Source: an uncultured virus (IMG/VR IMGVR_UViG_3300005470_000001)
Lineage: Duplodnaviria > Heunggongvirae > Uroviricota > Caudoviricetes
Reading direction: 5' to 3' (one strand)
DNA: 64,000 nt
Virus record (IMG/VR): IMGVR_UViG_3300005470_000001
A program made the position numbers and the translations under genes. This document shows positions 1 through 64,000 of the stretch, one piece after another. Within the stretch, counting starts at the first letter, position 1. Every line of letters starts with the position of its first letter. The notes beneath the pieces are model-generated. The model was not told the DNA's origin. It worked only from the letters and a program-made list of their open reading frames with translations, and did not search any database.

Positions 1-92
1 TATATTAGAAGATTATTTATTATTTTATTTTATTACTACAATATTTTATATTATATTGTCATATTAATATTATATTAATTTAACAAAATAAC

Positions 93-815
93 ATGAAAGA
101 AGTAGAAAATATTAGAAGAAAAATATTATTAGAATTTAAACATATAAATTTCTTAAAAGATAATCATACATATAAAGTTAATGAAAAAGATTTAACCTGT
201 GTATCAAATTGTTTAGATAAATATAAAACTCCTTTTGATAGTGAAAATATAGCAACTAAATATGCTAAAAAAAATAAACTAAAAAAAGAAGATGTACTCA
301 AACAATGGGAAGATAAAAAAAATGCAGCTTGTGATTTAGGTACAAGAATACATGATTTTGCAGAAAGAAGATTTTATTCTAAAGATATAATACCAGAATT
401 AAGTCAAGAAATTGCAGTAATGAAATATTGGGATTCTTTAGATAAAGATGACAATATTATACCTGTATTATGTGAAACAAAAGTTTGTTCTGAAGTACTT
501 GGTTACGCAGGTACTTTTGATTTATTGCTTTACGACATAAAAAGAAAAGGTTTAAAAATTTGTGATTATAAAAGTAATGGTGATTTATATAAAAATTTTA
601 ACAACCAAAAGTTATTAAAACCTTTTGATTTTCTTTTAGATACAAATTTTAATAAATATCAATTACAATTATCTTATTATCAAATACCATTAGAAGATAT
701 AGAAATAAATGTTGTAGATAGAGAAATTATATGGTTAAAAGAAGATGAAACATATGAAGTACTTCCAACACTTGATTTTAGTCATCATATAAGATATTAT
801 CAAACCCTAAAATAA
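93..815 (+). CDS. PD-(D/E)XK family exonuclease
   Basis: Motifs GTRIH, YAGTFDLL, ICDYKS and YQLQLSYY are typical of phage RecB/Cas4-like nucleases. Confidence 0.8.
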   Translation: MKEVENIRRKILLEFKHINFLKDNHTYKVNEKDLTCVSNCLDKYKTPFDSENIATKYAKKNKLKKEDVLKQWEDKKNAACDLGTRIHDFAERRFYSKDIIPELSQEIAVMKYWDSLDKDDNIIPVLCETKVCSEVLGYAGTFDLLLYDIKRKGLKICDYKSNGDLYKNFNNQKLLKPFDFLLDTNFNKYQLQLSYYQIPLEDIEINVVDREIIWLKEDETYEVLPTLDFSHHIRYYQTLK

Positions 816-821
816 TTATAT

Positions 822-1109
822 ATGGACCAATTACTTAGTATATTTGATTTGTATTATATTTGTAGTACAGTATTAGTAACATATGTTGCTATAAAAACAA
901 TTGATGGTATTGATAAAAGTAAACCATTACCCCAAGCTGTTAAAGAAACAATTACTGTTGTTTGCAGTTTAATACTTGCTTTTATATTTTTACATTATAA
1001 TTGGTCAGAAGGCAAATCTTTAATTCCTTCATTTTTTGCTTCTATTATAGCATATAGCAAATTAATCAAACCTATTCTTAAGGTTTTAAATTTAGGATAT
1101 ATAAATTAA
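822..1109 (+). CDS. Small membrane protein, holin-like
   Basis: 95 aa with about three hydrophobic segments. Confidence 0.45.
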   Translation: MDQLLSIFDLYYICSTVLVTYVAIKTIDGIDKSKPLPQAVKETITVVCSLILAFIFLHYNWSEGKSLIPSFFASIIAYSKLIKPILKVLNLGYIN

Positions 1110-1110
1110 A

Positions 1111-1485
1111 ATGTGTGAAATAATAACTAAACTTCAAACTATTTTAAAGGATGATAATTTGCAAGATCAAAAAATGCTCTTATTAGCTCAATTGGTTGAT
1201 GATAGATTTACAATAGTAGAAAATCAACACAATGAAGTAGTTAATACTTTAAAAAAACTTAATGATAATATATTAAGTATAAAGAATGAATTAGAAACTG
1301 TAATTGAATATACAACTAATTGTCCTGTTTTTAAGAAAAAAGATCATTATGAAACACTTACATTTCTTATTACAAGACCTAAAATTCTAATAGCTACATT
1401 AGTAGGTACACTAATATTAGTGTTTTTTGGTTTACAAACTACTATAATAAATACCATGAATTTAATAAAAATATTAATTCCATGA
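1111..1485 (+). CDS. Coiled-coil protein with C-terminal transmembrane segment
   Basis: ORF in tight operon; hydrophobic ILIATLVGTLILVFFGL. Confidence 0.5.
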   Translation: MCEIITKLQTILKDDNLQDQKMLLLAQLVDDRFTIVENQHNEVVNTLKKLNDNILSIKNELETVIEYTTNCPVFKKKDHYETLTFLITRPKILIATLVGTLILVFFGLQTTIINTMNLIKILIP

Positions 1486-2108
1486 CTAATCGTGAAATTA
1501 TAGAACGAGTAAAGAGAATGTATTATGAAAAAAATACACCTCAAGCTAATAAAATTTTAAGTAATAGACAAATATTTAATAAATTAGTTAGTGCTCGAAA
1601 TAGAGTTATTGCTCAAGAAGCTGGTAGAAATAATTTACCTAGTGATTTTTCATATCAATCTTTACAAGTATCTTTAGTAGATAATATTGAAGGATTTGAT
1701 ACTTCTATATATGCACCAAATGTTAAAAAATCTTTACTTACAATACCAGAAATACTTAGTGATGGAACTAAACCCTTGATTAAACTTGTAGGTGATGTAG
1801 GTGGTAAAAATACTTTTTATAAAACAACTTGGGATCAAAAGAAAAATATTTTAGGTAATAAATATATTTATCGAAAAATATTTTATTATATATATAATGA
1901 TTATTTGTATATATTAAATAATAACAAACTTGATAGTGTTGTAATAACAGCTGTATTTGCTGATTTTACATTTGAAAATATTAATCTTCCAATTCTTGAT
2001 AGACGTTTTATTGCTGATGCAAGAATAATTGATAATATTGTTGCATTAACTATTGAAGAATTAGCTGGTAAAAAAATACCACAACCAGCACAAGAACAAC
2101 AAGCTTAA
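1482..2108 (+). CDS. Probable structural (head-tail/ring) protein
   Basis: Position upstream of HU-like and tail tubular genes as in crAss-like phages; YYIYNDYLYI..VVITAVF segment. Confidence 0.5.
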   Translation: MTNREIIERVKRMYYEKNTPQANKILSNRQIFNKLVSARNRVIAQEAGRNNLPSDFSYQSLQVSLVDNIEGFDTSIYAPNVKKSLLTIPEILSDGTKPLIKLVGDVGGKNTFYKTTWDQKKNILGNKYIYRKIFYYIYNDYLYILNNNKLDSVVITAVFADFTFENINLPILDRRFIADARIIDNIVALTIEELAGKKIPQPAQEQQA

Positions 2109-2111
2109 GTC

Positions 2112-2576
2112 GTGAAAGGAATTACTGACTCTTATAAATTATATCGTACTACAAGAAATGATGGTGTTGATATTAATACATATAGAAAAATAGCATGTTC
2201 ATTTATAGAATTTATAATATTAAAACTATCAGAGGGAAGAATTGTAAGATTACCAGAGGGATTAGGTGATTTATATTTTTCTGGTAAAAAAGTTAAACCT
2301 AAGATAGACGAATATGGAAATATTACAAAATTATCTATTGACTGGAAAGAAACTCTTAAAAATTGGAAAACAAATCCTCCAGACGAAAAAAATAAGAATT
2401 ATATTTATCACTTTAACGAACATACTTGTGGAATTAGATATAGATTCATTTGGAAAAAAAGATTTAGTGTAGTCAAAAATAAAAATTTTTATTTGTTTGT
2501 TCCAGCAAGAGCATTAAAAAGAAAGTTTGCACAAATTATATTTAATGAAGAAACTGAATTTATAGTAAGAACATAA
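2112..2576 (+). CDS. HU/IHF-like protein of crAss-like phages
   Basis: VRLPEGLGDL..KK, IDWKET and F.PARALKR motifs; synteny. Confidence 0.65.
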   Translation: MKGITDSYKLYRTTRNDGVDINTYRKIACSFIEFIILKLSEGRIVRLPEGLGDLYFSGKKVKPKIDEYGNITKLSIDWKETLKNWKTNPPDEKNKNYIYHFNEHTCGIRYRFIWKKRFSVVKNKNFYLFVPARALKRKFAQIIFNEETEFIVRT

Positions 2577-2577
2577 T

Positions 2578-3465
2578 ATGAATCTTAAATACGTATCAAT
2601 AGAAAACATCCTTACTAAAATCTATAGAGATTATGGTAAACAATTAGATGAAGGTGATGTTATTGAATGGGTTGGTGAAGCATTAGATGCTTTGATAGCC
2701 GGTACAGTAGCATTTGACAAACGAGTTGCTATAATATTAGTAAAAGAATATCAATGTCTTTTACCTCATAATTGTGAATCTATTTTACAGATAGCAAAAA
2801 ATAATGATTATGATTTAACTAGTATTTATAATTTATCGTCTTCAGATGAAGATGTTGAATTATATGATATTGATGGTAATCTTATTGTTCAACCAATAGA
2901 ACCCACTGTTACTCCTTATTTAGAAATCTCCTCATCATCTGGTTTTTGGAATCCAGTTACTATACAAGAAAATTTTAGTCCTGTTCGATTAAGTAATAAT
3001 ACTTTTTTTGACGAAATTACTCCTCCTGAAATTAGAGAAAATTCTTCTAAAAAAAATAATTTTGAATATACAATTATAGAAGAATCTCTTTTAAGATTTA
3101 ATTTTAAAGAGGGTCAAATCTATATTGCTTTTTACCAAAGAAAAATGAACGAAGTAGGTTTTCCTATGATACCTGATCATTATGTGTTTCAAAAAGCAAT
3201 TGAGAGTTATATTATTTGGAGATTAAGTACAAAAGATTTTTATAATCATGTTCTTGGTTCAGATTCAAGGCTTGTGAAATCAGAAGCAGATTGGATTAAA
3301 TTTAAAGAACAAGCTAGAGCTTTGTCTATTATTCCTCAAACTGTAGATGAAATGGAAAGATTAGTTAGAAATAATAATAATATTGTACAAACAAGTAGTA
3401 GATATGAAAACTTTTTTGACAATAATTATTATGGTTCTGGGAATAGAACTACTTATGTCAGATAA
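2578..3465 (+). CDS. Tail tubular/ring protein
   Basis: DVIEWVGEAL, LRFNFKEG and GFPMIPD..AIESYI motifs; lies directly before the stabilisation gene. Confidence 0.65.
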   Translation: MNLKYVSIENILTKIYRDYGKQLDEGDVIEWVGEALDALIAGTVAFDKRVAIILVKEYQCLLPHNCESILQIAKNNDYDLTSIYNLSSSDEDVELYDIDGNLIVQPIEPTVTPYLEISSSSGFWNPVTIQENFSPVRLSNNTFFDEITPPEIRENSSKKNNFEYTIIEESLLRFNFKEGQIYIAFYQRKMNEVGFPMIPDHYVFQKAIESYIIWRLSTKDFYNHVLGSDSRLVKSEADWIKFKEQARALSIIPQTVDEMERLVRNNNNIVQTSSRYENFFDNNYYGSGNRTTYVR

Positions 3466-3480
3466 CTAATAATATAATAT

Positions 3481-6400
3481 ATGCAAAACAAAGGCTTAAA
3501 TACAGATTTCTCACCATTACTTCAACCTGAAGGTACTTATACATATGCTTTAAATGCTGTAAATCAAACTAACACTGGTGATTTTGGTTTCTTATCTAAA
3601 GAAATGTCAAATGAATATATTGATACTTTACCAGAAGGATATATTGTTTTAGGTTCAGTTCATCTTAATAACAATGATGAACTGTTATTTTTAACATTTG
3701 ATGGTATTTCAGAAATAGGAATTTTAAATGAAAAAGAAATTTATACTCAGATTCTCAATACTAGAGTATTAAATTTTTCAGAAAAATATCCTATAAGATC
3801 AGTATTTAGATTAAGAAAAAATGAAGAAAGAGTTGTTTATTTTGTCGATGGATTAAATAAACCAAAATCTATTAATTTAGATAGATTAAGTAATTATTAT
3901 TCTACTGATTTTAGAGAATGGTTAGATTTAGGTAATTTAGAAGAAGATTATATTGGAGAAAAATGGTCAAGTTTAAAATTTAATCTTGTCAAAAGTTACA
4001 ATGTAATTCCTGATTTTAATGGTATTGAAATATTACCTTCTGGTAATGTAAAACCTGGAAGTTATTCTTTTGGTATTATATATGTAGATGAAGATACAAA
4101 TAGTACTAATGTAGTTACCACATCTAATTCTGTTAACATTTATAATGATCCTTTAAATAGAGAATTTTCTAATATTAGAGGTAGTAGAAATGTTACATCA
4201 GCAGTTATGTCTTATTCACCAACAGACAAAGCAATTAAAGTTTCTGTTGGTAATTTAGATACATCATATCCTTTTTATAGACTAGTAATCATTCAATCTA
4301 ATAATATGACAGGTATAGCTAATAAAGCATATCTGAGTGAAATTCTTTCTATAAATCAAAGTGATTATATTTATTATGGTAATGATGAATCATTAACATC
4401 TATACCATTAGAATCTGTAAGTATTGATAAACAAGATATTGAAACAGTAGAATTCATTGAACAACTTGAAAACAGATTAATTTTAGGTAAATATAAAACT
4501 AAAAATATTAATTTTGTTGAATTTCAAACTAGTGCTTCTAAAATCAGAAGTCATTTGACAACAAAAAAAGTTTATTTAAATACTATTAAAGGAACTGGTA
4601 ATCCTAAAAATCCACTTTCTACATTTGATTCTGTTGGTTATATGCCGGGAGAAGTATATTCTTTTGGTATTAATTATGTATTTAATGATGGTAGTATAAG
4701 CCCTACATATCATATTCCTGGTAGAAATAAAAAAGAATTACGTGAATCTGTTGATGGATTTAATGATAATATGGATTATTATGAAACTCCTTATTCTAAA
4801 TATCCAGAAATACACAGTTATATCAATCGCAATAATTATTGGGGTAAAGACAGTTATGGTAGTTATTTAACTGGTTCAGCAAAACGACATCATAAATTTC
4901 CAACAAGAAAAGATAGAGGAATTTCTCTTTATGAAAAAGAAGAGAGTTCTGTTAATATTTATAGTTATAAATTAGAGATAAAAATTACTTTAAAATCAGG
5001 TAAAACTTATCCTATAAACAAGATTACTAATGAACCTATTATTATAGGTTGTAATGTATCATATAAAAAAGCAAATTCTACTAGTTATAATGAATTTAGT
5101 ACTTTATTGACATCTAATGTTACTATAGAAACATTTATTGATCAAGTTTATAAAGGTGATGTTGAATTACAAATTTTAGATAGTGGTGTTCAAGGTATAA
5201 TTAGTGGTGAAATATTAACACATATTGATTTGTTTAATATTGAATTTATTTACACACCTATATTAGAAGAAACATTAAATCCTGCTTATTATACTAATAT
5301 TTATGGTATACGATTTGATAATATTGAAAAACCCCATCCTGATGTTGTTGGTTATTTTATAACTAGAAATGAAAGACTTGATAGTGATAAACTTATAATT
5401 GATAATGCTTTATTTGGTCCATTAACAAAATATGATACTGGTTCAACAGATTATCGTGTTTTCAATAAATGGATAAACAAAGCTACTCTTGATAATGAGT
5501 CAATTTATTTCTTTTCTCCAGAATTTCAATTTAAACATGATACTTTAAATTTTGATCATATTCAAATTGATGGTTATTATAATACTTCAATAACTACTTC
5601 AAGAAATGCTGGAGAACCTGCTGATACCGAAGGTGATTATGATATCAATGAATATGGAGTAGTTGTTTCAGATATTATGGAAGGTACTTCATATAATCCT
5701 GATGTACATGCTGATTCTGATGATGATGGTTTTAATTTACTTGTTGGTTATAGAAATTCAAATCTTACTTATGATAATAAAACTGCTGATATAAAATGGT
5801 CTTATGACGAAGATAATAATTCAGCCATTGAAAATATTATGTATATCGGTGCTGCTAATAGTAAGTTTTATAATGGAAAAACATTTTATAATGCGTGTCA
5901 AGATAATAAAATAGGTATTATTAAATTCAGTGAAGGAAATGAAATTGATACTGCGTTATTTAATGGTGGAACAAGATTATTTTATGGATCATTAATTTCA
6001 AATAATGAAAGTGCTTATACAAATTTTGTAGATAGAGATTATTATAAAGAGCATAATAATATTATTTATTTTGATTCTGATGATCTTGGTAATAGTGTAT
6101 CTGTATTTAATGGTGATGCTTATGTAAATGCCTGTTCACCAATTGCATCTACATATTTTGGTATGATAATGGCAGATAGAAAAAAGAAAGACAAAAAATC
6201 TTCTGGTATTCTTGGTGTAGCTCTTATTGTAGTTGGAGTTGTAGCTACAATATTTACTGCTGGTGCAGCAATTGGTGTATTTGCAGCTTTAAGTACAGCT
6301 GCTACTATTGGTATTACAGCTGTAGCAGCATTAGCTCTTTCAGCTGGAGCATCAATGTATGGGTCATATTTAGAATTAGAAGCTCTTAAAAAAATGATCA

Positions 6401-8544
6401 GTGAAGATTATCCTAATGGACTTGACCAAGGTATCAGAGATAGTGATATGACAGATGATGATAAATGTAATCTTGATGCTGGAACTAAAAATACTGATGA
6501 TTGTATTGCATGGTTTTCAGATAGATTAACAGATCTTGTCATAGAATCTTCTGTTAATATGGGTTTACGTTCTAGTTTAAATAGTATTGGTATTGACTTT
6601 GTTAATAGTTTTAGTAAATCTGGATATGATATCAATGAATATAGAGCATATCTTACAGAAAAACTTACTTTAGTTGATCCTGAAAGAGGCGATGGTAGAA
6701 TTTATCGTGGTTTTGCTAATACAGAATGGTATGATGTTAATCCTGATTATACTAAAATAAATAGAGAAAAGATATTTATTCATTTACCAATGACTTATGA
6801 TGGTAGAGGAACTGATGGTGATTATTCTGAAAAATATAATAATAGATTGCTTTATAGCCAACAATCTTTTCAAGAAGAACAAACAGATAATTATAGAGTT
6901 TTCTTAGTAAATAATTATAAAGATTTTGATGGAGAACATGGTGTTATAACTGGATTATTTAGATTAAAAAATTCTATTTATATACATACATCAGAAGGAT
7001 TGTGGTTTTTACCACAAAACATACAAGAAAAAGTTACCAGTGAATTAGTAACTTATATTGGTACAGGTGAATTTCTAGCTATTCCTCCTAAAAAAATAGA
7101 AGAGGGTATTACAAATTTTGGTAGTCAAACTGATTTTGCTACTATTTTTGTAAAAGGTGGAGTAATCTTTATTAATCAACGAGTTAATAAAATATATTAT
7201 TTTACAGGTACAGAAGCTGTTGAAATATCAGAAAAAGGTATGAGAAATTGGTTTTTAAATAATCTATCTTTAAATATTAAAAGTCAATTATATAATTTAT
7301 CAGAATATAGATGGAGAATTAATAATCCATCTATAGGATGTGGAGTATTATCTGGATATGATCCTAAATTAAATAGATTACTTGTAACTAAAAAAGATTA
7401 TGAATTTACTAATTTAGTTAATTATGTAGGTGAATTTAGTTATGATAAAACAGATTATATAACTGGAGATGTATATATCAATGATAATATATTTAACATT
7501 GTTGATAAAGCTGAATATAAATTAATTAAAGATTTATCTTTAGATAACTTTGTTGAAGACAAAGATGTTACTTTATCTAATGTTGATATAAATAAAATAT
7601 TAGTATCTGAAAAAAACATTGTTGGAAGATGGTTTAATAAAAATATTCTTACTTATAAAACAATAGATTATAGCAATCCTTATTATATAGAAACAAATAC
7701 TAATGAAATCAATTGGGATAATTTGTTAATCAATAGACCTAATGGTTTAAATTCTACATATATAAATGGATATTTTTCTACTACTTTTATACCAAAAGAA
7801 ACAAAAGATTATACTTTCTTTACAAAAAGTGATGATGGTTCAAGATTATATATAGATACAATTGTTGGTGGAGTTGTTGTACCAGATTTAGTAGTTGATA
7901 ATTGGTATGATCAAGCTGCTACTTTTAGAATAGGCACAAGAAATTTAATTGCAAATAAAGAATATACGATTAGAATAGAATTTTATCAAGGTACAGGTTC
8001 AGCATCTTTATTAGCTGGAATAACTTCTATATCTGATGAAGGTGCTATAATTGAAAAATATGATACTGGATATATCAAATATATTCCTCCAACAGATTTT
8101 GAAGGTATAGATTATTTTAAAGTTAAAACAGATAAAACTATTTATACAGAAGAAGAAGAAACAATTGCTATTATTGTAAAAGATGTAGATGGAAGTACAG
8201 AATCTTTTCCTTATGAATTAGATCCACCAATAACTTCGTATCCTGTTCCTTTATATAAAGAAATTATAAATTTTCCAATAACAGCATCTGGAGATTTATT
8301 AATACGAGATAGAATTACTGTTCCACATAAGTTTACAATTTTTTATACAGATAATCAAAAATTTGTATTTGATAAAACTACATATTGGGATGCTGATATT
8401 AATGAAGAAGATATTAGACATATAGTATATGAGGCTGGAGAAAATGTATTAAAAATAATCATTGAATGTGATTGGATAAATCCTTTAAATAATTCTGATT
8501 ATATAAAAGAAATTAATTATGAATTTGAATATTATTTAGCATGA
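3481..8544 (+). CDS. Tail stabilisation (muzzle) protein, N-terminal main part, with PA14 domain insertion
   Basis: Starts KGLNTD..QPEGTYTYALNA; GYMPGEVYSFGI and GYDPKLNRLLVTKKDY motifs; PA14-like YTFFTKSDDGSRLYID..IRIEFYQGTG. Confidence 0.75.
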   Translation: MQNKGLNTDFSPLLQPEGTYTYALNAVNQTNTGDFGFLSKEMSNEYIDTLPEGYIVLGSVHLNNNDELLFLTFDGISEIGILNEKEIYTQILNTRVLNFSEKYPIRSVFRLRKNEERVVYFVDGLNKPKSINLDRLSNYYSTDFREWLDLGNLEEDYIGEKWSSLKFNLVKSYNVIPDFNGIEILPSGNVKPGSYSFGIIYVDEDTNSTNVVTTSNSVNIYNDPLNREFSNIRGSRNVTSAVMSYSPTDKAIKVSVGNLDTSYPFYRLVIIQSNNMTGIANKAYLSEILSINQSDYIYYGNDESLTSIPLESVSIDKQDIETVEFIEQLENRLILGKYKTKNINFVEFQTSASKIRSHLTTKKVYLNTIKGTGNPKNPLSTFDSVGYMPGEVYSFGINYVFNDGSISPTYHIPGRNKKELRESVDGFNDNMDYYETPYSKYPEIHSYINRNNYWGKDSYGSYLTGSAKRHHKFPTRKDRGISLYEKEESSVNIYSYKLEIKITLKSGKTYPINKITNEPIIIGCNVSYKKANSTSYNEFSTLLTSNVTIETFIDQVYKGDVELQILDSGVQGIISGEILTHIDLFNIEFIYTPILEETLNPAYYTNIYGIRFDNIEKPHPDVVGYFITRNERLDSDKLIIDNALFGPLTKYDTGSTDYRVFNKWINKATLDNESIYFFSPEFQFKHDTLNFDHIQIDGYYNTSITTSRNAGEPADTEGDYDINEYGVVVSDIMEGTSYNPDVHADSDDDGFNLLVGYRNSNLTYDNKTADIKWSYDEDNNSAIENIMYIGAANSKFYNGKTFYNACQDNKIGIIKFSEGNEIDTALFNGGTRLFYGSLISNNESAYTNFVDRDYYKEHNNIIYFDSDDLGNSVSVFNGDAYVNACSPIASTYFGMIMADRKKKDKKSSGILGVALIVVGVVATIFTAGAAIGVFAALSTAATIGITAVAALALSAGASMYGSYLELEALKKMISEDYPNGLDQGIRDSDMTDDDKCNLDAGTKNTDDCIAWFSDRLTDLVIESSVNMGLRSSLNSIGIDFVNSFSKSGYDINEYRAYLTEKLTLVDPERGDGRIYRGFANTEWYDVNPDYTKINREKIFIHLPMTYDGRGTDGDYSEKYNNRLLYSQQSFQEEQTDNYRVFLVNNYKDFDGEHGVITGLFRLKNSIYIHTSEGLWFLPQNIQEKVTSELVTYIGTGEFLAIPPKKIEEGITNFGSQTDFATIFVKGGVIFINQRVNKIYYFTGTEAVEISEKGMRNWFLNNLSLNIKSQLYNLSEYRWRINNPSIGCGVLSGYDPKLNRLLVTKKDYEFTNLVNYVGEFSYDKTDYITGDVYINDNIFNIVDKAEYKLIKDLSLDNFVEDKDVTLSNVDINKILVSEKNIVGRWFNKNILTYKTIDYSNPYYIETNTNEINWDNLLINRPNGLNSTYINGYFSTTFIPKETKDYTFFTKSDDGSRLYIDTIVGGVVVPDLVVDNWYDQAATFRIGTRNLIANKEYTIRIEFYQGTGSASLLAGITSISDEGAIIEKYDTGYIKYIPPTDFEGIDYFKVKTDKTIYTEEEETIAIIVKDVDGSTESFPYELDPPITSYPVPLYKEIINFPITASGDLLIRDRITVPHKFTIFYTDNQKFVFDKTTYWDADINEEDIRHIVYEAGENVLKIIIECDWINPLNNSDYIKEINYEFEYYLA

Positions 8545-9443
8545 TTATAAATTATTATTTAGCAGATAAAAATACTACTGAATTATTAAAAGTATCAGGT
8601 GCATATAAATTTGATTCTTGGTCTAAACATTATAATCTTCAAGTAAGAATCGATTTAGATTTTGAACAAATATTTCCTGTTGGGGAAACTGAAGTCATTG
8701 GAAGATTTAGTTATGTACTTGATGGTATAACTTATTATACAGATGTTATTATTACAGATAGTATTAATACATCTAAATACATAATATTTGATATTTATAC
8801 AGGTGATGTTAAACCAACAAAATATAATAGTGAATATAGTTGGAGTATTGCAGCAAGTGATCCTATAAATTTTGATAATTATACAGAAGTATTTCATTAT
8901 AGTGTAATATTAAATACTAGTTTTGATCATGAAATTGGTATAGAAACTAATATAGATCATGATTTTAATATAGGAATACTTGGTAAATATTATAAAATTC
9001 AGTATACTGTAGAATCCAATTCTTTGTTTAATTTATATGTTATGTTGGGTTCTAACAAAGGAAATGTTGTTCAAACAAATGGTACATATGTTGAATATTT
9101 AAAGTTAACCGATCTTAAAAAGATTAGTTTTTTTGCGAGTGGTTTAGTTACTTTATCAAAATTTACTATAGAAGAATATATTGTTATTTCAGATCAATTA
9201 GATTTTACAGATAAAGAAGCTTTTATTAATAATTCGTGGACACTAAGTTATTCTTTAGATACAAATAATTGGGTTTCATTTCATTCTTATATGCCAGATT
9301 ATTATTTAAATACTAATAAAACAATGTATTCTATAATAAATGATGAATTAAGTGCTGAATATACAATTAGAGATGAAATAAACAACTACATAACAGGTAG
9401 TAATAATGAACTTATAACATATTATAAATATACTTATGGCTGA
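8541..9443 (+). CDS. Tail protein, probable second piece of the stabilisation protein
   Basis: NNSWTLSYSL..WVSFHSYMPDYY resembles the C-terminal part of crAss-like stabilisation proteins; ATGA overlap with the upstream gene. Confidence 0.55.
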   Translation: MIINYYLADKNTTELLKVSGAYKFDSWSKHYNLQVRIDLDFEQIFPVGETEVIGRFSYVLDGITYYTDVIITDSINTSKYIIFDIYTGDVKPTKYNSEYSWSIAASDPINFDNYTEVFHYSVILNTSFDHEIGIETNIDHDFNIGILGKYYKIQYTVESNSLFNLYVMLGSNKGNVVQTNGTYVEYLKLTDLKKISFFASGLVTLSKFTIEEYIVISDQLDFTDKEAFINNSWTLSYSLDTNNWVSFHSYMPDYYLNTNKTMYSIINDELSAEYTIRDEINNYITGSNNELITYYKYTYG

Positions 9444-10245
9444 GAAAAAATTATACGCGTCTCTTGAAGATTGGAATGAAATTAATTATGAAGAATTGAC
9501 TTCTGATTCTACAATGCTTGTTAATACAACAGGTGATGATCAAGGATTAATTGCAGCAATTAGAGCTGGTGAATTTAAAGGTGATAAAGGTGATAAAGGT
9601 GATCCAGGTAATGTAACTTTACCTGATGGTCTTGTGATTAGTTCCCAAGGATATACTTTTCTTGCACAAGAATCAACTCAAGAACAAAGAGAAGTTTTAA
9701 ATGTTACTGATGAATATCAAGATCCAAATAGTTTGTTTTTAACTAAAGGAGATATTGGTATTACATCTGAAGATGTTGTTGGTGGTGATGATAGAAGATT
9801 AGTACCTTTGGGTGGAATTATAATGTGGGCTGGACTTGTTAATGAAATTCCAACAGGTTGGTATCTCTGCAATGGTGCTAATGGAACACCTGATCTTCGT
9901 GATAGATTTATAGTTGGTGCTGGTAGTACATATTCAGTTGGTAGTACTGGTGGTGTTAATACTGTAACCCTTACCTCAGCACAATCAGGACTTCCTGCTC
10001 ATGATCATACTATATATGATCCTGGACATAGTCATTCTGGTGTTTTTGGATTTTATACTTCTAATGCTGTCGGTCCAGATAGTGGTGGTTGGAACTGGTG
10101 GAATAATCACCCTGCAAAAAGTACAGATGCAGCCACAACAGGAATTTCTATTTATAATAACACAGCACAGAATGCATCTACTGCGCATGAAAACAGACCT
10201 CCTTATTATGCACTTGCTTTTATTCAATTCAAAGGTTATGAATAA
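9436..10245 (+). CDS. Tail fibre protein with collagen-like stretch and tail-collar domain
   Basis: GDKGDKGDPG; PLGGIIMWAG..IPTGWYLCNG.NGTPDLRDRFIVGAG; HDH/HSH; HENRPPYYALAFI. Confidence 0.8.
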   Translation: MAEKKLYASLEDWNEINYEELTSDSTMLVNTTGDDQGLIAAIRAGEFKGDKGDKGDPGNVTLPDGLVISSQGYTFLAQESTQEQREVLNVTDEYQDPNSLFLTKGDIGITSEDVVGGDDRRLVPLGGIIMWAGLVNEIPTGWYLCNGANGTPDLRDRFIVGAGSTYSVGSTGGVNTVTLTSAQSGLPAHDHTIYDPGHSHSGVFGFYTSNAVGPDSGGWNWWNNHPAKSTDAATTGISIYNNTAQNASTAHENRPPYYALAFIQFKGYE

Positions 10246-10865
10246 TGCCAAAATTATATAAACATAATTTAGAAGGAGATTATTGTAGGTTTCAAGATGG
10301 TAGTGGAGAACTTGTTAATTATCCACATATTATTGAATTAGTTTTCAATGAAGAACCTACTGAAACTAAAATTCAAACTAATATAAAGTTAGATGTTGAA
10401 TCTAATAGATATGATCATAATGAAAAAGAATATTATGATAATCAATATAGTTTTTTTGATAAAATGATTGTTTATAATAAAAAACAATGTTCTGGACAAT
10501 TATCTTTAAATGTGATTAATAATTCTGAATCAAATGATGATTTCTTTGAACAACAAATTCAAGGTGTATCAAATGGTGTTAATATAACTAAGAAAGAAGG
10601 TAATTGGATAATTAATGGTTTTAGAAATTATGTAACTGTTAATAACAAACCTTTGTTTAGTAGAGAATGGAGTAAGATTCAAAATAATTTTCCTATTGAT
10701 AAAGTTGTAAATACAGAAGTACTTGATTCAGAAAAAGATTGGAATGAATTAGAAATGTTTAGAGATAAATATATTGTTGTTAGATTAATAGATACAAATG
10801 ATGATAATACTAAACAACTTACAACAAGAATTGCAAATACTAGAACAAAACCCTCTTTACGATAA
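10245..10865 (+). CDS. Tail protein, probable C-terminal piece of the stabilisation protein
   Basis: LYKHN..YPHIIE, FDKMIVYN..QCSG and FRDKYIVVRL motifs. Confidence 0.55.
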   Translation: MPKLYKHNLEGDYCRFQDGSGELVNYPHIIELVFNEEPTETKIQTNIKLDVESNRYDHNEKEYYDNQYSFFDKMIVYNKKQCSGQLSLNVINNSESNDDFFEQQIQGVSNGVNITKKEGNWIINGFRNYVTVNNKPLFSREWSKIQNNFPIDKVVNTEVLDSEKDWNELEMFRDKYIVVRLIDTNDDNTKQLTTRIANTRTKPSLR

Positions 10866-10874
10866 TATTTTATT

Positions 10875-13670
10875 ATGGCAACTAAACCTATAAAAAAGAA
10901 ATCTATTCAATCAGAAGAAGATGCATTAGTTAAAACTCTTACACAACTTGCACGCAAAGGTCAATTTAAATTGGCAGAAATTATTGGTCTTGGATCAGAA
11001 GTTAAATTTGCAACAGAAACAGGAGAAAAATATTTTTCAGAAAATGAACAACATAATGCAAAAGGTGATGCTATGCGTCATCTTTTACTTCAAGCTCAAT
11101 TAACACAAAAACATGGTGAAAAAACAGCAAAAGCAATTAGTTGGGCACATGAAAATATTTTAGATGGTCAAAGTTCTGTAGAAAGAGAAATGGATACATT
11201 TAATGATGAACTTGGAAGAGAAATTGGAAAAAAGGCAAAGAACAAAAATGAAATGACTCGTATGGCTTTAGAAGCTATCAAAAAAAATAAAATTAAGACT
11301 CTTTCAGAAGAACAAATATCGGAGACATATGATATAGGTGGAGTTGTAAAAAAGAAATATCCTCTTGGTGGTAATACTAATTCAAAGGAATATTATGGGT
11401 ACGAAGTTAGAAATAAATTATTTGATGGAGAAAATCTTTATTTTAAAAATAATCCTAATGTAGCTGGTATGGCAGCTGAAGATGGAAAAATTATTTTTAA
11501 TCCTTATAGTAAATTATCACAAGAAAAATTAGATGCTGTTGGATATAATGAAGCGTCTAGATTATATATGAGAGAAAATAATATTGTTCCAAACATTAGT
11601 ATTAATGACGAACAAAGAGATTTTTTTAAAGATACTGAGTATAAAAACAATGAAGATGCACTAAAACAAACTATTATTGCCAGATACATTAGCGGAGACC
11701 CAAGTGCTAACCTCGACAAAAGTCAACTCGTTGAGGCAGAAAATATTAAAAAAAATATAGAAAATATGAAAAAGAAATATCCTTATGGTGGTAATACTAA
11801 CTCTACTATAGAAGCAGAAGGTGGTGAAGTACTTGAAACACCACAAGGACAAGTAGGTAATATTAATGGTCCATCTCATGCAAGTGGTGGTGTAACTATG
11901 AATGTACCTGATGGTTCACTTATATTTTCTGATAGAATTGGTATTAAAAACAATAAAGGTAAATTTTTATCTTTAGCTGATAGAAAAAAAATCAGAGAAG
12001 CAACATTAAAAAAATTAAATAAAAAACAAAGAGATCCTTTTCAGCTTAATACCTTACAAAGAACAGGTGAAAAATTAGCTAAAGAAGAAGAAGCTGATGT
12101 TGCTTTACAAACAATGATTAGAAAACAAGTAGAAGGTGATCAAAATAATGATATACCTAAAGCTGCTCTTGGTGCTGGTCTTACTACAGGTGATAAACTT
12201 ACTGCTGGAGCTAATGTAGCTAGTTCTCTTTTTAATGTATTTAGTACATTAAATTCAATAGGAGATACAAAACCTGCACTTCGTATGAATTCTAATTTAA
12301 ATAAAGATTATGGTATTGCAGGATTAAAAAATTTAGATAATGTATCTGATAATCTAAAGATACAAAATACATATGCTGAAAATCAAATTAAAAATCAATT
12401 AACTCAGAATAAACAAGATGCTACTGCTGCAATAGATAATGCTGGTGGTTCTCTTAATTTAAGAAGGGCACTTAGATCTGATTTGGCAACTAAAACAAAT
12501 AAGATATATAGTGATAGTATGACAGATTTAAGTAGTGCTTTAGCTGCTAAAGAAGGTGAGTTAGGTGTAACAAAAAGTAATATGCTTAATACAAGAGATG
12601 CTAAAGTAGCAGAAGGTGAAGCAAAAAAACTTGACTTTAATAGTAATGCACAAAGATATGATCAAGCTGTAGAAAGATCAAATTCACAAGCTTCTTCGGC
12701 TGCGGGTCAATCTGTATTTGGTGCTGTTCAAAGTATTGGTTCTGCTTTAAATACAAATCAAAAGAATGAACAAACACTTAGTTTATATAATAAAATATTA
12801 GATCAAAGTACAGGTGGTTCTGGTTTAACTGTACCTGGACTTAGTGAAAGTACAGGTGGTTATAATTTAAGTGTACCTGGGCTTAGTGAAGATCCTGATA
12901 CATATACATCTATTTTCCCATCTGCATATAAATTTCCATATGGTGGTACTACAGGTAAACAACCTAAAGGTTCAATACAACCTTTTATTAAAAAAGGACC
13001 AACACCTGATAAAAACGATATGTCTGCTACATTTAACAGACTTTTAAGTATGATACAACCTAATAATGATTCTTTTAAATTACCTACTCAGAAAAAGAAA
13101 TCAGTTAGTATTTCTTCAAATAATGATGATAATGAAATTATTTCTACTGGTATAACAAAATCTCCTGATTATAATAGTATTAGAAAAAGAACAAAAACTA
13201 CTGCTTCAGTAAAAGATAATTCTGAAGATGTTCTTGATTTAATTGCAAGAGGTGAAAGTAGTAATAATTATGATGCTGTTAGTAATAGTAAACCTTTAAA
13301 TGGTTTAAGTAATATGACACTTCAAGATGTTATGTCACACGCTAAACGTACTGGTAAACATGTTGGTGCATGGCAATTTGGTCACAATGAAATTGAAACT
13401 ACTGCTAAAAAATTAGGTTTGGATTTAAAGAAAACAAAATATAGTCCTGCTATACAAAGACAACTTGCTAAACAATTAGCATTAGATCATGGTTTAGGTG
13501 ATTTTTTAAAGGGTAAGACATCATCTGAGAAAGCAATTTATCGTTTATCTCAAAAATGGGCAGCATTACCTAAAGACAAAAGTGGTAAGTCTTATTATGA
13601 AGGTAAAGGTACTAACAAAGCTAATATTAATTTTGATGAACTTTATACTATATTAGGGAGTAATGGATAA
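10875..13670 (+). CDS. Multidomain virion (ejected) protein with C-terminal lysozyme-like domain
   Basis: N-terminal DAMRH..AHE..MD..N..G domain; EAEGGEV..GPSHASGG motif; C-terminal LDLIARGES..Y..GAWQF..WAALP..GKSYY (lambda-lysozyme-like). Confidence 0.7.
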   Translation: MATKPIKKKSIQSEEDALVKTLTQLARKGQFKLAEIIGLGSEVKFATETGEKYFSENEQHNAKGDAMRHLLLQAQLTQKHGEKTAKAISWAHENILDGQSSVEREMDTFNDELGREIGKKAKNKNEMTRMALEAIKKNKIKTLSEEQISETYDIGGVVKKKYPLGGNTNSKEYYGYEVRNKLFDGENLYFKNNPNVAGMAAEDGKIIFNPYSKLSQEKLDAVGYNEASRLYMRENNIVPNISINDEQRDFFKDTEYKNNEDALKQTIIARYISGDPSANLDKSQLVEAENIKKNIENMKKKYPYGGNTNSTIEAEGGEVLETPQGQVGNINGPSHASGGVTMNVPDGSLIFSDRIGIKNNKGKFLSLADRKKIREATLKKLNKKQRDPFQLNTLQRTGEKLAKEEEADVALQTMIRKQVEGDQNNDIPKAALGAGLTTGDKLTAGANVASSLFNVFSTLNSIGDTKPALRMNSNLNKDYGIAGLKNLDNVSDNLKIQNTYAENQIKNQLTQNKQDATAAIDNAGGSLNLRRALRSDLATKTNKIYSDSMTDLSSALAAKEGELGVTKSNMLNTRDAKVAEGEAKKLDFNSNAQRYDQAVERSNSQASSAAGQSVFGAVQSIGSALNTNQKNEQTLSLYNKILDQSTGGSGLTVPGLSESTGGYNLSVPGLSEDPDTYTSIFPSAYKFPYGGTTGKQPKGSIQPFIKKGPTPDKNDMSATFNRLLSMIQPNNDSFKLPTQKKKSVSISSNNDDNEIISTGITKSPDYNSIRKRTKTTASVKDNSEDVLDLIARGESSNNYDAVSNSKPLNGLSNMTLQDVMSHAKRTGKHVGAWQFGHNEIETTAKKLGLDLKKTKYSPAIQRQLAKQLALDHGLGDFLKGKTSSEKAIYRLSQKWAALPKDKSGKSYYEGKGTNKANINFDELYTILGSNG
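11349..11803 (+). repeat. 35-bp near-identical direct repeat (11349-11383 and 11769-11803) encoding KKKYP(L/Y)GGNTNS
   Basis: Direct sequence comparison; copies 420 bp apart. Confidence 0.9.
12805..12890 (+). repeat. Imperfect 42-bp tandem repeat (STGGxxLxVPGLSE x2)
   Basis: Direct sequence comparison. Confidence 0.85.
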
Positions 13671-15895
13671 TGGAAATACCTTCAATATATGCACCTCCTA
13701 CAATAAGTACTGATTTTTATACAATACCAGAACAAGCTATTGGTAAATATGTAGATACTTCTATAAAAAATTGGCAAACAAATGAAGATAATCTCAGTAA
13801 AATTGATATGGCACTAAATAGTGTAAAAACATTTTCTGAATTAGAAGAAGATAAAAATACAGCAATTCAACCTTATAGAGATGCTATAAATCAAGCTACT
13901 AACTTAGCAAAAACTGATCCTAATTCTTTTTTAACACAAGGTGGTAAACTTAGAAATATAGGTAGACAATTGGTTCAAGATATGACTACAGGTAAAATTG
14001 GTCAATATTCACAAGCTTATGAACATTTTAATAATTCATTAAAAGAAAATTTAGAAAATAAAAATAAAAACCCAAATGATGTTCAAGAAATTTTTAATAG
14101 TTATAAACCAGCTGTAATTGATGCTTTAAAAAAAGGTGAATCAATACCAAATGTAGTAGTACCTAATTATGTTAATGTTGAAAAATATTTAGATACTACA
14201 ATATCAAAAATGGATCCAAATTTACCTTCAGATGTTAAAGAAAAATTAGCATTAAGAGCATTAAATTCAAATAGAGAATGGAATGAATACCAACAACATT
14301 TTCCTGAAAGAAATAGTCCTGCTATTGTAGGTAAAACACCAGATGGTAAAAATGTATATATTGGTTATATAAAAGATAAAAATGGTAATCCAATAATGGA
14401 TGAAAATGGTGATTTTATAACAGGTAGAACATTAAATGAGGAAGATGCATTTTCTAAACAATCACTTGTAAATCAACAATTAATAAAAAATATAATAGGT
14501 ATACGGACACCTATGGAGGATGATTATAATAGTGATGATTTAAGTGGTAGTTCAAGTGGTAGTTCAAGTATTAGACCTAGTAGTAATGCTATTCTTACAA
14601 AAGGTTCTCCTTCTGAACAATCTACTTTACCTATATATACTTCAGCTCGTAGAAATTATTATGATAAACAGTTAGAAGAAATTGATGTTAAACTTGAAGA
14701 TCCAAATTTGCCTCCAGATGTTAGAGCAACATATGAAGGAAGAAAAAAAAGACTTGAAGAAGAATATGTTGACGCTAAAAATCGAGATTCTTATCTTAAA
14801 GAAATGACTGTTGAAGCAATGGAAGTTGAAGCATCAAAAAATCCAAATATTGATGTAAGTTTAATTGATAAAGTTCCTCAAATAGAACGTCAAATAAAAG
14901 AACTTATAAAAGATGAAAATATTTTTTCAATAACAGATCCAGAATCTAATAGATATAAGAAAGAGTTTTCGGATTTAGAAAATCAATTAAGAAAAGCTAA
15001 AAAAACAAATGAATTATATATTGCCAAATACAATTCTTTTAATACAAAATTATCTGAAAATCAAGTTAATCCAACTATTGGTTTAAATGTTGTTGGAAAT
15101 AAAGATTTACAACAAACTGTTTTAAATATATTACAAATAGATCCAAATTCAGTAACTCAGGTAATATATGATAATGATGGTAAACCTAAAAAAATACCAG
15201 CAGATGAAGAATTAAATTCTATTGCATTTGCTGATCTTGATGAAACTGGTTATAAATTTAAAAATATTAAACATGGCGAAGATGGTGAAATTATTATAGA
15301 AGCTATTAATATTGATGGAAAAAAATCTAAATTCATAGTTAATAATCCTGATGCTATTCATATATTAGAAAATAAAATAGATAATAATTCTTTTAGCCCT
15401 GAAGTACGTAATTTTGTAAAAGGATTTAGTAATCCACAGATAACAAAAGTGGGTAGAGAAGTTGAATCAGCTTTAAATCCTGTAGATGGTGCTTATTATG
15501 GACCTTTAAAAGAAATTGTTGTTGGACCAATTAAAGCTGTTATTAGAAAAACAAGTGAAGGTGGTATTGCTATGGTTACTTATGATAGTAGAAATAATAA
15601 AAGACGTGTATGGAGACTTAGTGATAATAATGGAGTAGTAGCATCAGCTATAATAAATCTTGCAAGTACTTCACCAATGGAAACATCTACAAATATAATG
15701 CTTGAAGGTGAATCTACAAATAATACAAATAATGAAATAAAAGATGATCCTTATTTTGTAGATCCAGAAAAAGTTCATATATTTAATGATACTAATATAG
15801 TAAATGAAAATAACAATAATTATATATCACCAGATATAATAAATTCATTACCAATTAATCCAAATCGTAATATACAAGGTGCTTATCCTTTTTAA
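13670..15895 (+). CDS. Probable ejected virion protein
   Basis: 741-aa ORF immediately upstream of the virion RNAP, as in crAss-like gene order. Confidence 0.55.
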   Translation: MEIPSIYAPPTISTDFYTIPEQAIGKYVDTSIKNWQTNEDNLSKIDMALNSVKTFSELEEDKNTAIQPYRDAINQATNLAKTDPNSFLTQGGKLRNIGRQLVQDMTTGKIGQYSQAYEHFNNSLKENLENKNKNPNDVQEIFNSYKPAVIDALKKGESIPNVVVPNYVNVEKYLDTTISKMDPNLPSDVKEKLALRALNSNREWNEYQQHFPERNSPAIVGKTPDGKNVYIGYIKDKNGNPIMDENGDFITGRTLNEEDAFSKQSLVNQQLIKNIIGIRTPMEDDYNSDDLSGSSSGSSSIRPSSNAILTKGSPSEQSTLPIYTSARRNYYDKQLEEIDVKLEDPNLPPDVRATYEGRKKRLEEEYVDAKNRDSYLKEMTVEAMEVEASKNPNIDVSLIDKVPQIERQIKELIKDENIFSITDPESNRYKKEFSDLENQLRKAKKTNELYIAKYNSFNTKLSENQVNPTIGLNVVGNKDLQQTVLNILQIDPNSVTQVIYDNDGKPKKIPADEELNSIAFADLDETGYKFKNIKHGEDGEIIIEAINIDGKKSKFIVNNPDAIHILENKIDNNSFSPEVRNFVKGFSNPQITKVGREVESALNPVDGAYYGPLKEIVVGPIKAVIRKTSEGGIAMVTYDSRNNKRRVWRLSDNNGVVASAIINLASTSPMETSTNIMLEGESTNNTNNEIKDDPYFVDPEKVHIFNDTNIVNENNNNYISPDIINSLPINPNRNIQGAYPF

Positions 15896-15911
15896 TATTA
15901 ATAAATAATAT

Positions 15912-18900
15912 ATGTCAGAATTTGAATATAAAGCTCCTGTCGCCAACCCACTTTCTTTCAATAATTCTTCGTTAATGATATCTGATGATGGATTAACAAT
16001 AGATACATCTAAAGGACCCGGTGCTCCAGCATCGGTTTCTTTTGATACAACTCATACTATTCCAGGTTATACTGAAACATCAGGTAGATTATCAGAATTA
16101 GACAGATCAATATATGATCCTTTGCAATATAATAAAGCTGTATCTACTATACCTTGGACTGAACATATTAGCAAAGGATTAAATAATTTTCTTGTTACTA
16201 CTGTTGGAACAGGAGCACAACATATTTCTACACTTAGTGCTGATATTATTGGTGCAGCTAAAGGTGATACAGATACATGGGCTACAATGTTAGATACCTT
16301 TGGTGGATTAGGTACTTGGGGTAAAGAATACATGGAGTCTAATATACAAACTGACTTAGAAAGAGATCCAGGTTCTTTTAATCCAAGTGATCCTGCATGG
16401 TGGTCTAATGTAGCAAGTAGTGGTGTTGGTTCAGCACTTGGTATAGCTATTCCATCAGTTGTTGAAGGTGTAGCTACATCTCTTGCAGTTGGAGCTGTTA
16501 CTAAAGGAGTTGGTGGACTTGCAGTAGGTACAGCTAAAGCAGCTAATATGGTTAATACAATACATAAAGCTCTTAAGGTAATTGCTAGTACTAAAAATGC
16601 TAAACTTGCATTTACTGGTGCATATGCACATGGTAGAGGTAGAGAAGCTTTGATGAATGGTGCTGAAATATATAATACAACATATAATTCTTTAAAAGAA
16701 AGAGGTATTTCTGATGAAGAAGCTAATAAACTTGCTTCTGAAGCAGCTACTTATGTGTTCAGAAGAGATTTTATTACAGGTACAGCATTAGGTGTTTTAG
16801 AAGCATCAATGTTAACATATAGTCCTTTAAAAGGAAAATTAATAACTGATGTTAATAGAAATCCTATTGAAAAAATATTTGATAAAATACCAAATAAATT
16901 TGTTAGAGGTGGAGTACAATCTTTAACTGGTAGTCTTATAGAAGGTGAAGAAGAAGGTCGTCAGGCAGTATATGGTTATGAAGCACAACATAATGCAGAA
17001 ATTGCAGCTGGTTTAAAAACAGATAATAATTTCTTTACAGATAGATTACCTGATTATTTACAAAGATCTGATGTATGGAATCAGGTTGCTGGAGGTGTTA
17101 TGGGTGGTGCGTTTTTACCTGCATTTGGATCTGTTGCTAAATTAGGTCTTAATAAATACACAGGTAAAGATAAGTGGATTAAGATGCATAGTAATTTGAT
17201 GAAAGAAGTTAATCAAGGTATTGAACTTGAATATGTTAAAAAGATATCTGAAGCATTAAATGATGGAAATACAGCATTAGCTAATAATTATATTGCTCAA
17301 CTTAGTGAACACAAATCATTAAATGGATTATTAGTTGATAGAATATCAGATGCTGATGATTCATTATATGAAGCACATCTTAATTTTCTGGAAAAAACAT
17401 TAGCAGAAGCTACAGATGATACTGAAGATCATGCTTTAATTAGACAAACATATCCTTTATTAATACAAAATGCAAAAAAGACTGCTGAAATTTTTGAAGA
17501 AGAAGTTACAAATGAAACACCTTATCATGTTTTAATTCCATTAGTACAAGCTAGATTACAATTAGATGGAGTAAATGATAGCATTGTTTCAAATCAAGTA
17601 TTTATTGACAACAATAATAAATTACTTAATAATAATAAAATAACTGAATTAGGTAAAACTATATTTGAAATTAAAACCTCACTTGATAGTATTTCTTTAG
17701 TTATAAATAATCTTCAGGAATCTTTAAAAAATGTTAAAACTAATAATAGAAATACAATTAGAAAAAATATTTTAAATCAAATAAAATTTTTAAAAAATAA
17801 AGAAAAAAAATTAAAAGATCTTTTATCTGTAACAGAAACTGAATATAATGGTGAAACTATTACCAAAGAACAAAGAGAAGAGGATAATAGAATACTTGGT
17901 ATAATAGGTTCACAAAATAAAGTTAGACAAATTGAACTTCAGAATTTATCACTTGAAGCTAGAGCAAAAACACTTGAAAATACAATAATTGAATATAGAG
18001 ATCCAGAAAATCAGAAAAAATTAAACCAAAAAGCTGCTGAAAATGCTGTTGAAACAACTAAAACTACAGATGATGTAGATACAGTTATTGAAACAGCTAA
18101 AGAAGATCCTGAAATTAATATTGAATCTGTTGAAAAAGAAGCAGAAAAACAAAAAGCTAGAATTACTGAAGAAGATGTTAAAACAGAAGATCCTGATACT
18201 GATAAATCAGTTATTGAAAAAGAAACATCTGTTGAATCAGAAGAAGATGTTGATTCAATTAATGATAAACTTTCAGAAGCAGCAATATCAGAAAATGAAA
18301 ATCAAGAGTTGTTAGATGTACTTGGTAATATAAAAAATCTGGTTAATGATAATATAGTAACTCCTGAAACTAGTAAAAAAACTAGTGAAGAAATTAGTAA
18401 AGAAATTAGTGAGGATGAGTATCTAAGTATGTTTGAAAAAGCATCTCCTGTTATTTTGACTCCTTCTACAGAAGAAAGATCTACTTTAGCATCATTGCTT
18501 ATTCAAGATTTTATAGAAGGCATGGATGTTGAAAATCCTACTTTTAAAGAGTTAATACAGAAAGCAATTGAGATTAGTAATGATAAAGGTGCTAATATAG
18601 AAAGAATGTATAATCTTTTTGTAGAAGGTTGGGAAAAATACATATTTGATACTACAGGTAAAAAAGCTGATGTAAATTATAATACTGTTTACAATGAACT
18701 TTTCAAGATGCAAGTTGCATTAGATAAATTTCAAAGATTATATGAAGAAAATATATCTGAAGAAGAAAAAATAGAATTACAAAATGAAAATTTAAAAGAA
18801 TTAAATGATAAAAAATATATAGAAACATCATCTGGTCTTATTCCTGAAACAGGTAATACCATTGAATCAGGTAATGTCACATTAGCTATAAGTACTGGTT

Positions 18901-21900
18901 CTATATTAGAAGAGATTGTTAATCCTATAACAGGTGAAATTGAAAAACGTTGGGTAGAAGGTAGAACAGTAGATCCTCTAGCTGTCAAATTTTCTGATCC
19001 AGATAGACTCAATGTTGGTACTAAAATGATTGCAGAAGTACATCCTGAATATCTTTCTATGGAAATCAAATATAGTCCGTGGAAAATCAGTGGTCATATT
19101 CCTACTTACCAAGAAGTTTTAGATGGTGTTATGATTAGTACTATTGATGAAGAAGGTAATATATTAGAACCATCTTTTTATCAATTAAAAGAAGGTTCAG
19201 ATGAATATTGGGATGTTGTACCAATTGTAGTTTATGAAAAAGGTAAAAGATTAGAAGATGGTTCTGCACTTTTACATGATTTAAATTGGTATAATGAAAC
19301 AAATGTAGAAGATGATATTAAGAGAAAAGAAGGAAAAAGAAATACACATGCTCTTAGACAATTAGTTAAAAAAAATAAAAGTATTTCTCTAGAAATAAAA
19401 GAAAAAAATACCAGAGTTCTTGAACCTAGTAAATTAGATACTGCTATTACTTTAAAAGAAGCAAATAGTTTTGTTATTGGTTTAAAAATAAAAGATGAAT
19501 TATCTATATATAATTTAGAAACTGGTAAACGTGAAAATCTTGAAGGTACTACTACAAATGTTGATAATTTTGTTGGTGATAACATTATTGATATTAGAAG
19601 AATAGGTACTAATGAAGATAAAACCAATGATTATGCTATTGGATTTGTATTTGATTCGAAAGAAAATCCATCTCAAGAAGTAGTTACATCTATAATAAAA
19701 GCATTACGGTTATATGGTAGTTCAAAAAATGATCCTACAGCAGTAAAGTTAATTAAAGAATTTGAAAAACATTCTGGTATTGATATTGGTTCAAAGGAAG
19801 GTATATATCAATATCTTAAAAAGTTTATATATTCTCCATTCATTAAAATGAATGGTAATGAAATTATAATTTCTGCTGGAGCTAAAAACTTTAAAATTCA
19901 TCAAAATACATTTAAGTCATATAAATATAATAAACTTGCTTTTATCATATTTGATAGCGAATTAAAACCAGTAACTAATATTATCAATAATGCAACAAAA
20001 AATGTTGGTATTCTTTCATTACAAAACGAGGATATTAAACAACCAATATTTTTATTAGATGATAATTTTCATACCATAGAAAGTACTGAATTTTCTTCAT
20101 ATTATGATTATATCATTAACACCTTAAAAACAAATCTTAAAAATTATAATGTTGGTACCAAAGAAAATCCTGTATGGACTCCTTCTATACAACCTTTAAT
20201 AACTGTCGGATTACCAGAAGCACAAGCTAGAAAAGAAGTTGTCACAGAAGAAGAAATAAAACCTGAAGTAGAAAAATCATTAGATGTTAAACCTAATATT
20301 CCAACAGTAAATAAACAAGATATTGTAGATGTTGAAAAACTAACACCAGATGAAGAAATTATAACAAAAGCTTATAATGCAATCAATGGATTATATTCAT
20401 TAGATGAAAGAATTGGTAAATCATTAAATGAACTTTTAAGGAAAGAACAAGCTTCACCTGTACTTGGTATAGAATCAATTGAAAGAATTAAATCTGTTCT
20501 TAAATCAATTGAAGGTATAACTCCTTATGAATTATCTGAAATCACAAGTAGTTTTGCTTCTATATATAGTGATATTATTAAAAATAGTGATGTTAGCTTA
20601 GATAATATCAAAGATAATATTGAAAATATGATTCTTGATCATATTGATAAAATTATTAAACCTCTTGAAGAAAATTTAAATGAACTTGAAACTCTTAATA
20701 AAAAAGGAATTTATTCTAATTTAAATTTATTGTTATCTGACTATTATACTTTCTTCAATAAAATTAAACAAATACAGGATAACACAAATTTAATTGCAGA
20801 TAAAATTATTGATGAATTAGTTGAAAATAAAGTTATCAATGCTATTAAAATAAAAGAGGATGACATTGAATCAGAAGAAATTGATATTGAATCAGAAGAA
20901 ATTGACGAAAATGTTACCTATGATAAAAATTCAGAAGAAAAAGATTTTCATGAAAAAGCAGGTACATTAGTTCGTAATTTATTATTTAATCAACCTGATA
21001 TAGATACAAATGGTAATCAAAAAACTGGTTTTCTTGGTTTACCAAAATTTGTATCAAAGGATTTTGCTTTTGATAATACTATTGCTGTATTAGCTAACAT
21101 GGGTAGTAATCTTGAAACAATGATAGCTGAGTTAAAAGCTAATGCTTCTGTGCACCCTTGGATGTGGCTTGAAGACAAAGATGTTTATGATGAAGAATAT
21201 GTAAAAAAACAAGCTAATACTTTAGTAGGAAGATTACTTGCTGATAACAAAGATCTATCTAAACCTAATAATCTTCAGAGCAATTTCTCTGTAGTTATGA
21301 ATAATCATAAGTTTTTAGCTAAGTTTGTTTATTTAGTTAAAAATCATACATATGATGATCATAATCGTATTATTGGTACAAATGTATCATTAAATGTATA
21401 CGATAGTAATTCTTCAAGTGTTGCAGCTAGTCACATGTCTGATTGGAGAGATAATATTAGAAAAAATCTGACATTATCAAATGGTAATGATAGTATATTT
21501 GATCGTAAAAAAGCACAAGATTTATTAGATAGATTTAATGATTTTGCACGTGAAAAATTTGTATCAAATACAGATGTAAATTCATATTTAGAAAAGATTG
21601 GTATTACAGAACATCTTGATGATGGTCAAGAATTTCAAATTAATGATAAAATATTAAATAAATTATTTGCTGAAACAAATATATTATTCTATTCAAAAAA
21701 TAGAAATACAGATAAATATATATTAGAAAAGACTAAAACTGGTTATAAGTTTAAAGTATATACTAAATATGATGTTGAAAATAAAGAGAAATATATTGCA
21801 TGGTTAAATGATATTGGTATTAAAATATCATCTAAATTATTAGATCAATTTATTAATAATACTTATCGAGTTAATGGTAAAAAAATACCGTTTGAAGATA

Positions 21901-24900
21901 TGTTTTATGTAAAGGAAAATAATAAAGGTATTTTTGGTTATTTAGCAGCTAGATTGAAGATTATAGCAAATAGTGATACACCAATTAAATTAGAAACAAG
22001 TGGTACTTTTGGATTTGCAGATAATATTATTTTTAATATAGCTAGAGCAGAAGCAAGATATACACAAGCAAGAATGGTTGTTTCATTTAGAGATAATGGA
22101 AAAACATTCTATGGATTTGTTACAGGTAGTCTCATTTATGACAGAATCAATGGTCTTAAAACCAAAGCTATACAAGATAATTTATCTAAAGATGTTTTTA
22201 GTAGAGATTCAGATATAATTACTTTACTAAAAGAATCTGATGAGTTTAGAGATAGATATAATCTATTTACAATAGGTAACAATTCATTTAAAATCAAAGG
22301 TAAAAAGGTTCCTTTAAAAAATTCAATGACTGATTTATCTGATGCTGATCATGAAACAACAAAAGTAGGATTCTTTCAAAACACAAGTAATGGAATATTA
22401 GCTGATCATCCTGTAAAAATTACAGTTGGTGATAAAGAATATAGTTTTCAAAGAAGAATTGCTCATATGTTGGGATTAACATCTTCTGATAAAACTAGTG
22501 TAAAAGGTTTTATTACAGCAATATTAAATTTTACCAATAAAGATTTTAATATAGAAAATGGTGTAGTTACAATGAATGAAGGTATAAGAGAATACCTTTA
22601 TAAACAAATTGTTAATCCTGAATTACAAAGAATTATTAATTTTCATCAACATGGTAAATATAATATTAAATATAATGGTGGTATTTTTTATCAAATACCT
22701 CAACTCAATGATATTGAATTAGATATTAAAGGTAATAAAATAAAACTTATTCATTATTTAGCACAGAAAAATGTTGATATTAGCAAAATAGAAAATCAAA
22801 TCAAAGAAAAAGCTAATATTGTATTAGATAACTTTGTTAAAAATCTTGTTAATGAAAAATTAGAATCATGGAAAAATAATAATATTATTGGTTTATTTGA
22901 TACTAAATATTTATCAAAATGGAGTGCTACTGAAACTAAAGAAGAACTTTATAGTTTAATTGCACATGACCAAGTTATTAATTATCTGATTCATTATTCA
23001 GATATGTTAAAGCTTTATGCTATGGATCCAGCTTTTTATTACAAACAATCAAATATTAACAGAAAATTAAAAATTACAGATAATACTTATGACTTAAATG
23101 CTGATATTAAAGCTACTTATGAGAATATTACAAAACGACTTGCGAGATTAATTGCACCAGGTCAACAAATTGCAAATAGTACTGATGATAGTTATATACA
23201 ATTATTTTTAGATGATAATGAACCACAAGCTTCTTCTTATCAAATGCTTTTAAAAGCACTTGGTGAAGAAGGTGCTAAAAATTATGTAAAAGTAAATGAA
23301 ACTGATGCACAAGAATATACTACTTGGCAAGAACATATTGAGATTCTTTATAGACTTGGTAAAACACCAGATAGTGCTGTTGATTTTACTATTCAAGATT
23401 TAGAAGATGCTAGAAAATTATTTAGTTATTATAAAAGTATTGATTTACTTACTGAAAAAGAAAGAGTTCTTGTGAAAAAAGTATTACAGCCTATTAAACC
23501 TGTATATAGCGGTGATAAATTTGATGAAGTTAATGGTATAATGAGACCTGTCTATATTAAATCATCTTCGTTCCCATTAATTCCACAATTAACAGCTAGT
23601 TTGGAAATTGACAAACTCAGATTGTTAATGGAAAATATACAAGCTAAAAAGAATAAAAATGTTAGAGCTTCTTTCCAATCTGCTAATAAAGTTGGTAGTG
23701 CAAGAAATGCTTTAAATATGTTTTCAAAAGATGGCTCTGGTAAATTTGTATATGTAAATGACAATTCTAATAGAGAATTAACTGATGAAAATTTACTTGA
23801 TACTATTATATCAGAACACACACTTGAATTAAATAGAGAGAATTTTAGAATTCAACAGGATGTACCATATAAATCTGGTTATCATTCAGAAGATGTTATA
23901 TCAAATGGTACCCAGATGAATAAACTTATTCTTGCTAATGGTGTTTTATTATTAGATAACTTTGAATATAATGATAAAACAATTGATGGTAAAGAACTTT
24001 ATACAACTTTTAACAATACATTTAGAGAACTTTTAGAACATAGAAGAGAAATTCTTTTAAGTAAGTTTAATAGTATAGAAAAATTACAAGAAACCATTAA
24101 TAGTGAAGCAAAGAAAAATGGTATTCAGGATATTGCTGCACTCACTTTAAATGAAAATGGAGAATTTGCTAATCCTATATGGGCTTCACCAAATGCTTAT
24201 AGATACGAAGCATTGTTACAATCCATTATAAATAAACACATTATTAAATTTAAGATGCCTGGTTACTCTTATGTAGCAGGTAGTAGTGCTGGTTTTCATA
24301 CTACAAGTAATATTCATGATATTAATCAATCGAGAATTGTTTGGATAGATGAACCTATAAAAAAACTTGGACACAATGATATATTAATTCCTTCTAAATT
24401 TAGAGATAATAAAGGTAATCTTATTGATCTTGTTTCAGATACAAATAAAGATGGGACTAAAAAATATGTAAAACTTGTTAAAAATAGTGATGGTGCAGAA
24501 TATTATCAGTTAGATAAAGATAAAATAGATGAAAGATTATTGAAAATTATTAGTTTCCGTATTCCTACTTCTAATCATAGTTCAATGTCACTTGATAATA
24601 TCAAAGGTTTTCTACCTACTGAAGTTGGTGATTTAATGTTAGTATCTGCTAGTAAAACAATGCAGAAAGGCCTTGATTTTGATGTTGATAAAGAAAATAC
24701 ATATCATCTTTGGACAGTAAAAAACAAAGAAGGTAAACTTGTACCATTAGAAGATGTTGTAAAAATTGAAGACATTAATAAACAACTTAAAACTGCTATT
24801 GATAAAGATAAAATTGATGAGTTAAATATATTAAAAGAAAAACTTATCAATAATAAAATGATAAATCTTTATCAATCTATATTATCACATGAAGAAGTAC

Positions 24901-27900
24901 AGAAAAAAACATTAAATATTCTGTCAATTGATGATGCTAAATATCAAGCTAATATATTTGATAGTGTTATAAGCAAAACTAGTAATGAAACTTTAAGTTT
25001 TATATCTGATGAATATCAGAAACAAACAATGATATCTGGTGCTAGTGGTAAAGCAGGTATAGGTGTTTATAGTTCATTAGCTACATTTAATGCTTTAATA
25101 GAACAGATAGCTATAAACAATAGTGTTAATCAATTATCTTTAAGGAAAAGAGTAAGTCCTATTGGTGAAAAAGCAATATATGAACCTCTTGAAATCATTA
25201 TTGATGGTATAACATTTGATAACAAACTTGGTAAATCAATTCTTAATGAAGAATCTAGACCAATAGCAGTTGTAATTGGAGAAAGACAGAATATTTCTGT
25301 TGATAATGCTACTGCTGGTGTACTTGGTAAAATCAATTTAAATGATTATACATTTGGTGCCGACACAACAATGTGTTTATTAGGACTTGATAAAGGTAAA
25401 GGAGCTGAATTAGGTGGTCAAAGAATAGATAGTATTTCTTTCTTAATACTTAATCAACCTATTATCAGAGATTATGTTATTGAGATGGCAAAAATATTAT
25501 CTAATACTGCTTTTTTTATTGAAGATAAAGACAAACATATTAAAGATATTTTATTAAAAAAATATAAAATAAAAGAAGAAGATTCTAACGTAGTAAAAAC
25601 TAAATATAAGTTTACTAGTGAACAACTAGCTTTTGCTATTGAAAATCATTCAAAAGAAGGAACAACAGATTCTTTCTTACAAAAAGAAGTTTTAGATTTA
25701 TTTTTGGATCTTAAAAAATTCAATGAAGCAATTAGAACAGTACAATCTACTACTAGTCTTGATAGTAAAGGTGTAGGAAAAAGTTTATTTGACAGTATTG
25801 ATTTACAAGAAAAAATTGATAAAATAAATGGTACTAATAAAGGTATATATATTGTAAAAAATAGAACATATGTTTTAGTAAACAATACTTTACCATCAAT
25901 TTATAATACATATGGTTTACAAACAAGTCTTAGATTGTGGGGAGATTATTTTCCTTATGATACCGATTTAATAAAACACAGAATGAATGAAACTATTTTT
26001 CTTTCAAGAAGTGGTAGAAATTTAACTGTTGAACAAAAACAAAAAGTATTTGCTAATATCAAAAGATTCTTTTATGCTAATAAATATTCTGGTATATATA
26101 ATAAAAATGAAACTTTGCAAACACAAAGAAAAGAATTGTTTATAGATAGCGATGAAAATCAATCATTAGCATCTTATTTGAAAGATCTTTGGTCTACTAC
26201 AGAACTTGATATTATCAAAAAAAATCCTTTGTTTGCTAATATAACTTTTGATATTAAGAATAACGGTGAACCTTCTATTATTAAATATAATAATTCACAA
26301 CATGATTCTCTTGATGAACAAGTATTACATATGGCTTTTACTAATTTGTTAGGTGTTAAAACTATAACAGATGAAAATGGTATTCAAAGTAGTGTTGTTA
26401 ATCCTGTTAAATTACCTTCTTATAATGGTAAAGAATATGATACTCATAAATTATTAAATGACTTGATAAGATATGCTTATTTAGAAGGTGGTATACAAGA
26501 AGCAAATCAATTTGTTAAATATATACCTTTTGTATTATTAGAAGAAACATCTTTTGCTAGTACAATGAGAGCAATACATACTGCGTTATTAGACAACAAT
26601 GAAAAAATTTTTGCTATTAATGATAAAATAAATCTGAGTAATTTTGCTATTCAACAAGCACAACATAATCCTCAAGATTTAAAACAAGTTAGTATTTCTG
26701 ATTTAGTCAAAGATGATAATAAAATAATTGTTATAGAAGATCTTTTGTCTATAAAAGTAAATAAAGAATGGTTAGTAAAAAACACAGAAGATGATATGAT
26801 TCCTGAAATGATTAGTATGAATAAAAATAATTCATATTATGTTTTTATTAAAAATCCTATAAAAGAAAATGAGTATTTTAGAATACCTACACTTGGTCAT
26901 TCAAATATGACTGAATATGATATGACTGTAAAAGGTATAGTTAGATCTATTGTTAATATTCATACTAATAAAGTGGATCCTTTTGTAGAAACACTTTTTG
27001 GTGAACAACCTGTAAAAAGATCTTCTGAAGAACCTACTATTCAAGAAAAACAAAAAGAAGGTGCAATAAAGAATGAACCTCTTGCATTTAGTACCAAAGA
27101 TCATCATAGTATTTTAACTAGTATAATAGATCATCCTGATATAAGTCCTACTATAAAAACTATAGCTGAAGTCATTCGAACTATTTCTGTTTCTGATAAA
27201 AATAAATTAAATAGTATTATATTAGATATAGCTGATAATGTTACAGTAAATGGAGAAATAGTAGAAGGAAAATATTTTGCTTTAAATAACACTATTGTCT
27301 TAAATAATCAGTATATTAATATAAATGGCATTGATGGTGCCAGAATATATTTGCATGAAATGATGCATGCCTTTCTTTCTAGAGAATTAGAGAATTATAC
27401 TAATCTTGAAATAACTGAAGATACACCTCTTCATATTAGAGAATTAATTAATATATACAAAGTAGCTAAAAAGAATTTAAAAGTTAAAAAAGAATCTAGA
27501 TCTGAAAATGTATTCAAAGATATTCATGAATTTTATTCAGAATTAATGAGTGATTTTGATTTACAAAATCAACTTCGTAAAATACCGTATACTAGTCAAC
27601 TTTCACTTTGGGAAAAATTTATAAAAGCAATTAAAAATTTCTTTAAAGACGATCCTAATTATGTTGGCGATAATATTACTGATGAATCTATCAATGTTGT
27701 ATTGTCAATGATTAAATTTGAAAAAGAATTAGTTACTATTGAACCTGTAAAAGAAGTAAAGGAAGATAGTTCGTCTGCTACAACTAAAAAGGAAATTAAA
27801 AATAAAGTTATTTCTGCTAAAGGTAAAATGACTTTTTCTTATGGTAATAATAAAAGAAATGATATAATTTCTACTACTACTTTTGAAGCGATTAAAAATG

Positions 27901-30900
27901 GTGAGAGAACCGCTACAACAAGATATGAATCAGATAATCATATAGATTATTGGAAGAAATTAAAAGAAGGAGATATTATAGAATGGGAAAGTGCTACTGG
28001 AGAAAAAATATTAGTCGAAGTTACTAAACCTTTGCATAAATTAGTAGGTAGTGGAAAAAATGTTGAACAATGGAGCAAATTAGAAGGTTGGTCTACTGAA
28101 TATTTTAATTCTAAAGTTAGACCTAAATTAAATGAAGCTTGGCAAATAGAATATAAACTATTGCAAAATAATAAACCTAAATCAGGTTTTCAAGGTTATA
28201 AAGGAGGATTTGAAAACAAGGGTAAAGGTACTCCACAAGGTGATAGTAAAGATAAAGCAATGAGAGCTGTTGCTGATGCGTTTATTGGTGAATCTATTAC
28301 ACCAATATCATTAAATATAAATTCTTCTTTACATAATTTTATTCCTAAAAGTTCTACTGATACTTCTTTTAAAGAAATAGGTATTAAACATGGTTCTCCT
28401 ACAGAGTATGGAGCTATAGAAGCATATAGAACATCAGGCAATGAAGACGCTAAGATAGTAATGTTAGCTAGAAATTCTGAATTAAGAGGCAAACCATTAA
28501 GTGAAAATACAAAAACAGATATTTATCATAATAACATAAATGGGGCTGAATTTATAGTAGGTGATATGCCAAATGTAGATTCTCAATTTATAGATTATTT
28601 ACAAGAAATAGGAGCTAAATTTACTATTTATCATACAGGAGATAAACCTAGAATTAAAGTTGAAGAATCTAATTTAGAAACTAATAGTGCTAATATACCT
28701 ATTACTCCAATATCAGAGTATAAAAAAACTATTGAAAAAATAGATGATTTTCTTGGTCAAGCTCCTGTTGTCAATGAATATGAAATTACTCCTAAAGAAA
28801 AAATAGATGATTTTCTTGGTCAAGCTCCTGTTGTCAATGAATATGAAATTACTCCTAAAGGAACAATTAATGTTTATTGGGATAAAGCTGAATCATCTAC
28901 TTCTACAAGAATATTATCTAACTTAGCTCCAAGAAAATTTACTTGGGAAGGTAGAGAATACGGAAGTGTAGAACACGCATATCAATCTAATAAATCAGGT
29001 ACTTTTGATAAAGCTACTTATGATGCTTATAATAAAACACCACAAGTATCAGCAAATATTCCTCAAAATAAAGTATCTGGAACAGAATCCTATGGCTTTT
29101 TAGTAGAAGCTAATGATGAGGTTAAAAAACTTCTTGGAAATAATCCACATTCTATTGATATGATAGAAGCAGGATTAAGAACGAGAACTACAAGAAGTAA
29201 ATCTGAAATGGACAAATATGCTATTAAAGTAGGAGATACTATTAAACATTTCGGTAAATCTGCTGATGGGACTATTAAGACTGTATATGCGGTAGTAACA
29301 GCTATACATCCAAAAAATAGCAAAGGTTGGAAAGATACTTGGGAAAAAGAAGGATGGGGGAAAGAATATAGCAATATAATTGATAAATTTAAAGATGGTG
29401 CAGCAGCTATTGAGTTTGAGATTGTAGACAATTTTGCTTATGGTAAAAAAATAAGAGGTAAAGGAACTGTTGCGGAAATGAAAGCTGCTGATAGTTTAGG
29501 ATTAATGAAAAAACTTGTAGTAGAAAGTTTTAGACAAAATCCTAATTCAGAAGCAGCTACTAAACTTTTACAATATGAAAACTTTACTCATAATACTAAT
29601 GAACTAATAGATAAAGCATTTTTAGAAGGGTTACAACTTGCACAAAAAGAATTAAATACTATAGGTGCTACTTTGGAAAGTAAATTAAAAACTTTTTTTA
29701 ATAATTTTGGATTTAAGTTTGAAGAAGGAGATTCATCAACTGACTTACTTCATAAAATAATTTATACAAGCAGGGAAGATTCTTCTGTATTTATAAATAA
29801 TTCAACTAAAGCAATATCTCAATTATTATTAGCTAATACTAATATAGACTTTCGTAAATTAGAAAGTTTAATAGAAGACACTTCTGAATTTAAAAAATTA
29901 CTTAGTAATTCTTCTGATTATTTAAAAACTACACACAAGTTTTTAAAAGACGGTAATAGAATACCTATGGAAGAATGGGTATCTTATATAAAAGACTATA
30001 ATAAAATTAAAAACGAAGTTCTTGAAAAATACATTAAAGAGTCATTATTAGATAATAATAATTCTACTAAATTACATAAAGTAATTAATGATTTTTTAAA
30101 ATGGTTTAAAGATTTATTCACTAATGCTAAAAATTTAAAAGAAGTTACTGACTCTTTAATACAACAAGTATTAATGAATCAAAAAGAGGTTATTATTAAT
30201 TCTAAAGATTTACAAAATAAAGAAAGAGTAACTTTAGCTAAAGCATTAGAAGAAACAACTCATGGTAAAGATATTATTAAGACTTTTGGGGATTTTGGAT
30301 TAATACTTACAGGTAGTATTAGTGCTGCTGAACAAGGTTCTGTATTTAGAAAAACAGGAAAACTTTTACATGATATAGACTGGGTTGTGCCAAAAGGGTT
30401 TAGAAAAGATTTTAATAAAAAATTAAAAGATACTTTTCCAGGAGCAACATTAGTTAGACAATTTGATTCTCCAAGTTATTATACTCAAACTTATATAGTA
30501 CCACCTAAAGGATATACAATTTCTAATCTTACATTTTTTAAACCAGAAATTTATGGAGAAAGAAAATATATAGCTTCTTATGATGTATTAGATAAAAATG
30601 GAAATATTATATCTAATTACAGAAGATATTATGATGTAAAAGAATCTGGTAAAGTAGTAGAAAATAGAGAAGTTTACAACGAGGGCCTTAAAAATGTTGA
30701 TAAAAATTTAGAAGCGGTATCTGTAGATTTTTTTCAAAATAAAGAAAATTTAAAATATGAACCTTATAATATAAGTGTAGGAGAAGTAAATGTATTATTA
30801 TCTAATTGGTTATCTTCTTTTACTGAAAAATTAAAATACGGTAGAGCAAAAGACTTATTAGATTATGCGAACTTTATTCCTAACAATGTAATATCTTCAA

Positions 30901-31397
30901 CATTTCAAATAACTCCACAACAAAGTATTGCAGAAATAAAAACTGAAGATCAAGTTATAACATATACTCCAACAGGTAAAACTACACAAACTTATACTAT
31001 TAAAGGTAACCAAATTTTCAATAAAAGTGGTAAAGAAGTATTTACCAAAGATAGCAAAGATAGAAATAAAATATTTGCTAACTTAGCTGTTCAAGAAGGT
31101 AGAGCTGTTGTTGTGAGTTTAAAAGGTGATAATTATGTAGTAAATAATAAAAATCAAATAATGTCTGTTAAAACAGGCAATATTATGAAATGGGAAGAAA
31201 ATAATGGAGTTAGACAAGAAATATTAACATTAGCTGCTGAAAAATTTGCATCTAAAAATAATTTTGCATCACCTATTACAAGTAAACTTTGGGAAACAAA
31301 TAAAGAAAAATTACAAGAAGCATATCCTACTTTAACCAAAGAAGAATTTAGTAGAGAAAGCGAATCTGTACAACAAAAAATAATTAATTGTATATAA
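15912..31397 (+). CDS. Giant virion-packaged DNA-dependent RNA polymerase with accessory domains
   Basis: Catalytic GLDFDVDK at about 24669-24692, FRIPTS, ETDAQ and FRIQQDVP; zincin HEMMH at 27354; ASCH-, NADAR- and nucleotidyltransferase-like motifs in the C-terminal part. Confidence 0.9.
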   Translation: MSEFEYKAPVANPLSFNNSSLMISDDGLTIDTSKGPGAPASVSFDTTHTIPGYTETSGRLSELDRSIYDPLQYNKAVSTIPWTEHISKGLNNFLVTTVGTGAQHISTLSADIIGAAKGDTDTWATMLDTFGGLGTWGKEYMESNIQTDLERDPGSFNPSDPAWWSNVASSGVGSALGIAIPSVVEGVATSLAVGAVTKGVGGLAVGTAKAANMVNTIHKALKVIASTKNAKLAFTGAYAHGRGREALMNGAEIYNTTYNSLKERGISDEEANKLASEAATYVFRRDFITGTALGVLEASMLTYSPLKGKLITDVNRNPIEKIFDKIPNKFVRGGVQSLTGSLIEGEEEGRQAVYGYEAQHNAEIAAGLKTDNNFFTDRLPDYLQRSDVWNQVAGGVMGGAFLPAFGSVAKLGLNKYTGKDKWIKMHSNLMKEVNQGIELEYVKKISEALNDGNTALANNYIAQLSEHKSLNGLLVDRISDADDSLYEAHLNFLEKTLAEATDDTEDHALIRQTYPLLIQNAKKTAEIFEEEVTNETPYHVLIPLVQARLQLDGVNDSIVSNQVFIDNNNKLLNNNKITELGKTIFEIKTSLDSISLVINNLQESLKNVKTNNRNTIRKNILNQIKFLKNKEKKLKDLLSVTETEYNGETITKEQREEDNRILGIIGSQNKVRQIELQNLSLEARAKTLENTIIEYRDPENQKKLNQKAAENAVETTKTTDDVDTVIETAKEDPEINIESVEKEAEKQKARITEEDVKTEDPDTDKSVIEKETSVESEEDVDSINDKLSEAAISENENQELLDVLGNIKNLVNDNIVTPETSKKTSEEISKEISEDEYLSMFEKASPVILTPSTEERSTLASLLIQDFIEGMDVENPTFKELIQKAIEISNDKGANIERMYNLFVEGWEKYIFDTTGKKADVNYNTVYNELFKMQVALDKFQRLYEENISEEEKIELQNENLKELNDKKYIETSSGLIPETGNTIESGNVTLAISTGSILEEIVNPITGEIEKRWVEGRTVDPLAVKFSDPDRLNVGTKMIAEVHPEYLSMEIKYSPWKISGHIPTYQEVLDGVMISTIDEEGNILEPSFYQLKEGSDEYWDVVPIVVYEKGKRLEDGSALLHDLNWYNETNVEDDIKRKEGKRNTHALRQLVKKNKSISLEIKEKNTRVLEPSKLDTAITLKEANSFVIGLKIKDELSIYNLETGKRENLEGTTTNVDNFVGDNIIDIRRIGTNEDKTNDYAIGFVFDSKENPSQEVVTSIIKALRLYGSSKNDPTAVKLIKEFEKHSGIDIGSKEGIYQYLKKFIYSPFIKMNGNEIIISAGAKNFKIHQNTFKSYKYNKLAFIIFDSELKPVTNIINNATKNVGILSLQNEDIKQPIFLLDDNFHTIESTEFSSYYDYIINTLKTNLKNYNVGTKENPVWTPSIQPLITVGLPEAQARKEVVTEEEIKPEVEKSLDVKPNIPTVNKQDIVDVEKLTPDEEIITKAYNAINGLYSLDERIGKSLNELLRKEQASPVLGIESIERIKSVLKSIEGITPYELSEITSSFASIYSDIIKNSDVSLDNIKDNIENMILDHIDKIIKPLEENLNELETLNKKGIYSNLNLLLSDYYTFFNKIKQIQDNTNLIADKIIDELVENKVINAIKIKEDDIESEEIDIESEEIDENVTYDKNSEEKDFHEKAGTLVRNLLFNQPDIDTNGNQKTGFLGLPKFVSKDFAFDNTIAVLANMGSNLETMIAELKANASVHPWMWLEDKDVYDEEYVKKQANTLVGRLLADNKDLSKPNNLQSNFSVVMNNHKFLAKFVYLVKNHTYDDHNRIIGTNVSLNVYDSNSSSVAASHMSDWRDNIRKNLTLSNGNDSIFDRKKAQDLLDRFNDFAREKFVSNTDVNSYLEKIGITEHLDDGQEFQINDKILNKLFAETNILFYSKNRNTDKYILEKTKTGYKFKVYTKYDVENKEKYIAWLNDIGIKISSKLLDQFINNTYRVNGKKIPFEDMFYVKENNKGIFGYLAARLKIIANSDTPIKLETSGTFGFADNIIFNIARAEARYTQARMVVSFRDNGKTFYGFVTGSLIYDRINGLKTKAIQDNLSKDVFSRDSDIITLLKESDEFRDRYNLFTIGNNSFKIKGKKVPLKNSMTDLSDADHETTKVGFFQNTSNGILADHPVKITVGDKEYSFQRRIAHMLGLTSSDKTSVKGFITAILNFTNKDFNIENGVVTMNEGIREYLYKQIVNPELQRIINFHQHGKYNIKYNGGIFYQIPQLNDIELDIKGNKIKLIHYLAQKNVDISKIENQIKEKANIVLDNFVKNLVNEKLESWKNNNIIGLFDTKYLSKWSATETKEELYSLIAHDQVINYLIHYSDMLKLYAMDPAFYYKQSNINRKLKITDNTYDLNADIKATYENITKRLARLIAPGQQIANSTDDSYIQLFLDDNEPQASSYQMLLKALGEEGAKNYVKVNETDAQEYTTWQEHIEILYRLGKTPDSAVDFTIQDLEDARKLFSYYKSIDLLTEKERVLVKKVLQPIKPVYSGDKFDEVNGIMRPVYIKSSSFPLIPQLTASLEIDKLRLLMENIQAKKNKNVRASFQSANKVGSARNALNMFSKDGSGKFVYVNDNSNRELTDENLLDTIISEHTLELNRENFRIQQDVPYKSGYHSEDVISNGTQMNKLILANGVLLLDNFEYNDKTIDGKELYTTFNNTFRELLEHRREILLSKFNSIEKLQETINSEAKKNGIQDIAALTLNENGEFANPIWASPNAYRYEALLQSIINKHIIKFKMPGYSYVAGSSAGFHTTSNIHDINQSRIVWIDEPIKKLGHNDILIPSKFRDNKGNLIDLVSDTNKDGTKKYVKLVKNSDGAEYYQLDKDKIDERLLKIISFRIPTSNHSSMSLDNIKGFLPTEVGDLMLVSASKTMQKGLDFDVDKENTYHLWTVKNKEGKLVPLEDVVKIEDINKQLKTAIDKDKIDELNILKEKLINNKMINLYQSILSHEEVQKKTLNILSIDDAKYQANIFDSVISKTSNETLSFISDEYQKQTMISGASGKAGIGVYSSLATFNALIEQIAINNSVNQLSLRKRVSPIGEKAIYEPLEIIIDGITFDNKLGKSILNEESRPIAVVIGERQNISVDNATAGVLGKINLNDYTFGADTTMCLLGLDKGKGAELGGQRIDSISFLILNQPIIRDYVIEMAKILSNTAFFIEDKDKHIKDILLKKYKIKEEDSNVVKTKYKFTSEQLAFAIENHSKEGTTDSFLQKEVLDLFLDLKKFNEAIRTVQSTTSLDSKGVGKSLFDSIDLQEKIDKINGTNKGIYIVKNRTYVLVNNTLPSIYNTYGLQTSLRLWGDYFPYDTDLIKHRMNETIFLSRSGRNLTVEQKQKVFANIKRFFYANKYSGIYNKNETLQTQRKELFIDSDENQSLASYLKDLWSTTELDIIKKNPLFANITFDIKNNGEPSIIKYNNSQHDSLDEQVLHMAFTNLLGVKTITDENGIQSSVVNPVKLPSYNGKEYDTHKLLNDLIRYAYLEGGIQEANQFVKYIPFVLLEETSFASTMRAIHTALLDNNEKIFAINDKINLSNFAIQQAQHNPQDLKQVSISDLVKDDNKIIVIEDLLSIKVNKEWLVKNTEDDMIPEMISMNKNNSYYVFIKNPIKENEYFRIPTLGHSNMTEYDMTVKGIVRSIVNIHTNKVDPFVETLFGEQPVKRSSEEPTIQEKQKEGAIKNEPLAFSTKDHHSILTSIIDHPDISPTIKTIAEVIRTISVSDKNKLNSIILDIADNVTVNGEIVEGKYFALNNTIVLNNQYININGIDGARIYLHEMMHAFLSRELENYTNLEITEDTPLHIRELINIYKVAKKNLKVKKESRSENVFKDIHEFYSELMSDFDLQNQLRKIPYTSQLSLWEKFIKAIKNFFKDDPNYVGDNITDESINVVLSMIKFEKELVTIEPVKEVKEDSSSATTKKEIKNKVISAKGKMTFSYGNNKRNDIISTTTFEAIKNGERTATTRYESDNHIDYWKKLKEGDIIEWESATGEKILVEVTKPLHKLVGSGKNVEQWSKLEGWSTEYFNSKVRPKLNEAWQIEYKLLQNNKPKSGFQGYKGGFENKGKGTPQGDSKDKAMRAVADAFIGESITPISLNINSSLHNFIPKSSTDTSFKEIGIKHGSPTEYGAIEAYRTSGNEDAKIVMLARNSELRGKPLSENTKTDIYHNNINGAEFIVGDMPNVDSQFIDYLQEIGAKFTIYHTGDKPRIKVEESNLETNSANIPITPISEYKKTIEKIDDFLGQAPVVNEYEITPKEKIDDFLGQAPVVNEYEITPKGTINVYWDKAESSTSTRILSNLAPRKFTWEGREYGSVEHAYQSNKSGTFDKATYDAYNKTPQVSANIPQNKVSGTESYGFLVEANDEVKKLLGNNPHSIDMIEAGLRTRTTRSKSEMDKYAIKVGDTIKHFGKSADGTIKTVYAVVTAIHPKNSKGWKDTWEKEGWGKEYSNIIDKFKDGAAAIEFEIVDNFAYGKKIRGKGTVAEMKAADSLGLMKKLVVESFRQNPNSEAATKLLQYENFTHNTNELIDKAFLEGLQLAQKELNTIGATLESKLKTFFNNFGFKFEEGDSSTDLLHKIIYTSREDSSVFINNSTKAISQLLLANTNIDFRKLESLIEDTSEFKKLLSNSSDYLKTTHKFLKDGNRIPMEEWVSYIKDYNKIKNEVLEKYIKESLLDNNNSTKLHKVINDFLKWFKDLFTNAKNLKEVTDSLIQQVLMNQKEVIINSKDLQNKERVTLAKALEETTHGKDIIKTFGDFGLILTGSISAAEQGSVFRKTGKLLHDIDWVVPKGFRKDFNKKLKDTFPGATLVRQFDSPSYYTQTYIVPPKGYTISNLTFFKPEIYGERKYIASYDVLDKNGNIISNYRRYYDVKESGKVVENREVYNEGLKNVDKNLEAVSVDFFQNKENLKYEPYNISVGEVNVLLSNWLSSFTEKLKYGRAKDLLDYANFIPNNVISSTFQITPQQSIAEIKTEDQVITYTPTGKTTQTYTIKGNQIFNKSGKEVFTKDSKDRNKIFANLAVQEGRAVVVSLKGDNYVVNNKNQIMSVKTGNIMKWEENNGVRQEILTLAAEKFASKNNFASPITSKLWETNKEKLQEAYPTLTKEEFSRESESVQQKIINCI
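28734..28859 (+). repeat. Perfect 63-bp tandem duplication (EKIDDFLGQAPVVNEYEITPK x2)
   Basis: 28734-28796 is identical to 28797-28859. Confidence 0.95.
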
Positions 31398-31398
31398 C

Positions 31399-31752
31399 AT
31401 GAAAACAATAGAATTTGTATCATCTTTATTAACAGCAAGAACTGATATGCATGTAGCACATTTACAAACATCAAAACATTCTATTCATATAATTTTACAA
31501 GAATTTTATGAAGGTGTAGAAGATCTAGCTGATAGATTTATTGAATCATATCAAGGTAAATATGGTTTATTAAAAGGATATAGTATATCTTTTAGTGAAG
31601 GTTTAGATCCACTCAAATATCTTCAAAATTTATCTGAAGAATATACTGAACATAGACTCACATATAAAGATGGATATTTACAAGCAATTGTAGATGATGT
31701 ACTTGAATTAATAAATACTACTTGTTATAAACTCAAATTCTTAAGTCATTAA
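31399..31752 (+). CDS. Ferritin/Dps-like four-helix protein
   Basis: HVAHLQT..H..L.EFYE..DLADRFIE.YQG and YKLKFL motifs. Confidence 0.7.
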   Translation: MKTIEFVSSLLTARTDMHVAHLQTSKHSIHIILQEFYEGVEDLADRFIESYQGKYGLLKGYSISFSEGLDPLKYLQNLSEEYTEHRLTYKDGYLQAIVDDVLELINTTCYKLKFLSH

Positions 31753-34700
31753 TGAAAAATAAATGTATAAATATAAATCATGCTGATGTACAAGAATTAG
31801 CTAAACAATTAAATCTTAATCCTATAATTATAGCTGCTAGAATTGGTGATTGGCAAGATGCTAATAATACTAATAAATGGCCATCAATAGAAGATATAAC
31901 TGTTAGTAATATTGAAATAGATAAACCTAAAGAATTTGCTTCATCTATTTTTGAAAATAATCCACTAGAAGATATTCCTAATGAACCTGAAGTTGTAATT
32001 AATAATGAAGAAGATTTTATTGGAGAAGATAAATATTATCCAAAAGATTATATAGAATTTAGAAAAAATATTTTGAAATATTATCATAATAGACTCAATG
32101 TTTTAACTAAAAAAATAAAATTAACAAGTGATCCTATAGAAAAAGGTAAATTACAAATTGTTCATCAAAAATTAGCTGAAGAAATTTATGGTAATGGTGT
32201 TGATAAATTAAGTATGGAACAAGAGATTGATAATCTTACAAAAGTGAGAGAATCTATTGATTTAATAGATTATGTCAAAAAAGATCTTGATAAAATGCAA
32301 TCATTACTTGATACTACAATTATTGGTAATCTTAATTACGATAATTTGTTAGAAGCACTTGATATAAGTAGATTTTATATGAGAATTTTAGATCTTCAGA
32401 ATAATCCTTTGTTTACTCATGAACAACTAAATGATATTTTAAAAGATAATGCTGGAAGTACGTCTATTTCTTTGAAACAATTAGAAGGATGGGTAAGTGA
32501 AGCTAAAACAGCTAATATTAGAGCTAAATTAAGTCTTGATAAAAGTGTTATTAATATTATTAATGAATTAGATATTATTAAAAATTTAAAAGATTTTGAA
32601 GGATTTACTATAGAAAGTTTGACTGAAGCAATTGCAGATACTGATTTATTTAGTGCTTATACTTTAAGTCCAAATAGAGTTGATAAAAATAAAATTCCTG
32701 AAATAGTTATACATCTTTTAAGAAATAGTATTAATGAACATCTTGTATTACAACAACAACAAAATCTTGAATTAATGGCTCAAGTACCTGCTGTTGAAAA
32801 AACACTTATTGAATTAGGAGAATCATATGGTTTAGGTGGAGTAATTAAAGGTGCTTCTTATAAATTGTTTTATCAAAAAAATGAAACAGGTGGTTTTACA
32901 ACTCAATTAATACAACGATATTCTCATCATTATAATCAAGAATTAAATCATATTCAAAAACATTTTAATGGATTAATCAGAAAAGCATATAAAAATGATA
33001 AATCTAATAAATCTGATTTAATTAAAACTTATAAAGAAGGATTACTTGGTTGGTATAAAAATAATACTAATATTTTTGATTTTACAAAGGTAGCTGCGAT
33101 AAGAGATTTTATTAATTCAGATACAGAATTAAATAAACTTATTGTTATAGATAGTAAAGAAAATTTTACTGCTAAAGATTTTAATATAACAGATAAACAT
33201 TTTGATGAATTAGTTGCTCAACAAATTGAAATGTTAAAAGAATATAAAATTCAATATTATACTAAAATAGAAAGATATAAAGATGAAGAAGGAATAAATA
33301 TTTTTGATGATATATCTGACAAAAACAAATCTAATTTAGAAATGTGGAATTTTATAAATTCACCATTAATTGCAATTAACCATTTTAATAAAACAAGTAG
33401 TATTGGGTATTATGGTAATTTTACTTACAATCATCTAATACCTAAAAAATTAAATAGTAAAGGTGAAAATACTAATTATTATGATAAAGATTTTGATATT
33501 ATAGAAAAACATGATTCATTATATAATTTCAGAAATACTGCTGAAAAGATATTTAAATATATGAGTGATAGTTTACCTAAAAATGTATATGATAATTTTA
33601 TTGCTAACTCTTTACCAATGCATCATAAAAATTATGCTGAAACAATGGTTGATCTTGGTATATGGGGTGTGGGAAACAAATTAGTTTCTGATATAAAAGA
33701 AAGCATTAGTACATATGCAATTGGTGACCAACAAACATCTACTTTAAGTAAAAAAACTGGTTTAACAGATTATAGTGCAAATAATTCTTTTATTAATGCT
33801 AATAAAAATTTAATAAGGAGCAAGTTTAAAATCAAAGCAATGGAAATTGTTGATGATATTAAAAAAGAATTTTTTTCTTCATCTAATGAAGATAATTCTG
33901 AAATAAATAATTTTCTATCAATAACAACAATAGATGAAGATACTTCATTATCTGTGGAAGATATTACAGGTATTGTATTAGAAAAATTAGCATTTATGCT
34001 TAATGTAAAAGATGATATTAATGAAATAAAAAGAGTAATGTTTGTTAGCTCAGAAAGTTCAGATATACCAGTTGGCAGAATTATAAAAAACTATGTCATT
34101 AATGAAGTTGTTGAAATGAGTTCTTTTAATTTACCTAAAACATTAGGTTATTTTTCTAAATTAACAGCTGAATATAATGGTAGATCTGAAGTATTACCTA
34201 TGTTAAATCATTTAAAAGATTTACACAAAACTGTTAAAACGCTTGATGGTAAAGAAAGAACTAAAGCTGTAGAAGCTTTTGAAGATCAATTTAATAATAA
34301 AGTTCTTGGCTTATATAATACAAAAGAAAAAGGTAAAGTATTACAAACAAAAGTTTATTCAAAAGAGGATAAAAAAAGAATTGATGAGATTGAAACTCTT
34401 TTAAAATCTAATACTGTTTCTAAAGAAGATAAAAATTTTTTAAAAGAAGAATTGAAAAATATTGGTAGAAATATAAGTGCTAATCAGATTTTAAAAACAC
34501 TTATAGAATTAATTAGATTGAAAATATTAGGATTAAGTCCTAAAAGTGAAGCAAATAACTATATACAAGGTAAAATTGCAAATGAAATTTTAGCTGCATC
34601 AGGTAAATATTTTAAACATGAATCATATTATAGAGCAGAAGCATTATATCGAAATCCTAAAAATCATAAAAAATTTAAAATTCTTTTGAATAGATTAGAT

Positions 34701-36134
34701 GTTTTTCAAGATGCAACTAATGAATATCAAGAAATTGGTTTATCAACAGATTTTTCTCTTACTAAATTAGGTAAATATATAAAACCTTATGCATTAAGAA
34801 GAGTTGTTGAAGAAGCAATACAAACCCCATTAATGGGTGCTTTCTTAATTGACAATGAAATTGTTGGCAAAGATAGTATTACTACTTCTAATATTTGGGA
34901 TGCACTTGATGAAAATGGTATGTTAAAAGAAGAATTTAGAACTGATGAAAATATTAATAATTGGGAAAAAACTAAAGGAAAAGAATTTGACTTACTAAAA
35001 GGTAAAATTATATCTGCTTTAAAAGTACATGGTGATTATGGTGCATTAGGTAATCTTTTATATAGAAGAAGTAGTGGTGGTAGAGCATTTATGGTTTTTA
35101 AAAGCTGGTTACCTGAGACAATATATAAATATTGGGGTGAAGAGCATATGAATCTTGAAGGTGGTATTAAGCATGAAAAAGGTATTTTACGTTCTGCCAC
35201 ACCTATTACAGGAGCATTAATTGGTTTTAGTACTGGTGGAAGTATAGCTGCTTTACCAGGTGCTATAGGTGGAGCTATTGCAGGTGGTATAATGTCATTT
35301 GGTATACAAAGTTTAGATGCTAACAGTGAAATACAAAATTTAAAAGTTTTGCAAGAATTAGTTGTTCATGGTAAAGTATATCTACAAAAAATGATTGGTT
35401 TACCAGCAAACCTAATTTCTGGTAAAATGATTTTAAAACAAGATGCTATTGAACAATATCAAAATTTGGGTTTTACAGAAAACGATGCTCAAAATCTTAC
35501 TCAGATAATGCAAAAAATTGCTATTCAAAGTTATGCATTATTATTAATAATGGTTGTTAAAGGTTTACTGTGGGATCCTGATGATGAAAAAGATAGTGCT
35601 AGGAGAAGAATTTATAATCTTCTTTCAAATAGATTAATAGCTGTAATAAATGATTTATCTTTATATGCTAATCCCAAAGAATTTTATGAATTAGTAATGG
35701 AAGGTGCTGTAAAAAGAACATTAGATGATGTAGGTACATTAATTGGTGATATAGGTAAATTTATAAATGGTGATGATATTTATTTAAATGGTCCTTATAG
35801 AGGTCAACATAGAGTAGTTAGAAGTTTTAATAAAGTTGTGTTGCCTACTCCATTTAAAGATTTTACACATGGTGGATTTGGTATTTATGGTGAAACACAT
35901 AGAGAATATAATCCAAATCAAACTTTGGGTACACCAACTATAGAACGTTTTAAAATGCCTTCAGAAAATATACTTAGAAAAAGGAGAATGCAAAACCGAT
36001 CAATAGCTAGTCGAATAATAAGAGAACGTTATCCAGATATAACTCCAAAAGAATTAACTAAAATGTTGAATAAAATATTCCCTTCTAATACTTCTGGAGA
36101 TAAAGAATTAAAGAGACTAAAAAATGAAGAGTAA
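31752..36134 (+). CDS. Large virion (ejected) protein
   Basis: 1460 aa after the RNAP; VHGDY..GRAFMVFKSWLP motif of large phage virion proteins; hydrophobic Gly-rich segment. Confidence 0.6.
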   Translation: MKNKCININHADVQELAKQLNLNPIIIAARIGDWQDANNTNKWPSIEDITVSNIEIDKPKEFASSIFENNPLEDIPNEPEVVINNEEDFIGEDKYYPKDYIEFRKNILKYYHNRLNVLTKKIKLTSDPIEKGKLQIVHQKLAEEIYGNGVDKLSMEQEIDNLTKVRESIDLIDYVKKDLDKMQSLLDTTIIGNLNYDNLLEALDISRFYMRILDLQNNPLFTHEQLNDILKDNAGSTSISLKQLEGWVSEAKTANIRAKLSLDKSVINIINELDIIKNLKDFEGFTIESLTEAIADTDLFSAYTLSPNRVDKNKIPEIVIHLLRNSINEHLVLQQQQNLELMAQVPAVEKTLIELGESYGLGGVIKGASYKLFYQKNETGGFTTQLIQRYSHHYNQELNHIQKHFNGLIRKAYKNDKSNKSDLIKTYKEGLLGWYKNNTNIFDFTKVAAIRDFINSDTELNKLIVIDSKENFTAKDFNITDKHFDELVAQQIEMLKEYKIQYYTKIERYKDEEGINIFDDISDKNKSNLEMWNFINSPLIAINHFNKTSSIGYYGNFTYNHLIPKKLNSKGENTNYYDKDFDIIEKHDSLYNFRNTAEKIFKYMSDSLPKNVYDNFIANSLPMHHKNYAETMVDLGIWGVGNKLVSDIKESISTYAIGDQQTSTLSKKTGLTDYSANNSFINANKNLIRSKFKIKAMEIVDDIKKEFFSSSNEDNSEINNFLSITTIDEDTSLSVEDITGIVLEKLAFMLNVKDDINEIKRVMFVSSESSDIPVGRIIKNYVINEVVEMSSFNLPKTLGYFSKLTAEYNGRSEVLPMLNHLKDLHKTVKTLDGKERTKAVEAFEDQFNNKVLGLYNTKEKGKVLQTKVYSKEDKKRIDEIETLLKSNTVSKEDKNFLKEELKNIGRNISANQILKTLIELIRLKILGLSPKSEANNYIQGKIANEILAASGKYFKHESYYRAEALYRNPKNHKKFKILLNRLDVFQDATNEYQEIGLSTDFSLTKLGKYIKPYALRRVVEEAIQTPLMGAFLIDNEIVGKDSITTSNIWDALDENGMLKEEFRTDENINNWEKTKGKEFDLLKGKIISALKVHGDYGALGNLLYRRSSGGRAFMVFKSWLPETIYKYWGEEHMNLEGGIKHEKGILRSATPITGALIGFSTGGSIAALPGAIGGAIAGGIMSFGIQSLDANSEIQNLKVLQELVVHGKVYLQKMIGLPANLISGKMILKQDAIEQYQNLGFTENDAQNLTQIMQKIAIQSYALLLIMVVKGLLWDPDDEKDSARRRIYNLLSNRLIAVINDLSLYANPKEFYELVMEGAVKRTLDDVGTLIGDIGKFINGDDIYLNGPYRGQHRVVRSFNKVVLPTPFKDFTHGGFGIYGETHREYNPNQTLGTPTIERFKMPSENILRKRRMQNRSIASRIIRERYPDITPKELTKMLNKIFPSNTSGDKELKRLKNEE

Positions 36135-36178
36135 AAAAAAATAAAAAGAAAGGAGCCAATTAAGGCTCCTCTCTTTTT
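36133..36178. terminator. Probable bidirectional intrinsic terminator between the converging arms
   Basis: AGGAGCC-aattaa-GGCTCCT hairpin (36151-36170) with an A-rich run before and a T run after. Confidence 0.7.
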
Positions 36179-36357
36179 AAAGGAATTTCTGGTAACATAC
36201 CATTACTAGATGCTTCTTGAATTTCAAGTAAAATACTCTCAATATATTTTACTTGATTTTCATAACCAGGAACTCTTCTTGCTTTATCAAGATATCTTCT
36301 TAAAAAACTTGATACTAATATATCATTTCCTTTAAAAGTAATTTCTGGAATTTTCAT
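36160..36357 (-). CDS. Hypothetical protein
   Basis: Last ORF of the - strand operon, abutting the upstream gene. Confidence 0.55.
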   Translation of the reverse strand: MKIPEITFKGNDILVSSFLRRYLDKARRVPGYENQVKYIESILLEIQEASSNGMLPEIPLKREEP

Positions 36358-36358
36358 A

Positions 36359-37066
36359 TTAATATATTGAATAGATTACAGAAATCCCAGGTTGAAATCC
36401 ACCACCACTTAAAGGTGTCCAACTAATACTAGGACCAATTTTAATTTTATCAAAAATAGTTACTTTGGGAAGTGGAGAATAAGATTTTAATTCTTTAACT
36501 GTAGTATAAGGATTATTGTCTTTATATTCCGCAACCATTTTACTATCTTTGATATATTGCGTAATTGTAGGTTCATTTATTACTATAAGTTTAAAATGAG
36601 GATTTGGATATGTTTCACCTTTAAGTGAAGTCCATTTATCTTCAAATTGAAATTTAGTTTTAGAACTATCTACATTAAGAATATTATTTATAGAAGTATT
36701 AACAGTTGCTATTGTAGTATTACTATTTTTAATTTGTTTTAATTCATTCTGAAGACGTAGTAAAGCTTTATCTTTAGTTTGAATAGATAATACATCTTTA
36801 TAATTATCAGCTCTTAAAACATTAATTGAAGTAATTAATTCACCGTTTTTATTTTTTACAACAGTCAATGTATCTTGTAAAGCATTTACAAATTCTTGAG
36901 TATAAACAGGTTTTTCAAACGATTTTATAACTGATTGTACAAAATTAATTGTCAAATAAATACCAATTATTGTAATTATTGTTTGAAAATTTTTACCAAT
37001 AAAACTAAAAATTTTACTTATTAGTACTGCCAAACCCACCATGACCTCGTTCAGTCGTGTTTGCAT
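36359..37066 (-). CDS. Membrane-anchored coiled-coil protein (possibly spanin-like); start uncertain
   Basis: N-terminal hydrophobic segment, coiled coil, C-terminal beta-strand-like GISVIYSIY. Confidence 0.45.
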   Translation of the reverse strand: MQTRLNEVMVGLAVLISKIFSFIGKNFQTIITIIGIYLTINFVQSVIKSFEKPVYTQEFVNALQDTLTVVKNKNGELITSINVLRADNYKDVLSIQTKDKALLRLQNELKQIKNSNTTIATVNTSINNILNVDSSKTKFQFEDKWTSLKGETYPNPHFKLIVINEPTITQYIKDSKMVAEYKDNNPYTTVKELKSYSPLPKVTIFDKIKIGPSISWTPLSGGGFQPGISVIYSIY

Positions 37067-38448
37067 AAAATTGTTCCTCTAATGTTGTATTAAATGTTGC
37101 TCGTTCTACTTTAACAACAACACCTTGTGCTAATGCTTTATCAATTTGAATATAAGCATCTTCATTGTTAGAATTAAGTACTGAAATAGAACAATCTCCT
37201 TGATAGTTCATTTGTTATCGTAAAAGTTTTTTATCTTTTACTTCTATACTTTTATTTTTAAGTTATATGTATAGTTCGGCATATATCATCATTTATTATA
37301 TAAAATAATAAAGAAGGACGCTCGTGGTAATATTATTGGTAGAATATCCTCAATTACTATGCTCTGCACCTTCATTGATACTTATAAATTCATTCTCAAT
37401 GCTTGGCTCAGGATTATCTTCTTCAAGACTTTCCCTGAATTCATCCTTTTTAACGACTCCAACTATTCTCCCATTCTCTTTATTTTTAATAATTGAATTT
37501 TGTTTTGAATGTAATTTTTGATGTTGTGATTTTGTAAAAATAGTTAGATTTTCAATTCGATTATCTAATTTATTTTCATTAATATGATGTACGTGAAATT
37601 CTTTTTTTAAAACTTTATATCCATTTATTATTTCAAAATAACTACTATCATAATTAGAATATTGTTCTATAATATATCTATGTTCCCAAAAACGACCATT
37701 TTTATTAGAAAAAGGATGTTCAGGTAAATATATCAAATTATATCCATAATTAGTAATAATTTTTTTATCAATAAATGATGAATTTAAATGTCCTTTTAAA
37801 CCATATTGATGATTTTTTTCACCTAAACAATATGTTTTTCTAAAAATACGATTGCATTCTTTAGAACAAGTAATTCCATTTTTTAATCTTTTTAATCTAT
37901 AAGGTTTTAAATACATTTTCTTTTTACATACAACACATTCACAATTTGATTCTTTATTAAATTTTTGATATGTTTCATAACAATTATAACAACAAAACTT
38001 ACTTGAATTTAATAAAGATTTTTCTTCAAATTCTTTTCCACAATTTTTACATATAAACATAATACATTTGATTTAGAATTAAATAAGAATCAAATGTACC
38101 AAATTATTTAGAAATAAACAAATTTTATTTAGAGTCAATAGTACCCAATTGTACAATTATACCAGTTTTAAGTGTAACTCCACTTTTAGGTCTTATTTGT
38201 ATTTCATAACCATTTGGTATATTAAAATGTTGTTTAGTAGAAAACAATGCTCTTTCAGCTGAACATAATTTTACAGTGTTATCTATTAAATTATATCTCA
38301 ATTGAATTTCTTCATAAGATAATTCACGACTACCATTATATATTTTTAATATATCAAATGGATATAAATCAAAACCACTTGTACCTGTATCAAAAGCATA
38401 TTTTGGTGAAGAAACCTCAGTATTTAATCTTTCTATTGTTATAGTCAT
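37014..38448 (-). CDS. dut: dUTPase, two exons (38448-38131 and 37208-37014), 170 aa spliced
   Basis: Motifs SGFDL, QIRPKSG and RGHGGFGST; splicing restores motif 3 as GTIDS|NYQG in frame. Confidence 0.92.
37350..38060 (-). CDS. Intron-encoded HNH homing endonuclease with Zn-binding repeats
   Basis: CxxC repeats; EHR..HVHHINENKLDNRIENL..H..LH. Confidence 0.9.
   Translation of the reverse strand: MFICKNCGKEFEEKSLLNSSKFCCYNCYETYQKFNKESNCECVVCKKKMYLKPYRLKRLKNGITCSKECNRIFRKTYCLGEKNHQYGLKGHLNSSFIDKKIITNYGYNLIYLPEHPFSNKNGRFWEHRYIIEQYSNYDSSYFEIINGYKVLKKEFHVHHINENKLDNRIENLTIFTKSQHQKLHSKQNSIIKNKENGRIVGVVKKDEFRESLEEDNPEPSIENEFISINEGAEHSN
38091..38122 (-). promoter_or_regulatory. Bacteroidota-type sigma70 promoter for the intron HNH gene
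   Basis: TTTG-N20-TACATTTG matches the TTTG-N19-21-TAnnTTTG consensus. Confidence 0.6.
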
Positions 38449-38748
38449 TTATTTACATATTTGTTTATCTAAAAGTTTCCAACCATAATTAAATGCAAAG
38501 AAACCTGCTTTTTTTTCACACTGTGTTTTAGTAAATTTATGTGATACTTTATAAAGTGCTAATCTAGCTTCTTTGTTTGTATATAAATAATTAGCTAACC
38601 AATTAACAAAGTTTTTTTCTTGTTCAAGAGTCCAAGAATGTTTTAGATACCAATCTTCTTCTTTTATATTAATTGTATCATAATCAACATTGATTATTTC
38701 ACACATATGTTTTAATATAATATCTACTTCTTTATTATCTGTTGGCAT
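38449..38748 (-). CDS. Hypothetical protein
   Basis: ORF in operon. Confidence 0.6.
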   Translation of the reverse strand: MPTDNKEVDIILKHMCEIINVDYDTINIKEEDWYLKHSWTLEQEKNFVNWLANYLYTNKEARLALYKVSHKFTKTQCEKKAGFFAFNYGWKLLDKQICK

Positions 38749-38765
38749 TTTAAATTTATTTACAT

Positions 38766-41099
38766 TTATTCACAACGAGAATAACCACATGAATTACAAT
38801 GTGCACATCCATTTTCAAAAACCATTTGTTGACCACATTCAGGACATTCTATTTTTATATCTTTAGGTAAATATTTAGTTAAAACCCTTTTAATTGCTGA
38901 ACTAAAATCAACAACACTTATTCCAACTTTTCCAATAGCAGCAATAATATGTTTAATTGCTACTCCGTGTCTCAATAATTGAGAAGTTAAAATTGTAATT
39001 GCTCTTTCTAATTCACCAGAAATATGAAGATTTCTAATTTCAATATTATTAGATTTAAAAGTATAAGAACCTTTTGATATTTTTGTAATAGTACCAGTAC
39101 ATTCTTTTACTCTAAGTGGTTCTGGCATACAAAATATTTCATAAGGTTTCCCTTCAAGTAAACCAACAATAACTCCAAATTTATTACCTTTTACCGTAAT
39201 AGGATAGAAATGTGCTACAAGTTCTTTTGGTCTTTTAGGTGCATTAAGGTTATATCCAATATTACCATTTTCTTTATTTGCATTATTGTCTGTAACTAAA
39301 ATACCACTTCTACTACCATCTACATATACAGTTAAACCTTTAAGTTGTTTTATCCAAGCATATTTATAAATGTCAGATATAGTTTGTTTAGTTGTATTTT
39401 TAGGTAAATTTATAGTAGAACTTATGCTATGAGTTGTATATTTTTGTATAATAGCTTGAATGTCAACTCTAGTTTTCCAATCAATTTTATCCGCAGTACA
39501 GTTATACCAAGGAGAATCTTCAATTGTTTTATCTGGATTTAATTCTAACCAAGTTTTTACTGTAGGATGATATACAATATATTTTTTGAATTTATTACCA
39601 ACAATATCTTCAAAATCATAATCTTTATCATTTTCTACTTTAACATTTCTAGTATAAGATAATGCAAAAATCGGTTCAATTCCTGCTGATACTTGTGCTA
39701 TAATAGCTGTAGTACCTGTTGGAGCAACAGTATTCCAACTAATATTTCTTCGTAGCATTTCATCTACATTAGAATTATAATCTGAAAAAGGTTCTCTAGA
39801 AAATCCCATATTCATAGTTGAATCTGATTCAGCTTCATCTTTTAATTTAGCAATATTATCAATTATTTTAAGAGATTCCTCGCTACCATATTCATGACCA
39901 AGAGCAGCTATAGCATCAGCCCATCCAAGACTTCCACTACCTGTTCTTCTTCCACCTAAAGCTTTAGCTTTAATTCTTTGCCACATAATTAATTCTCTAT
40001 CATTGATAGTATTATAATTATCAGCAATATGTTTAATAATTCTATTTATGGCTTCAATTTCAAGATCAATTAAATCATCTGCTAATCTTTGCATTTTATA
40101 TGCATATTCATAGAATTCTTTATCATCAAAATATGCTTCTGATGTAAATGGATTGACTATAAATGCAAAAATATTAAGATGAATTAATCTACAACTATCA
40201 TATTCTGACATAAATATTTCACCACATGGATTAGTTGCTGTACCTCTATGTTTAGGATACATTGAATCAGGAGAATTATTCCAATGATGATCTAAAAATA
40301 AGATACCAGGTTCACCTGTTTTCCAAGCACATTCAACAAGTTTATCCCAATATTCACTTGATTTAATAGTTTTATAATAAGTATCACTACTTACTTCATC
40401 AACAGGATAACATAAATCATATTCATTAGTAGTATCAAGTGATTTCATAAAATCGTTTCTTATACCAACTGATATATTAGCACCAGTTAATTTAGTCAAA
40501 TCTTGTTTACTACTAATAAATTCAAGACTATCTGGATGTCTCATTTCCATTGTCAATATTAAGGCACCTCTTCTTCCTGATTGTGCAACTTCATTTGTAC
40601 TATTAGAATATCTATTAGCAAATGATACAGCACCTGTAGAGGTTTTAGCGGCATTGTTAACTTTAGTATTCTTGGGTCTAAGACTAGATAAAGATAAACC
40701 AGCACCACCTCTTCTTTTCATTACTTGTACTAACTGTTCATCTTTAGCCATAATACCAGAATAACTATCATGTGGTTCACCCATTACAAAACAATTTGAT
40801 AATGAACCGATATAGTTTTTATTACCAAGATTTGCAAATACAGAACCCGCTAAACATATCTTTTTGTTTTTAAAAGAATCAAGAATCCATTCTTTTGTTA
40901 TTGGAGTAATATCTTTACCATATATTAATTTAAAATCTTTTTCTTCTCTAATATATTTTTCTTCAATTCTCCAAAATTCATTAGCACATCTCAAATAAGA
41001 ATCATCAGGGAGACGTTCATCTCCCCATTTATACTTATTTATCCACACTTTAGCAGCCAATTCATCACCATTAAAATAATCAATTAGTTCTTTATTCAT
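38766..41099 (-). CDS. nrdJ: Class II (B12-dependent) ribonucleotide reductase
   Basis: LSNCFV, RRGA, TNPCGEI, VAPTGT, SISSTINLP and KGLTVY motifs; C-terminal Zn ribbon; no beta subunit nearby. Confidence 0.9.
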   Translation of the reverse strand: MNKELIDYFNGDELAAKVWINKYKWGDERLPDDSYLRCANEFWRIEEKYIREEKDFKLIYGKDITPITKEWILDSFKNKKICLAGSVFANLGNKNYIGSLSNCFVMGEPHDSYSGIMAKDEQLVQVMKRRGGAGLSLSSLRPKNTKVNNAAKTSTGAVSFANRYSNSTNEVAQSGRRGALILTMEMRHPDSLEFISSKQDLTKLTGANISVGIRNDFMKSLDTTNEYDLCYPVDEVSSDTYYKTIKSSEYWDKLVECAWKTGEPGILFLDHHWNNSPDSMYPKHRGTATNPCGEIFMSEYDSCRLIHLNIFAFIVNPFTSEAYFDDKEFYEYAYKMQRLADDLIDLEIEAINRIIKHIADNYNTINDRELIMWQRIKAKALGGRRTGSGSLGWADAIAALGHEYGSEESLKIIDNIAKLKDEAESDSTMNMGFSREPFSDYNSNVDEMLRRNISWNTVAPTGTTAIIAQVSAGIEPIFALSYTRNVKVENDKDYDFEDIVGNKFKKYIVYHPTVKTWLELNPDKTIEDSPWYNCTADKIDWKTRVDIQAIIQKYTTHSISSTINLPKNTTKQTISDIYKYAWIKQLKGLTVYVDGSRSGILVTDNNANKENGNIGYNLNAPKRPKELVAHFYPITVKGNKFGVIVGLLEGKPYEIFCMPEPLRVKECTGTITKISKGSYTFKSNNIEIRNLHISGELERAITILTSQLLRHGVAIKHIIAAIGKVGISVVDFSSAIKRVLTKYLPKDIKIECPECGQQMVFENGCAHCNSCGYSRCE

Positions 41100-41117
41100 G
41101 TTTAAATTTTAAATTGT

Positions 41118-41366
41118 TCAAATTTTTATATTATTATCTATTGTGTCAAGATTAAGAACAATATCTTTTATTTCATCAAATTCACAATCAAGACAATAAG
41201 GATGAATTTTTGTTGTATTTAATTCAGATTTAATCCACAATCCTTTATTCCAAGTACTTACTATATAACCTTCATCGAAAAAAATACCTTCAGATACATA
41301 AGGTTTTAATGGTTTTAAATCAAATTTTGTGTCAACAAAAGAACCTGTTATTTCTTTTAATTTCAT
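41118..41366 (-). CDS. Hypothetical protein
   Basis: ORF in operon. Confidence 0.55.
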   Translation of the reverse strand: MKLKEITGSFVDTKFDLKPLKPYVSEGIFFDEGYIVSTWNKGLWIKSELNTTKIHPYCLDCEFDEIKDIVLNLDTIDNNIKI

Positions 41367-41569
41367 GTTGTTTCTTTGTTTTCTTCATTAAAAGTTGATA
41401 GCTCAGTTATATTTTCTGGTTCACCTGATCTTTTAATATAATCATGGCCTCCATCTACACAAATACTACCACATTTGCAACAAACAAAATCATGTCTATA
41501 TTTTGATTCAATTATTTCACCACATAAATTACACTTTGCTTTATTTTCTTTAATAATTAAATCTTTCAT
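41363..41569 (-). CDS. Small Zn-finger-like phage protein
   Basis: CNLC..IES..HDF..CKCG..VDGG. Confidence 0.7.
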   Translation of the reverse strand: MKDLIIKENKAKCNLCGEIIESKYRHDFVCCKCGSICVDGGHDYIKRSGEPENITELSTFNEENKETT

Positions 41570-41570
41570 T

Positions 41571-42494
41571 TTATATTTTGATTAATTTTCTTTCAATAAA
41601 ATCGTCTCTAATATCTGACATTAAATTTACTATTTGAGGATGTGCATCTGTTGCACAACGTAAATCAAAAATATGTTTCCATTCTTGTAATGTGGCTTTA
41701 ATTAAAATTTCAGTAGCCAATGCATTAGGTAAAATAGCTCTTGCTTCTTGTTTTTGCCAATTATGAATATTTCTAAAATCTTTATAATTCTCTTCAATAA
41801 ATTTTAATGTTAATTCAAAAAGAGTTTTACCAAATTTACTCATCTTATTAAACCAAGGTGGTGAAATAAATTGAATATCGTTTTTGTTTTCAACATATCT
41901 GGTCGATCTTTGGGCAAATGAACAAAGTCTATGTCTCACTAATTCATGTGATATTCCTCTGTCTGTAATTATCTTAATAGTAACAGTTTTATGAATATTT
42001 TTTTCAATTTCAGTTAGATCTTTTTCATTTAATTTGATAAATAAAGTAATTCCGGTAACAAATTTACTTATTTTTTCATCATTAAAAATTAATTCTCCAT
42101 AATAATATTCAATATCTGATAACAAAGCATTACCAAAACCAGAAAAATCTATTGGAACTTTATTATATATTTCAATAGCAGTTCTTGGATTCATTGAAAT
42201 AACAAGTCTACCATCCATAGATATGTTTATAAATTTTAATTCATGAGCTAAGCCTAAACTTAACATTGAAAGAATAAAATCTTCATGATTAAATACTTCA
42301 AAAATAATATTTTCTCCAAATTCAATCATAGCATAATGTTTTCTTTCAACAAGATTTTTTACTAATTTTATAGCGGAATCATTATTCTCACTTATTTTAT
42401 CTTGTGAATTATAACATGTTCTTGCTGCAATTTCAATATCTTTAAGAACACCTTGAGATCTATAAATTTCGTAACTTTGTTCAATTAATTTCAT
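41571..42494 (-). CDS. thyX: Flavin-dependent thymidylate synthase
   Basis: AARTCY, SHELVRHR..SFAQRSTRY, QEARAILP and LRC..AHPQI motifs. Confidence 0.92.
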   Translation of the reverse strand: MKLIEQSYEIYRSQGVLKDIEIAARTCYNSQDKISENNDSAIKLVKNLVERKHYAMIEFGENIIFEVFNHEDFILSMLSLGLAHELKFINISMDGRLVISMNPRTAIEIYNKVPIDFSGFGNALLSDIEYYYGELIFNDEKISKFVTGITLFIKLNEKDLTEIEKNIHKTVTIKIITDRGISHELVRHRLCSFAQRSTRYVENKNDIQFISPPWFNKMSKFGKTLFELTLKFIEENYKDFRNIHNWQKQEARAILPNALATEILIKATLQEWKHIFDLRCATDAHPQIVNLMSDIRDDFIERKLIKI

Positions 42495-42867
42495 GATTGT
42501 TTGACTCTTCTATTTCTTTTTCTAATAAAAATATACCACAACATAACATATGAGAAAGATGTGATTCACCTGATTCAGGATCAATTAATTCACCTTTACG
42601 ATATGCTTCTAAATGACGCATTAAAGCTGCTATATATCTTGGTTTCCAATCATTTACAAATTTCCAATTATCAGGAGCATATTTTTTTGCTCCAAAAGTA
42701 AGAATTTTAACTATTTTTTCAATTGCATTTGGTGGTAAAAGATCATAACGAAGTTTATCTGAATCATCTTTCTTACCAATAGGACTACTAGCTATACTAG
42801 TAGTTTTAGTTATTGGATTATAAAGTCCATAAGGAGGAGCTTTTATCATTCTGAATCTCTCCCACAA
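42481..42867 (-). CDS. dATP/dGTP diphosphohydrolase domain protein
   Basis: K.RYDLLP..LTFGAKKY..NW..Y.AAL.RH..DPESG..HL.H. Confidence 0.8.
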   Translation of the reverse strand: MWERFRMIKAPPYGLYNPITKTTSIASSPIGKKDDSDKLRYDLLPPNAIEKIVKILTFGAKKYAPDNWKFVNDWKPRYIAALMRHLEAYRKGELIDPESGESHLSHMLCCGIFLLEKEIEESNNHEIN

Positions 42868-43136
42868 TATAAAGATGTTGTATCTTCATAATTATCAATA
42901 TCTAATTCATTATAATCAGATTTTTCAAAGTCTATAAATGAAAATAAAGGTAATCCTTCTTCACCTATTACATATTTAATTTCAACTATAATTTTATTTT
43001 GTTTTTGATTTACATATATAGCATCAATATCATATGAAGCCATTTCATCAACTTGTAGTATTTCAAGATCTGTTAAAAATGCATCTGCAACAAGTTGATC
43101 TGTAATTACTGGATTTAATTTTGACATAATAATCAA
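42846..43136 (-). CDS. Hypothetical protein
   Basis: ORF in operon. Confidence 0.55.
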   Translation of the reverse strand: MIIMSKLNPVITDQLVADAFLTDLEILQVDEMASYDIDAIYVNQKQNKIIVEIKYVIGEEGLPLFSFIDFEKSDYNELDIDNYEDTTSLYCGRDSE

Positions 43137-43172
43137 TTTTTGATTAAAAAAAGATGAGCATTTTTATAAAAA

Positions 43173-43796
43173 TTACTCACCAACTATTTTATAATTAAAT
43201 TTTTCTTCTTTGTTTTTGATATTAAAATCAAGTTCACCAGTTAAAGCGTCAGGATGAATTTCTTCTAATTTCATTTTAAATTCTTGGGAAATCAATTTAC
43301 GAAATTCTTTTTGATATTCAACATCTTTTTTTAAAATACTTTTTATATCATTGATATGTTTTTGATAGTCATCATTTTTTATTTTACTTTTAAAAAGTAA
43401 ATCAATCTCTTTTTTTGAAAACATTTTACTAAACTGAGATTGTTTAAATTTTTCAAAAGATGAAATATATTTATCAGGAATTCTTATAACAATCATATGA
43501 TATTCTCCTGTTAGATCATATCTATAATCATCTTCATAACTATGATGTTCTCTTAATAAATTTAATACTTCTGGAAAATTAACACCACTCAAATGTGTTT
43601 TTTTAAGATTTATTAATATAAATAAATGTCTTTCATGTGTAATTCCAGATCTTTCTAAAATCATATCTCCAATACCTATCCCAGCCTTATTAAGACTGTT
43701 CATTATACTAACAAATTTATCACCATAATAATTAATTATAGGATAAAGATATTTTTTAGTTTTATTTATAATTAAACCATCTTTTTTAATTTCCAT
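43173..43796 (-). CDS. Hypothetical protein
   Basis: 207-aa ORF in operon. Confidence 0.65.
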   Translation of the reverse strand: MEIKKDGLIINKTKKYLYPIINYYGDKFVSIMNSLNKAGIGIGDMILERSGITHERHLFILINLKKTHLSGVNFPEVLNLLREHHSYEDDYRYDLTGEYHMIVIRIPDKYISSFEKFKQSQFSKMFSKKEIDLLFKSKIKNDDYQKHINDIKSILKKDVEYQKEFRKLISQEFKMKLEEIHPDALTGELDFNIKNKEEKFNYKIVGE

Positions 43797-44181
43797 ATTG
43801 ACTAGTTATAATTTTAATAAAATCTTCTAAAGTAGTAACAACAAGAGTATCTTCTTCAACTCTTTTTTTACCAAATGGAAGTTTCTTATGTATTATAATT
43901 TTTGGATATGTTATTTGAGGATCAGTTTCTGGATAATTAATAGCAAGAAGTTCTCTCATTTCTGAGAGAACTTTGCTATAAGATAAACCTTTTTGAATAC
44001 CATCTTTACATTGAATATTAAATGGTAATCCCCACAAATCAACTTTGCTATTATCAAGCAATCTAGAAGCTTGTCTTGATGTTTTAGTTTTGTCAAAACC
44101 TAAAGTTCTAAATAATTTTGCTATAGCTCTTTCAAAATTATGTCCCCTAACTCTGTTATTTGAAACTTTTCTAGTATTCAT
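43786..44181 (-). CDS. Holliday junction resolvase-like PD-(D/E)XK nuclease
   Basis: RGHNFER..A..F, VDL and IQCK motifs. Confidence 0.75.
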   Translation of the reverse strand: MNTRKVSNNRVRGHNFERAIAKLFRTLGFDKTKTSRQASRLLDNSKVDLWGLPFNIQCKDGIQKGLSYSKVLSEMRELLAINYPETDPQITYPKIIIHKKLPFGKKRVEEDTLVVTTLEDFIKIITSQYGN

Positions 44182-44981
44182 GGTAAAAATTGTAGTAAAT
44201 ATTCTTCTTTGTCACTTTTTCTCATGAGATCTATTTTTTCTACATTTTGATCAAAAATATAATAATTAGGATTATCTGTATATAATATATTTTTAATACC
44301 ATTTTCTTTATAAAGCTTTATATATTTATTAATAGGTTTCATTAATGGTGCATATTCTTGATTTATATTTACAACAAGTATGCTTTTATTTACATTAAAA
44401 GGTTCCATTTTATTTTGATCTCTACTTGAACATAAAGCAATCATTATAATTGGTTCTATATCATCAACTACATTATTTTCTAATATATTAGGATATTCAG
44501 AACTATACATAAAATGTTCTCTTGCACGAATACGATGTCTTACACCATTAATATTTAGATAAAATGTTGGGGTTATCATATTAATAGTTCTATATCTACC
44601 ACTTTGTCCAGATAATACATATTTAAGTGAAGACAACGGCATATGACGTGAATTAATATAATTTGTAGGTAATGATATCATATTTCCATCTATAGATATA
44701 TTTGAAAAATTTATATGATTAAAACATTGCCATGCAAAATAAGGAATTAATTTACTATTTTTTAATGAAATTATATATTTAGAAGGTAATATATTATTCA
44801 TTACTATACCTAATGTTTTTTCATCTGCATCTTTAATATTTAGAACATATTTTTGATTATTTTCATAAATAGATGAAAATTGAATAGTACGATCAGATGA
44901 ATATGTATCTGGATTTACAAAATTTGGTATTACATTGATAGCAACTCTAGAATTAGGTTGTTCTTGTACTACTGTCGTCAT
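44178..44981 (-). CDS. Hypothetical protein overlapping the 3' end of the E1-like gene
   Basis: 267-aa ORF; no motif recognised. Confidence 0.6.
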   Translation of the reverse strand: MTTVVQEQPNSRVAINVIPNFVNPDTYSSDRTIQFSSIYENNQKYVLNIKDADEKTLGIVMNNILPSKYIISLKNSKLIPYFAWQCFNHINFSNISIDGNMISLPTNYINSRHMPLSSLKYVLSGQSGRYRTINMITPTFYLNINGVRHRIRAREHFMYSSEYPNILENNVVDDIEPIIMIALCSSRDQNKMEPFNVNKSILVVNINQEYAPLMKPINKYIKLYKENGIKNILYTDNPNYYIFDQNVEKIDLMRKSDKEEYLLQFLP

Positions 44982-45747
44982 TTTTAATTAGTTTATTAAT
45001 TTTAACAGTATTCATTAGAGGTGTATATGTTTGAAAGAAAAATGGAACTTGTTTAGGTCCATAAACCTCTGTTGAAATATTTGCAAGATAATTGGTATAT
45101 ATTTCAGTCATTATACCAGCAATTTTCATTGCTAAAAATCTTGTCTGTTTAAATGTACATGGTGCGTCTTCTATTGTATTATCTGAAAATATATGATTAG
45201 TAAGATATTCTTCTTTTGCAATTTCATCTGTTCCAATAATGGTAAATATTTGAATTTGCTCGGCTGTCAATCTTCCATCCATATAAATACAATTTCTTTT
45301 TTCTTTTTCTGTAAGACATATAGTATCTACAGTTTTACACCATTGTTTAAATGTTAATTCTCTTGGTAACATTTTATCAAAACCAGTAAGAATGTGAGTA
45401 AATGGTAATACTGTATCTTTTTCTATTTTTGAATTTGACATATTAATAGACAAATCACAAAAATCTATAATATTATCATATACAGCTCTTACTTTACTGG
45501 TATTGATTTGAGATTTTTTAAAAAATTGACCAGCAAGATTTACTTCTTCTACTGTATCAAAATCTACAATTGTTATATTTTCACAACCAGCACTAGCAAT
45601 CGCTAGTGCCAACCATGAAGAAATCCCACCAGCTCCACCAATAAATAATTCTTGATTTTGAATTGTTTCAAACCAAGATGCATCTTTAAATCTTGTATAT
45701 TTATTTGGAACAATTTTTGTATCTACAGAATCAGATAGATCACTCAT
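44953..45747 (-). CDS. ThiF/E1-like adenylating enzyme
   Basis: GGAGGIS nucleotide-binding loop, DFDTVEEVNL, K, GFD, DGR; candidate catalytic Cys in APCT. Confidence 0.88.
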   Translation of the reverse strand: MSDLSDSVDTKIVPNKYTRFKDASWFETIQNQELFIGGAGGISSWLALAIASAGCENITIVDFDTVEEVNLAGQFFKKSQINTSKVRAVYDNIIDFCDLSINMSNSKIEKDTVLPFTHILTGFDKMLPRELTFKQWCKTVDTICLTEKEKRNCIYMDGRLTAEQIQIFTIIGTDEIAKEEYLTNHIFSDNTIEDAPCTFKQTRFLAMKIAGIMTEIYTNYLANISTEVYGPKQVPFFFQTYTPLMNTVKINKLIKNDDSSTRTT

Positions 45748-47048
45748 GTTGTTATTAATTTTTTAGTTGATTTCATTTTCTTTTTCATATCATTAATGAT
45801 ATGGTTACAAGTAGACTGGATAAGTTTACATATTTCAGTATAATTTTTTACATACATACTTGTACTAAAGAATGACATTGTTTCACGTAATGTATTTACA
45901 TATGATTCAAGATCTTTCATAGTATCAAAAGTACCAAGAATACTAGTATATGCTTCTGGAATTGTATCTTCTAAATTTGTTTTGAAGATTATTTTATCAT
46001 CCTCTGTAACATAAGATTTTGTCAAATCATGTAAGATTCTTGTTAAAGAATATAATTCAGCTTTATGTTTTATTTCTTCAGAATAATGTGCTTCTACTAA
46101 AGCAATAGTAATAAAATTCATAAATACATTTTCAATTTCTTTAACATTTTTAGTATTATTTGTATTATTTGTATTGACATTCCCTGATACTAAAACTTGA
46201 CTTCTACCATTATTATGATCAAATTGTCTAACAATTTCATCTAATTTTGGTGAACTATAATCTTTACTATCTATTTCTGCAAATAAATCATCAAGCTCAG
46301 AATATCTATTATAATATTGATGATAATTATGTGGTGAAACTAAGATTTTTGGAACTTTAGGTGCTTTAATACTTTCCATAGATTCCAGAAAGGTTTTATT
46401 AAAGAAAATTTCTTTGTCTTCAAAAATAATCTCTGGTTCAAATACTACCATTGACATTTTTTCTGGATATTCTTTTGTATAAGTAGCTGTTTGACCATCA
46501 ATATCAGTAAATACACCTTCATTTTTTGATTTTAAAGATGCTGCTACAACAAATTTTGCATTATATTCTTTTCTATTATTAGTAATAATAGAGAGATATC
46601 CATTATGATTACGAACATTATCATCTAGTTCATCCATATCTGTACCACTAAATCCGGTAGCCATATTTACATGTGAATGTACATGACCAAGTCTTGAACT
46701 ATATAATGTTTTAGGATCAATACCTCTTTCTTCAGCAAGGTTTTTCATATACTTTTGAACTTTGGGACCAAATTTATAATCAGTATAACCTGCTGTTCCT
46801 TTATCCATAGGAATAATGTCCAGTGCTTCAATGAATATACTTTCTTTGGGTACTTTAGCTTTACTTGCATTAAATAATGAAAGTATAGAACCAGTTATTT
46901 TATAAATAACAATACCACTCCATTCTACATTGGAGATATTTTTACAAAGTATATCTGCTTGTTTATAAAATTCATCAGAAATCAGAAGCAATGGGCGAGC
47001 AAAGCTGTTTACTATTGGTAATACTGTTTTTTTTGATATTACAGACAT
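45744..47048 (-). CDS. JAB/MPN (JAMM) metallopeptidase domain protein
   Basis: EWSG plus HVHSHVNMATGFSGTD (E..HxH..S..D). Confidence 0.85.
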   Translation of the reverse strand: MSVISKKTVLPIVNSFARPLLLISDEFYKQADILCKNISNVEWSGIVIYKITGSILSLFNASKAKVPKESIFIEALDIIPMDKGTAGYTDYKFGPKVQKYMKNLAEERGIDPKTLYSSRLGHVHSHVNMATGFSGTDMDELDDNVRNHNGYLSIITNNRKEYNAKFVVAASLKSKNEGVFTDIDGQTATYTKEYPEKMSMVVFEPEIIFEDKEIFFNKTFLESMESIKAPKVPKILVSPHNYHQYYNRYSELDDLFAEIDSKDYSSPKLDEIVRQFDHNNGRSQVLVSGNVNTNNTNNTKNVKEIENVFMNFITIALVEAHYSEEIKHKAELYSLTRILHDLTKSYVTEDDKIIFKTNLEDTIPEAYTSILGTFDTMKDLESYVNTLRETMSFFSTSMYVKNYTEICKLIQSTCNHIINDMKKKMKSTKKLITT

Positions 47049-48183
47049 TTGTATAATATTTTAAAATTAATTTTATTGTTGAAGGATGAAATACCTCTTC
47101 AACTGTTTTTCTTTCATCAAATGCTACATTTTTATCAATTAAATTGGCTTGAAAAGTTTTATCTCTAAATGGAAAATAATATTCTTCTAAATATTTAATT
47201 TTTTCTTCAGAAAAAGAATATTTTAAAACATCTTTAGCATATACATAACAAAAATTAGGTTCTGTTCCTTGTCTTAACATATAAAAAGTATCAGAAAAAC
47301 AAGATTTAAGTTTGTCATAAAAAAGTGGTTCTAAATTAGAATTATAATTAAATTCTATTTTATTATTTTCATTTAAAAATAATTCTATTTGTTTGTCTCT
47401 AACTAAATCATTTAGAATATTTAGAATATCTTGTGAATGAGAATATATTGTTCTTTCCATATAAATATTGGAATAAATATTAGTATTACTTAATATATCA
47501 CCTGTTCTACCATTATTTTTACCAATATCTCCTATTCTTCTATAGGGTCCACCTTCAATACTTTCGTATTCTAAATATGCTTTTATAGATCTAAAGAAAA
47601 GTATCCAATTATTGATGTTTTTTTGAAATTCATTTTGGCTATTTATGACATTGATTATTTTATTAATACCACCGTTACCAAGACAAAAATCTGAAAATAA
47701 AGTTTCATATTGTTGAAATCTTAATACATTATTTATTTCTGATAAACTATAATATCTACCTGTTTCTACAAATTCTCTCCAAGGACCAAATGAATTACGA
47801 ACTGCACCACTTAAATGACTATGAGAATAACCTGCAATAATTTCTCTTTTAGTATATGAAGTTCTCATTCCACTCATATTACATAATTGCAATCTGTTAA
47901 CAGATTTATCTTTATAAATTGTTAATTTTACAAATATGTCATGAATAACATGTTTTTCATATCTCATATTTGTAATATTAATTGTTGGAAAATGAATTAT
48001 AATAAAAAATTTACCTGTTTTAAAAGACATTTCAGGTATAATTTCAAATTCATCTGGATATGTTTTTCTTAATGCAATCAATATGATATTCATTATATCA
48101 ATTGATGTATCAGAAAGTTTAAAATTATGTTTAAGATTTAATTCTTTAAAATCAAAATCATTGTTATATATTATTCTTTCCAT
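46975..48183 (-). CDS. Putative E2-like (UBC-fold) protein
   Basis: YSHSHL..DFCLG recalls the HPH/HPN..CL signature; context between Ubl and JAB genes. Confidence 0.5.
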   Translation of the reverse strand: MERIIYNNDFDFKELNLKHNFKLSDTSIDIMNIILIALRKTYPDEFEIIPEMSFKTGKFFIIIHFPTINITNMRYEKHVIHDIFVKLTIYKDKSVNRLQLCNMSGMRTSYTKREIIAGYSHSHLSGAVRNSFGPWREFVETGRYYSLSEINNVLRFQQYETLFSDFCLGNGGINKIINVINSQNEFQKNINNWILFFRSIKAYLEYESIEGGPYRRIGDIGKNNGRTGDILSNTNIYSNIYMERTIYSHSQDILNILNDLVRDKQIELFLNENNKIEFNYNSNLEPLFYDKLKSCFSDTFYMLRQGTEPNFCYVYAKDVLKYSFSEEKIKYLEEYYFPFRDKTFQANLIDKNVAFDERKTVEEVFHPSTIKLILKYYTNVCNIKKNSITNSKQLCSPIASDF

Positions 48184-48195
48184 GTTACAATAAAT

Positions 48196-48234
48196 AAAAA
48201 AAGGGAATAAACAAATATATTGTCTATTCCCTTT
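48196..48234 (-). terminator. Intrinsic terminator after the Ubl-fusion gene
   Basis: Minus strand AAAGGGAATAGACAA-loop-TTGTTTATTCCCTTT continuing into a T run. Confidence 0.75.
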
Positions 48235-48256
48235 AAATTAATTAAAAGTTAAGTAA

Positions 48257-48850
48257 TTAAACCCAACCCTTCTTTTCTGCAATTTCTTTGTATTTAATTT
48301 GACAAAGATCAGGCATTGCAAAATGATTAACAATTGAGTTAACAATAGTCTCAACAGTTACTCTATCCATTCCATCAGAAGTGTATACTATATATTTATA
48401 ATCAATAAACTTACAAATATCTTCAAGACTGATTGTGTTATCAAGAAAATCTTCTTCTGATTTCATCTTTTCTTCATAATCATACCACTTGGTAAGCATC
48501 TCATTGAGTTCAAGGGTACTGAGCATTTCAAAATTACCGAAAAAATCTTCTGCTCCTTCATTATCATCAATAATGTTGTTAATAGTACGCTTAACTGCAT
48601 TATAAGGAAGCTTACTCATTGTTGCACCAGATTTTGTCTGTCTAGGATAAACAAAAAGACAGAAATCTTCTGAAGGAATAGTATCAGAATCTGAAATATA
48701 TTCTTTCTCAGATTCATCAGCAACATTAGAAGTTGACCAAGGATAACTATTACCAACAGCAGCTTTCAGCTGACCATAAGTTGTAACAGTAGAAAGAAGA
48801 TCAACAACATTACCGTTGATACCAGCTGTACTATAAATTGTAACTTTCAT
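48257..48850 (-). CDS. Putative ubiquitin-like (beta-grasp) domain of 75 aa ending TKSG, fused to an acidic C-terminal domain
   Basis: Strand-strand-helix pattern (KVTIY, VVDL, TYGQLKAAV), DTIP..FCLFV final strand, Gly75; adjacent to E2/JAB/E1. Confidence 0.6.
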   Translation of the reverse strand: MKVTIYSTAGINGNVVDLLSTVTTYGQLKAAVGNSYPWSTSNVADESEKEYISDSDTIPSEDFCLFVYPRQTKSGATMSKLPYNAVKRTINNIIDDNEGAEDFFGNFEMLSTLELNEMLTKWYDYEEKMKSEEDFLDNTISLEDICKFIDYKYIVYTSDGMDRVTVETIVNSIVNHFAMPDLCQIKYKEIAEKKGWV

Positions 48851-48880
48851 TTTTTTTATATCAAAAATTTATTAAAATAA

Positions 48881-49849
48881 TTATTTTTTTAAATTAAGGG
48901 TATTTTTTAACCATTTTTCTGTAAACTGTCTACCCTTAAAACAGTACATTTCCGAAATATCTTTTAGGTGTTTTTCAGGAGTATAAATTAAATTTGTTGG
49001 TTTGGTAATTATTTTAGCTAACTTATTACTAGCATTTATACCAGCATTATCATTATCATAAAATATTGTTATGTTATCATAGTTTTCAACAAAATTATTT
49101 ATATTATCTGGTATTGAACCTTCACTTTGTAACCATATAACATTATCTTCTATGAGATTATAAATTACTCTATAATCTTTATAACTCTTTGTGATTATCA
49201 AATTTCCATTATTTGTATATTTACCTAAAATATAATTTTTAGGTATATTTGATAACCATTTTGAATTTTTAGAATCTAATGGTCTGTAAATTTTATATTT
49301 ATTATCATTAGTAGATATAGCATAACCAATTTCTTTCAAAGATGTATGTTTCCATATATTATTTTTTCTCCATGAATAAAAGGAAATTGGAATAGTTTTA
49401 TCTTCTTCTAAATTAGCTATAGTAATACCATATCTTTCTGTCCAATAAATACTGTCTCTTTTTTCCCAATCTCTTTTTTTTGGTATTATAAGAGTTGGTG
49501 TTTTTATAGGTTTATTAAAATTTTGTATAATCTTTGGTTTTAAATTAATATCTCTTATAGCTATATTATTTTTAATATAAGAGATAGCATCTTTTAAACT
49601 TAAATCATACATTTTTACTATAGAACCAACAGCACCTATTGTACTATCTGCCCAATCTACAAAATAAATATGGTTATCTTTTTTTATAAAATAACAATTT
49701 GGATAATTATCGTTTCTAAAAGGACTAACATATTTTTTATCATAATTTGGATATTCTCCAAATACAAGTTTAAATATATCTTCTTCTGAATAATAAGAAT
49801 ATATACCATCTATAGTATTTGGTATATAAACATCGGGCTGATAGTACAT
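48881..49849 (-). CDS. DNA primase (TOPRIM)
   Basis: SPFRND..P.C, IITKSYKD, YDNDNAG and KDISE motifs. Confidence 0.8.
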   Translation of the reverse strand: MYYQPDVYIPNTIDGIYSYYSEEDIFKLVFGEYPNYDKKYVSPFRNDNYPNCYFIKKDNHIYFVDWADSTIGAVGSIVKMYDLSLKDAISYIKNNIAIRDINLKPKIIQNFNKPIKTPTLIIPKKRDWEKRDSIYWTERYGITIANLEEDKTIPISFYSWRKNNIWKHTSLKEIGYAISTNDNKYKIYRPLDSKNSKWLSNIPKNYILGKYTNNGNLIITKSYKDYRVIYNLIEDNVIWLQSEGSIPDNINNFVENYDNITIFYDNDNAGINASNKLAKIITKPTNLIYTPEKHLKDISEMYCFKGRQFTEKWLKNTLNLKK

Positions 49850-49867
49850 AGGATTTTATTTACTTAT

Positions 49868-50554
49868 TTAGTTCCACAAAACTTCAGAAGTTACACCATC
49901 AGTACCTTCTGAACCTTGAAAACCACTTTTCTGTAATTTAGCAAAATTACTACCAAGAAACCAACTAGTTCTAGTAAATGGATGAATATTATTATTATCA
50001 TCAATGTACTTGAGACCACTAGTAACATCTTTCTTCCATGAGCCAACAGGTGCTACATGAGCATGAATAAAATTACCATGCTTCAGATTTTTAGGAATCT
50101 CAAGAAAACTATTTTCTTTACCATCAGGAATATTCCACTGATATTGAAGAAAAATATCAAGAGGAACTTTCATATAATCTTTAGGTAGAAGTGAAATAAG
50201 AATTTTAACATATTCACCAAAACTAACTTTGTTTGTACCAACAGCAGCTTTAATAGCATCAGTTGTTACAAAAGGTTTCATGATATGTGTTAAAACACCA
50301 CTGAGTTCTCTCTCTTGCTTTGCTAATTCCAAAGAAAAAGATTCATCTCCTGCAACAATTTCTACATTTCCTGAGAATACTTTATTGACAGGAAACTTCT
50401 TATATTTCATTGGATTAGTATCTCCATCAATAAGAATTTCTACATTCAATGCTTCAACAGGATCATTAACCCATTCAATTTTTGTAATTTTACCAGTATT
50501 AAGACCAAACTGTTTTGTTGATCTTACTGTATCTTCGCTAAATCCGTATCCCAT
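49868..50554 (-). CDS. Probable single-stranded DNA-binding protein
   Basis: Position between AAA ATPase and primase; flexible acidic tail; no diagnostic motif. Confidence 0.4.
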   Translation of the reverse strand: MGYGFSEDTVRSTKQFGLNTGKITKIEWVNDPVEALNVEILIDGDTNPMKYKKFPVNKVFSGNVEIVAGDESFSLELAKQERELSGVLTHIMKPFVTTDAIKAAVGTNKVSFGEYVKILISLLPKDYMKVPLDIFLQYQWNIPDGKENSFLEIPKNLKHGNFIHAHVAPVGSWKKDVTSGLKYIDDNNNIHPFTRTSWFLGSNFAKLQKSGFQGSEGTDGVTSEVLWN

Positions 50555-50555
50555 A

Positions 50556-50861
50556 TTAATATGATTCTTCTGTTAATAAAATTTGTTGATTGACATCTGG
50601 ATCTTTTTCAAATATACTAATTTGATTTTCAGAAATTTCTATAGCAGGAATTTCTTCATCAAAGGTGTTTATTTGTGTATTTTCTAAATCATCAACGATG
50701 TCAATTGGTGATTTGGGTGCTCTAATTCCTTTTAATTTTTGATGAGAAAAGATTGCTTTCATTTGTGCACCAGTTAATTCAAAATCTCTTTTGATATCAG
50801 CTCTCTTTGCACCTTTAGCAACAGCATCAAAAATATCACTTAACTTTATTTGTTTTGCCAT
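50556..50861 (-). CDS. Hypothetical protein
   Basis: ORF in operon; acidic C-terminus. Confidence 0.6.
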   Translation of the reverse strand: MAKQIKLSDIFDAVAKGAKRADIKRDFELTGAQMKAIFSHQKLKGIRAPKSPIDIVDDLENTQINTFDEEIPAIEISENQISIFEKDPDVNQQILLTEESY

Positions 50862-50873
50862 ATTCTTTTATAT

Positions 50874-52536
50874 TTATTTACCATAATTTCTTACTGCATC
50901 TACTACTAATCCCATATCATTTTTGATATAAAGATCATCAAATAAACCCTGAGATTTAGATGGATATTGACCATCATTCTCAGTTACAAAAAATTTCTCT
51001 ACTTTTTTAAGAGATTCATTATATTGTGATTTACCAAATAACATTAGATCAAATTTTCCTTCAGGCGTCAAATATTCTTGACAAATATTATATAATGCTT
51101 TTAAGTTGAGTAATTATTTCAACACATTATAACTTAATATTTCTATTAAGATTCGACTATATCTTTATTTTTATATGACCAAACAAAACCATAAGCAGTT
51201 TTTAATCTACCAGAACAACAAGACCATATATTAGATTTTAAATAACCTAATTCCTCTTCTATTTGTCCTAATGTAAACCATTCTTTTATTAGTTCATTTT
51301 CTCTACTAAATTGTAATATAAGATACTTAGATTTTTTAATTCTAGTTTCCATACTCAATTTTTTACCAATATTACATTGTTTTATTTTCTCTTTTGTACT
51401 ATCACTAAGTATTTTTCCTTTGTGAGAATTAGAAATTTTTAACTTTGTAATTTCAGTTCTAGATTTACCTTTTAAAGAATTAGATATTTTTTCTTTGTGT
51501 TCTAATGACATTTTATAGCCTAATGTCCCAGATTCACCACCAATAGAATGATTACATAAATTTGGATATATAGAAATAAAATATTGTTCTCTTTCTATCC
51601 AATTTTCACATTCTTCAATTAATTCAATTAATGGTTTTTTATTTTTTTCTAAAAGAGAATATATCCAACAAGAAACATGAGATGTTCTTGATTTTTTTGC
51701 TTTTGTAATATGTCCTGAAAGTCTCTTTTTTAAAGATTCTTTTGTTTTACCAATATATTTTATATCATTGGTTTCAGGATCTATTAATTTATATATTTTG
51801 GTCATTATTTTTACTTTAATAGTTAATATTATAATAAAAATAGTAAAAAATACTCACTGTTTCCAAATTAAGTAATTAGTTTAATTTGTACTCTCCCACA
51901 ACAGGAGATAGTCTGTGAACCTTATTCCTTTAAGGAATCTTGGCTGCTGATTGCCCAATTCTTACCTCTTTTACTATACTATAATCATTACTGTTATAGG
52001 GAGTGTGTAAGACTCTAAGGGTGTTCCAGTCAATTAAATGAGTAATGGCCCAAGATGACCATCTTACCTGTAGTCTTCATACGATAACTAATATCACCAC
52101 TATTATTTACTTTATAATCTTCTGAATGAGCTAAACAAATAATAATTTTTGTTTTAGCTAATTCATCTAATGCAGTAAATATCAAACCCATATCATAACC
52201 AATTTGTTTTGGCGTATCCCAACCATTTTTCATAGCATTAGCCATGTAAAAATCTTGCATAATATAGTTAAAATCATCTATAACTATAATATTAAATGGT
52301 GAGTTCAATAGGTTTTTTAATACTTGTACAATAACTTTTGCATTACTTGTGATGATTCTATTACCATCTTTTAAATTATCAGGTGTTGTAACTTTATAAT
52401 TAGGTGTCCATTTGGCAACACAACTAATTAAAAAAGTTTCTTTTGGATCAATACCTTTAATACCTAATTTTTCATTTTTAAGTAAAGAAGCAGTTTTACC
52501 AAAACCACTCTCACCTAATATAAGAATTTTTATCAT
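50874..52536 (-). CDS. AAA/Sak4-like ATPase, two exons (52536-52058 and 51081-50874), 228 aa spliced
   Basis: Walker A GESGFGKT, Walker B IIVIDD; splicing gives MKTTGKMV|QEYLTPEGKFD in frame. Confidence 0.88.
51082..52057 (-). mobile_element. Group I intron in the AAA ATPase gene (976 nt)
   Basis: P1 AUGGU/GCCAU with U-G at the splice site; AAUCAGCAG, GUUCACAGACUA and AAGAUAUAGUCG core elements; terminal G. Confidence 0.92.
51146..51805 (-). CDS. Intron-encoded GIY-YIG homing endonuclease with NUMOD3/NUMOD1 repeats
   Basis: KIY..YIGKT..R..H, E, N motifs; HKEKISNSLKGK repeats; C-terminal KTAYGFVW. Confidence 0.9.
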   Translation of the reverse strand: MTKIYKLIDPETNDIKYIGKTKESLKKRLSGHITKAKKSRTSHVSCWIYSLLEKNKKPLIELIEECENWIEREQYFISIYPNLCNHSIGGESGTLGYKMSLEHKEKISNSLKGKSRTEITKLKISNSHKGKILSDSTKEKIKQCNIGKKLSMETRIKKSKYLILQFSRENELIKEWFTLGQIEEELGYLKSNIWSCCSGRLKTAYGFVWSYKNKDIVES

Positions 52537-53642
52537 TCTTTTTTATTTATTGTCTTAAAGTAATTAATATTACCTGCCATTTCAGTACACATATGTTTTG
52601 GACATTCTGTATCTCTACTAAATACTAAATGAATACTTCTATAATTTGGATATTGTGATAAATCAATACCAAAATGATTATCCAAATTATATTTTTCATT
52701 TCTAGGATTAAACAAAGTAATTAAATAATTTGTATCTTCACCTATATTTGAAGTATCCTTAATATCTTCTGCTGTAGGATACAACATTTCTTTATTATAT
52801 TTTATTCTATCTATAGCAGCAATATTTCTATTAATATGAATAACATTAACAAATGTAAATCCAAACAAGTTTCTCATTTCAACTTGATAAGAAGACATTT
52901 TATCAACATTTTCTTTCATACTATATCCACGTTCTCTATTTATTCTTCTAACATGATCTGTTATTATGATTGTATACTTATTAGGATCATTTGGTGTATA
53001 ACCTGATATTCTTTTTTTCGGAATATCTAAATTTCCTTCTCTTATTGTATAATCTTCATATATAAGTTGACCATTTTTTTGAGCATAAGTATAAAGATAA
53101 CTTCTTATACCAGTGGGATTATTATTTTCTTCAACAAAATCTACAACACCTTCTTTTATCTTTATACCTTTCTCATTATATTCACCAAATAAAGGAATTA
53201 ACTTTTCATGATATATTTTGAACAGTTTTTCTTTATGATCAGCAGAAATAGGAATTAAATTATTATTGTCATCCATTAATCTACCAGCTAAATATCTGGG
53301 AGACATTTGGTATATTTTATCATTATATCTAAAATTGAATATTTTATACAATTCATACATATAATAAGCCGCAAATTTAAATTCTTTTTCAACTCTTGGT
53401 ATTTCTAATGAGTAATAAATCCAATGAACATTTGAAGCTCCTTTAAGCATCATTTCTTCATATGGTTTTAATAAAAAACAAAAATCAACAAAGGTAGTTT
53501 TTCCAGTTTTAGCTTCACTAGCAATACAATAATTACTTCTTCTTTGTATACCATCTATTGCTTTATCAAGTCCTGCTAAACCAGTAGTAAGACCAATATT
53601 TTTTCCTGCTTGTCCTTCAAGAAATTTTCTTTCAAAATTCAT
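52533..53642 (-). CDS. DnaB-like replicative helicase
   Basis: TGLAGLDKAIDG, SEAKTGKTT, YSLE, IIITDH and HINR motifs. Confidence 0.8.
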   Translation of the reverse strand: MNFERKFLEGQAGKNIGLTTGLAGLDKAIDGIQRRSNYCIASEAKTGKTTFVDFCFLLKPYEEMMLKGASNVHWIYYSLEIPRVEKEFKFAAYYMYELYKIFNFRYNDKIYQMSPRYLAGRLMDDNNNLIPISADHKEKLFKIYHEKLIPLFGEYNEKGIKIKEGVVDFVEENNNPTGIRSYLYTYAQKNGQLIYEDYTIREGNLDIPKKRISGYTPNDPNKYTIIITDHVRRINRERGYSMKENVDKMSSYQVEMRNLFGFTFVNVIHINRNIAAIDRIKYNKEMLYPTAEDIKDTSNIGEDTNYLITLFNPRNEKYNLDNHFGIDLSQYPNYRSIHLVFSRDTECPKHMCTEMAGNINYFKTINKKE

Positions 53643-54184
53643 TACATCATATCATAAGTTTTCGAAGATTTGGTTTTACTTAATTCAAGATATTCTTTAA
53701 GTCTGGATTGAGGATCAGGACCATTTTTCTTAATAAAATAATCTGCTCTTTGTAAATATCTTACATCATTTATTGTATCAAGATATGCTTTAGTTGCTTT
53801 CATAACATCATCAGCTCTTACTGAAGGGTTTTCTTGAAAGAACTTTATCATTTTCTTTTTTACATTATCAAAAGTACTTGCAGCATCTTTTCTCATTAAT
53901 CTAAATAGATTTTGATACTCATATACCCATTCCCAACCATCATCTTTAATATCATCATTATCAAACAAGGGTATATGCCACTTTATTGAATTTGTTTTCA
54001 TGTCATATTCATAAATACCAGATGCATTTAATTGCTTAACTGCTACTGTTATTATATTACAAGCATCATATAAAGGTTCAAAATCAACATTGTGATATAT
54101 ACCCAGGAGACATAATAGGCCTGTATTCAGACCTATATTTTGTTCTTCCAATGTTTGTATAATTTTTTCATTAATATTAGTCAC
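53642..54184 (-). CDS. Hypothetical replication-region protein
   Basis: 180-aa ORF translationally coupled to the helicases. Confidence 0.6.
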   Translation of the reverse strand: MTNINEKIIQTLEEQNIGLNTGLLCLLGIYHNVDFEPLYDACNIITVAVKQLNASGIYEYDMKTNSIKWHIPLFDNDDIKDDGWEWVYEYQNLFRLMRKDAASTFDNVKKKMIKFFQENPSVRADDVMKATKAYLDTINDVRYLQRADYFIKKNGPDPQSRLKEYLELSKTKSSKTYDMM

Positions 54185-55340
54185 AAATAACGTTTAGATT
54201 TTTGGTTACACTATTTACCCAATCTTCATCTACTGTGTTTTGAGCACATAAGATAAATATTTTACTTAAACAGTCTTTACCTTCCTTCAATCTTAAGGTT
54301 CTACCTATCCTTTGTGTAAGTATTAAATCAGATGCATTTACTTGCATTATAATTGCATTATCTACATCAGATATATTAACACCTTCATTTAAACCATTAA
54401 CACAAGCAAGTGTATTAATTTCACCATCTCTAAATTTTTGTAAATGAAGTCCTTTTTCTTTACTTTTTTTACCAGAGTGATAAGTATGAAAATGCATTGC
54501 TTCAGCTGTAGCTATGCTATTTGCAAAAATCAATGTACGTTCATTTTTCTGATCTATTTTAAGCAAAGTTTCTTTTCCTATGATTATTTTACTATTTAAA
54601 TTAGATAAAAATTTTGCTCTCATTAACCTAAGAAATTTTAATTTTTGTACATCATAATGATTACAATATACAGAATTATCTATTTTTTCTTTGAGAACAT
54701 CAATTGTATTAGTAATATAATCATATTGACCTCTTTCAGTTACATAAAATCTTTTACTACTATTACCAGCGGGTATATCTTTTATTGTGTTATTCAACCA
54801 AACAGGTATAATCTTAATTTCATAAGGAGAAATAAGACCTAATTTGACAGCTTCATCTAATGGAATATTAGCAATAGTATTAAAGTTATAAACTTTTAAT
54901 AAATATTGTTTCATAGGATCTTTAGGAAAAGTTGCTGTCAACCCCAATGCATGTTTGATTATGTTGTTTTCAAAGACAATCGAATTGAATTCTGTAGTTC
55001 GATGAATTTCATCAAATATTACAAGATCAAAAGTCATGTTTTTAATTTTTGTCAATGAAGCATAACATTCAATTCTAATGTTTTTTAACATAGTATTTGT
55101 TATGTTCCATTTTTTTAATTCATTAGGCCAATCAATATCTCGTAATTCAATAGTTGGAATTACAATTAAAATATTAGCTTTTTTTTTAACAAAAAAAGTT
55201 TTTAAATAATCAATAGCAATTTTAGATTTACCTACACCTGTAGCTGCTATTACAAGATTATTTGTACTAGGTGACATTATTAAATTATTAACAATTTCAC
55301 TTTGTATTTCTTTTTTAGTTTTCTTCATTGTCTTCTCCAA
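54177..55340 (-). CDS. Superfamily 2 (DExH) helicase
   Basis: ATGVGKS, DEIH, LTAT, LNEGVNI and QRIGR motifs. Confidence 0.92.
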   Translation of the reverse strand: MEKTMKKTKKEIQSEIVNNLIMSPSTNNLVIAATGVGKSKIAIDYLKTFFVKKKANILIVIPTIELRDIDWPNELKKWNITNTMLKNIRIECYASLTKIKNMTFDLVIFDEIHRTTEFNSIVFENNIIKHALGLTATFPKDPMKQYLLKVYNFNTIANIPLDEAVKLGLISPYEIKIIPVWLNNTIKDIPAGNSSKRFYVTERGQYDYITNTIDVLKEKIDNSVYCNHYDVQKLKFLRLMRAKFLSNLNSKIIIGKETLLKIDQKNERTLIFANSIATAEAMHFHTYHSGKKSKEKGLHLQKFRDGEINTLACVNGLNEGVNISDVDNAIIMQVNASDLILTQRIGRTLRLKEGKDCLSKIFILCAQNTVDEDWVNSVTKNLNVICD

Positions 55341-57204
55341 TTAACAGTTTATTAGCTTTATCTATGTAAAAATCATAATTTATATTTTTAAATAATTCAC
55401 TTTTAATTTCATCATTTAAATAATTACAAGGAGTACATAAATAATCCTTCTGTATATTGAATTGACGTTTATTCATTATTTTTAACAAAGTATATCCAGT
55501 ATTAGTAACTAAATATCTTGTTAATCTTGGTAATTGAATAATATCATCACCATTAATACCAATTAAACTTGAATCTTTATTAAGTTTTGTTCTTAAAAAG
55601 AAATCAAATATATCATTGTGATTTTTAATAAAATCTTCAATTGGAATATTATAAAGATAATATGCTTCTACAGCTTTTGGAACTATTAATCTAGAATGAT
55701 CTTTGTATAATTCTCTTTCTATTGTATAAGGACCTTTTTGTTTAACTTTACCATCTTCATATATTGCTATATATGAATTACAATTAGAAATTAATATTTT
55801 ACTATACGTATTATATTCTAATTGAAGTTTTGTTAATTTTTCCCATGATTTACAAATATCATAAAACTTATTAATTTCATTTGATGGTATAATAATTTCT
55901 CCACCATCAGTATTTATCATTAATAATTTACTATTTGATATATCCATTAATTGTTCACATAACATACTAAGAAGTAATTGACCATTCAAAGTAATGGACA
56001 TTGTAAATTGAGGATCATACAATGAAGAATGTATAGAATTAGATTTACCGTATGCACCATTTAATGCTAATTTGTATAATTCATTTCTACTATCACTTTT
56101 AGGATATTTTAATCTTTCATTATATATATCTTCATAAATTTTACAAAAAGTATTACCTAAATGTAAAGGAAATAAGTTGTTTCTAATACTAATATTTGGA
56201 TACAAAGATTTAACATCAAAAGTCATTATTTTGTAATTTTCATTACTATAATAAATACCTTTTTCAGCACCATGTATCCCACCAGTCCCAAATGTAAATT
56301 CAAAACCTTTATGTACTACATTTAATTTCTTAAGATTTGTCTTTTTAAAAATCTTAATATTAATATTAGGTTTTAATTCTTCTATTTCTTCTAATGGTAT
56401 TTCAGTAAAAACACTTTTTGTTTCTTTTATAATTTTTTTGTTAAACCAAGTAAGTATATTTTTAAATGGTTCATGTTCAAATGCTATATAAGGAAAAATA
56501 ATATCTTTTAATATGATTTCTTTCCTATATGTTTGACCTAAATCTTCTTTATTTAAATGTTCTTTAATTCTTTTGATTAAAATATATTCACCTAATTTAG
56601 GATTATTATAGTTTAAAAGATTTGTTTTATACAAATAACTAGATTTAAATCTATCATCAATTAATGTTTTAGTTCTTAAAAACAATTCATATGTAGCATT
56701 GATATCATTAACACAATATTCTTTAACTACATCTATTTCATTTAATTCTAATACTTTATCATGTGCATAAGGTAATTCTTGAACATTATTCATTCTCATA
56801 GAAAATTCAAGACCTTTTAACGAAATCATTTTAGCTTTATTATCATAATGATTTATTTTTAATAAATCTAACTGTATGATTTTATTATTTGCATGAACAA
56901 ATGATGAATTAATTAAAGTATTAGCTTTGTTTTTAAGATTATTAGTAAGAATATCTGTATACATTAATGGATATTTTTTCATTAAATCTTCAAAATGATT
57001 TAACAAAGGCCAGTCAAATTTAAGAGTATTGAAACCAATCATTATCTTTTTTTTATCGTTTAAAAAAGCTAATAATTCTTTTCTTTCATCTTTAACTGGA
57101 CTTATTTCAAAAGCAAATATTTTACTTTCTTTTTCAGTAATATCTTTACATAATAGGTAGAAAAAGTTAGTAAATATTTCAATATCATATATTATTTTTT
57201 TCAT
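55315..57204 (-). CDS. Family B DNA polymerase
   Basis: Exonuclease YDIE, FD, YCVND; polymerase DVKSLYP, KLALNGAYG and NTDG. Confidence 0.92.
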   Translation of the reverse strand: MKKIIYDIEIFTNFFYLLCKDITEKESKIFAFEISPVKDERKELLAFLNDKKKIMIGFNTLKFDWPLLNHFEDLMKKYPLMYTDILTNNLKNKANTLINSSFVHANNKIIQLDLLKINHYDNKAKMISLKGLEFSMRMNNVQELPYAHDKVLELNEIDVVKEYCVNDINATYELFLRTKTLIDDRFKSSYLYKTNLLNYNNPKLGEYILIKRIKEHLNKEDLGQTYRKEIILKDIIFPYIAFEHEPFKNILTWFNKKIIKETKSVFTEIPLEEIEELKPNINIKIFKKTNLKKLNVVHKGFEFTFGTGGIHGAEKGIYYSNENYKIMTFDVKSLYPNISIRNNLFPLHLGNTFCKIYEDIYNERLKYPKSDSRNELYKLALNGAYGKSNSIHSSLYDPQFTMSITLNGQLLLSMLCEQLMDISNSKLLMINTDGGEIIIPSNEINKFYDICKSWEKLTKLQLEYNTYSKILISNCNSYIAIYEDGKVKQKGPYTIERELYKDHSRLIVPKAVEAYYLYNIPIEDFIKNHNDIFDFFLRTKLNKDSSLIGINGDDIIQLPRLTRYLVTNTGYTLLKIMNKRQFNIQKDYLCTPCNYLNDEIKSELFKNINYDFYIDKANKLLIGEDNEEN

Positions 57205-57230
57205 TTGGTTTAACTTCCAAATTGTTAAAA

Positions 57231-57575
57231 TTAAGATTCAGTATTTATTATATCAATTTTAACTTTAGTAATACCATCAATACCAATTAATTTAGCTGCT
57301 TTTTTAGATAAATCTATAATTCTACCTTTTACAAATGGACCTCTGTCATTAATTCTAACTTTAATTGACAAATTATTTGAAAGATTTGTAACAGTTACTA
57401 TTGTATTAAATGGTAAAGATTTATGTGCAGCAGTTAAAGCATGCATGTTAAATTTTTCACCATTTGCTGTTTTTCTTCCATGAAATTGTTTTCCATAATA
57501 AGATGCGATACCAATTTCTGCACTTGCACTCAAAGGTATTAATAGAATTAAAAAAGATATAATTGTTTTTTTCAT
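57231..57575 (-). CDS. rlpA: RlpA-like lytic transglycosylase (DPBB) with signal peptide
   Basis: [34 protein letters not shown]. Confidence 0.92.
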
Positions 57576-57684
57576 AAATAGTTATTTAGTTATAAATACT
57601 CAATAATTGATTTAATTATTGTTTTATTTGTAAATGTAGGGAAGGAGGGAATCGAACCCTCACGGATTTCTCCAGTGGATTTTA

Positions 57685-58474
57685 CTTACCACTATAGCAG
57701 TTAGCTACCAGACTTTCTTGTCTATTTACAATCTATTCGTCTGTTTGTGGTCTGGACTATATCTTTACCATATCATTTCTGATTTAGGTATGCAGTACAT
57801 AGTCTCTGAACCTTCCTCATGCAAAAATATAAACGACATTTTTGTTTAGAGGCTCGGATGCTGATTGACCAATATCAGTTATTTTTATAACATTTGAGTT
57901 CGTCATTTCTAACCACTCTTTAGTTAACTGATCTCTAAGGCTATCCCAGCAATTCTCTGCATTACTACTATACAGTTTCCTATATAGCGACCATTGTTGT
58001 TGAAGAAAACGATGTAAAGCATTGTGTTTGTTTACTGACATTATCATAAAGTTAGATAATATATTGTGTTCAGGATTTTCATCAATATGATGAATAAAGA
58101 TATCTTTTGATAACAAGAATCCTAAATCAATAATTGCTTGTCTACCTAAAGTATTACCTTTAGTACTCCTACTTACTTTATTATAATTTTCAGTATTCTT
58201 TTTTCTACATTTTAAATGAGTTAATTGGTTTGGTCTATTCATAATCATTGATTCACCACATAATGAACAAACTCCTATACCATAACGTTTTTTAGTATTC
58301 TTGTTATAGTATTTTTTAACTCGTTCTCTATTATAGATTTTAGCACACTCTTTACATCTTTTTCTTTCAACTACTTCTTCTTTGCCACAATCAATACACA
58401 TTTTCATATTTAGATAAGTTTAAGTTAAAAACTAAATATACAAAAATGGTAGACAATAACAAAAGAAAAGTTTT
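57685..58474 (-). mobile_element. Group I intron in the tRNA-Leu anticodon loop (790 nt)
   Basis: AAUUGCUGGGA, AAUCAGCA, GUUCAGAGACUA and AAGAUAUAGUCC core elements; preceded by U, ends in G. Confidence 0.9.
57817..58407 (-). CDS. Intron-encoded HNH homing endonuclease
   Basis: CxxC pairs; IHHIDENPEHN..N..HNALH; 3' part runs through the ribozyme core. Confidence 0.85.
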   Translation of the reverse strand: MKMCIDCGKEEVVERKRCKECAKIYNRERVKKYYNKNTKKRYGIGVCSLCGESMIMNRPNQLTHLKCRKKNTENYNKVSRSTKGNTLGRQAIIDLGFLLSKDIFIHHIDENPEHNILSNFMIMSVNKHNALHRFLQQQWSLYRKLYSSNAENCWDSLRDQLTKEWLEMTNSNVIKITDIGQSASEPLNKNVVYIFA

Positions 58475-58519
58475 AGTCCACAGCGTCTACCAGTTCCGCC
58501 ACAACCCCATTAATATTTG

Positions 58520-58647
58520 TTCTTCAGGGTGGATTCGAACCACCAAGACTCAGTTTATCTCAACTGCCACATTGTCTAATTGTCTCATCTAAGTCTTTTA
58601 TGTGGTAAATGAATAAGACAATGCTCTACCATTTGAGCTACTGAAGA
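58520..58647 (-). ncRNA. tRNA-like RNA with 78-nt insert replacing the anticodon/variable region
   Basis: Perfect acceptor UCUUCAG/CUGAAGA, D arm GCUC/GAGC, T arm GGUGG-UUCGAAU-CCACC. Confidence 0.75.
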
Positions 58648-58686
58648 ACCAAATTATATATAAGACCACCATATATATATAATAAG

Positions 58687-58760
58687 TAGGCCCTGTAGGA
58701 TTTGAACCTACGACCCAGCGATTATGAGTCGCTTGCTCTAACCAACTGAGCTAAGGGCCT
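58687..58760 (-). tRNA. tRNA with CAU anticodon, probably Ile2 (lysidine type)
   Basis: Cloverleaf; AGCGA-CUCAUAA-UCGCU; body resembles bacterial tRNA-Ile2. Confidence 0.88.
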
Positions 58761-59060
58761 TTATCTAAAGGTATCTCTACTCAAGAGAGATTTATTACAA
58801 ACACCGCGTGTTAAACTTTAGTTACAAAATTTTGTTTCTAATCTATATTTAAAGTGAGAGTAACAATGACCATAATTAACATGTTTTTTTATTTTAAATA
58901 CATTGTAAATATCTTTAAATAATACAGTAATGTTTTTCATTGTAATATACCTTGTTTATAGAATTAAAATTTTCAAAGAACAATTAAGTGGTATCCCTGG
59001 TCCCTGAGCCAGTGATGGTAATATTTCAACCCCAGTTGTTTTAACACCAGATACCACAAG

Positions 59061-59134
59061 AGCTTCCTGAGGGACTCGAACCCCCAACATCCTCATTACA
59101 AGTGAGGTGCTCTACCAATTAAAGCTAAGGAAGC
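59061..59134 (-). tRNA. tRNA-Thr(UGU)
   Basis: Cloverleaf; CCUCA-CUUGUAA-UGAGG. Confidence 0.92.
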
Positions 59135-59171
59135 AAAAATGTAGTATATAAAATCATTTACATACTACATT
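59135..59171 (-). terminator. Long AT-rich hairpin plus T run directly upstream of tRNA-Thr (terminator or processing site)
   Basis: AATGTAGTATGTAAA / TTTATATACTACATT inverted repeat. Confidence 0.45.
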
Positions 59172-59241
59172 AATAATAAATAATTTAAACTTATGGCGAA
59201 TATTATTGAAGTATTATCAATTCCAGCTCGAAGTTTTAAAA

Positions 59242-59508
59242 TTATTTCACAACAAAATCTAAATCTTCAACTTTAAAACATTTAAAACGATTACTGTTTT
59301 TTTCAACATGGGTTTGTTCTTCGTCTTCAAAATGTGTATTTTTAAAATCAAAAGGAGTAAAATTTAATGTATGATCTACAAAATACAAATCTAGAAAATA
59401 ATTAGTATCATTTTCAACAAAATCTGTATTATCTCTTTTTATAGCAATTACATATTTATCTTTCAATCTAACTAATGCTGTTGCATTATAAGTGGTTATA
59501 TCTGACAT
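59242..59508 (-). CDS. Hypothetical protein
   Basis: ORF in operon. Confidence 0.55.
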   Translation of the reverse strand: MSDITTYNATALVRLKDKYVIAIKRDNTDFVENDTNYFLDLYFVDHTLNFTPFDFKNTHFEDEEQTHVEKNSNRFKCFKVEDLDFVVK

Positions 59509-59515
59509 TTTATTT

Positions 59516-60025
59516 TTATTTTTTTAAATTATTAATAACAATATCTAATAAAACAGGTGTATAATTGATACATTCTACACTAACATTAAAATGATGTTTT
59601 CCCATATTTAATTCAGGATGAACTTCTGCTGTATTATGCATATGACCATGTATATTATAAAAAGAAGTATTATTTAAATTTTGTATAGGTTCATGAGATA
59701 AAATAACATCATTTATTATAATAGGATATTTATAATACATGTAAAATAAATCAATATAATATTGATCTTTTTCATTATCATGATTACCTTTTATTAATAT
59801 AATTCTACCATTTAATGCATTTATAATTGAAGTAACATGCTCTTTATTAATAGACATAGCTATATCACCTAAATGATATACAATATCATTTTTTTTGACA
59901 ACAGAATTCCAATTATTAATTAATTCTTTTGTCATAATATCTACATTTTCAAAAGGTCTATTACAATATTTAATTATATTATTATGTCCAAAATGTGTAT
60001 CACTTATAATATATGTTTTATTCAT
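59516..60025 (-). CDS. Calcineurin-like metallophosphoesterase
   Basis: SDTHFGH, HLGD, GNHD and IHGHMH motifs. Confidence 0.92.
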   Translation of the reverse strand: MNKTYIISDTHFGHNNIIKYCNRPFENVDIMTKELINNWNSVVKKNDIVYHLGDIAMSINKEHVTSIINALNGRIILIKGNHDNEKDQYYIDLFYMYYKYPIIINDVILSHEPIQNLNNTSFYNIHGHMHNTAEVHPELNMGKHHFNVSVECINYTPVLLDIVINNLKK

Positions 60026-60052
60026 GTATAAAATTGTATTTTAAATTTATAG

Positions 60053-60124
60053 CTGGGGAAGTAGGATTCGAACCTACGAGTGTCAGCTCCAAAGGCCGAT
60101 GCCTTACCACTTGGCTATTCCCCA
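60053..60124 (-). tRNA. tRNA-Gln(UUG)
   Basis: Cloverleaf; UCGGC-CUUUGGA-GCUGA. Confidence 0.9.
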
Positions 60125-60137
60125 AGTTGTATATACT

Positions 60138-60314
60138 TTAATCCCCATCTCCAGCTATTGAATCTAAATGACAAGTACAGTATTTTATAGTACTCATTTT
60201 ATACTCAATATACTTCAAAATATCTTTTCTGAGTTCATCAATAGTTTCATTGTGACTTTGTTCACAAGGACAATTAAACCATTTTGCTTTATTAAAAATT
60301 TCTTCTAAATTCAT
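60138..60314 (-). CDS. Small hypothetical protein (58 aa, not in ORF track)
   Basis: ATG..TAA ORF MNLEEIFNKAKWFNCPC.. filling the gap, preceded by AAGGAG. Confidence 0.5.
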   Translation of the reverse strand: MNLEEIFNKAKWFNCPCEQSHNETIDELRKDILKYIEYKMSTIKYCTCHLDSIAGDGD

Positions 60315-60936
60315 TTTTTCTCCTTGTTTTTATAGGAACATATTTTCTTTGAAATACACCAAAACATACATTAAAAGAACCATCATCACATTTTTCAACA
60401 TATGCTTTAGGTGAACGTTCATTTTTTATAGCATATTGAAATGCTTGATATTCAAGATCAACAATTCTTTTTTCCAAAGCCATGATAAGTAAATCTTTAC
60501 CATTACTTGCATCCTTACAGCATTCAAGTTGTAGTTCTATATCTGCAATCCTATCATACAACTTTTTATTCGCCTCATAATCTTCAACTTCTTCACGCCA
60601 TGTTGATGGTTTATCGGATACCACTTTGTCTATAGGCTCTTTGAGTGGTTTCAAGTTTCGCACAGGACGAACCCTGAAGTTGAAGTCCTTGTTGTAGCTG
60701 CTCTGGTTGCCATTGGAGAAGTACTGGTTCCACGCGTTGTCAGCATCGTACTCCGACGAACTCCAGTAGTAGTAGGCTCCAAAACCACCAATATTTTCTT
60801 GCTCAAGGTACATCTGATTTAGCTCATCTTTTGTCGGCAACCGCCAACCATCACCAAGTGCTTCGACAACTTTAATAGCTTTGTCCCACGAGTAAGAGCC
60901 ATCGAGGTCTTTGTGGTAGATCTCAATATTTAACAT
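60292..60936 (-). CDS. DUF1566/Lcl-like (C-type lectin fold) domain plus coiled coil
   Basis: GWRLPTKDEL..YWSSSE..AW..F..G..VRPVR. Confidence 0.8.
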   Translation of the reverse strand: MLNIEIYHKDLDGSYSWDKAIKVVEALGDGWRLPTKDELNQMYLEQENIGGFGAYYYWSSSEYDADNAWNQYFSNGNQSSYNKDFNFRVRPVRNLKPLKEPIDKVVSDKPSTWREEVEDYEANKKLYDRIADIELQLECCKDASNGKDLLIMALEKRIVDLEYQAFQYAIKNERSPKAYVEKCDDGSFNVCFGVFQRKYVPIKTRRKNEFRRNF

Positions 60937-61085
60937 TCTTCCTCCTCTTTATAATATGCAGGTATGTGATTTTCATAAACAATAGCCGAACCACTTTCCA
61001 AATATCCACTGATTTCGTAATGTTTTGTTCCGCTTGAGAACATTATCTTCAGTGTGTTCCAGATCTTTTTCATTTTTTTCTTTCT

Positions 61086-61325
61086 TTATTTTTTGATTTC
61101 AAGATCACTAATTGTGTCACCATACACTGTGATGGTGTGAGTATGTATATGTCCATATTGATCTTTACAACGCACCTTGATGTGACGTGAATGTACGATA
61201 CTGTTAAATCCTTCTAGATCACGTACTTCATCAACGGTGATTTCGGTGACATTATGAATGTCCATTGATGATACTGTCATTATTGTCTTTATTAATTTAG
61301 TTATCTCCGTTTTCATATGCGCCAA
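61086..61325 (-). CDS. Hypothetical protein
   Basis: ORF in operon. Confidence 0.5.
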   Translation of the reverse strand: MAHMKTEITKLIKTIMTVSSMDIHNVTEITVDEVRDLEGFNSIVHSRHIKVRCKDQYGHIHTHTITVYGDTISDLEIKK

Positions 61326-61491
61326 CTAACCAAGGTAGTCCTGCAAATATAAGCATTACAAGACCACCAAGCAATGCACCTTCTAATGTTGAACTTTTGT
61401 CAAAACCAAGTGCTAATCCACCAAGTACACATAAGATAAGTACTCCAGTTCCTGGATGATCTTTAGCTCCTCTAATGATTCGCTTAATCAT
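61297..61491 (-). CDS. Small two-TM membrane protein
   Basis: Two hydrophobic segments; AGGAGG upstream. Confidence 0.6.
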   Translation of the reverse strand: MIKRIIRGAKDHPGTGVLILCVLGGLALGFDKSSTLEGALLGGLVMLIFAGLPWLVGAYENGDN

Positions 61492-61510
61492 ATATTGTCC
61501 TCCTAATATA

Positions 61511-61741
61511 TTAAAAACAAAGTGCTACCGCAGCTGCATAATAATGTGTATCGAAACCGTTCCGGCACAGGTACTCATCCATCAGTGTTGCGAGCGCCTT
61601 TTCAAGTTCTGCAATGCGCAGGTCTTTGCTCGCTATCCTGTCGTGCAGTTCATCAATGACAACCCTCCGCAGTGTGTGCGGACAATTGACCTCAAGTGCT
61701 GCTGCGTATGCCTGCTCAAGTTCTGCAATACGCTTCTTCAC
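61511..61741 (-). CDS. Coiled-coil protein (RIAELE repeats); start uncertain
   Basis: Reading frame is open upstream to a TAG at 61793-61795. Confidence 0.5.
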   Translation of the reverse strand: MKKRIAELEQAYAAALEVNCPHTLRRVVIDELHDRIASKDLRIAELEKALATLMDEYLCRNGFDTHYYAAAVALCF

Positions 61742-61792
61742 TGCTTCTTCAATGCGCGAGATGCTGTCGTTGTGTAGTCGGGTGAACTCTGT

Positions 61793-62152
61793 CTATTTCT
61801 CCCCCTTGTTTTCAACAGCCCTTTCAAATCTTTTGATCCAAGCTTCACGGTCTTCTTCCCATTCATTCAGTGCTTCCAGCTTTCCCTCAAGCACCTCAAT
61901 CTGTAGCTTCTGCATATCAACTCTTCCTTCTAACTTTATAACCTGCCCATCCTTTTCAAGCGCACCCTCTATGTGCCTTAATACTCCAAGATGATATCCA
62001 TCCTCAAAGGCATCAACGACCTCAGCCTCAAGCTCTGCAATGCGATTCTGAACCTCAAACGCGTCAATGTATGGCAACGCTGGAGCCCCTTGCTCCGAGT
62101 CATACACATCCGCTGTGCCATTATTATACTGTACTACCCATATCGTTTTCAT
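61793..62152 (-). CDS. Coiled-coil hypothetical protein
   Basis: AAGGAGGAG ribosome-binding site; RIAELE motif. Confidence 0.65.
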   Translation of the reverse strand: MKTIWVVQYNNGTADVYDSEQGAPALPYIDAFEVQNRIAELEAEVVDAFEDGYHLGVLRHIEGALEKDGQVIKLEGRVDMQKLQIEVLEGKLEALNEWEEDREAWIKRFERAVENKGEK

Positions 62153-62814
62153 TTCTCCTCCTTGTTGAATTTAAAATCTCGCACAGGACGAGCCTTGTAG
62201 CTGTTGATCTTGTAGTTGAAGTACTGGTGGCCAGTGTAGAAATACTGGTTCCACGCGAAGTCAGCATTGTATTCCGACGAACTCCAGTAGACATAGGCTC
62301 CAAAACCGCCAATAGCTACGCGATTTTTGTACATCTGATTCAGTTCATCCTTGGTCGGCAACCTCCAGCCTTCGCCAAGCGCTTCGACCACCTTAACTGC
62401 CTCATCCCATGTGTAAATTCCACCAAGGTCTTGTGGATAGACCTCGAACTCAAGTTCTTGATACAGTGTTGTCGTCATTTCTCCTCCTTGTTCCTCCTTG
62501 TTTGGTTTTAAATCTCGCACAGGACGAACCCTGTTATAGATGCTTTTGTAGGCGTTGCCATGGCCGCCAGTGTAGAAACACTTGAGCCACGCAATCTCCT
62601 CGTCGTACTCCGACGAACTCCAGTAGTAGTAGGCTCCAAAACCGCCAATTTCTTCTTGCTCCAAATACATCAGCTCCAGCTCTTTTTTTGTTGGTAGTCG
62701 CCATCCGTCGCCAAGTGCTTCGACAACCTTAACTGCTTCATCCCATATGTAAAATCCTTCGAGATCTTGTGGGTAAACCTCGAACCCAAGTTCTTGATGT
62801 AGTGCTGTCGTCAT
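62149..62814 (-). CDS. Tandem two-domain DUF1566/Lcl-like protein (likely start 62814; internal start 62478)
   Basis: Two copies of WRLPT.EL..YWSSSE..AW..RPVR, each preceded by AAGGAGGAGAAATGACGAC. Confidence 0.8.
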   Translation of the reverse strand: MTTALHQELGFEVYPQDLEGFYIWDEAVKVVEALGDGWRLPTKKELELMYLEQEEIGGFGAYYYWSSSEYDEEIAWLKCFYTGGHGNAYKSIYNRVRPVRDLKPNKEEQGGEMTTTLYQELEFEVYPQDLGGIYTWDEAVKVVEALGEGWRLPTKDELNQMYKNRVAIGGFGAYVYWSSSEYNADFAWNQYFYTGHQYFNYKINSYKARPVRDFKFNKEEK

Positions 62815-62830
62815 TTCTCCTCCTTGTTTA

Positions 62831-63061
62831 TTACGAAAGGTTAAATGCTTCAATCTCTGCACTTGTTAGTTTTTCTAACGCAGACTCACGAAGTTTTATA
62901 CGTTTAATCTCTTTTTTTATATAAGGAGATATATTTGTTTTCGTGTTATATTGCTTTCCATAAGCATCAACACCCCAACCACATTCATCGCAGTGCCAAT
63001 CATTGTGTCCTTCCATTATGTAAGACCCACAATTCTTACAAACAATTACATCGTGTCCCAT
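62831..63061 (-). CDS. Small Zn-ribbon protein
   Basis: CKNC..CDEC. Confidence 0.6.
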   Translation of the reverse strand: MGHDVIVCKNCGSYIMEGHNDWHCDECGWGVDAYGKQYNTKTNISPYIKKEIKRIKLRESALEKLTSAEIEAFNLS

Positions 63062-63062
63062 C

Positions 63063-63326
63063 TTAAACCTCCTCCCAATTTAGTTTAGCCCCACACTGAG
63101 GGCAAAAAGTCCATTCTTCGGATAGTCCCCTATATTCGCATTCCGAACAGTCCCAGTCTTTACGCCCTGATCCGTTATACACCGGTCTTATATATATTTT
63201 TTGCGGGTATTCTTCTGCGCGTTTCCTCCAGTAGCACACATCGCATAGGTCAAGGTCAACGCCCTTCTGTCTGCCATGTAGGCGTGGGTTGATGGCGTAT
63301 GATCCGCAATTTTTGCAGTTTATCAT
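63063..63326 (-). CDS. Small double Zn-ribbon protein
   Basis: Four CxxC pairs, FCPQCGAKL. Confidence 0.65.
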   Translation of the reverse strand: MINCKNCGSYAINPRLHGRQKGVDLDLCDVCYWRKRAEEYPQKIYIRPVYNGSGRKDWDCSECEYRGLSEEWTFCPQCGAKLNWEEV

Positions 63327-63631
63327 TTTTCCTTTTTGTTTAGCATTGCGTTTATAATTTGGGTAACTGGTGACTCAGTTGTCGCATATACTGCTATGTC
63401 TTCAAGCGCGCCTTCAAGCTCGGCTATGCGCTGAACTGCCTGTGTATACTTAGCACTCAGCTCAAAGTATCGGGTATGTGCAGTCTTGCTTGCTTCAGTA
63501 TGCAGCTCAGCAGTCCTCATACTCCTGTCCAGTTGCTCCTCAAGCTCAGTGATGCGCTCTCTCAAGATGTCTTCAACTCCTCTACTCTGTTGCATCTCTT
63601 CGATTTGTGACTCATTCATGTTTATCTTCAT
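63323..63631 (-). CDS. Coiled-coil hypothetical protein
   Basis: RITELE and RIAELE motifs. Confidence 0.6.
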   Translation of the reverse strand: MKINMNESQIEEMQQSRGVEDILRERITELEEQLDRSMRTAELHTEASKTAHTRYFELSAKYTQAVQRIAELEGALEDIAVYATTESPVTQIINAMLNKKEK

Positions 63632-63756
63632 CTATATAACAATTATGAAATTCTCTATCCCAAATTTCTTCTTTCCAATACTTAACACTATTAAAAACAA
63701 TATCAACAAGCATTTTTATTTTGCTAATAAATTCTGTCATTTTTATTTTCATAATT

Positions 63757-63999
63757 TTATCTAATAATTAATGATTTTTTTGGTGTAATTTTAATACAAT
63801 CAGGGATTGTTTCAAGAACACCATCTTTAAAATCTTTTTTGATTATAGAAATATGTGGTTTAAATTCTTTAGTTGCATAACCACTTGATAAAAGTGAATT
63901 TTTATTTTCTTCAGTAATATCTTCTTTTAATTCCCAAGATTCAGTATTACGAATATTATAATTTCCTAAATCAGTTTTTAATTTACTTTCTCCACTTAA
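63757..63999 (-). CDS. 3' end of a truncated ORF, possibly Gp157-like
   Basis: Open frame ..KLKTDLGNYNIRNTES..IIKKDFKDG..KKSLIIR* running off the window edge. Confidence 0.45.
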   Translation of the reverse strand, partial: LSGESKLKTDLGNYNIRNTESWELKEDITEENKNSLLSSGYATKEFKPHISIIKKDFKDGVLETIPDCIKITPKKSLIIR

Positions 64000-64000
64000 T

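What the first reader, a model, noticed from the sequence alone, without database searches (positions are those of the whole stretch)
58520..58647. tRNA scaffold carrying a 78-nt, potentially pseudoknotted insert instead of an anticodon arm
Seen: perfect acceptor, D and T arms, with 78 nt (58545-58622) where about 23 are expected. The insert has several complementary pairs: AUUGUCUUAUU/GAUGAGACAAU (11 bp), AAGACUUAG/CUGAGUCUU (9 bp), CCACAU/AUGUGG and CAGUU/AACUG. These cross each other, implying pseudoknots or alternative folds, and AGACAAU occurs twice. It is too short for a group I intron and has a D stem, unlike tmRNA. Inference: a novel tRNA-mimic ncRNA, such as a decoy for anticodon nucleases or a tRNA-stabilised aptamer or sRNA, or a tRNA with an atypical mini-intron.
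Basis: partly seen in the sequence, partly recalled or inferred. Interest (0 to 1): 0.75.

Follow-up and report, generated by a model that had tools for sequence, protein, structure and literature searches.

The report
Orphan anticodon-less tRNA look-alike, crAss-like phage
A crAss-like phage carries, inside its tRNA gene cluster, a gene with a flawless tRNA "top half" but 55 extra bases and no usable anticodon arm, so it most likely makes a tRNA-shaped RNA that cannot read codons; it has no known relatives and its role is unproven.

Summary
On the minus strand (58647 to 58520) lies a 128-nt gene with perfect acceptor, D and T arms and 78 nt where about 23 are expected. Rfam's tRNA model scores it at 45.3 bits (cut-off 29), but default ARAGORN and gathering-mode Rfam miss it. 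Their excess over shuffles is modest (P about 0.03-0.05), they exclude each other, and no pseudoknot is supported.

The window is a crAss-like phage. The gene sits between tRNA-Met and a tRNA-Leu(UAA) that holds a group I intron.

I found no 7-nt anticodon loop, no single excision that gives a canonical anticodon arm, no bulge-helix-bulge (BHB) motif and no group I core. It matches neither YrlA nor the two recurrent phage tRNA-insert modules I met along the way.

Only identical copies turned up in viral, metagenome and genome scans, so covariation could not be tested.

Best reading (about 0.4): a non-decoding, tRNA-derived stable RNA. Its closest architectural analogue is phage T5 RNA1. Rivals are a recent relic (0.3) and an unknown splicing route (0.2).

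Earlier notes of this scan describe similar phage tRNA mimics on other DNA.

The parts
58520..58647 (-). whole tRNA-like gene, 128 nt (5' end at 58647, discriminator A at 58520)
   Evidence: Rfam tRNA 45.3 bits; ARAGORN -i; sequence
58641..58647 (-). acceptor stem, 5' strand (UCUUCAG)
   Evidence: 7 of 7 pairs with 58521-58527
58623..58638 (-). D arm (4-bp stem, 8-nt loop holding G18 G19)
58545..58622 (-). 78-nt middle region in place of nt 26, the anticodon arm and the variable loop (about 23 nt expected)
58579..58622 (-). arm X, fold a: 11-bp helix AUUGUCUUAUU/GAUGAGACAAU closing a 22-nt loop. It contains a U.G wobble right after GUCUU, which resembles a group I P1 helix
   Evidence: MFE fold -34.5 kcal/mol; helix list
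58571..58577 (-). second AGACAAU copy, the alternative partner of AUUGUCU (fold b: 7 bp plus an inner 8-bp helix, -34.2 to -34.3 kcal/mol). Infernal and ARAGORN use it as the 3' strand of the anticodon stem
58551..58566 (-). hairpin Y: CAGUU-GAGAUA-AACUG (5 bp, 6-nt loop), followed by a 6-nt linker AGUCUU (58545-58550) to the T stem
58528..58544 (-). T arm (GGUGG-UUCGAAU-CCACC)
58521..58527 (-). acceptor stem, 3' strand (CUGAAGA)
58686..58760 (-). upstream neighbour tRNA-Met(CAU), 38 nt away
57636..58508 (-). downstream neighbour, 11 nt away: tRNA-Leu(UAA) split by a 790-nt group I intron that carries a 196-aa ORF (57817-58407)
   Evidence: ARAGORN -i; Rfam Intron_gpI 29.7 bits, E 2.5e-5, at 57741-58012

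Best explanation
This is a tRNA-derived gene that can no longer decode. It is probably co-transcribed with the phage's tRNA cluster. Its intact acceptor, T and D arms should let the host's tRNA-processing enzymes (RNase P, 3' trimming, CCA addition) cut it out as a stable RNA of about 130 nt (inferred). It would fold as a tRNA-like L-shaped top half. The anticodon arm is replaced by an irregular 15-18 bp arm (two nearly equal folds), followed by a small 5-bp hairpin. It has no 7-nt anticodon loop, so it cannot read codons. If it has a role, it acts as a tRNA mimic that occupies or diverts proteins recognising the tRNA elbow and acceptor end (speculative). It most likely arose from a Lys- or Asn-type tRNA gene through about 55 nt of expansion in and after the anticodon loop.
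For: Shown: the tRNA body is complete with its tertiary-pair nucleotides and scores 45.3 bits on Rfam tRNA. The gene lies inside a same-strand tRNA cluster, 38 nt and 11 nt from its neighbours, and no terminator-like site lies between 57200 and 60400. No hairpin with a 7-nt loop and U33 exists in the 78 nt. No single excision gives a canonical anticodon arm. By the same test, 41 of 66 other insert-bearing phage tRNA-like genes do give one under strict rules and 53 of 66 under relaxed rules; ours is one of the 13 that give none. ARAGORN run on 2047 in-silico deletions made 67 different anticodon calls, so no identity stands out. The gene is identical in three strain variants that differ by 2.4-2.6% overall. 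Five substitutions fall in the adjacent tRNA-Met, the spacers and the tRNA-Leu exon. Precedent: phage T5 RNA1 is annotated as a 'tRNA-like stable RNA with unknown functions' and lies in a tRNA cluster beside homing endonucleases. Over 131 nt it is likewise a tRNA scaffold (Rfam tRNA 24 bits) with an expanded anticodon arm. T4 rnaC is a looser precedent. Origin: the only normal-length phage tRNAs with the same acceptor stem and D-arm start that ARAGORN called cleanly are tRNA-Asn(GUU), 2 of 4 hits. AAA and AAU are the two commonest codons, 8.3% and 8.0% of 15,810 codons in 22 ORFs.
Against: No homologue other than identical copies was found, so no covariation supports any fold of the middle region. 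The middle region folds no better than shuffles, although the clearly conserved family-2 modules do not either. Conservation is weak evidence: 6.6% and 10.4% of all aligned 128-nt windows are also identical between strains. Two folds within 0.3 kcal/mol of each other and an 8-nt-spaced direct repeat look more like an accident than a design. No partner protein, RNA ligase, Ro60 or nuclease gene was seen in the window. About a third of the roughly 100-kb genome was not available. Transcription, processing and stability are all inferred.
Confidence: 0.4

Rival explanations
1. Recent relic. A Lys- or Asn-type tRNA gene was damaged by imprecise loss of a group I intron from its anticodon loop, and/or by local duplication. 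It has not yet been purged, and the tRNA body is intact only because the event is young.
For: The 5' strand AUUGUCUU pairs with GAGACAAU, with a U.G wobble exactly after GUCUU. That resembles a group I P1 helix, and the second AGACAAU is then the true 3' strand of the anticodon stem. The gene 11 nt downstream holds a group I intron after U33, and the three strains carry three different intron sequences there, so introns turn over at this locus. The element is an orphan, confined to one phage lineage. No single fold dominates.
Against: There are no substitutions in 128 nt in strains that differ by about 2.5%, while the neighbouring functional tRNAs carry 3. The insert has no significant similarity to the neighbouring intron (179 of 200 shuffles score as well). 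Besides the 35 nt in the loop, about 22 further extra nt lie after the anticodon stem, and a single intron scar does not explain them. Phage genomes tend to lose dead DNA quickly (general knowledge).
Confidence: 0.3
2. A real tRNA awaiting an unknown kind of splicing. ARAGORN's version is tRNA-Lys(UUU) after removal of 35 nt, keeping a 26-nt variable region. Other possible versions are Asn(GUU) after removal of 50 nt, or an Ile(GAU)-like form after removal of 55 nt following nt 28.
For: ARAGORN -i calls tRNA-Lys(UUU) with anticodon loop CUUUUAG. AAA and AAU are the phage's commonest codons, and its other tRNAs read A-ending codons. In 41 of 66 other phage tRNA-like genes with 40-64-nt inserts, removing one insert restores a perfect anticodon arm, which implies that some excision or tolerance route exists in phage infections. 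Lak megaphages carry 'enigmatic' tRNA introns (PMC6784885: passages and Table S6 seen).
Against: Each version has defects. The Lys form lacks nt 26, has G38 and a 26-nt variable region on a class I body. The Asn form has G37 and a 10-nt variable loop. The Ile form has A33 and a mismatched stem. Three competing imperfect solutions in AU-rich sequence look like chance. No BHB motif is present, no group I core, the ARAGORN intron does not end in G, and no ligase or endonuclease candidate lies in the window.
Confidence: 0.2
3. A Y-RNA-like (YrlA-type) or family-1 module grafted onto a tRNA. The middle region would form a rod: an 8-bp helix (UUGUCUUA/UGAGAUAA), an 8-by-4-nt internal loop, and a 6-bp helix (CCACAU/AUGUGG). 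This imitates the Ro60-binding stem.
For: The helix and loop sizes resemble the YrlA consensus stem (7 bp, an 8-by-5 loop, 6 bp) and family-1 members such as L156. Many phage tRNA genes do carry such modules.
Against: The rod fold is 5 kcal/mol less stable than the MFE. Rfam YrlA gives only 16 bits, E 7.1, on a stretch spanning two genes. My family-1 model gives 4.0 bits, E 3.6, here, against 24.6-46.4 bits for 8 of 10 held-out members. The GNCGAAN0-1G motif (PMC4201824) is absent. No TROVE/Ro60 gene lies in the window.
Confidence: 0.05

Closest known systems
Phage T5 RNA1 (AY543070, misc_RNA 30501-30644, annotated 'tRNA-like stable RNA with unknown functions')
   Same: It lies inside a phage tRNA cluster next to homing endonuclease genes. 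It is a tRNA scaffold (Rfam tRNA 24 bits over 131 nt) with tens of extra nt in the anticodon arm and a hairpin before the T arm. Its size (131-144 nt) is close to our 128 nt. It shares the 11-nt string GUUGAGAUAAA just upstream of the T arm.
   Different: T5 RNA1 has a tRNA-Leu-type (class II) body, whereas ours has a class I D arm. The overall alignment is poor. The T5-like fold of ours is 6.6 kcal/mol above the MFE. The shared 11-mer may be chance. The hosts and phage lineages are unrelated.
'Enigmatic' introns in Lak megaphage tRNA genes (Devoto et al. 2019, PMC6784885, Table S6)
   Same: These are phage tRNA genes with inserts of unknown type in the anticodon region. tRNAscan detects them only with eukaryote settings, and the phages are AT-rich and infect Bacteroidetes.
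   Different: Lak inserts are 23-141 nt and sit at or near position 37/38. Removing them leaves an assignable tRNA, and some hold a second tRNA-like fold. Ours yields no clean tRNA on removal of any one segment.
YrlA / bacterial and phage Y RNAs (Rfam RF02553; Chen et al. 2014, PMC4201824)
   Same: They are non-decoding RNAs with authentic T and D arms, and their anticodon-stem position continues into a long irregular stem. They are substrates of tRNA enzymes.
   Different: YrlA is circularly permuted: its ends lie in the long stem and its acceptor stem is capped. It carries a GNCGAAN0-1G motif and lies beside Ro60. None of these holds here.
Bacterial and phage tRNA genes with group I introns in the anticodon loop
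   Same: The insert follows the U-rich 5' half of the anticodon loop. A P1-like helix with a U.G wobble sits at the would-be 5' splice site. The next gene has a real group I intron.
   Different: The insert is 35-55 nt with no catalytic core and no terminal G, so it cannot self-splice.
Phage T4 rnaC (species 1 RNA, 139 nt)
   Same: A stable RNA of unknown function at the end of a phage tRNA cluster, beside a homing endonuclease. It has a T arm and an acceptor-like stem.
   Different: It has no D arm, gets no tRNA-model hit (tRNA-Sec only, 17.5 bits, E 0.7), and has a different architecture.

Membership tests
tRNA (Rfam RF00005) | Acceptor, D and T arms with the conserved tertiary nucleotides; score above the gathering cut-off | tested here: met
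   45.3 bits against a cut-off of 29, model positions 1-71; nucleotides read directly
tRNA (Rfam RF00005) | 5-bp anticodon stem closing a 7-nt loop with U33 and a purine at 37 | tested here: not met
   No such hairpin in the 78 nt. None after any single excision, under strict or relaxed rules.
Group I intron in a tRNA | Catalytic core P3-P9 (RF00028) | tested here: not met
   No Intron_gpI hit in 58520-58647 at E <= 10. The insert is at most 55 nt.
Group I intron in a tRNA | U at -1 forming a U.G pair in P1; G as the last intron base | tested here: inconclusive
   The U.G wobble after GUCUU is present. ARAGORN's intron ends in A, not G.
Archaeal/eukaryal BHB tRNA intron | Bulge-helix-bulge motif (3-nt bulge, 4-bp helix, 3-nt bulge, flanked by helices) | tested here: not met
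   0 motifs in the 128 nt, even with flanking helices of only 2 bp
YrlA (RF02553) | Match to the covariance model | tested here: not met
   16 bits, E 7.1, model 27-81 only, spanning the tRNA-Met 3' half and our 5' half. Phage YrlA-like loci score 32-53 bits.
YrlA (RF02553) | GNCGAAN0-1G Rsr-binding motif (PMC4201824, passage seen) | tested here: not met
   No CGAA anywhere in the 78 nt (direct reading)
YrlA (RF02553) | Encoded beside a Ro60/TROVE gene | tested here: not met
   No TROVE hit among 48 window ORFs scanned against Pfam. The rest of the genome was not available.
Phage tRNA-insert module 'family 1' (ends GUUACUU; my model R1) | Score on R1 | tested here: not met
   4.0 bits, E 3.6, at 58591-58626. 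No hit at the locus in the L002 copy. 8 of 10 held-out members score 24.6-46.4 bits.
Phage tRNA-insert module 'family 2' (covarying hairpin followed by ACAGCAA) | 7-bp hairpin followed by ACAGCAA, inserted after nt 28/29 | tested here: not met
   Motif absent. In alignment A2 our row does not form the hairpin.
tmRNA | tRNA-like ends without a D stem, plus a tag reading frame and pseudoknots | tested here: not met
   ARAGORN found no tmRNA. A full D stem is present, and 78 nt is too short.
T5 RNA1-type stable tRNA-like RNA | tRNA scaffold with an expanded anticodon arm, encoded in a phage tRNA cluster | tested here: met
   Same architecture
T5 RNA1-type stable tRNA-like RNA | Sequence homology | tested here: inconclusive
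   Only one shared 11-mer; the MAFFT alignment is poor

The most novel reading that the evidence does not exclude
The gene is one instance of a general and largely undescribed habit of phages: building extra RNA arms into tRNA frames at the junction of the D and anticodon stems. Here the arm would replace the anticodon arm entirely, giving a stable, CCA-tailed decoy that soaks up a host tRNA-directed factor, such as an anticodon nuclease or another tRNA-binding defence or repair protein, during infection. A bolder variant is that the 35-nt P1-like hairpin is a minimal intron, spliced in trans by the group I ribozyme of the tRNA-Leu gene 11 nt downstream.
Probability: 0.2. Interest if true: 0.65.

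Novelty: new variant of a known kind. Interest (0 to 1): 0.38.

Why it matters
Standard annotation misses this gene; default ARAGORN and gathering-mode Rfam both did. Phage tRNA clusters may therefore hold more tRNA-shaped non-decoders than catalogues show. If it works as a mimic, it adds to a 40-year-old puzzle, the stable RNAs of T4 and T5 tRNA clusters, and to current work on phage tRNAs as counter-defence. On its own, however, it is a single orphan sequence with no covariation or expression support. The more valuable by-product is the evidence that dozens of unrelated phages carry two conserved structured modules inserted after nt 28/29 of otherwise normal tRNA genes.

Tried and rejected
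Homologue hunts:
- blastn against 50,697 phage records found nothing.
- The 8 viral-contig scans, one metagenome scan (8 loci, of which 2 identical copies and 6 unrelated) and one genome-contig scan (0) yielded only 100%-identical copies of this element.
- Relatives of the phage found through its DNA polymerase comprised 3 near-identical loci and 8 at 34-43% identity. The element occurs only in the near-identical contigs.
- A tRNA-model search of 5 of the distant records showed no comparable long tRNA hit.

Expression:
- The look-up of sequencing runs listed 2 aquatic metatranscriptome runs holding 8-9% of the words of 57000-60400.
Nothing was laid and no inference is drawn.

Other ideas rejected:
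- Similarity of the insert to the neighbouring group I intron: none.
- Other copies of the insert in the window (a mobile-element idea): none.
- Similarity to any of the other fetched loci: none.
- BHB intron.
- A 'spare anticodon arm' as in earlier notes of this scan: no 7-nt-loop hairpin.
- Family 2, family 1 via model R1 and YrlA.
- MFE z-score as a test of structure: uninformative, because conserved modules also score near 0.
- ARAGORN on all single deletions: too permissive to assign an identity.
- Promoter and terminator scan: uninformative in 25% GC DNA.
- DGR idea for the 300-nt repeats at 60.6-62.8 kb: mismatches are not A-specific.

Literature searches found no description of this element or of the family-2 module. 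Only search listings were seen apart from PMC6784885, PMC4201824, PMC7886860 and 10.1101/2021.08.26.457843, of which passages were read.

Full report
WHAT IS THERE

The feature lies on the minus strand. Read from 58647 down to 58520, it has these parts:
- a 7-bp acceptor stem (UCUUCAG/CUGAAGA) with discriminator A;
- U8 and A9;
- a 4-bp D stem with loop AAAUGGUA;
- 78 nt (58622-58545);
- a T arm, GGUGG-UUCGAAU-CCACC.

The usual tertiary-contact nucleotides are present: U8, A14, G18G19, A21, U54U55C56 and A58. Position 15 is A and the base before the T stem is U, which is the allowed A15-U48 combination.

Rfam's tRNA model aligns it end to end at 45.3 bits, E 6.6e-8, against a cut-off of 29. 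The alignment places 33 extra nt in the anticodon loop and about 22 in the variable region. Gathering mode on the whole window did not list the hit, and default ARAGORN missed it. With introns allowed, ARAGORN calls tRNA-Lys(UUU) with a 35-nt intron and a long variable region. That model has no nucleotide 26.

CONTEXT

The window has 25% GC. It encodes crAss-type tail ring and muzzle proteins (PF25702, PF24228, PF25731), a 5161-aa ORF and a replication module. It is therefore a crAss-like phage.

The element belongs to a same-strand cluster, in this order:
- tRNA-Gln(UUG);
- a metallophosphoesterase gene;
- tRNA-Thr(UGU);
- tRNA-Met(CAU);
- this element;
- 11 nt further on, a tRNA-Leu(UAA) split after U33 by a 790-nt insert.

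That 790-nt insert matches the group I intron model (29.7 bits, E 2.5e-5) and carries a 196-aa ORF.

The window's own assembly is not held. A 49-kb virus record carries an identical copy.

THE HELICES

Compared with 1000 dinucleotide shuffles of the 78 nt:
- an 11-bp helix arises in 3.2% of shuffles;
- two helices of at least 9 bp arise in 3.5%;
- the summed helix length is reached in 4.9%.

So there is a modest excess of self-complementarity. The main cause is that one strand, AUUGUC(UU), has four possible partners: GAGACAAU, AGACAAU, GGCAGU and UGAGAUAA. These are alternatives, and nothing favours a pseudoknot.

The minimum-energy fold is -34.5 kcal/mol. It uses the 11-bp helix closing a 22-nt loop, plus the CAGUU/AACUG hairpin. 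A second fold reaches -34.2 to -34.3 kcal/mol. It pairs AUUGUCU with the second AGACAAU and adds an inner 8-bp helix.

The 78 nt alone fold no better than shuffles (z -0.71). This test has little power, because the clearly conserved family-2 modules described below have a median z of -0.38 (n = 36).

CAN IT BE A tRNA?

The unspliced RNA has no hairpin with a 7-nt loop and U33.

I tried removing every possible single segment and asked for a 5-bp stem, a 7-nt loop with U33 and a purine at 37. There was no solution, even with one mismatch allowed.

Solutions that need two segments removed, or that tolerate a mismatched stem, all carry defects:
- Lys(UUU) lacks nt 26, has G38 and keeps a 26-nt variable region.
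- Asn(GUU) has G37 and a 10-nt variable loop.
- An Ile(GAU)-like form, with 55 nt removed after nt 28, has A33 and a mismatched stem.

ARAGORN accepted 718 of 2047 single-deletion variants and made 67 different anticodon calls. The strong tRNA body drives detection, and the anticodon assignment carries no information.

Other checks were also negative:
- There is no bulge-helix-bulge motif (0 found).
- There is no group I core.
- No splicing endonuclease, RtcB, RNA ligase or Ro60 gene appears among the window's ORFs.

COMPARISON WITH OTHER INSERT-BEARING PHAGE tRNAs

Of 66 distinct sequences with at least 6 acceptor pairs:
- 41 give a perfect anticodon arm after removal of one insert;
- 53 do so under relaxed rules;
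- 13, ours among them, give none.

In 29 of the 41, the insert sits after nt 28 or 29, in the 5' strand of the anticodon stem.

Two modules recur.

Family 2 (36 distinct sequences) is a 7-bp hairpin followed by ACAGCAA. The hairpin shows many compensatory changes.

Family 1 ends in GUUACUU. A dedicated scan gave 77 loci and 53 distinct modules after I dropped 9 likely chance matches. Of 20 such loci, 19 match Rfam YrlA at E <= 0.1, scoring 32-53 bits, all below the gathering score of 69. This links family 1 to phage Y-RNA-like RNAs.

Our element fits neither module. It lacks the family-2 motif. My family-1 model gives it 4.0 bits, E 3.6, against 24.6-46.4 bits for 8 of 10 held-out members. The other two held-out members scored 15.5 and 10.4 bits.

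A rod fold with YrlA-like dimensions can be drawn for the element, but it is 5 kcal/mol less stable than the MFE. The YrlA motif and the Ro60 neighbour are both absent.

HOMOLOGUES AND CONSERVATION

Every search returned only identical copies, in two IMG/VR contigs and two metagenome contigs. Covariation cannot be tested.

Three strain variants differ from the window by 2.4-2.6% where alignable. Across them:
- the 128 nt are invariant;
- tRNA-Met has 2 substitutions, the spacers 2 and the tRNA-Leu exon 1.

However, 6.6% and 10.4% of all aligned 128-nt windows are also identical between strains. This is only a hint of constraint.

The three strains carry three different sequences inside the tRNA-Leu intron, so intron turnover is active next door.

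ORIGIN

Normal-length phage tRNAs with the same acceptor stem and D-arm start were sought, giving four loci. Two are tRNA-Asn(GUU), one received an odd ARAGORN call and one received none.

AAA and AAU are the phage's commonest codons. An ancestral Lys or Asn tRNA is therefore plausible.

The helix AUUGUCUU/GAGACAAU has a U.G wobble exactly after GUCUU. It looks like a group I P1 helix, and the second AGACAAU would then be the real 3' strand of the anticodon stem. The loop insert could thus be the stump of a lost group I intron.

The insert shows no similarity to the neighbouring intron. The stump idea also does not explain the roughly 22 extra nt after the anticodon stem.

VERDICT

The element is a real tRNA-derived gene whose anticodon arm has been replaced or disrupted. 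It fits no known intron type.

Three readings remain:
- It most likely yields a tRNA-shaped RNA that cannot decode (0.4). The closest precedent in architecture is T5 RNA1, a 'tRNA-like stable RNA with unknown functions' that lies in a tRNA cluster with homing endonucleases. I found T5 RNA1 to be a 131-nt tRNA scaffold with an expanded anticodon arm.
- A young relic (0.3) cannot be excluded.
- An unknown splicing route (0.2) cannot be excluded.

Transcription, processing and any function are inferred, not shown.

Earlier AI notes of this scan describe similar anticodon-less phage tRNA mimics on other DNA. I used them only as leads.

Noticed in passing
window 57636-58508 (-): tRNA-Leu(UAA) is interrupted after U33 by a 790-nt group I intron (Rfam 29.7 bits, below the cut-off of 50). 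The intron carries a 196-aa Cys-rich ORF with an HNH-like HH...N...H stretch (my reading; no Pfam or PHROG hit). The acceptor stem has two U.U mismatches. Three near-identical phage strains carry three different sequences right after the 5' splice site.
   Followed up: partly
L009-L112 (viral contigs), e.g. L015:390-503(-): 'Family 2': at least 36 distinct phage tRNA genes of many anticodons (Val, Ser, Thr, Gly, Arg, Lys, Ile, Asn) carry a 41-54-nt insert after nt 28/29. The insert is a 7-bp hairpin with many compensatory changes, followed by invariant ACAGCAA. Removing it restores a perfect anticodon arm in most cases. Rfam 15 gave no match among the 8 members scanned, and my paper searches found no description.
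   Followed up: partly
L156-L232 (viral contigs): 'Family 1': 53 distinct modules ending in GUUACUU follow a tRNA D arm. Some are inserts in otherwise complete tRNAs. Others are permuted, often tandem, YrlA-like units: 19 of 20 loci hit Rfam YrlA at 32-53 bits, below the cut-off of 69. Model R1 recognises them.
   Followed up: partly
L244:1002-1145(-) (phage T5 RNA1) and window 58554-58564: T5 RNA1 and the window element share the 11-nt string GUUGAGAUAAA at a similar place just upstream of the T arm. This may be chance.
   Followed up: partly
window 60000-64000: GC rises from about 25% to 38-41%. Three 300-nt direct repeats (60628-60927, 62149-62448, 62485-62784; 73-74% identity) encode Lcl_C-domain proteins. 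Mismatches are not A-specific, so this is not a DGR template/variable pair.
   Followed up: partly
window 15912-31397 (+): A single 5161-aa ORF, with further giant ORFs of 1687 and 1460 aa; it was not scanned against any family library. The coding strand and the GC skew both switch near 36.2 kb.
   Followed up: no
window 37350-38060 (-) and 51146-51805 (-): Free-standing HNH and GIY-YIG/NUMOD3 homing endonuclease genes lie in the replication module, in addition to the intron ORF.
   Followed up: no
window 59516-60025 (-): A calcineurin-like metallophosphoesterase gene (PF00149, phrog_547) is embedded between tRNA-Gln and tRNA-Thr. The same fold heals RNA ends in bacterial Pnkp (recalled, not tested).
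   Followed up: no
window 58686-58760 (-): The tRNA-Met(CAU) begins with an A1-U72 pair, which is unusual for a bacterial-type tRNA-Met (recalled). Its identity (initiator, elongator or Ile2) was not examined.
   Followed up: no

Follow-up and report, generated by a model that had tools for sequence, protein, structure and literature searches.

Three lectin-like domains encoded in one island of an uncultured phage carry the hypervariation signature of a diversity-generating retroelement (DGR), an element in which a reverse transcriptase (RT) copies a template repeat (TR) into the variable region (VR) of a target gene. The window analysed here, a single stretch of 64,000 nucleotides, belongs to the Crassvirales, with matches to CrAss_Ring_1 (E 8e-36), CrAss_Ring_2 (E 1e-12) and crAss_MUZ (E 9e-40), each of which exceeds its cut-off. 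The original prediction for this locus, made from the letters alone, described targets of adenine-specific mutagenesis and left three sources to choose between: a remote phage DGR, a host DGR, or captured relics with later drift. The question is what wrote these regions, from which template, and from where.

Three lectin genes in a GC-rich island

Three paralogous DUF1566/Lcl_C domains with identical flanks lie on the minus strand at 60.3-62.9 kb, and in all three copies the variable stretch occupies the 3' end of the Lcl_C/DUF1566 (PF07603) domain. The features of the locus are:

58686..58760, minus strand: phage tRNA-Met (CAT), located with ARAGORN
60292..60936, minus strand: copy A gene, from the open reading frame list, Pfam PF07603
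60640..63640, minus strand: GC-rich island, 36-45% GC in a phage of 21-31% GC (composition profile)
60660..60789, minus strand: VR-A, 130-nt variable-region core, from the gapless alignment to the Chlorobium TR described below
62149..62481, minus strand: copy B DUF1566 unit, having a start and a GGAGGAGAAATG ribosome-binding site of its own
62181..62310, minus strand: VR-B, 130-nt variable-region core
62485..62814, minus strand: copy C DUF1566 unit, reading through into copy B
62517..62646, minus strand: VR-C, 130-nt variable-region core, more decayed than the other two

The copy A frame (60292-60936; PF07603 E 1.3e-12, score 48.5 bits where the cut-off is 34.9) encodes an N-terminal DUF1566/Lcl_C domain at residues ~13-93, fused in frame to an AT-rich, coiled-coil-like C-terminal extension of ~115 amino acids. 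Copies C and B share a single open frame (62149-62862) with no stop between them and two Lcl_C stretches (PF07603 E 1.4e-21, 77.3 bits against the same cut-off of 34.9), and the protein collection lists a 221-aa form of this protein, P0067. Weak Fib_succ_major co-matches stand beside DUF1566 in Pfam, and the PHROGs match is phrog_4245, a family without assigned function. At the amino-acid level the VR design is ..AW.Q.F..G.Q....K....RVRPVR. A profile built from four lectin units matched PDB 8Q4E at residues 36-103 (E 5e-11), the sole solved chain below E 0.01; this is the C-terminal domain of Lcl (a collagen-like protein from Legionella), which has a C-type-lectin-like fold with DUF1566, as the profile match suggests for the phage units. 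Lcl itself is presented in the available part of the source as a trimeric adhesin for glycosaminoglycans, borne on a collagen stalk, and is not described there as DGR-diversified (PMC11162425). The island also holds small coiled-coil and zinc-ribbon frames (Pfam) and strong Shine-Dalgarno sites, and a relative of the phage, G002, has an island of its own.

The three stretches are VRs of C-type-lectin-like DUF1566/Lcl_C domains, of the 'CLec2' or 'category d' type of DGR target. [quoted passage not shown] The small size of the phage proteins, which the original prediction had counted as unusual, is accordingly nothing out of the ordinary; the other half of that remark, on their place in a non-structural region, holds for the early-gene setting in a crAss-like phage. 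As in category d (PMC5758913), the phage genes encode a DUF1566 domain whose C-terminal end carries the VR. They depart from it in standing without adjoining RT, Avd or TR, in lacking a signal or lipoprotein sequence, in lying within the early-gene island of a crAss-like phage, and in having VRs that are not at the protein end, because all three frames continue into a further domain or gene.

Variable regions and a matching Chlorobium template

Exact matches to TACTGGAGTTCGTCGGA number three, at 60752-60768, 62273-62289 and 62609-62625, all on the minus strand, where chance predicts 0.03 and none of 100 shuffles gave that many. CGTCCTGTGCGA is exact at 60658, 62179 and 62515 (0.13 expected), with one unrelated two-mismatch match at 2977. 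These counts confirm the shared flanks claimed for the three DUF1566-like regions. The codon triplets listed at the same time are all present, at codons 75, 77, 78, 79, 82, 83 and 85 of the codon table, and over the last ~27 codons change does fall almost only at codon positions 1-2, while C is retained at the third position. Across the 60 scaffold codons of copies A, B and C, variable sites at codon positions 1, 2 and 3 number 17, 11 and 36, against 13, 16 and 8 across the 27 VR codons (Fisher p = 8e-4 for the difference in codon-position bias). When the copies are compared in pairs, the scaffold shows 16-18 synonymous and 14-17 non-synonymous codon differences, and the VR 1-2 synonymous and 15-18 non-synonymous ones. 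With a fourth copy included (relative D, from contig L004), third-position C occupies 63 of 108 VR codons versus 55 of 240 scaffold codons. Framework nucleotides, synonymous sites included, are common to ten different VRs taken from the window and from related contigs, and the hypervariable NNC codons of these VRs take up to four states at positions 1-2. Among the phage paralogs, scaffolds are 67-81% identical and VR non-adenine sites 85-93%.

A scan of genome contigs with a 17-mer returned 56 loci, about the chance number for 596 Gb by our own estimate; the analysis kept just the loci that the VR profile confirmed. Three positive controls (L009, L049 and L057) each combine an RT with an AAC-rich TR and VRs of like design. 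The locus used to test the phage VRs is a canonical cellular DGR in Chlorobium phaeovibrioides BrKhr17 (L092), in which every component is present:

6888-8117: target gene
8121-8531: avd-like gene
8696-8828: TR
8864-10120: RT

Mismatches to this TR were split into 45 template-adenine sites and 85 other sites. VR-A, the best preserved of the three, is mismatched at 14/45 adenine and 1/85 other sites (p = 9e-7), VR-B at 16/45 and 5/85 (p = 3e-5), VR-C at 20/45 and 10/85 (p = 5e-5), and relative D at 19/45 and 5/85; the Chlorobium DGR's own VR, as a control, gives 23/45 and 0/85. The mutagenesis of AAC codons at adenines that had been proposed is thereby upheld, with mismatches enriched at the adenines of an independently found TR in all three copies. 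The restriction of differences to template adenines that marks a VR is found here against a heterologous TR, that of L092.

Of the templates available, this TR suits all three phage VRs best, and they depart from it at 1-12% of non-adenine sites; none of the other Chlorobiaceae TRs tested fits copies B or C better, and a second Chlorobium TR (L066) itself differs from that of L092 at 11/85 non-adenine sites. At VR non-adenine sites phage and Chlorobium are 88-99% identical, whereas the 150 nt upstream of the VR are only 34-43% identical (ungapped) between the phage copies and the Chlorobium target, so the VR was not simply inherited with the gene. That the phage VRs were written by a DGR is, on this evidence, close to certain.

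Drift, stability and the search for a writer

Comparison with four contigs from three further assemblies (L012, L019, L011 and L027), as consensus sequences in which minority variants are invisible, shows VR-A, VR-B and VR-C unchanged or with single-site differences. One of these contigs, L027, represents a recombinant strain with a diverged neighbouring gene, yet its VRs are near-identical, and a C/B recombinant protein (P0001) keeps VR-B exactly. Between contigs L004 and L005 there are 17 differences in 12,312 sites, and the lectin gene has none of them. A candidate microdiversity pair, L016 and L022 (codon TGC versus CTC), was rejected since the two overlap by just 326 bp at 94% identity. 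Among near-identical assemblies, VR cores hold 4 differences in 1,005 nt versus 1 in 19,385 nt elsewhere, a ~77-fold enrichment (p = 3e-5), and two of the four fall at a single template-adenine site, 60774; this hot spot counts against a frozen state.

Later drift at non-pattern sites, also foreseen, appears as AT-biased non-adenine changes in copies B and C: 4 of 5 in VR-B and 7 of 10 in VR-C run from GC to AT, and such changes are mostly private to one copy. The VRs of relatives form a continuum of non-adenine mismatch from 1% to >30%. A CGTCCTGTGCG element is conserved at the VR 3' end, and the sequence beyond it diverges. The GC hairpin that follows the Chlorobium VR has a dG of -13.3 kcal/mol; the best in the phage copies reach -3.7, -8.7 and -6.2. 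A downstream hairpin is known to be required in only a few DGRs. The BrKhr17 VR, with 0 non-adenine mismatches and a strong downstream hairpin, is in these respects unlike the phage VRs, and its target, a protein of ~400 aa with an N-terminal hydrophobic stretch and repeat domains, differs from the phage genes.

The absence of an RT from view, remarked on at the outset, stands: there is no RVT_1 match in the 43 window frames of >=90 aa, and among stop-to-stop frames of >=120 aa in the window and contigs L001-L057 the only RTs are those of L009/L010, L049 and L057. None was found in L047, which reaches 5,067 bp past the window end, or in G001, G002 (a 75-kb syntenic relative) and G003. In the window, searches with blastn-short and an nhmmer VR profile detected the three VRs and no further copy resembling a VR or a TR, and in L047 and loci derived from G002 they detected nothing AAC-rich, so that the proposed check for an AAC-rich TR beside an RT is negative for the 64-kb window, 5 kb beyond it and the 75-kb relative. 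No Avd-type family appears in the Pfam output, which took in frames of <90 aa within the island only.

The DNA examined contains no complete DGR of RT, TR and Avd, and ~26 kb of the genome lies outside it. Genome size is put at ~95 kb, as P0067 is encoded on a 95,080-nt contig and G001, at 49 kb, is rated 52% complete. Only L047 (+5,067 bp) and L012 (+166 bp) extend the window, and exact scans of viral contigs with a stretch from window positions 181-224 and another from the far end of L047 returned nothing further. A TR 21-mer occurred in 95 stretches of viral contigs; 80 loci were fetched, and only L167 matched the VR profile, weakly (53.7 bits). Relatives of the Chlorobium RT in viral contigs came to one locus at 37% identity, and of its best 120 relatives in the protein collection (53-97% identical, P0069 being at 97%) none lies on a 95,080-nt contig, although a divergent RT would escape this search. 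A blastn search with the island among phages in GenBank found nothing beyond a 56-nt match of no relevance.

Origin of the variable regions and its meaning

The reading that we favour, at a probability of about 0.5 for the statement as a whole, is that the VRs were DGR-written from a template near the Chlorobium TR by a writer outside the visible phage DNA, and are now orphan and frozen. Each VR is an adenine-mutagenised copy of one ~130-nt TR that was nearly identical to that of the BrKhr17 DGR. A DGR RT would have reverse-transcribed the TR RNA with errors at template adenines, the resulting cDNA then taking the place of the 3' end of each lectin domain. The origin of the VRs by adenine mutagenesis is evident from the pattern, and retrohoming would be the act that placed them. 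The phage would at present express, from its early-region GC-rich island, a fixed set of three small binders with different tips, of which copy A was probably written most recently and copy C first, the tips slowly decaying under phage AT mutation pressure. A parallel exists in Treponema denticola, where isolates without RT and TR retain VR-bearing 'leftover' targets (PMC4891356, as far as available): in both cases targets persist without the core DGR, with VRs that differ from a TR in another genome mostly at adenines. The T. denticola leftovers are chromosomal lipoprotein genes matched by a TR of the same species (PMC4891356), whereas here phage genes are matched by a bacterial TR.

Several observations pull against frozen orphans. 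VR-A agrees with the TR at 84/85 non-adenine sites, and so is a recent product when measured against the pace of drift. Phage copies whose scaffolds differ by 20-30% share a homogeneous framework, which requires a TR to have been within reach all through diversification of the gene family. In addition, G002 is without the same module and ~26 kb is unseen, which together leave room for a phage-borne RT. The options first put forward are narrowed rather than settled.

A serious though unlikely candidate for the writer is a DGR of the host acting in trans, in which chromosomal RT, Avd and TR of Chlorobiaceae would occasionally retrohome into phage lectin genes during infection; the phage would replicate in green sulfur bacteria and gain diversification without carrying the retroelement. 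A cellular DGR may, though we doubt it, write into the virus now, or have done so repeatedly over the history of the phage gene family, furnishing it with hypervariable intracellular binders. The near-perfect fit of VR-A, at all but one non-adenine site, to a cellular C. phaeovibrioides TR from which the L066 TR is itself further removed speaks for such a source, as do the GC content of the L092 cassette, which is that of its own genome (about 0.54-0.56), and its target of cell-surface type. The phage tRNA-Met is 95-97% identical to that of Chlorobiaceae, and mostly 79-88% identical elsewhere in the phylum; all 122 of 122 Chlorobiaceae genomes match window positions 40001-60000, nearly all through this tRNA, which in a phylum-wide sample reaches E <= 2.5e-27 in 38/40 genomes of the family versus 3/161 others. 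No Chlorobiaceae protein matches the N-terminus of the phage scaffold (best identity 61%, in the C-terminal part only; 76/122 genomes with a match), so the phage genes are not recent captures, yet their VRs are Chlorobium-templated. Both long phage records are without a detected RT, and action of avd, TR and brt in trans from a plasmid is reported in the available part of PMC5758913. This case is weakened by the gap between a phage of 21-31% GC and a Chlorobium locus of about 0.5-0.6, extreme for a virus-host pair, by the lack of VR turnover among the assemblies compared, by uncorrected drift in copies B and C, and by the missing strong hairpin; tRNA and island could, besides, be horizontal imports rather than host markers. 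The available part of PMC7416419, on viruses of green sulfur bacteria, contains nothing bearing on phage lectin VRs.

More doubtful is an active DGR of the phage itself, with RT, Avd and TR in the remaining ~26 kb, for example beside a structural target, and the lectins as non-adjacent targets. Precedent comes from crAssphage LMMB, likewise crAss-like with DGR-type hypervariation; LMMB has a whole cassette and a tail-collar fibre target (PMC7290462, as far as available), in contrast to the small targets in a non-structural region and the unseen cassette here. Targets that are not adjacent but lie within 50 kb are common in DGRs associated with phages, according to the available part of PMC5758913, and the almost drift-free VR-A and the hot spots at VR cores between assemblies would suit a working element. 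Set against this, no RT was found in 69 kb of the phage or in 75 kb of its syntenic relative, none of the best 120 Chlorobium RT relatives lies on a 95,080-nt contig, and just 1 of the 95 TR 21-mer stretches (L167) weakly matches the VR profile. Copies B and C, moreover, carry 5 and 10 non-adenine mismatches where genuine DGR VRs have 0-1, and the VRs are stable across assemblies.

Origin without any DGR, by ordinary paralog divergence and diversifying selection on a binding surface, is very improbable: high dN/dS at contact residues is frequent in paralogous binders, but this would leave unexplained the excess of third-position C in VR codons (63/108) of a phage of ~25% GC, the framework identity at synonymous sites where scaffolds differ at 36/60 third positions, and the adenine-specific split of mismatches against an independent TR. 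Misjoining of Chlorobium-like DNA into the phage contig, which a GC jump of ~20 points and the breaks of other assemblies' contigs inside the lectin genes might suggest, has a negligible chance of being correct, given that the island's two junctions with AT-rich phage DNA both recur in independent contigs of other assemblies (L012, 59970-64000; L027; L047; L019), that G002 has its own island, and that the scaffolds are unlike any Chlorobiaceae gene found.

The orphan reading, and the template match on which it draws, bear on how DGRs are counted. Catalogues usually start from an RT and an adjacent TR-VR pair, and targets without a local RT are consequently invisible to such surveys; the phage genes described here are recognisable as DGR products only through a matching template in a different organism. 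If they are relics, they represent DGR output that a lytic-type phage has fixed as a small repertoire of paralogs, and display its rate of decay under AT pressure. If instead the host's element has written them, retroelement-driven diversification would cross the boundary between virus and host, as cross-genome, host-to-virus DGR targeting, and models of DGR target ranges and of phage-host arms races would change. The phage VRs and the Chlorobium RT-Avd-TR cassette provide a concrete sequence pair for a direct test of homing in trans.

A GC-rich island of lectin genes in a crAss-like phage

The window belongs to a crAss-like phage, with Pfam matches above cut-offs to CrAss_Ring_1, CrAss_Ring_2 and the crassvirus muzzle protein. 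Its composition profile lies mostly at 21-31% GC and climbs to 36-45% between about 60.6 and 63.6 kb, an island in which every gene is on the minus strand, several have strong GGAGG-type ribosome-binding sites upstream, and three Lcl_C/DUF1566 (PF07603) domains, copies A, B and C, are found by Pfam. They are encoded as follows:

60292-60936, minus strand: copy A gene, a lectin domain followed by an in-frame AT-rich extension of about 115 aa
62149-62862, minus strand: copies C and B in a single open frame, with no stop codon between the two

Copies C and B each have a separate GGAGGAGAAATG start signal, and the C-B product of 221 aa is recorded in a protein collection; the frame of copy C runs into copy B across the ribosome-binding site of B. 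The lectin domains of both ORFs, and that of relative D (L004 5863-6660), lack a stop codon directly after the variable region (VR), and coiled-coil-like extensions continue the reading frames of copy A and relative D. In three other relatives (L014, L016, L022) a stop immediately follows RVRPVR(D/N)(L/I). Misassembly of the island is ruled out, as both of its junctions with AT-rich phage DNA recur in contigs of other assemblies (L012, L027, L047, L019).

About 5 kb past the window end at 64000, a second small GC-rich islet (L047 1-300), where that contig ends, encodes a paralog of the 47-aa ORF 60930-61073 preceding copy A. AT-rich phage-like metagenome contigs of 28-37% GC (L020 5720-7051, L021 553-1090, L014, L040, L024, L030 and L039) commonly contain two to four small DUF1566 genes in tandem, with decayed VRs, and no reverse transcriptase (RT) was found in the flanking DNA covered.

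Elsewhere in the window, a single plus-strand ORF of 5,161 aa (15912-31397) has no Pfam match in either half and a 32% identical counterpart in G002, a related phage record. A minus-strand nucleotide-metabolism cluster (42481-42867, 41571-42494, 38766-41099) comprises a dATP/dGTP diphosphohydrolase N-terminal domain (E 4e-32), ThyX and a ribonucleotide reductase, the last occurring in G002 as three ORFs with intervening ORFs. The replication module contains free-standing HNH and GIY-YIG/NUMOD3 homing-endonuclease-like genes (37350-38060 and 51146-51805, minus strand).

Adenine-directed variation and a template in Chlorobium

The original prediction, that the three copies carry hypervariation of the type made by diversity-generating retroelements (DGRs), described near-identical flanks around codons differing mainly at positions 1 and 2 with third-position C kept. 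Each part of that description holds: each flank motif has exactly three occurrences, well beyond chance expectation, and every codon triplet listed is present. Variable sites are distributed 13/16/8 over codon positions 1/2/3 in 27 VR codons, as against 17/11/36 in 60 codons of the upstream lectin scaffold (p = 8e-4), and third-position C occupies 63 of 108 VR codons compared with 55 of 240 in the scaffold. Position-3-heavy variation is the usual picture for paralogs under purifying selection. Pairs of VRs differ by 15-18 non-synonymous versus 1-2 synonymous codons. Framework nucleotides, synonymous sites included (for example AGT TCG TCG, GCG TGG, GGC, CAG, AAG and CGT CCT GTG), are common to ten distinct VRs of the window and related contigs; around them, positions 1 and 2 of the hypervariable NNC codons take as many as four states.

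A 17-mer scan of one genome per prokaryote species returned 56 loci, by estimate about as many as chance would give in a collection of that size, so only loci confirmed by a VR nucleotide profile were kept. The top profile match, scoring as well as the VRs themselves, is an AAC-rich repeat of Chlorobium phaeovibrioides BrKhr17 (L092 8696-8828). It is the template repeat (TR) inside a textbook DGR cassette of target, avd-like ORF, TR and RT, the target being a protein of about 400 aa that ends in DUF1566 and has a VR of its own (7981-8112). Mismatches to this TR were counted over a gap-free 130-nt core.

Table. Mismatches to the Chlorobium TR (VR; template adenines mismatched; other sites mismatched; p)
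Phage copy A; 14/45; 1/85; 9e-7
Phage copy B; 16/45; 5/85; 3e-5
Phage copy C; 20/45; 10/85; 5e-5
Relative D (L004); 19/45; 5/85; 1e-6
Chlorobium's own VR; 23/45; 0/85; 2e-13

In this test, set beforehand as decisive for DGR origin, mismatches are enriched at template adenines in all three copies. Over the 150 nt upstream of the VR, phage genes share only 34-43% identity with the target in Chlorobium, whereas non-adenine sites within the VR are 88-99% identical. The VRs were therefore copied from a template and did not simply descend with the gene. We put the probability that the phage VRs are DGR products at about 0.95.

DUF1566 VRs are described as a recognised class of DGR target, about half being short DUF1566-only proteins (PMC5758913). 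Published examples of orphan DGR targets come from Treponema denticola (PMC4891356), and DGRs in crAss-like phages are already known (PMC7290462). The literature covered yielded no account of a crAss-like phage with orphan VRs, nor of any match between phage VRs and a cellular TR.

Present state of the variable regions

The leading reading, held at about even odds, is that the VRs are now frozen orphans. In favor, the same VRs recur in three other assemblies, in four contigs altogether. Differences from the window number 2 in 4,031 nt for L012, 1 in 8,239 nt for L019 and none for L011 apart from a 39-nt insertion elsewhere, at 61793; L027 is a recombinant strain with a diverged neighboring coiled-coil gene, yet it has one non-adenine difference in VR-B and only a 1-nt gap in VR-A. 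VR-B is exactly kept in the C/B recombinant P0001, a single-copy lectin, and in the lineage of relative D two contigs (L004 and L005) show 17 differences over 12,312 sites, all of them outside the lectin gene. Non-adenine mismatches number 5 in copy B and 10 in copy C, mostly copy-private and mostly GC to AT, compared with 0-1 in genuine DGR VRs, and none of the other Chlorobiaceae TRs tested explains them better. Relatives form a decay continuum, and the phage VRs lack an equivalent of the strong GC hairpin downstream of the Chlorobium VR.

Against freezing, VR-A is nearly drift-free, and the framework is homogeneous across phage copies despite scaffold differences of 20-30%, so that a TR must have stayed accessible while the gene family diversified. 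Differences between assemblies also concentrate in VR cores, with an enrichment of about 77-fold (4 in 1,005 nt versus 1 in 19,385 nt, p = 3e-5, a count that omits two recombinant tracts of L027). Two of the four fall at 60774, a template adenine in VR-A, where the window has T and L012 has A, and where L027 has a 1-nt gap that would frameshift copy A; near-identical assemblies have T or C at 60745 (copy A) and G or A at 62232 (copy B). We consider a host DGR acting in trans on the phage VRs unlikely.

Strain-level mosaicism is seen within the island (61540-62168 against L027, 61793 against L011, and P0001); in L027, some 400 bp that run from the end of ORF 61793-62152 into the start of ORF 61511-61741 are replaced by 45 bp flanked by diverged tracts.

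The writer, the template source and the host

The prediction that no RT is in view was borne out: none was found among the 43 window ORFs of at least 90 aa, and the window contains no VR- or TR-like repeat beyond the three VRs. No DGR writer was found in L047, which extends the window by 5,067 bp and encodes only small AT-rich early genes there, in G001, which falls inside the window, or in G002, a syntenic 75-kb record in which most of the shared genes are 30-55% identical at the protein level. G002 differs in having a single lectin gene of its own, in a GC-rich islet at another slot. Positive controls for the RT and TR searches were L009, L049 and L057, each of which combines an RT and a TR with one or two VRs built on the same design. 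A phage-encoded DGR would have to lie in the roughly 26 kb of the approximately 95-kb genome beyond the DNA searched, which, by synteny, would be mostly the capsid-portal-terminase module, also missing from the G002 record. Scanning viral contigs with a 21-mer of the TR turned up nothing close and one weak match to the VR profile, and none of the best 120 relatives of the Chlorobium RT is on a 95,080-nt contig, a weak test given that a divergent RT would escape that list. We consider such a DGR somewhat more improbable still than one acting from the host.

The phage tRNA-Met (58686-58760, minus strand) is 95-97% identical to that of Chlorobiaceae and 79-88% identical to that of most other genomes of the phylum; in a phylum-wide sample, it matches at E <= 2.5e-27 in 38 of 40 Chlorobiaceae genomes versus 3 of 161 others, making it a possible host or donor marker. 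The tRNA-Thr (59060-59134) finds matches at just 83-88% over 50-68 nt. VR- or TR-like DNA of the phage type is present in 49 of 122 Chlorobiaceae genomes and DUF1566 proteins in 76, among which the N-terminal scaffold of the phage lectins has no match. Although the large GC gap between phage and Chlorobium counts against a green sulfur host, these findings and the TR match together make it likely that the template came from a green sulfur bacterium, which may also be the host of the phage.
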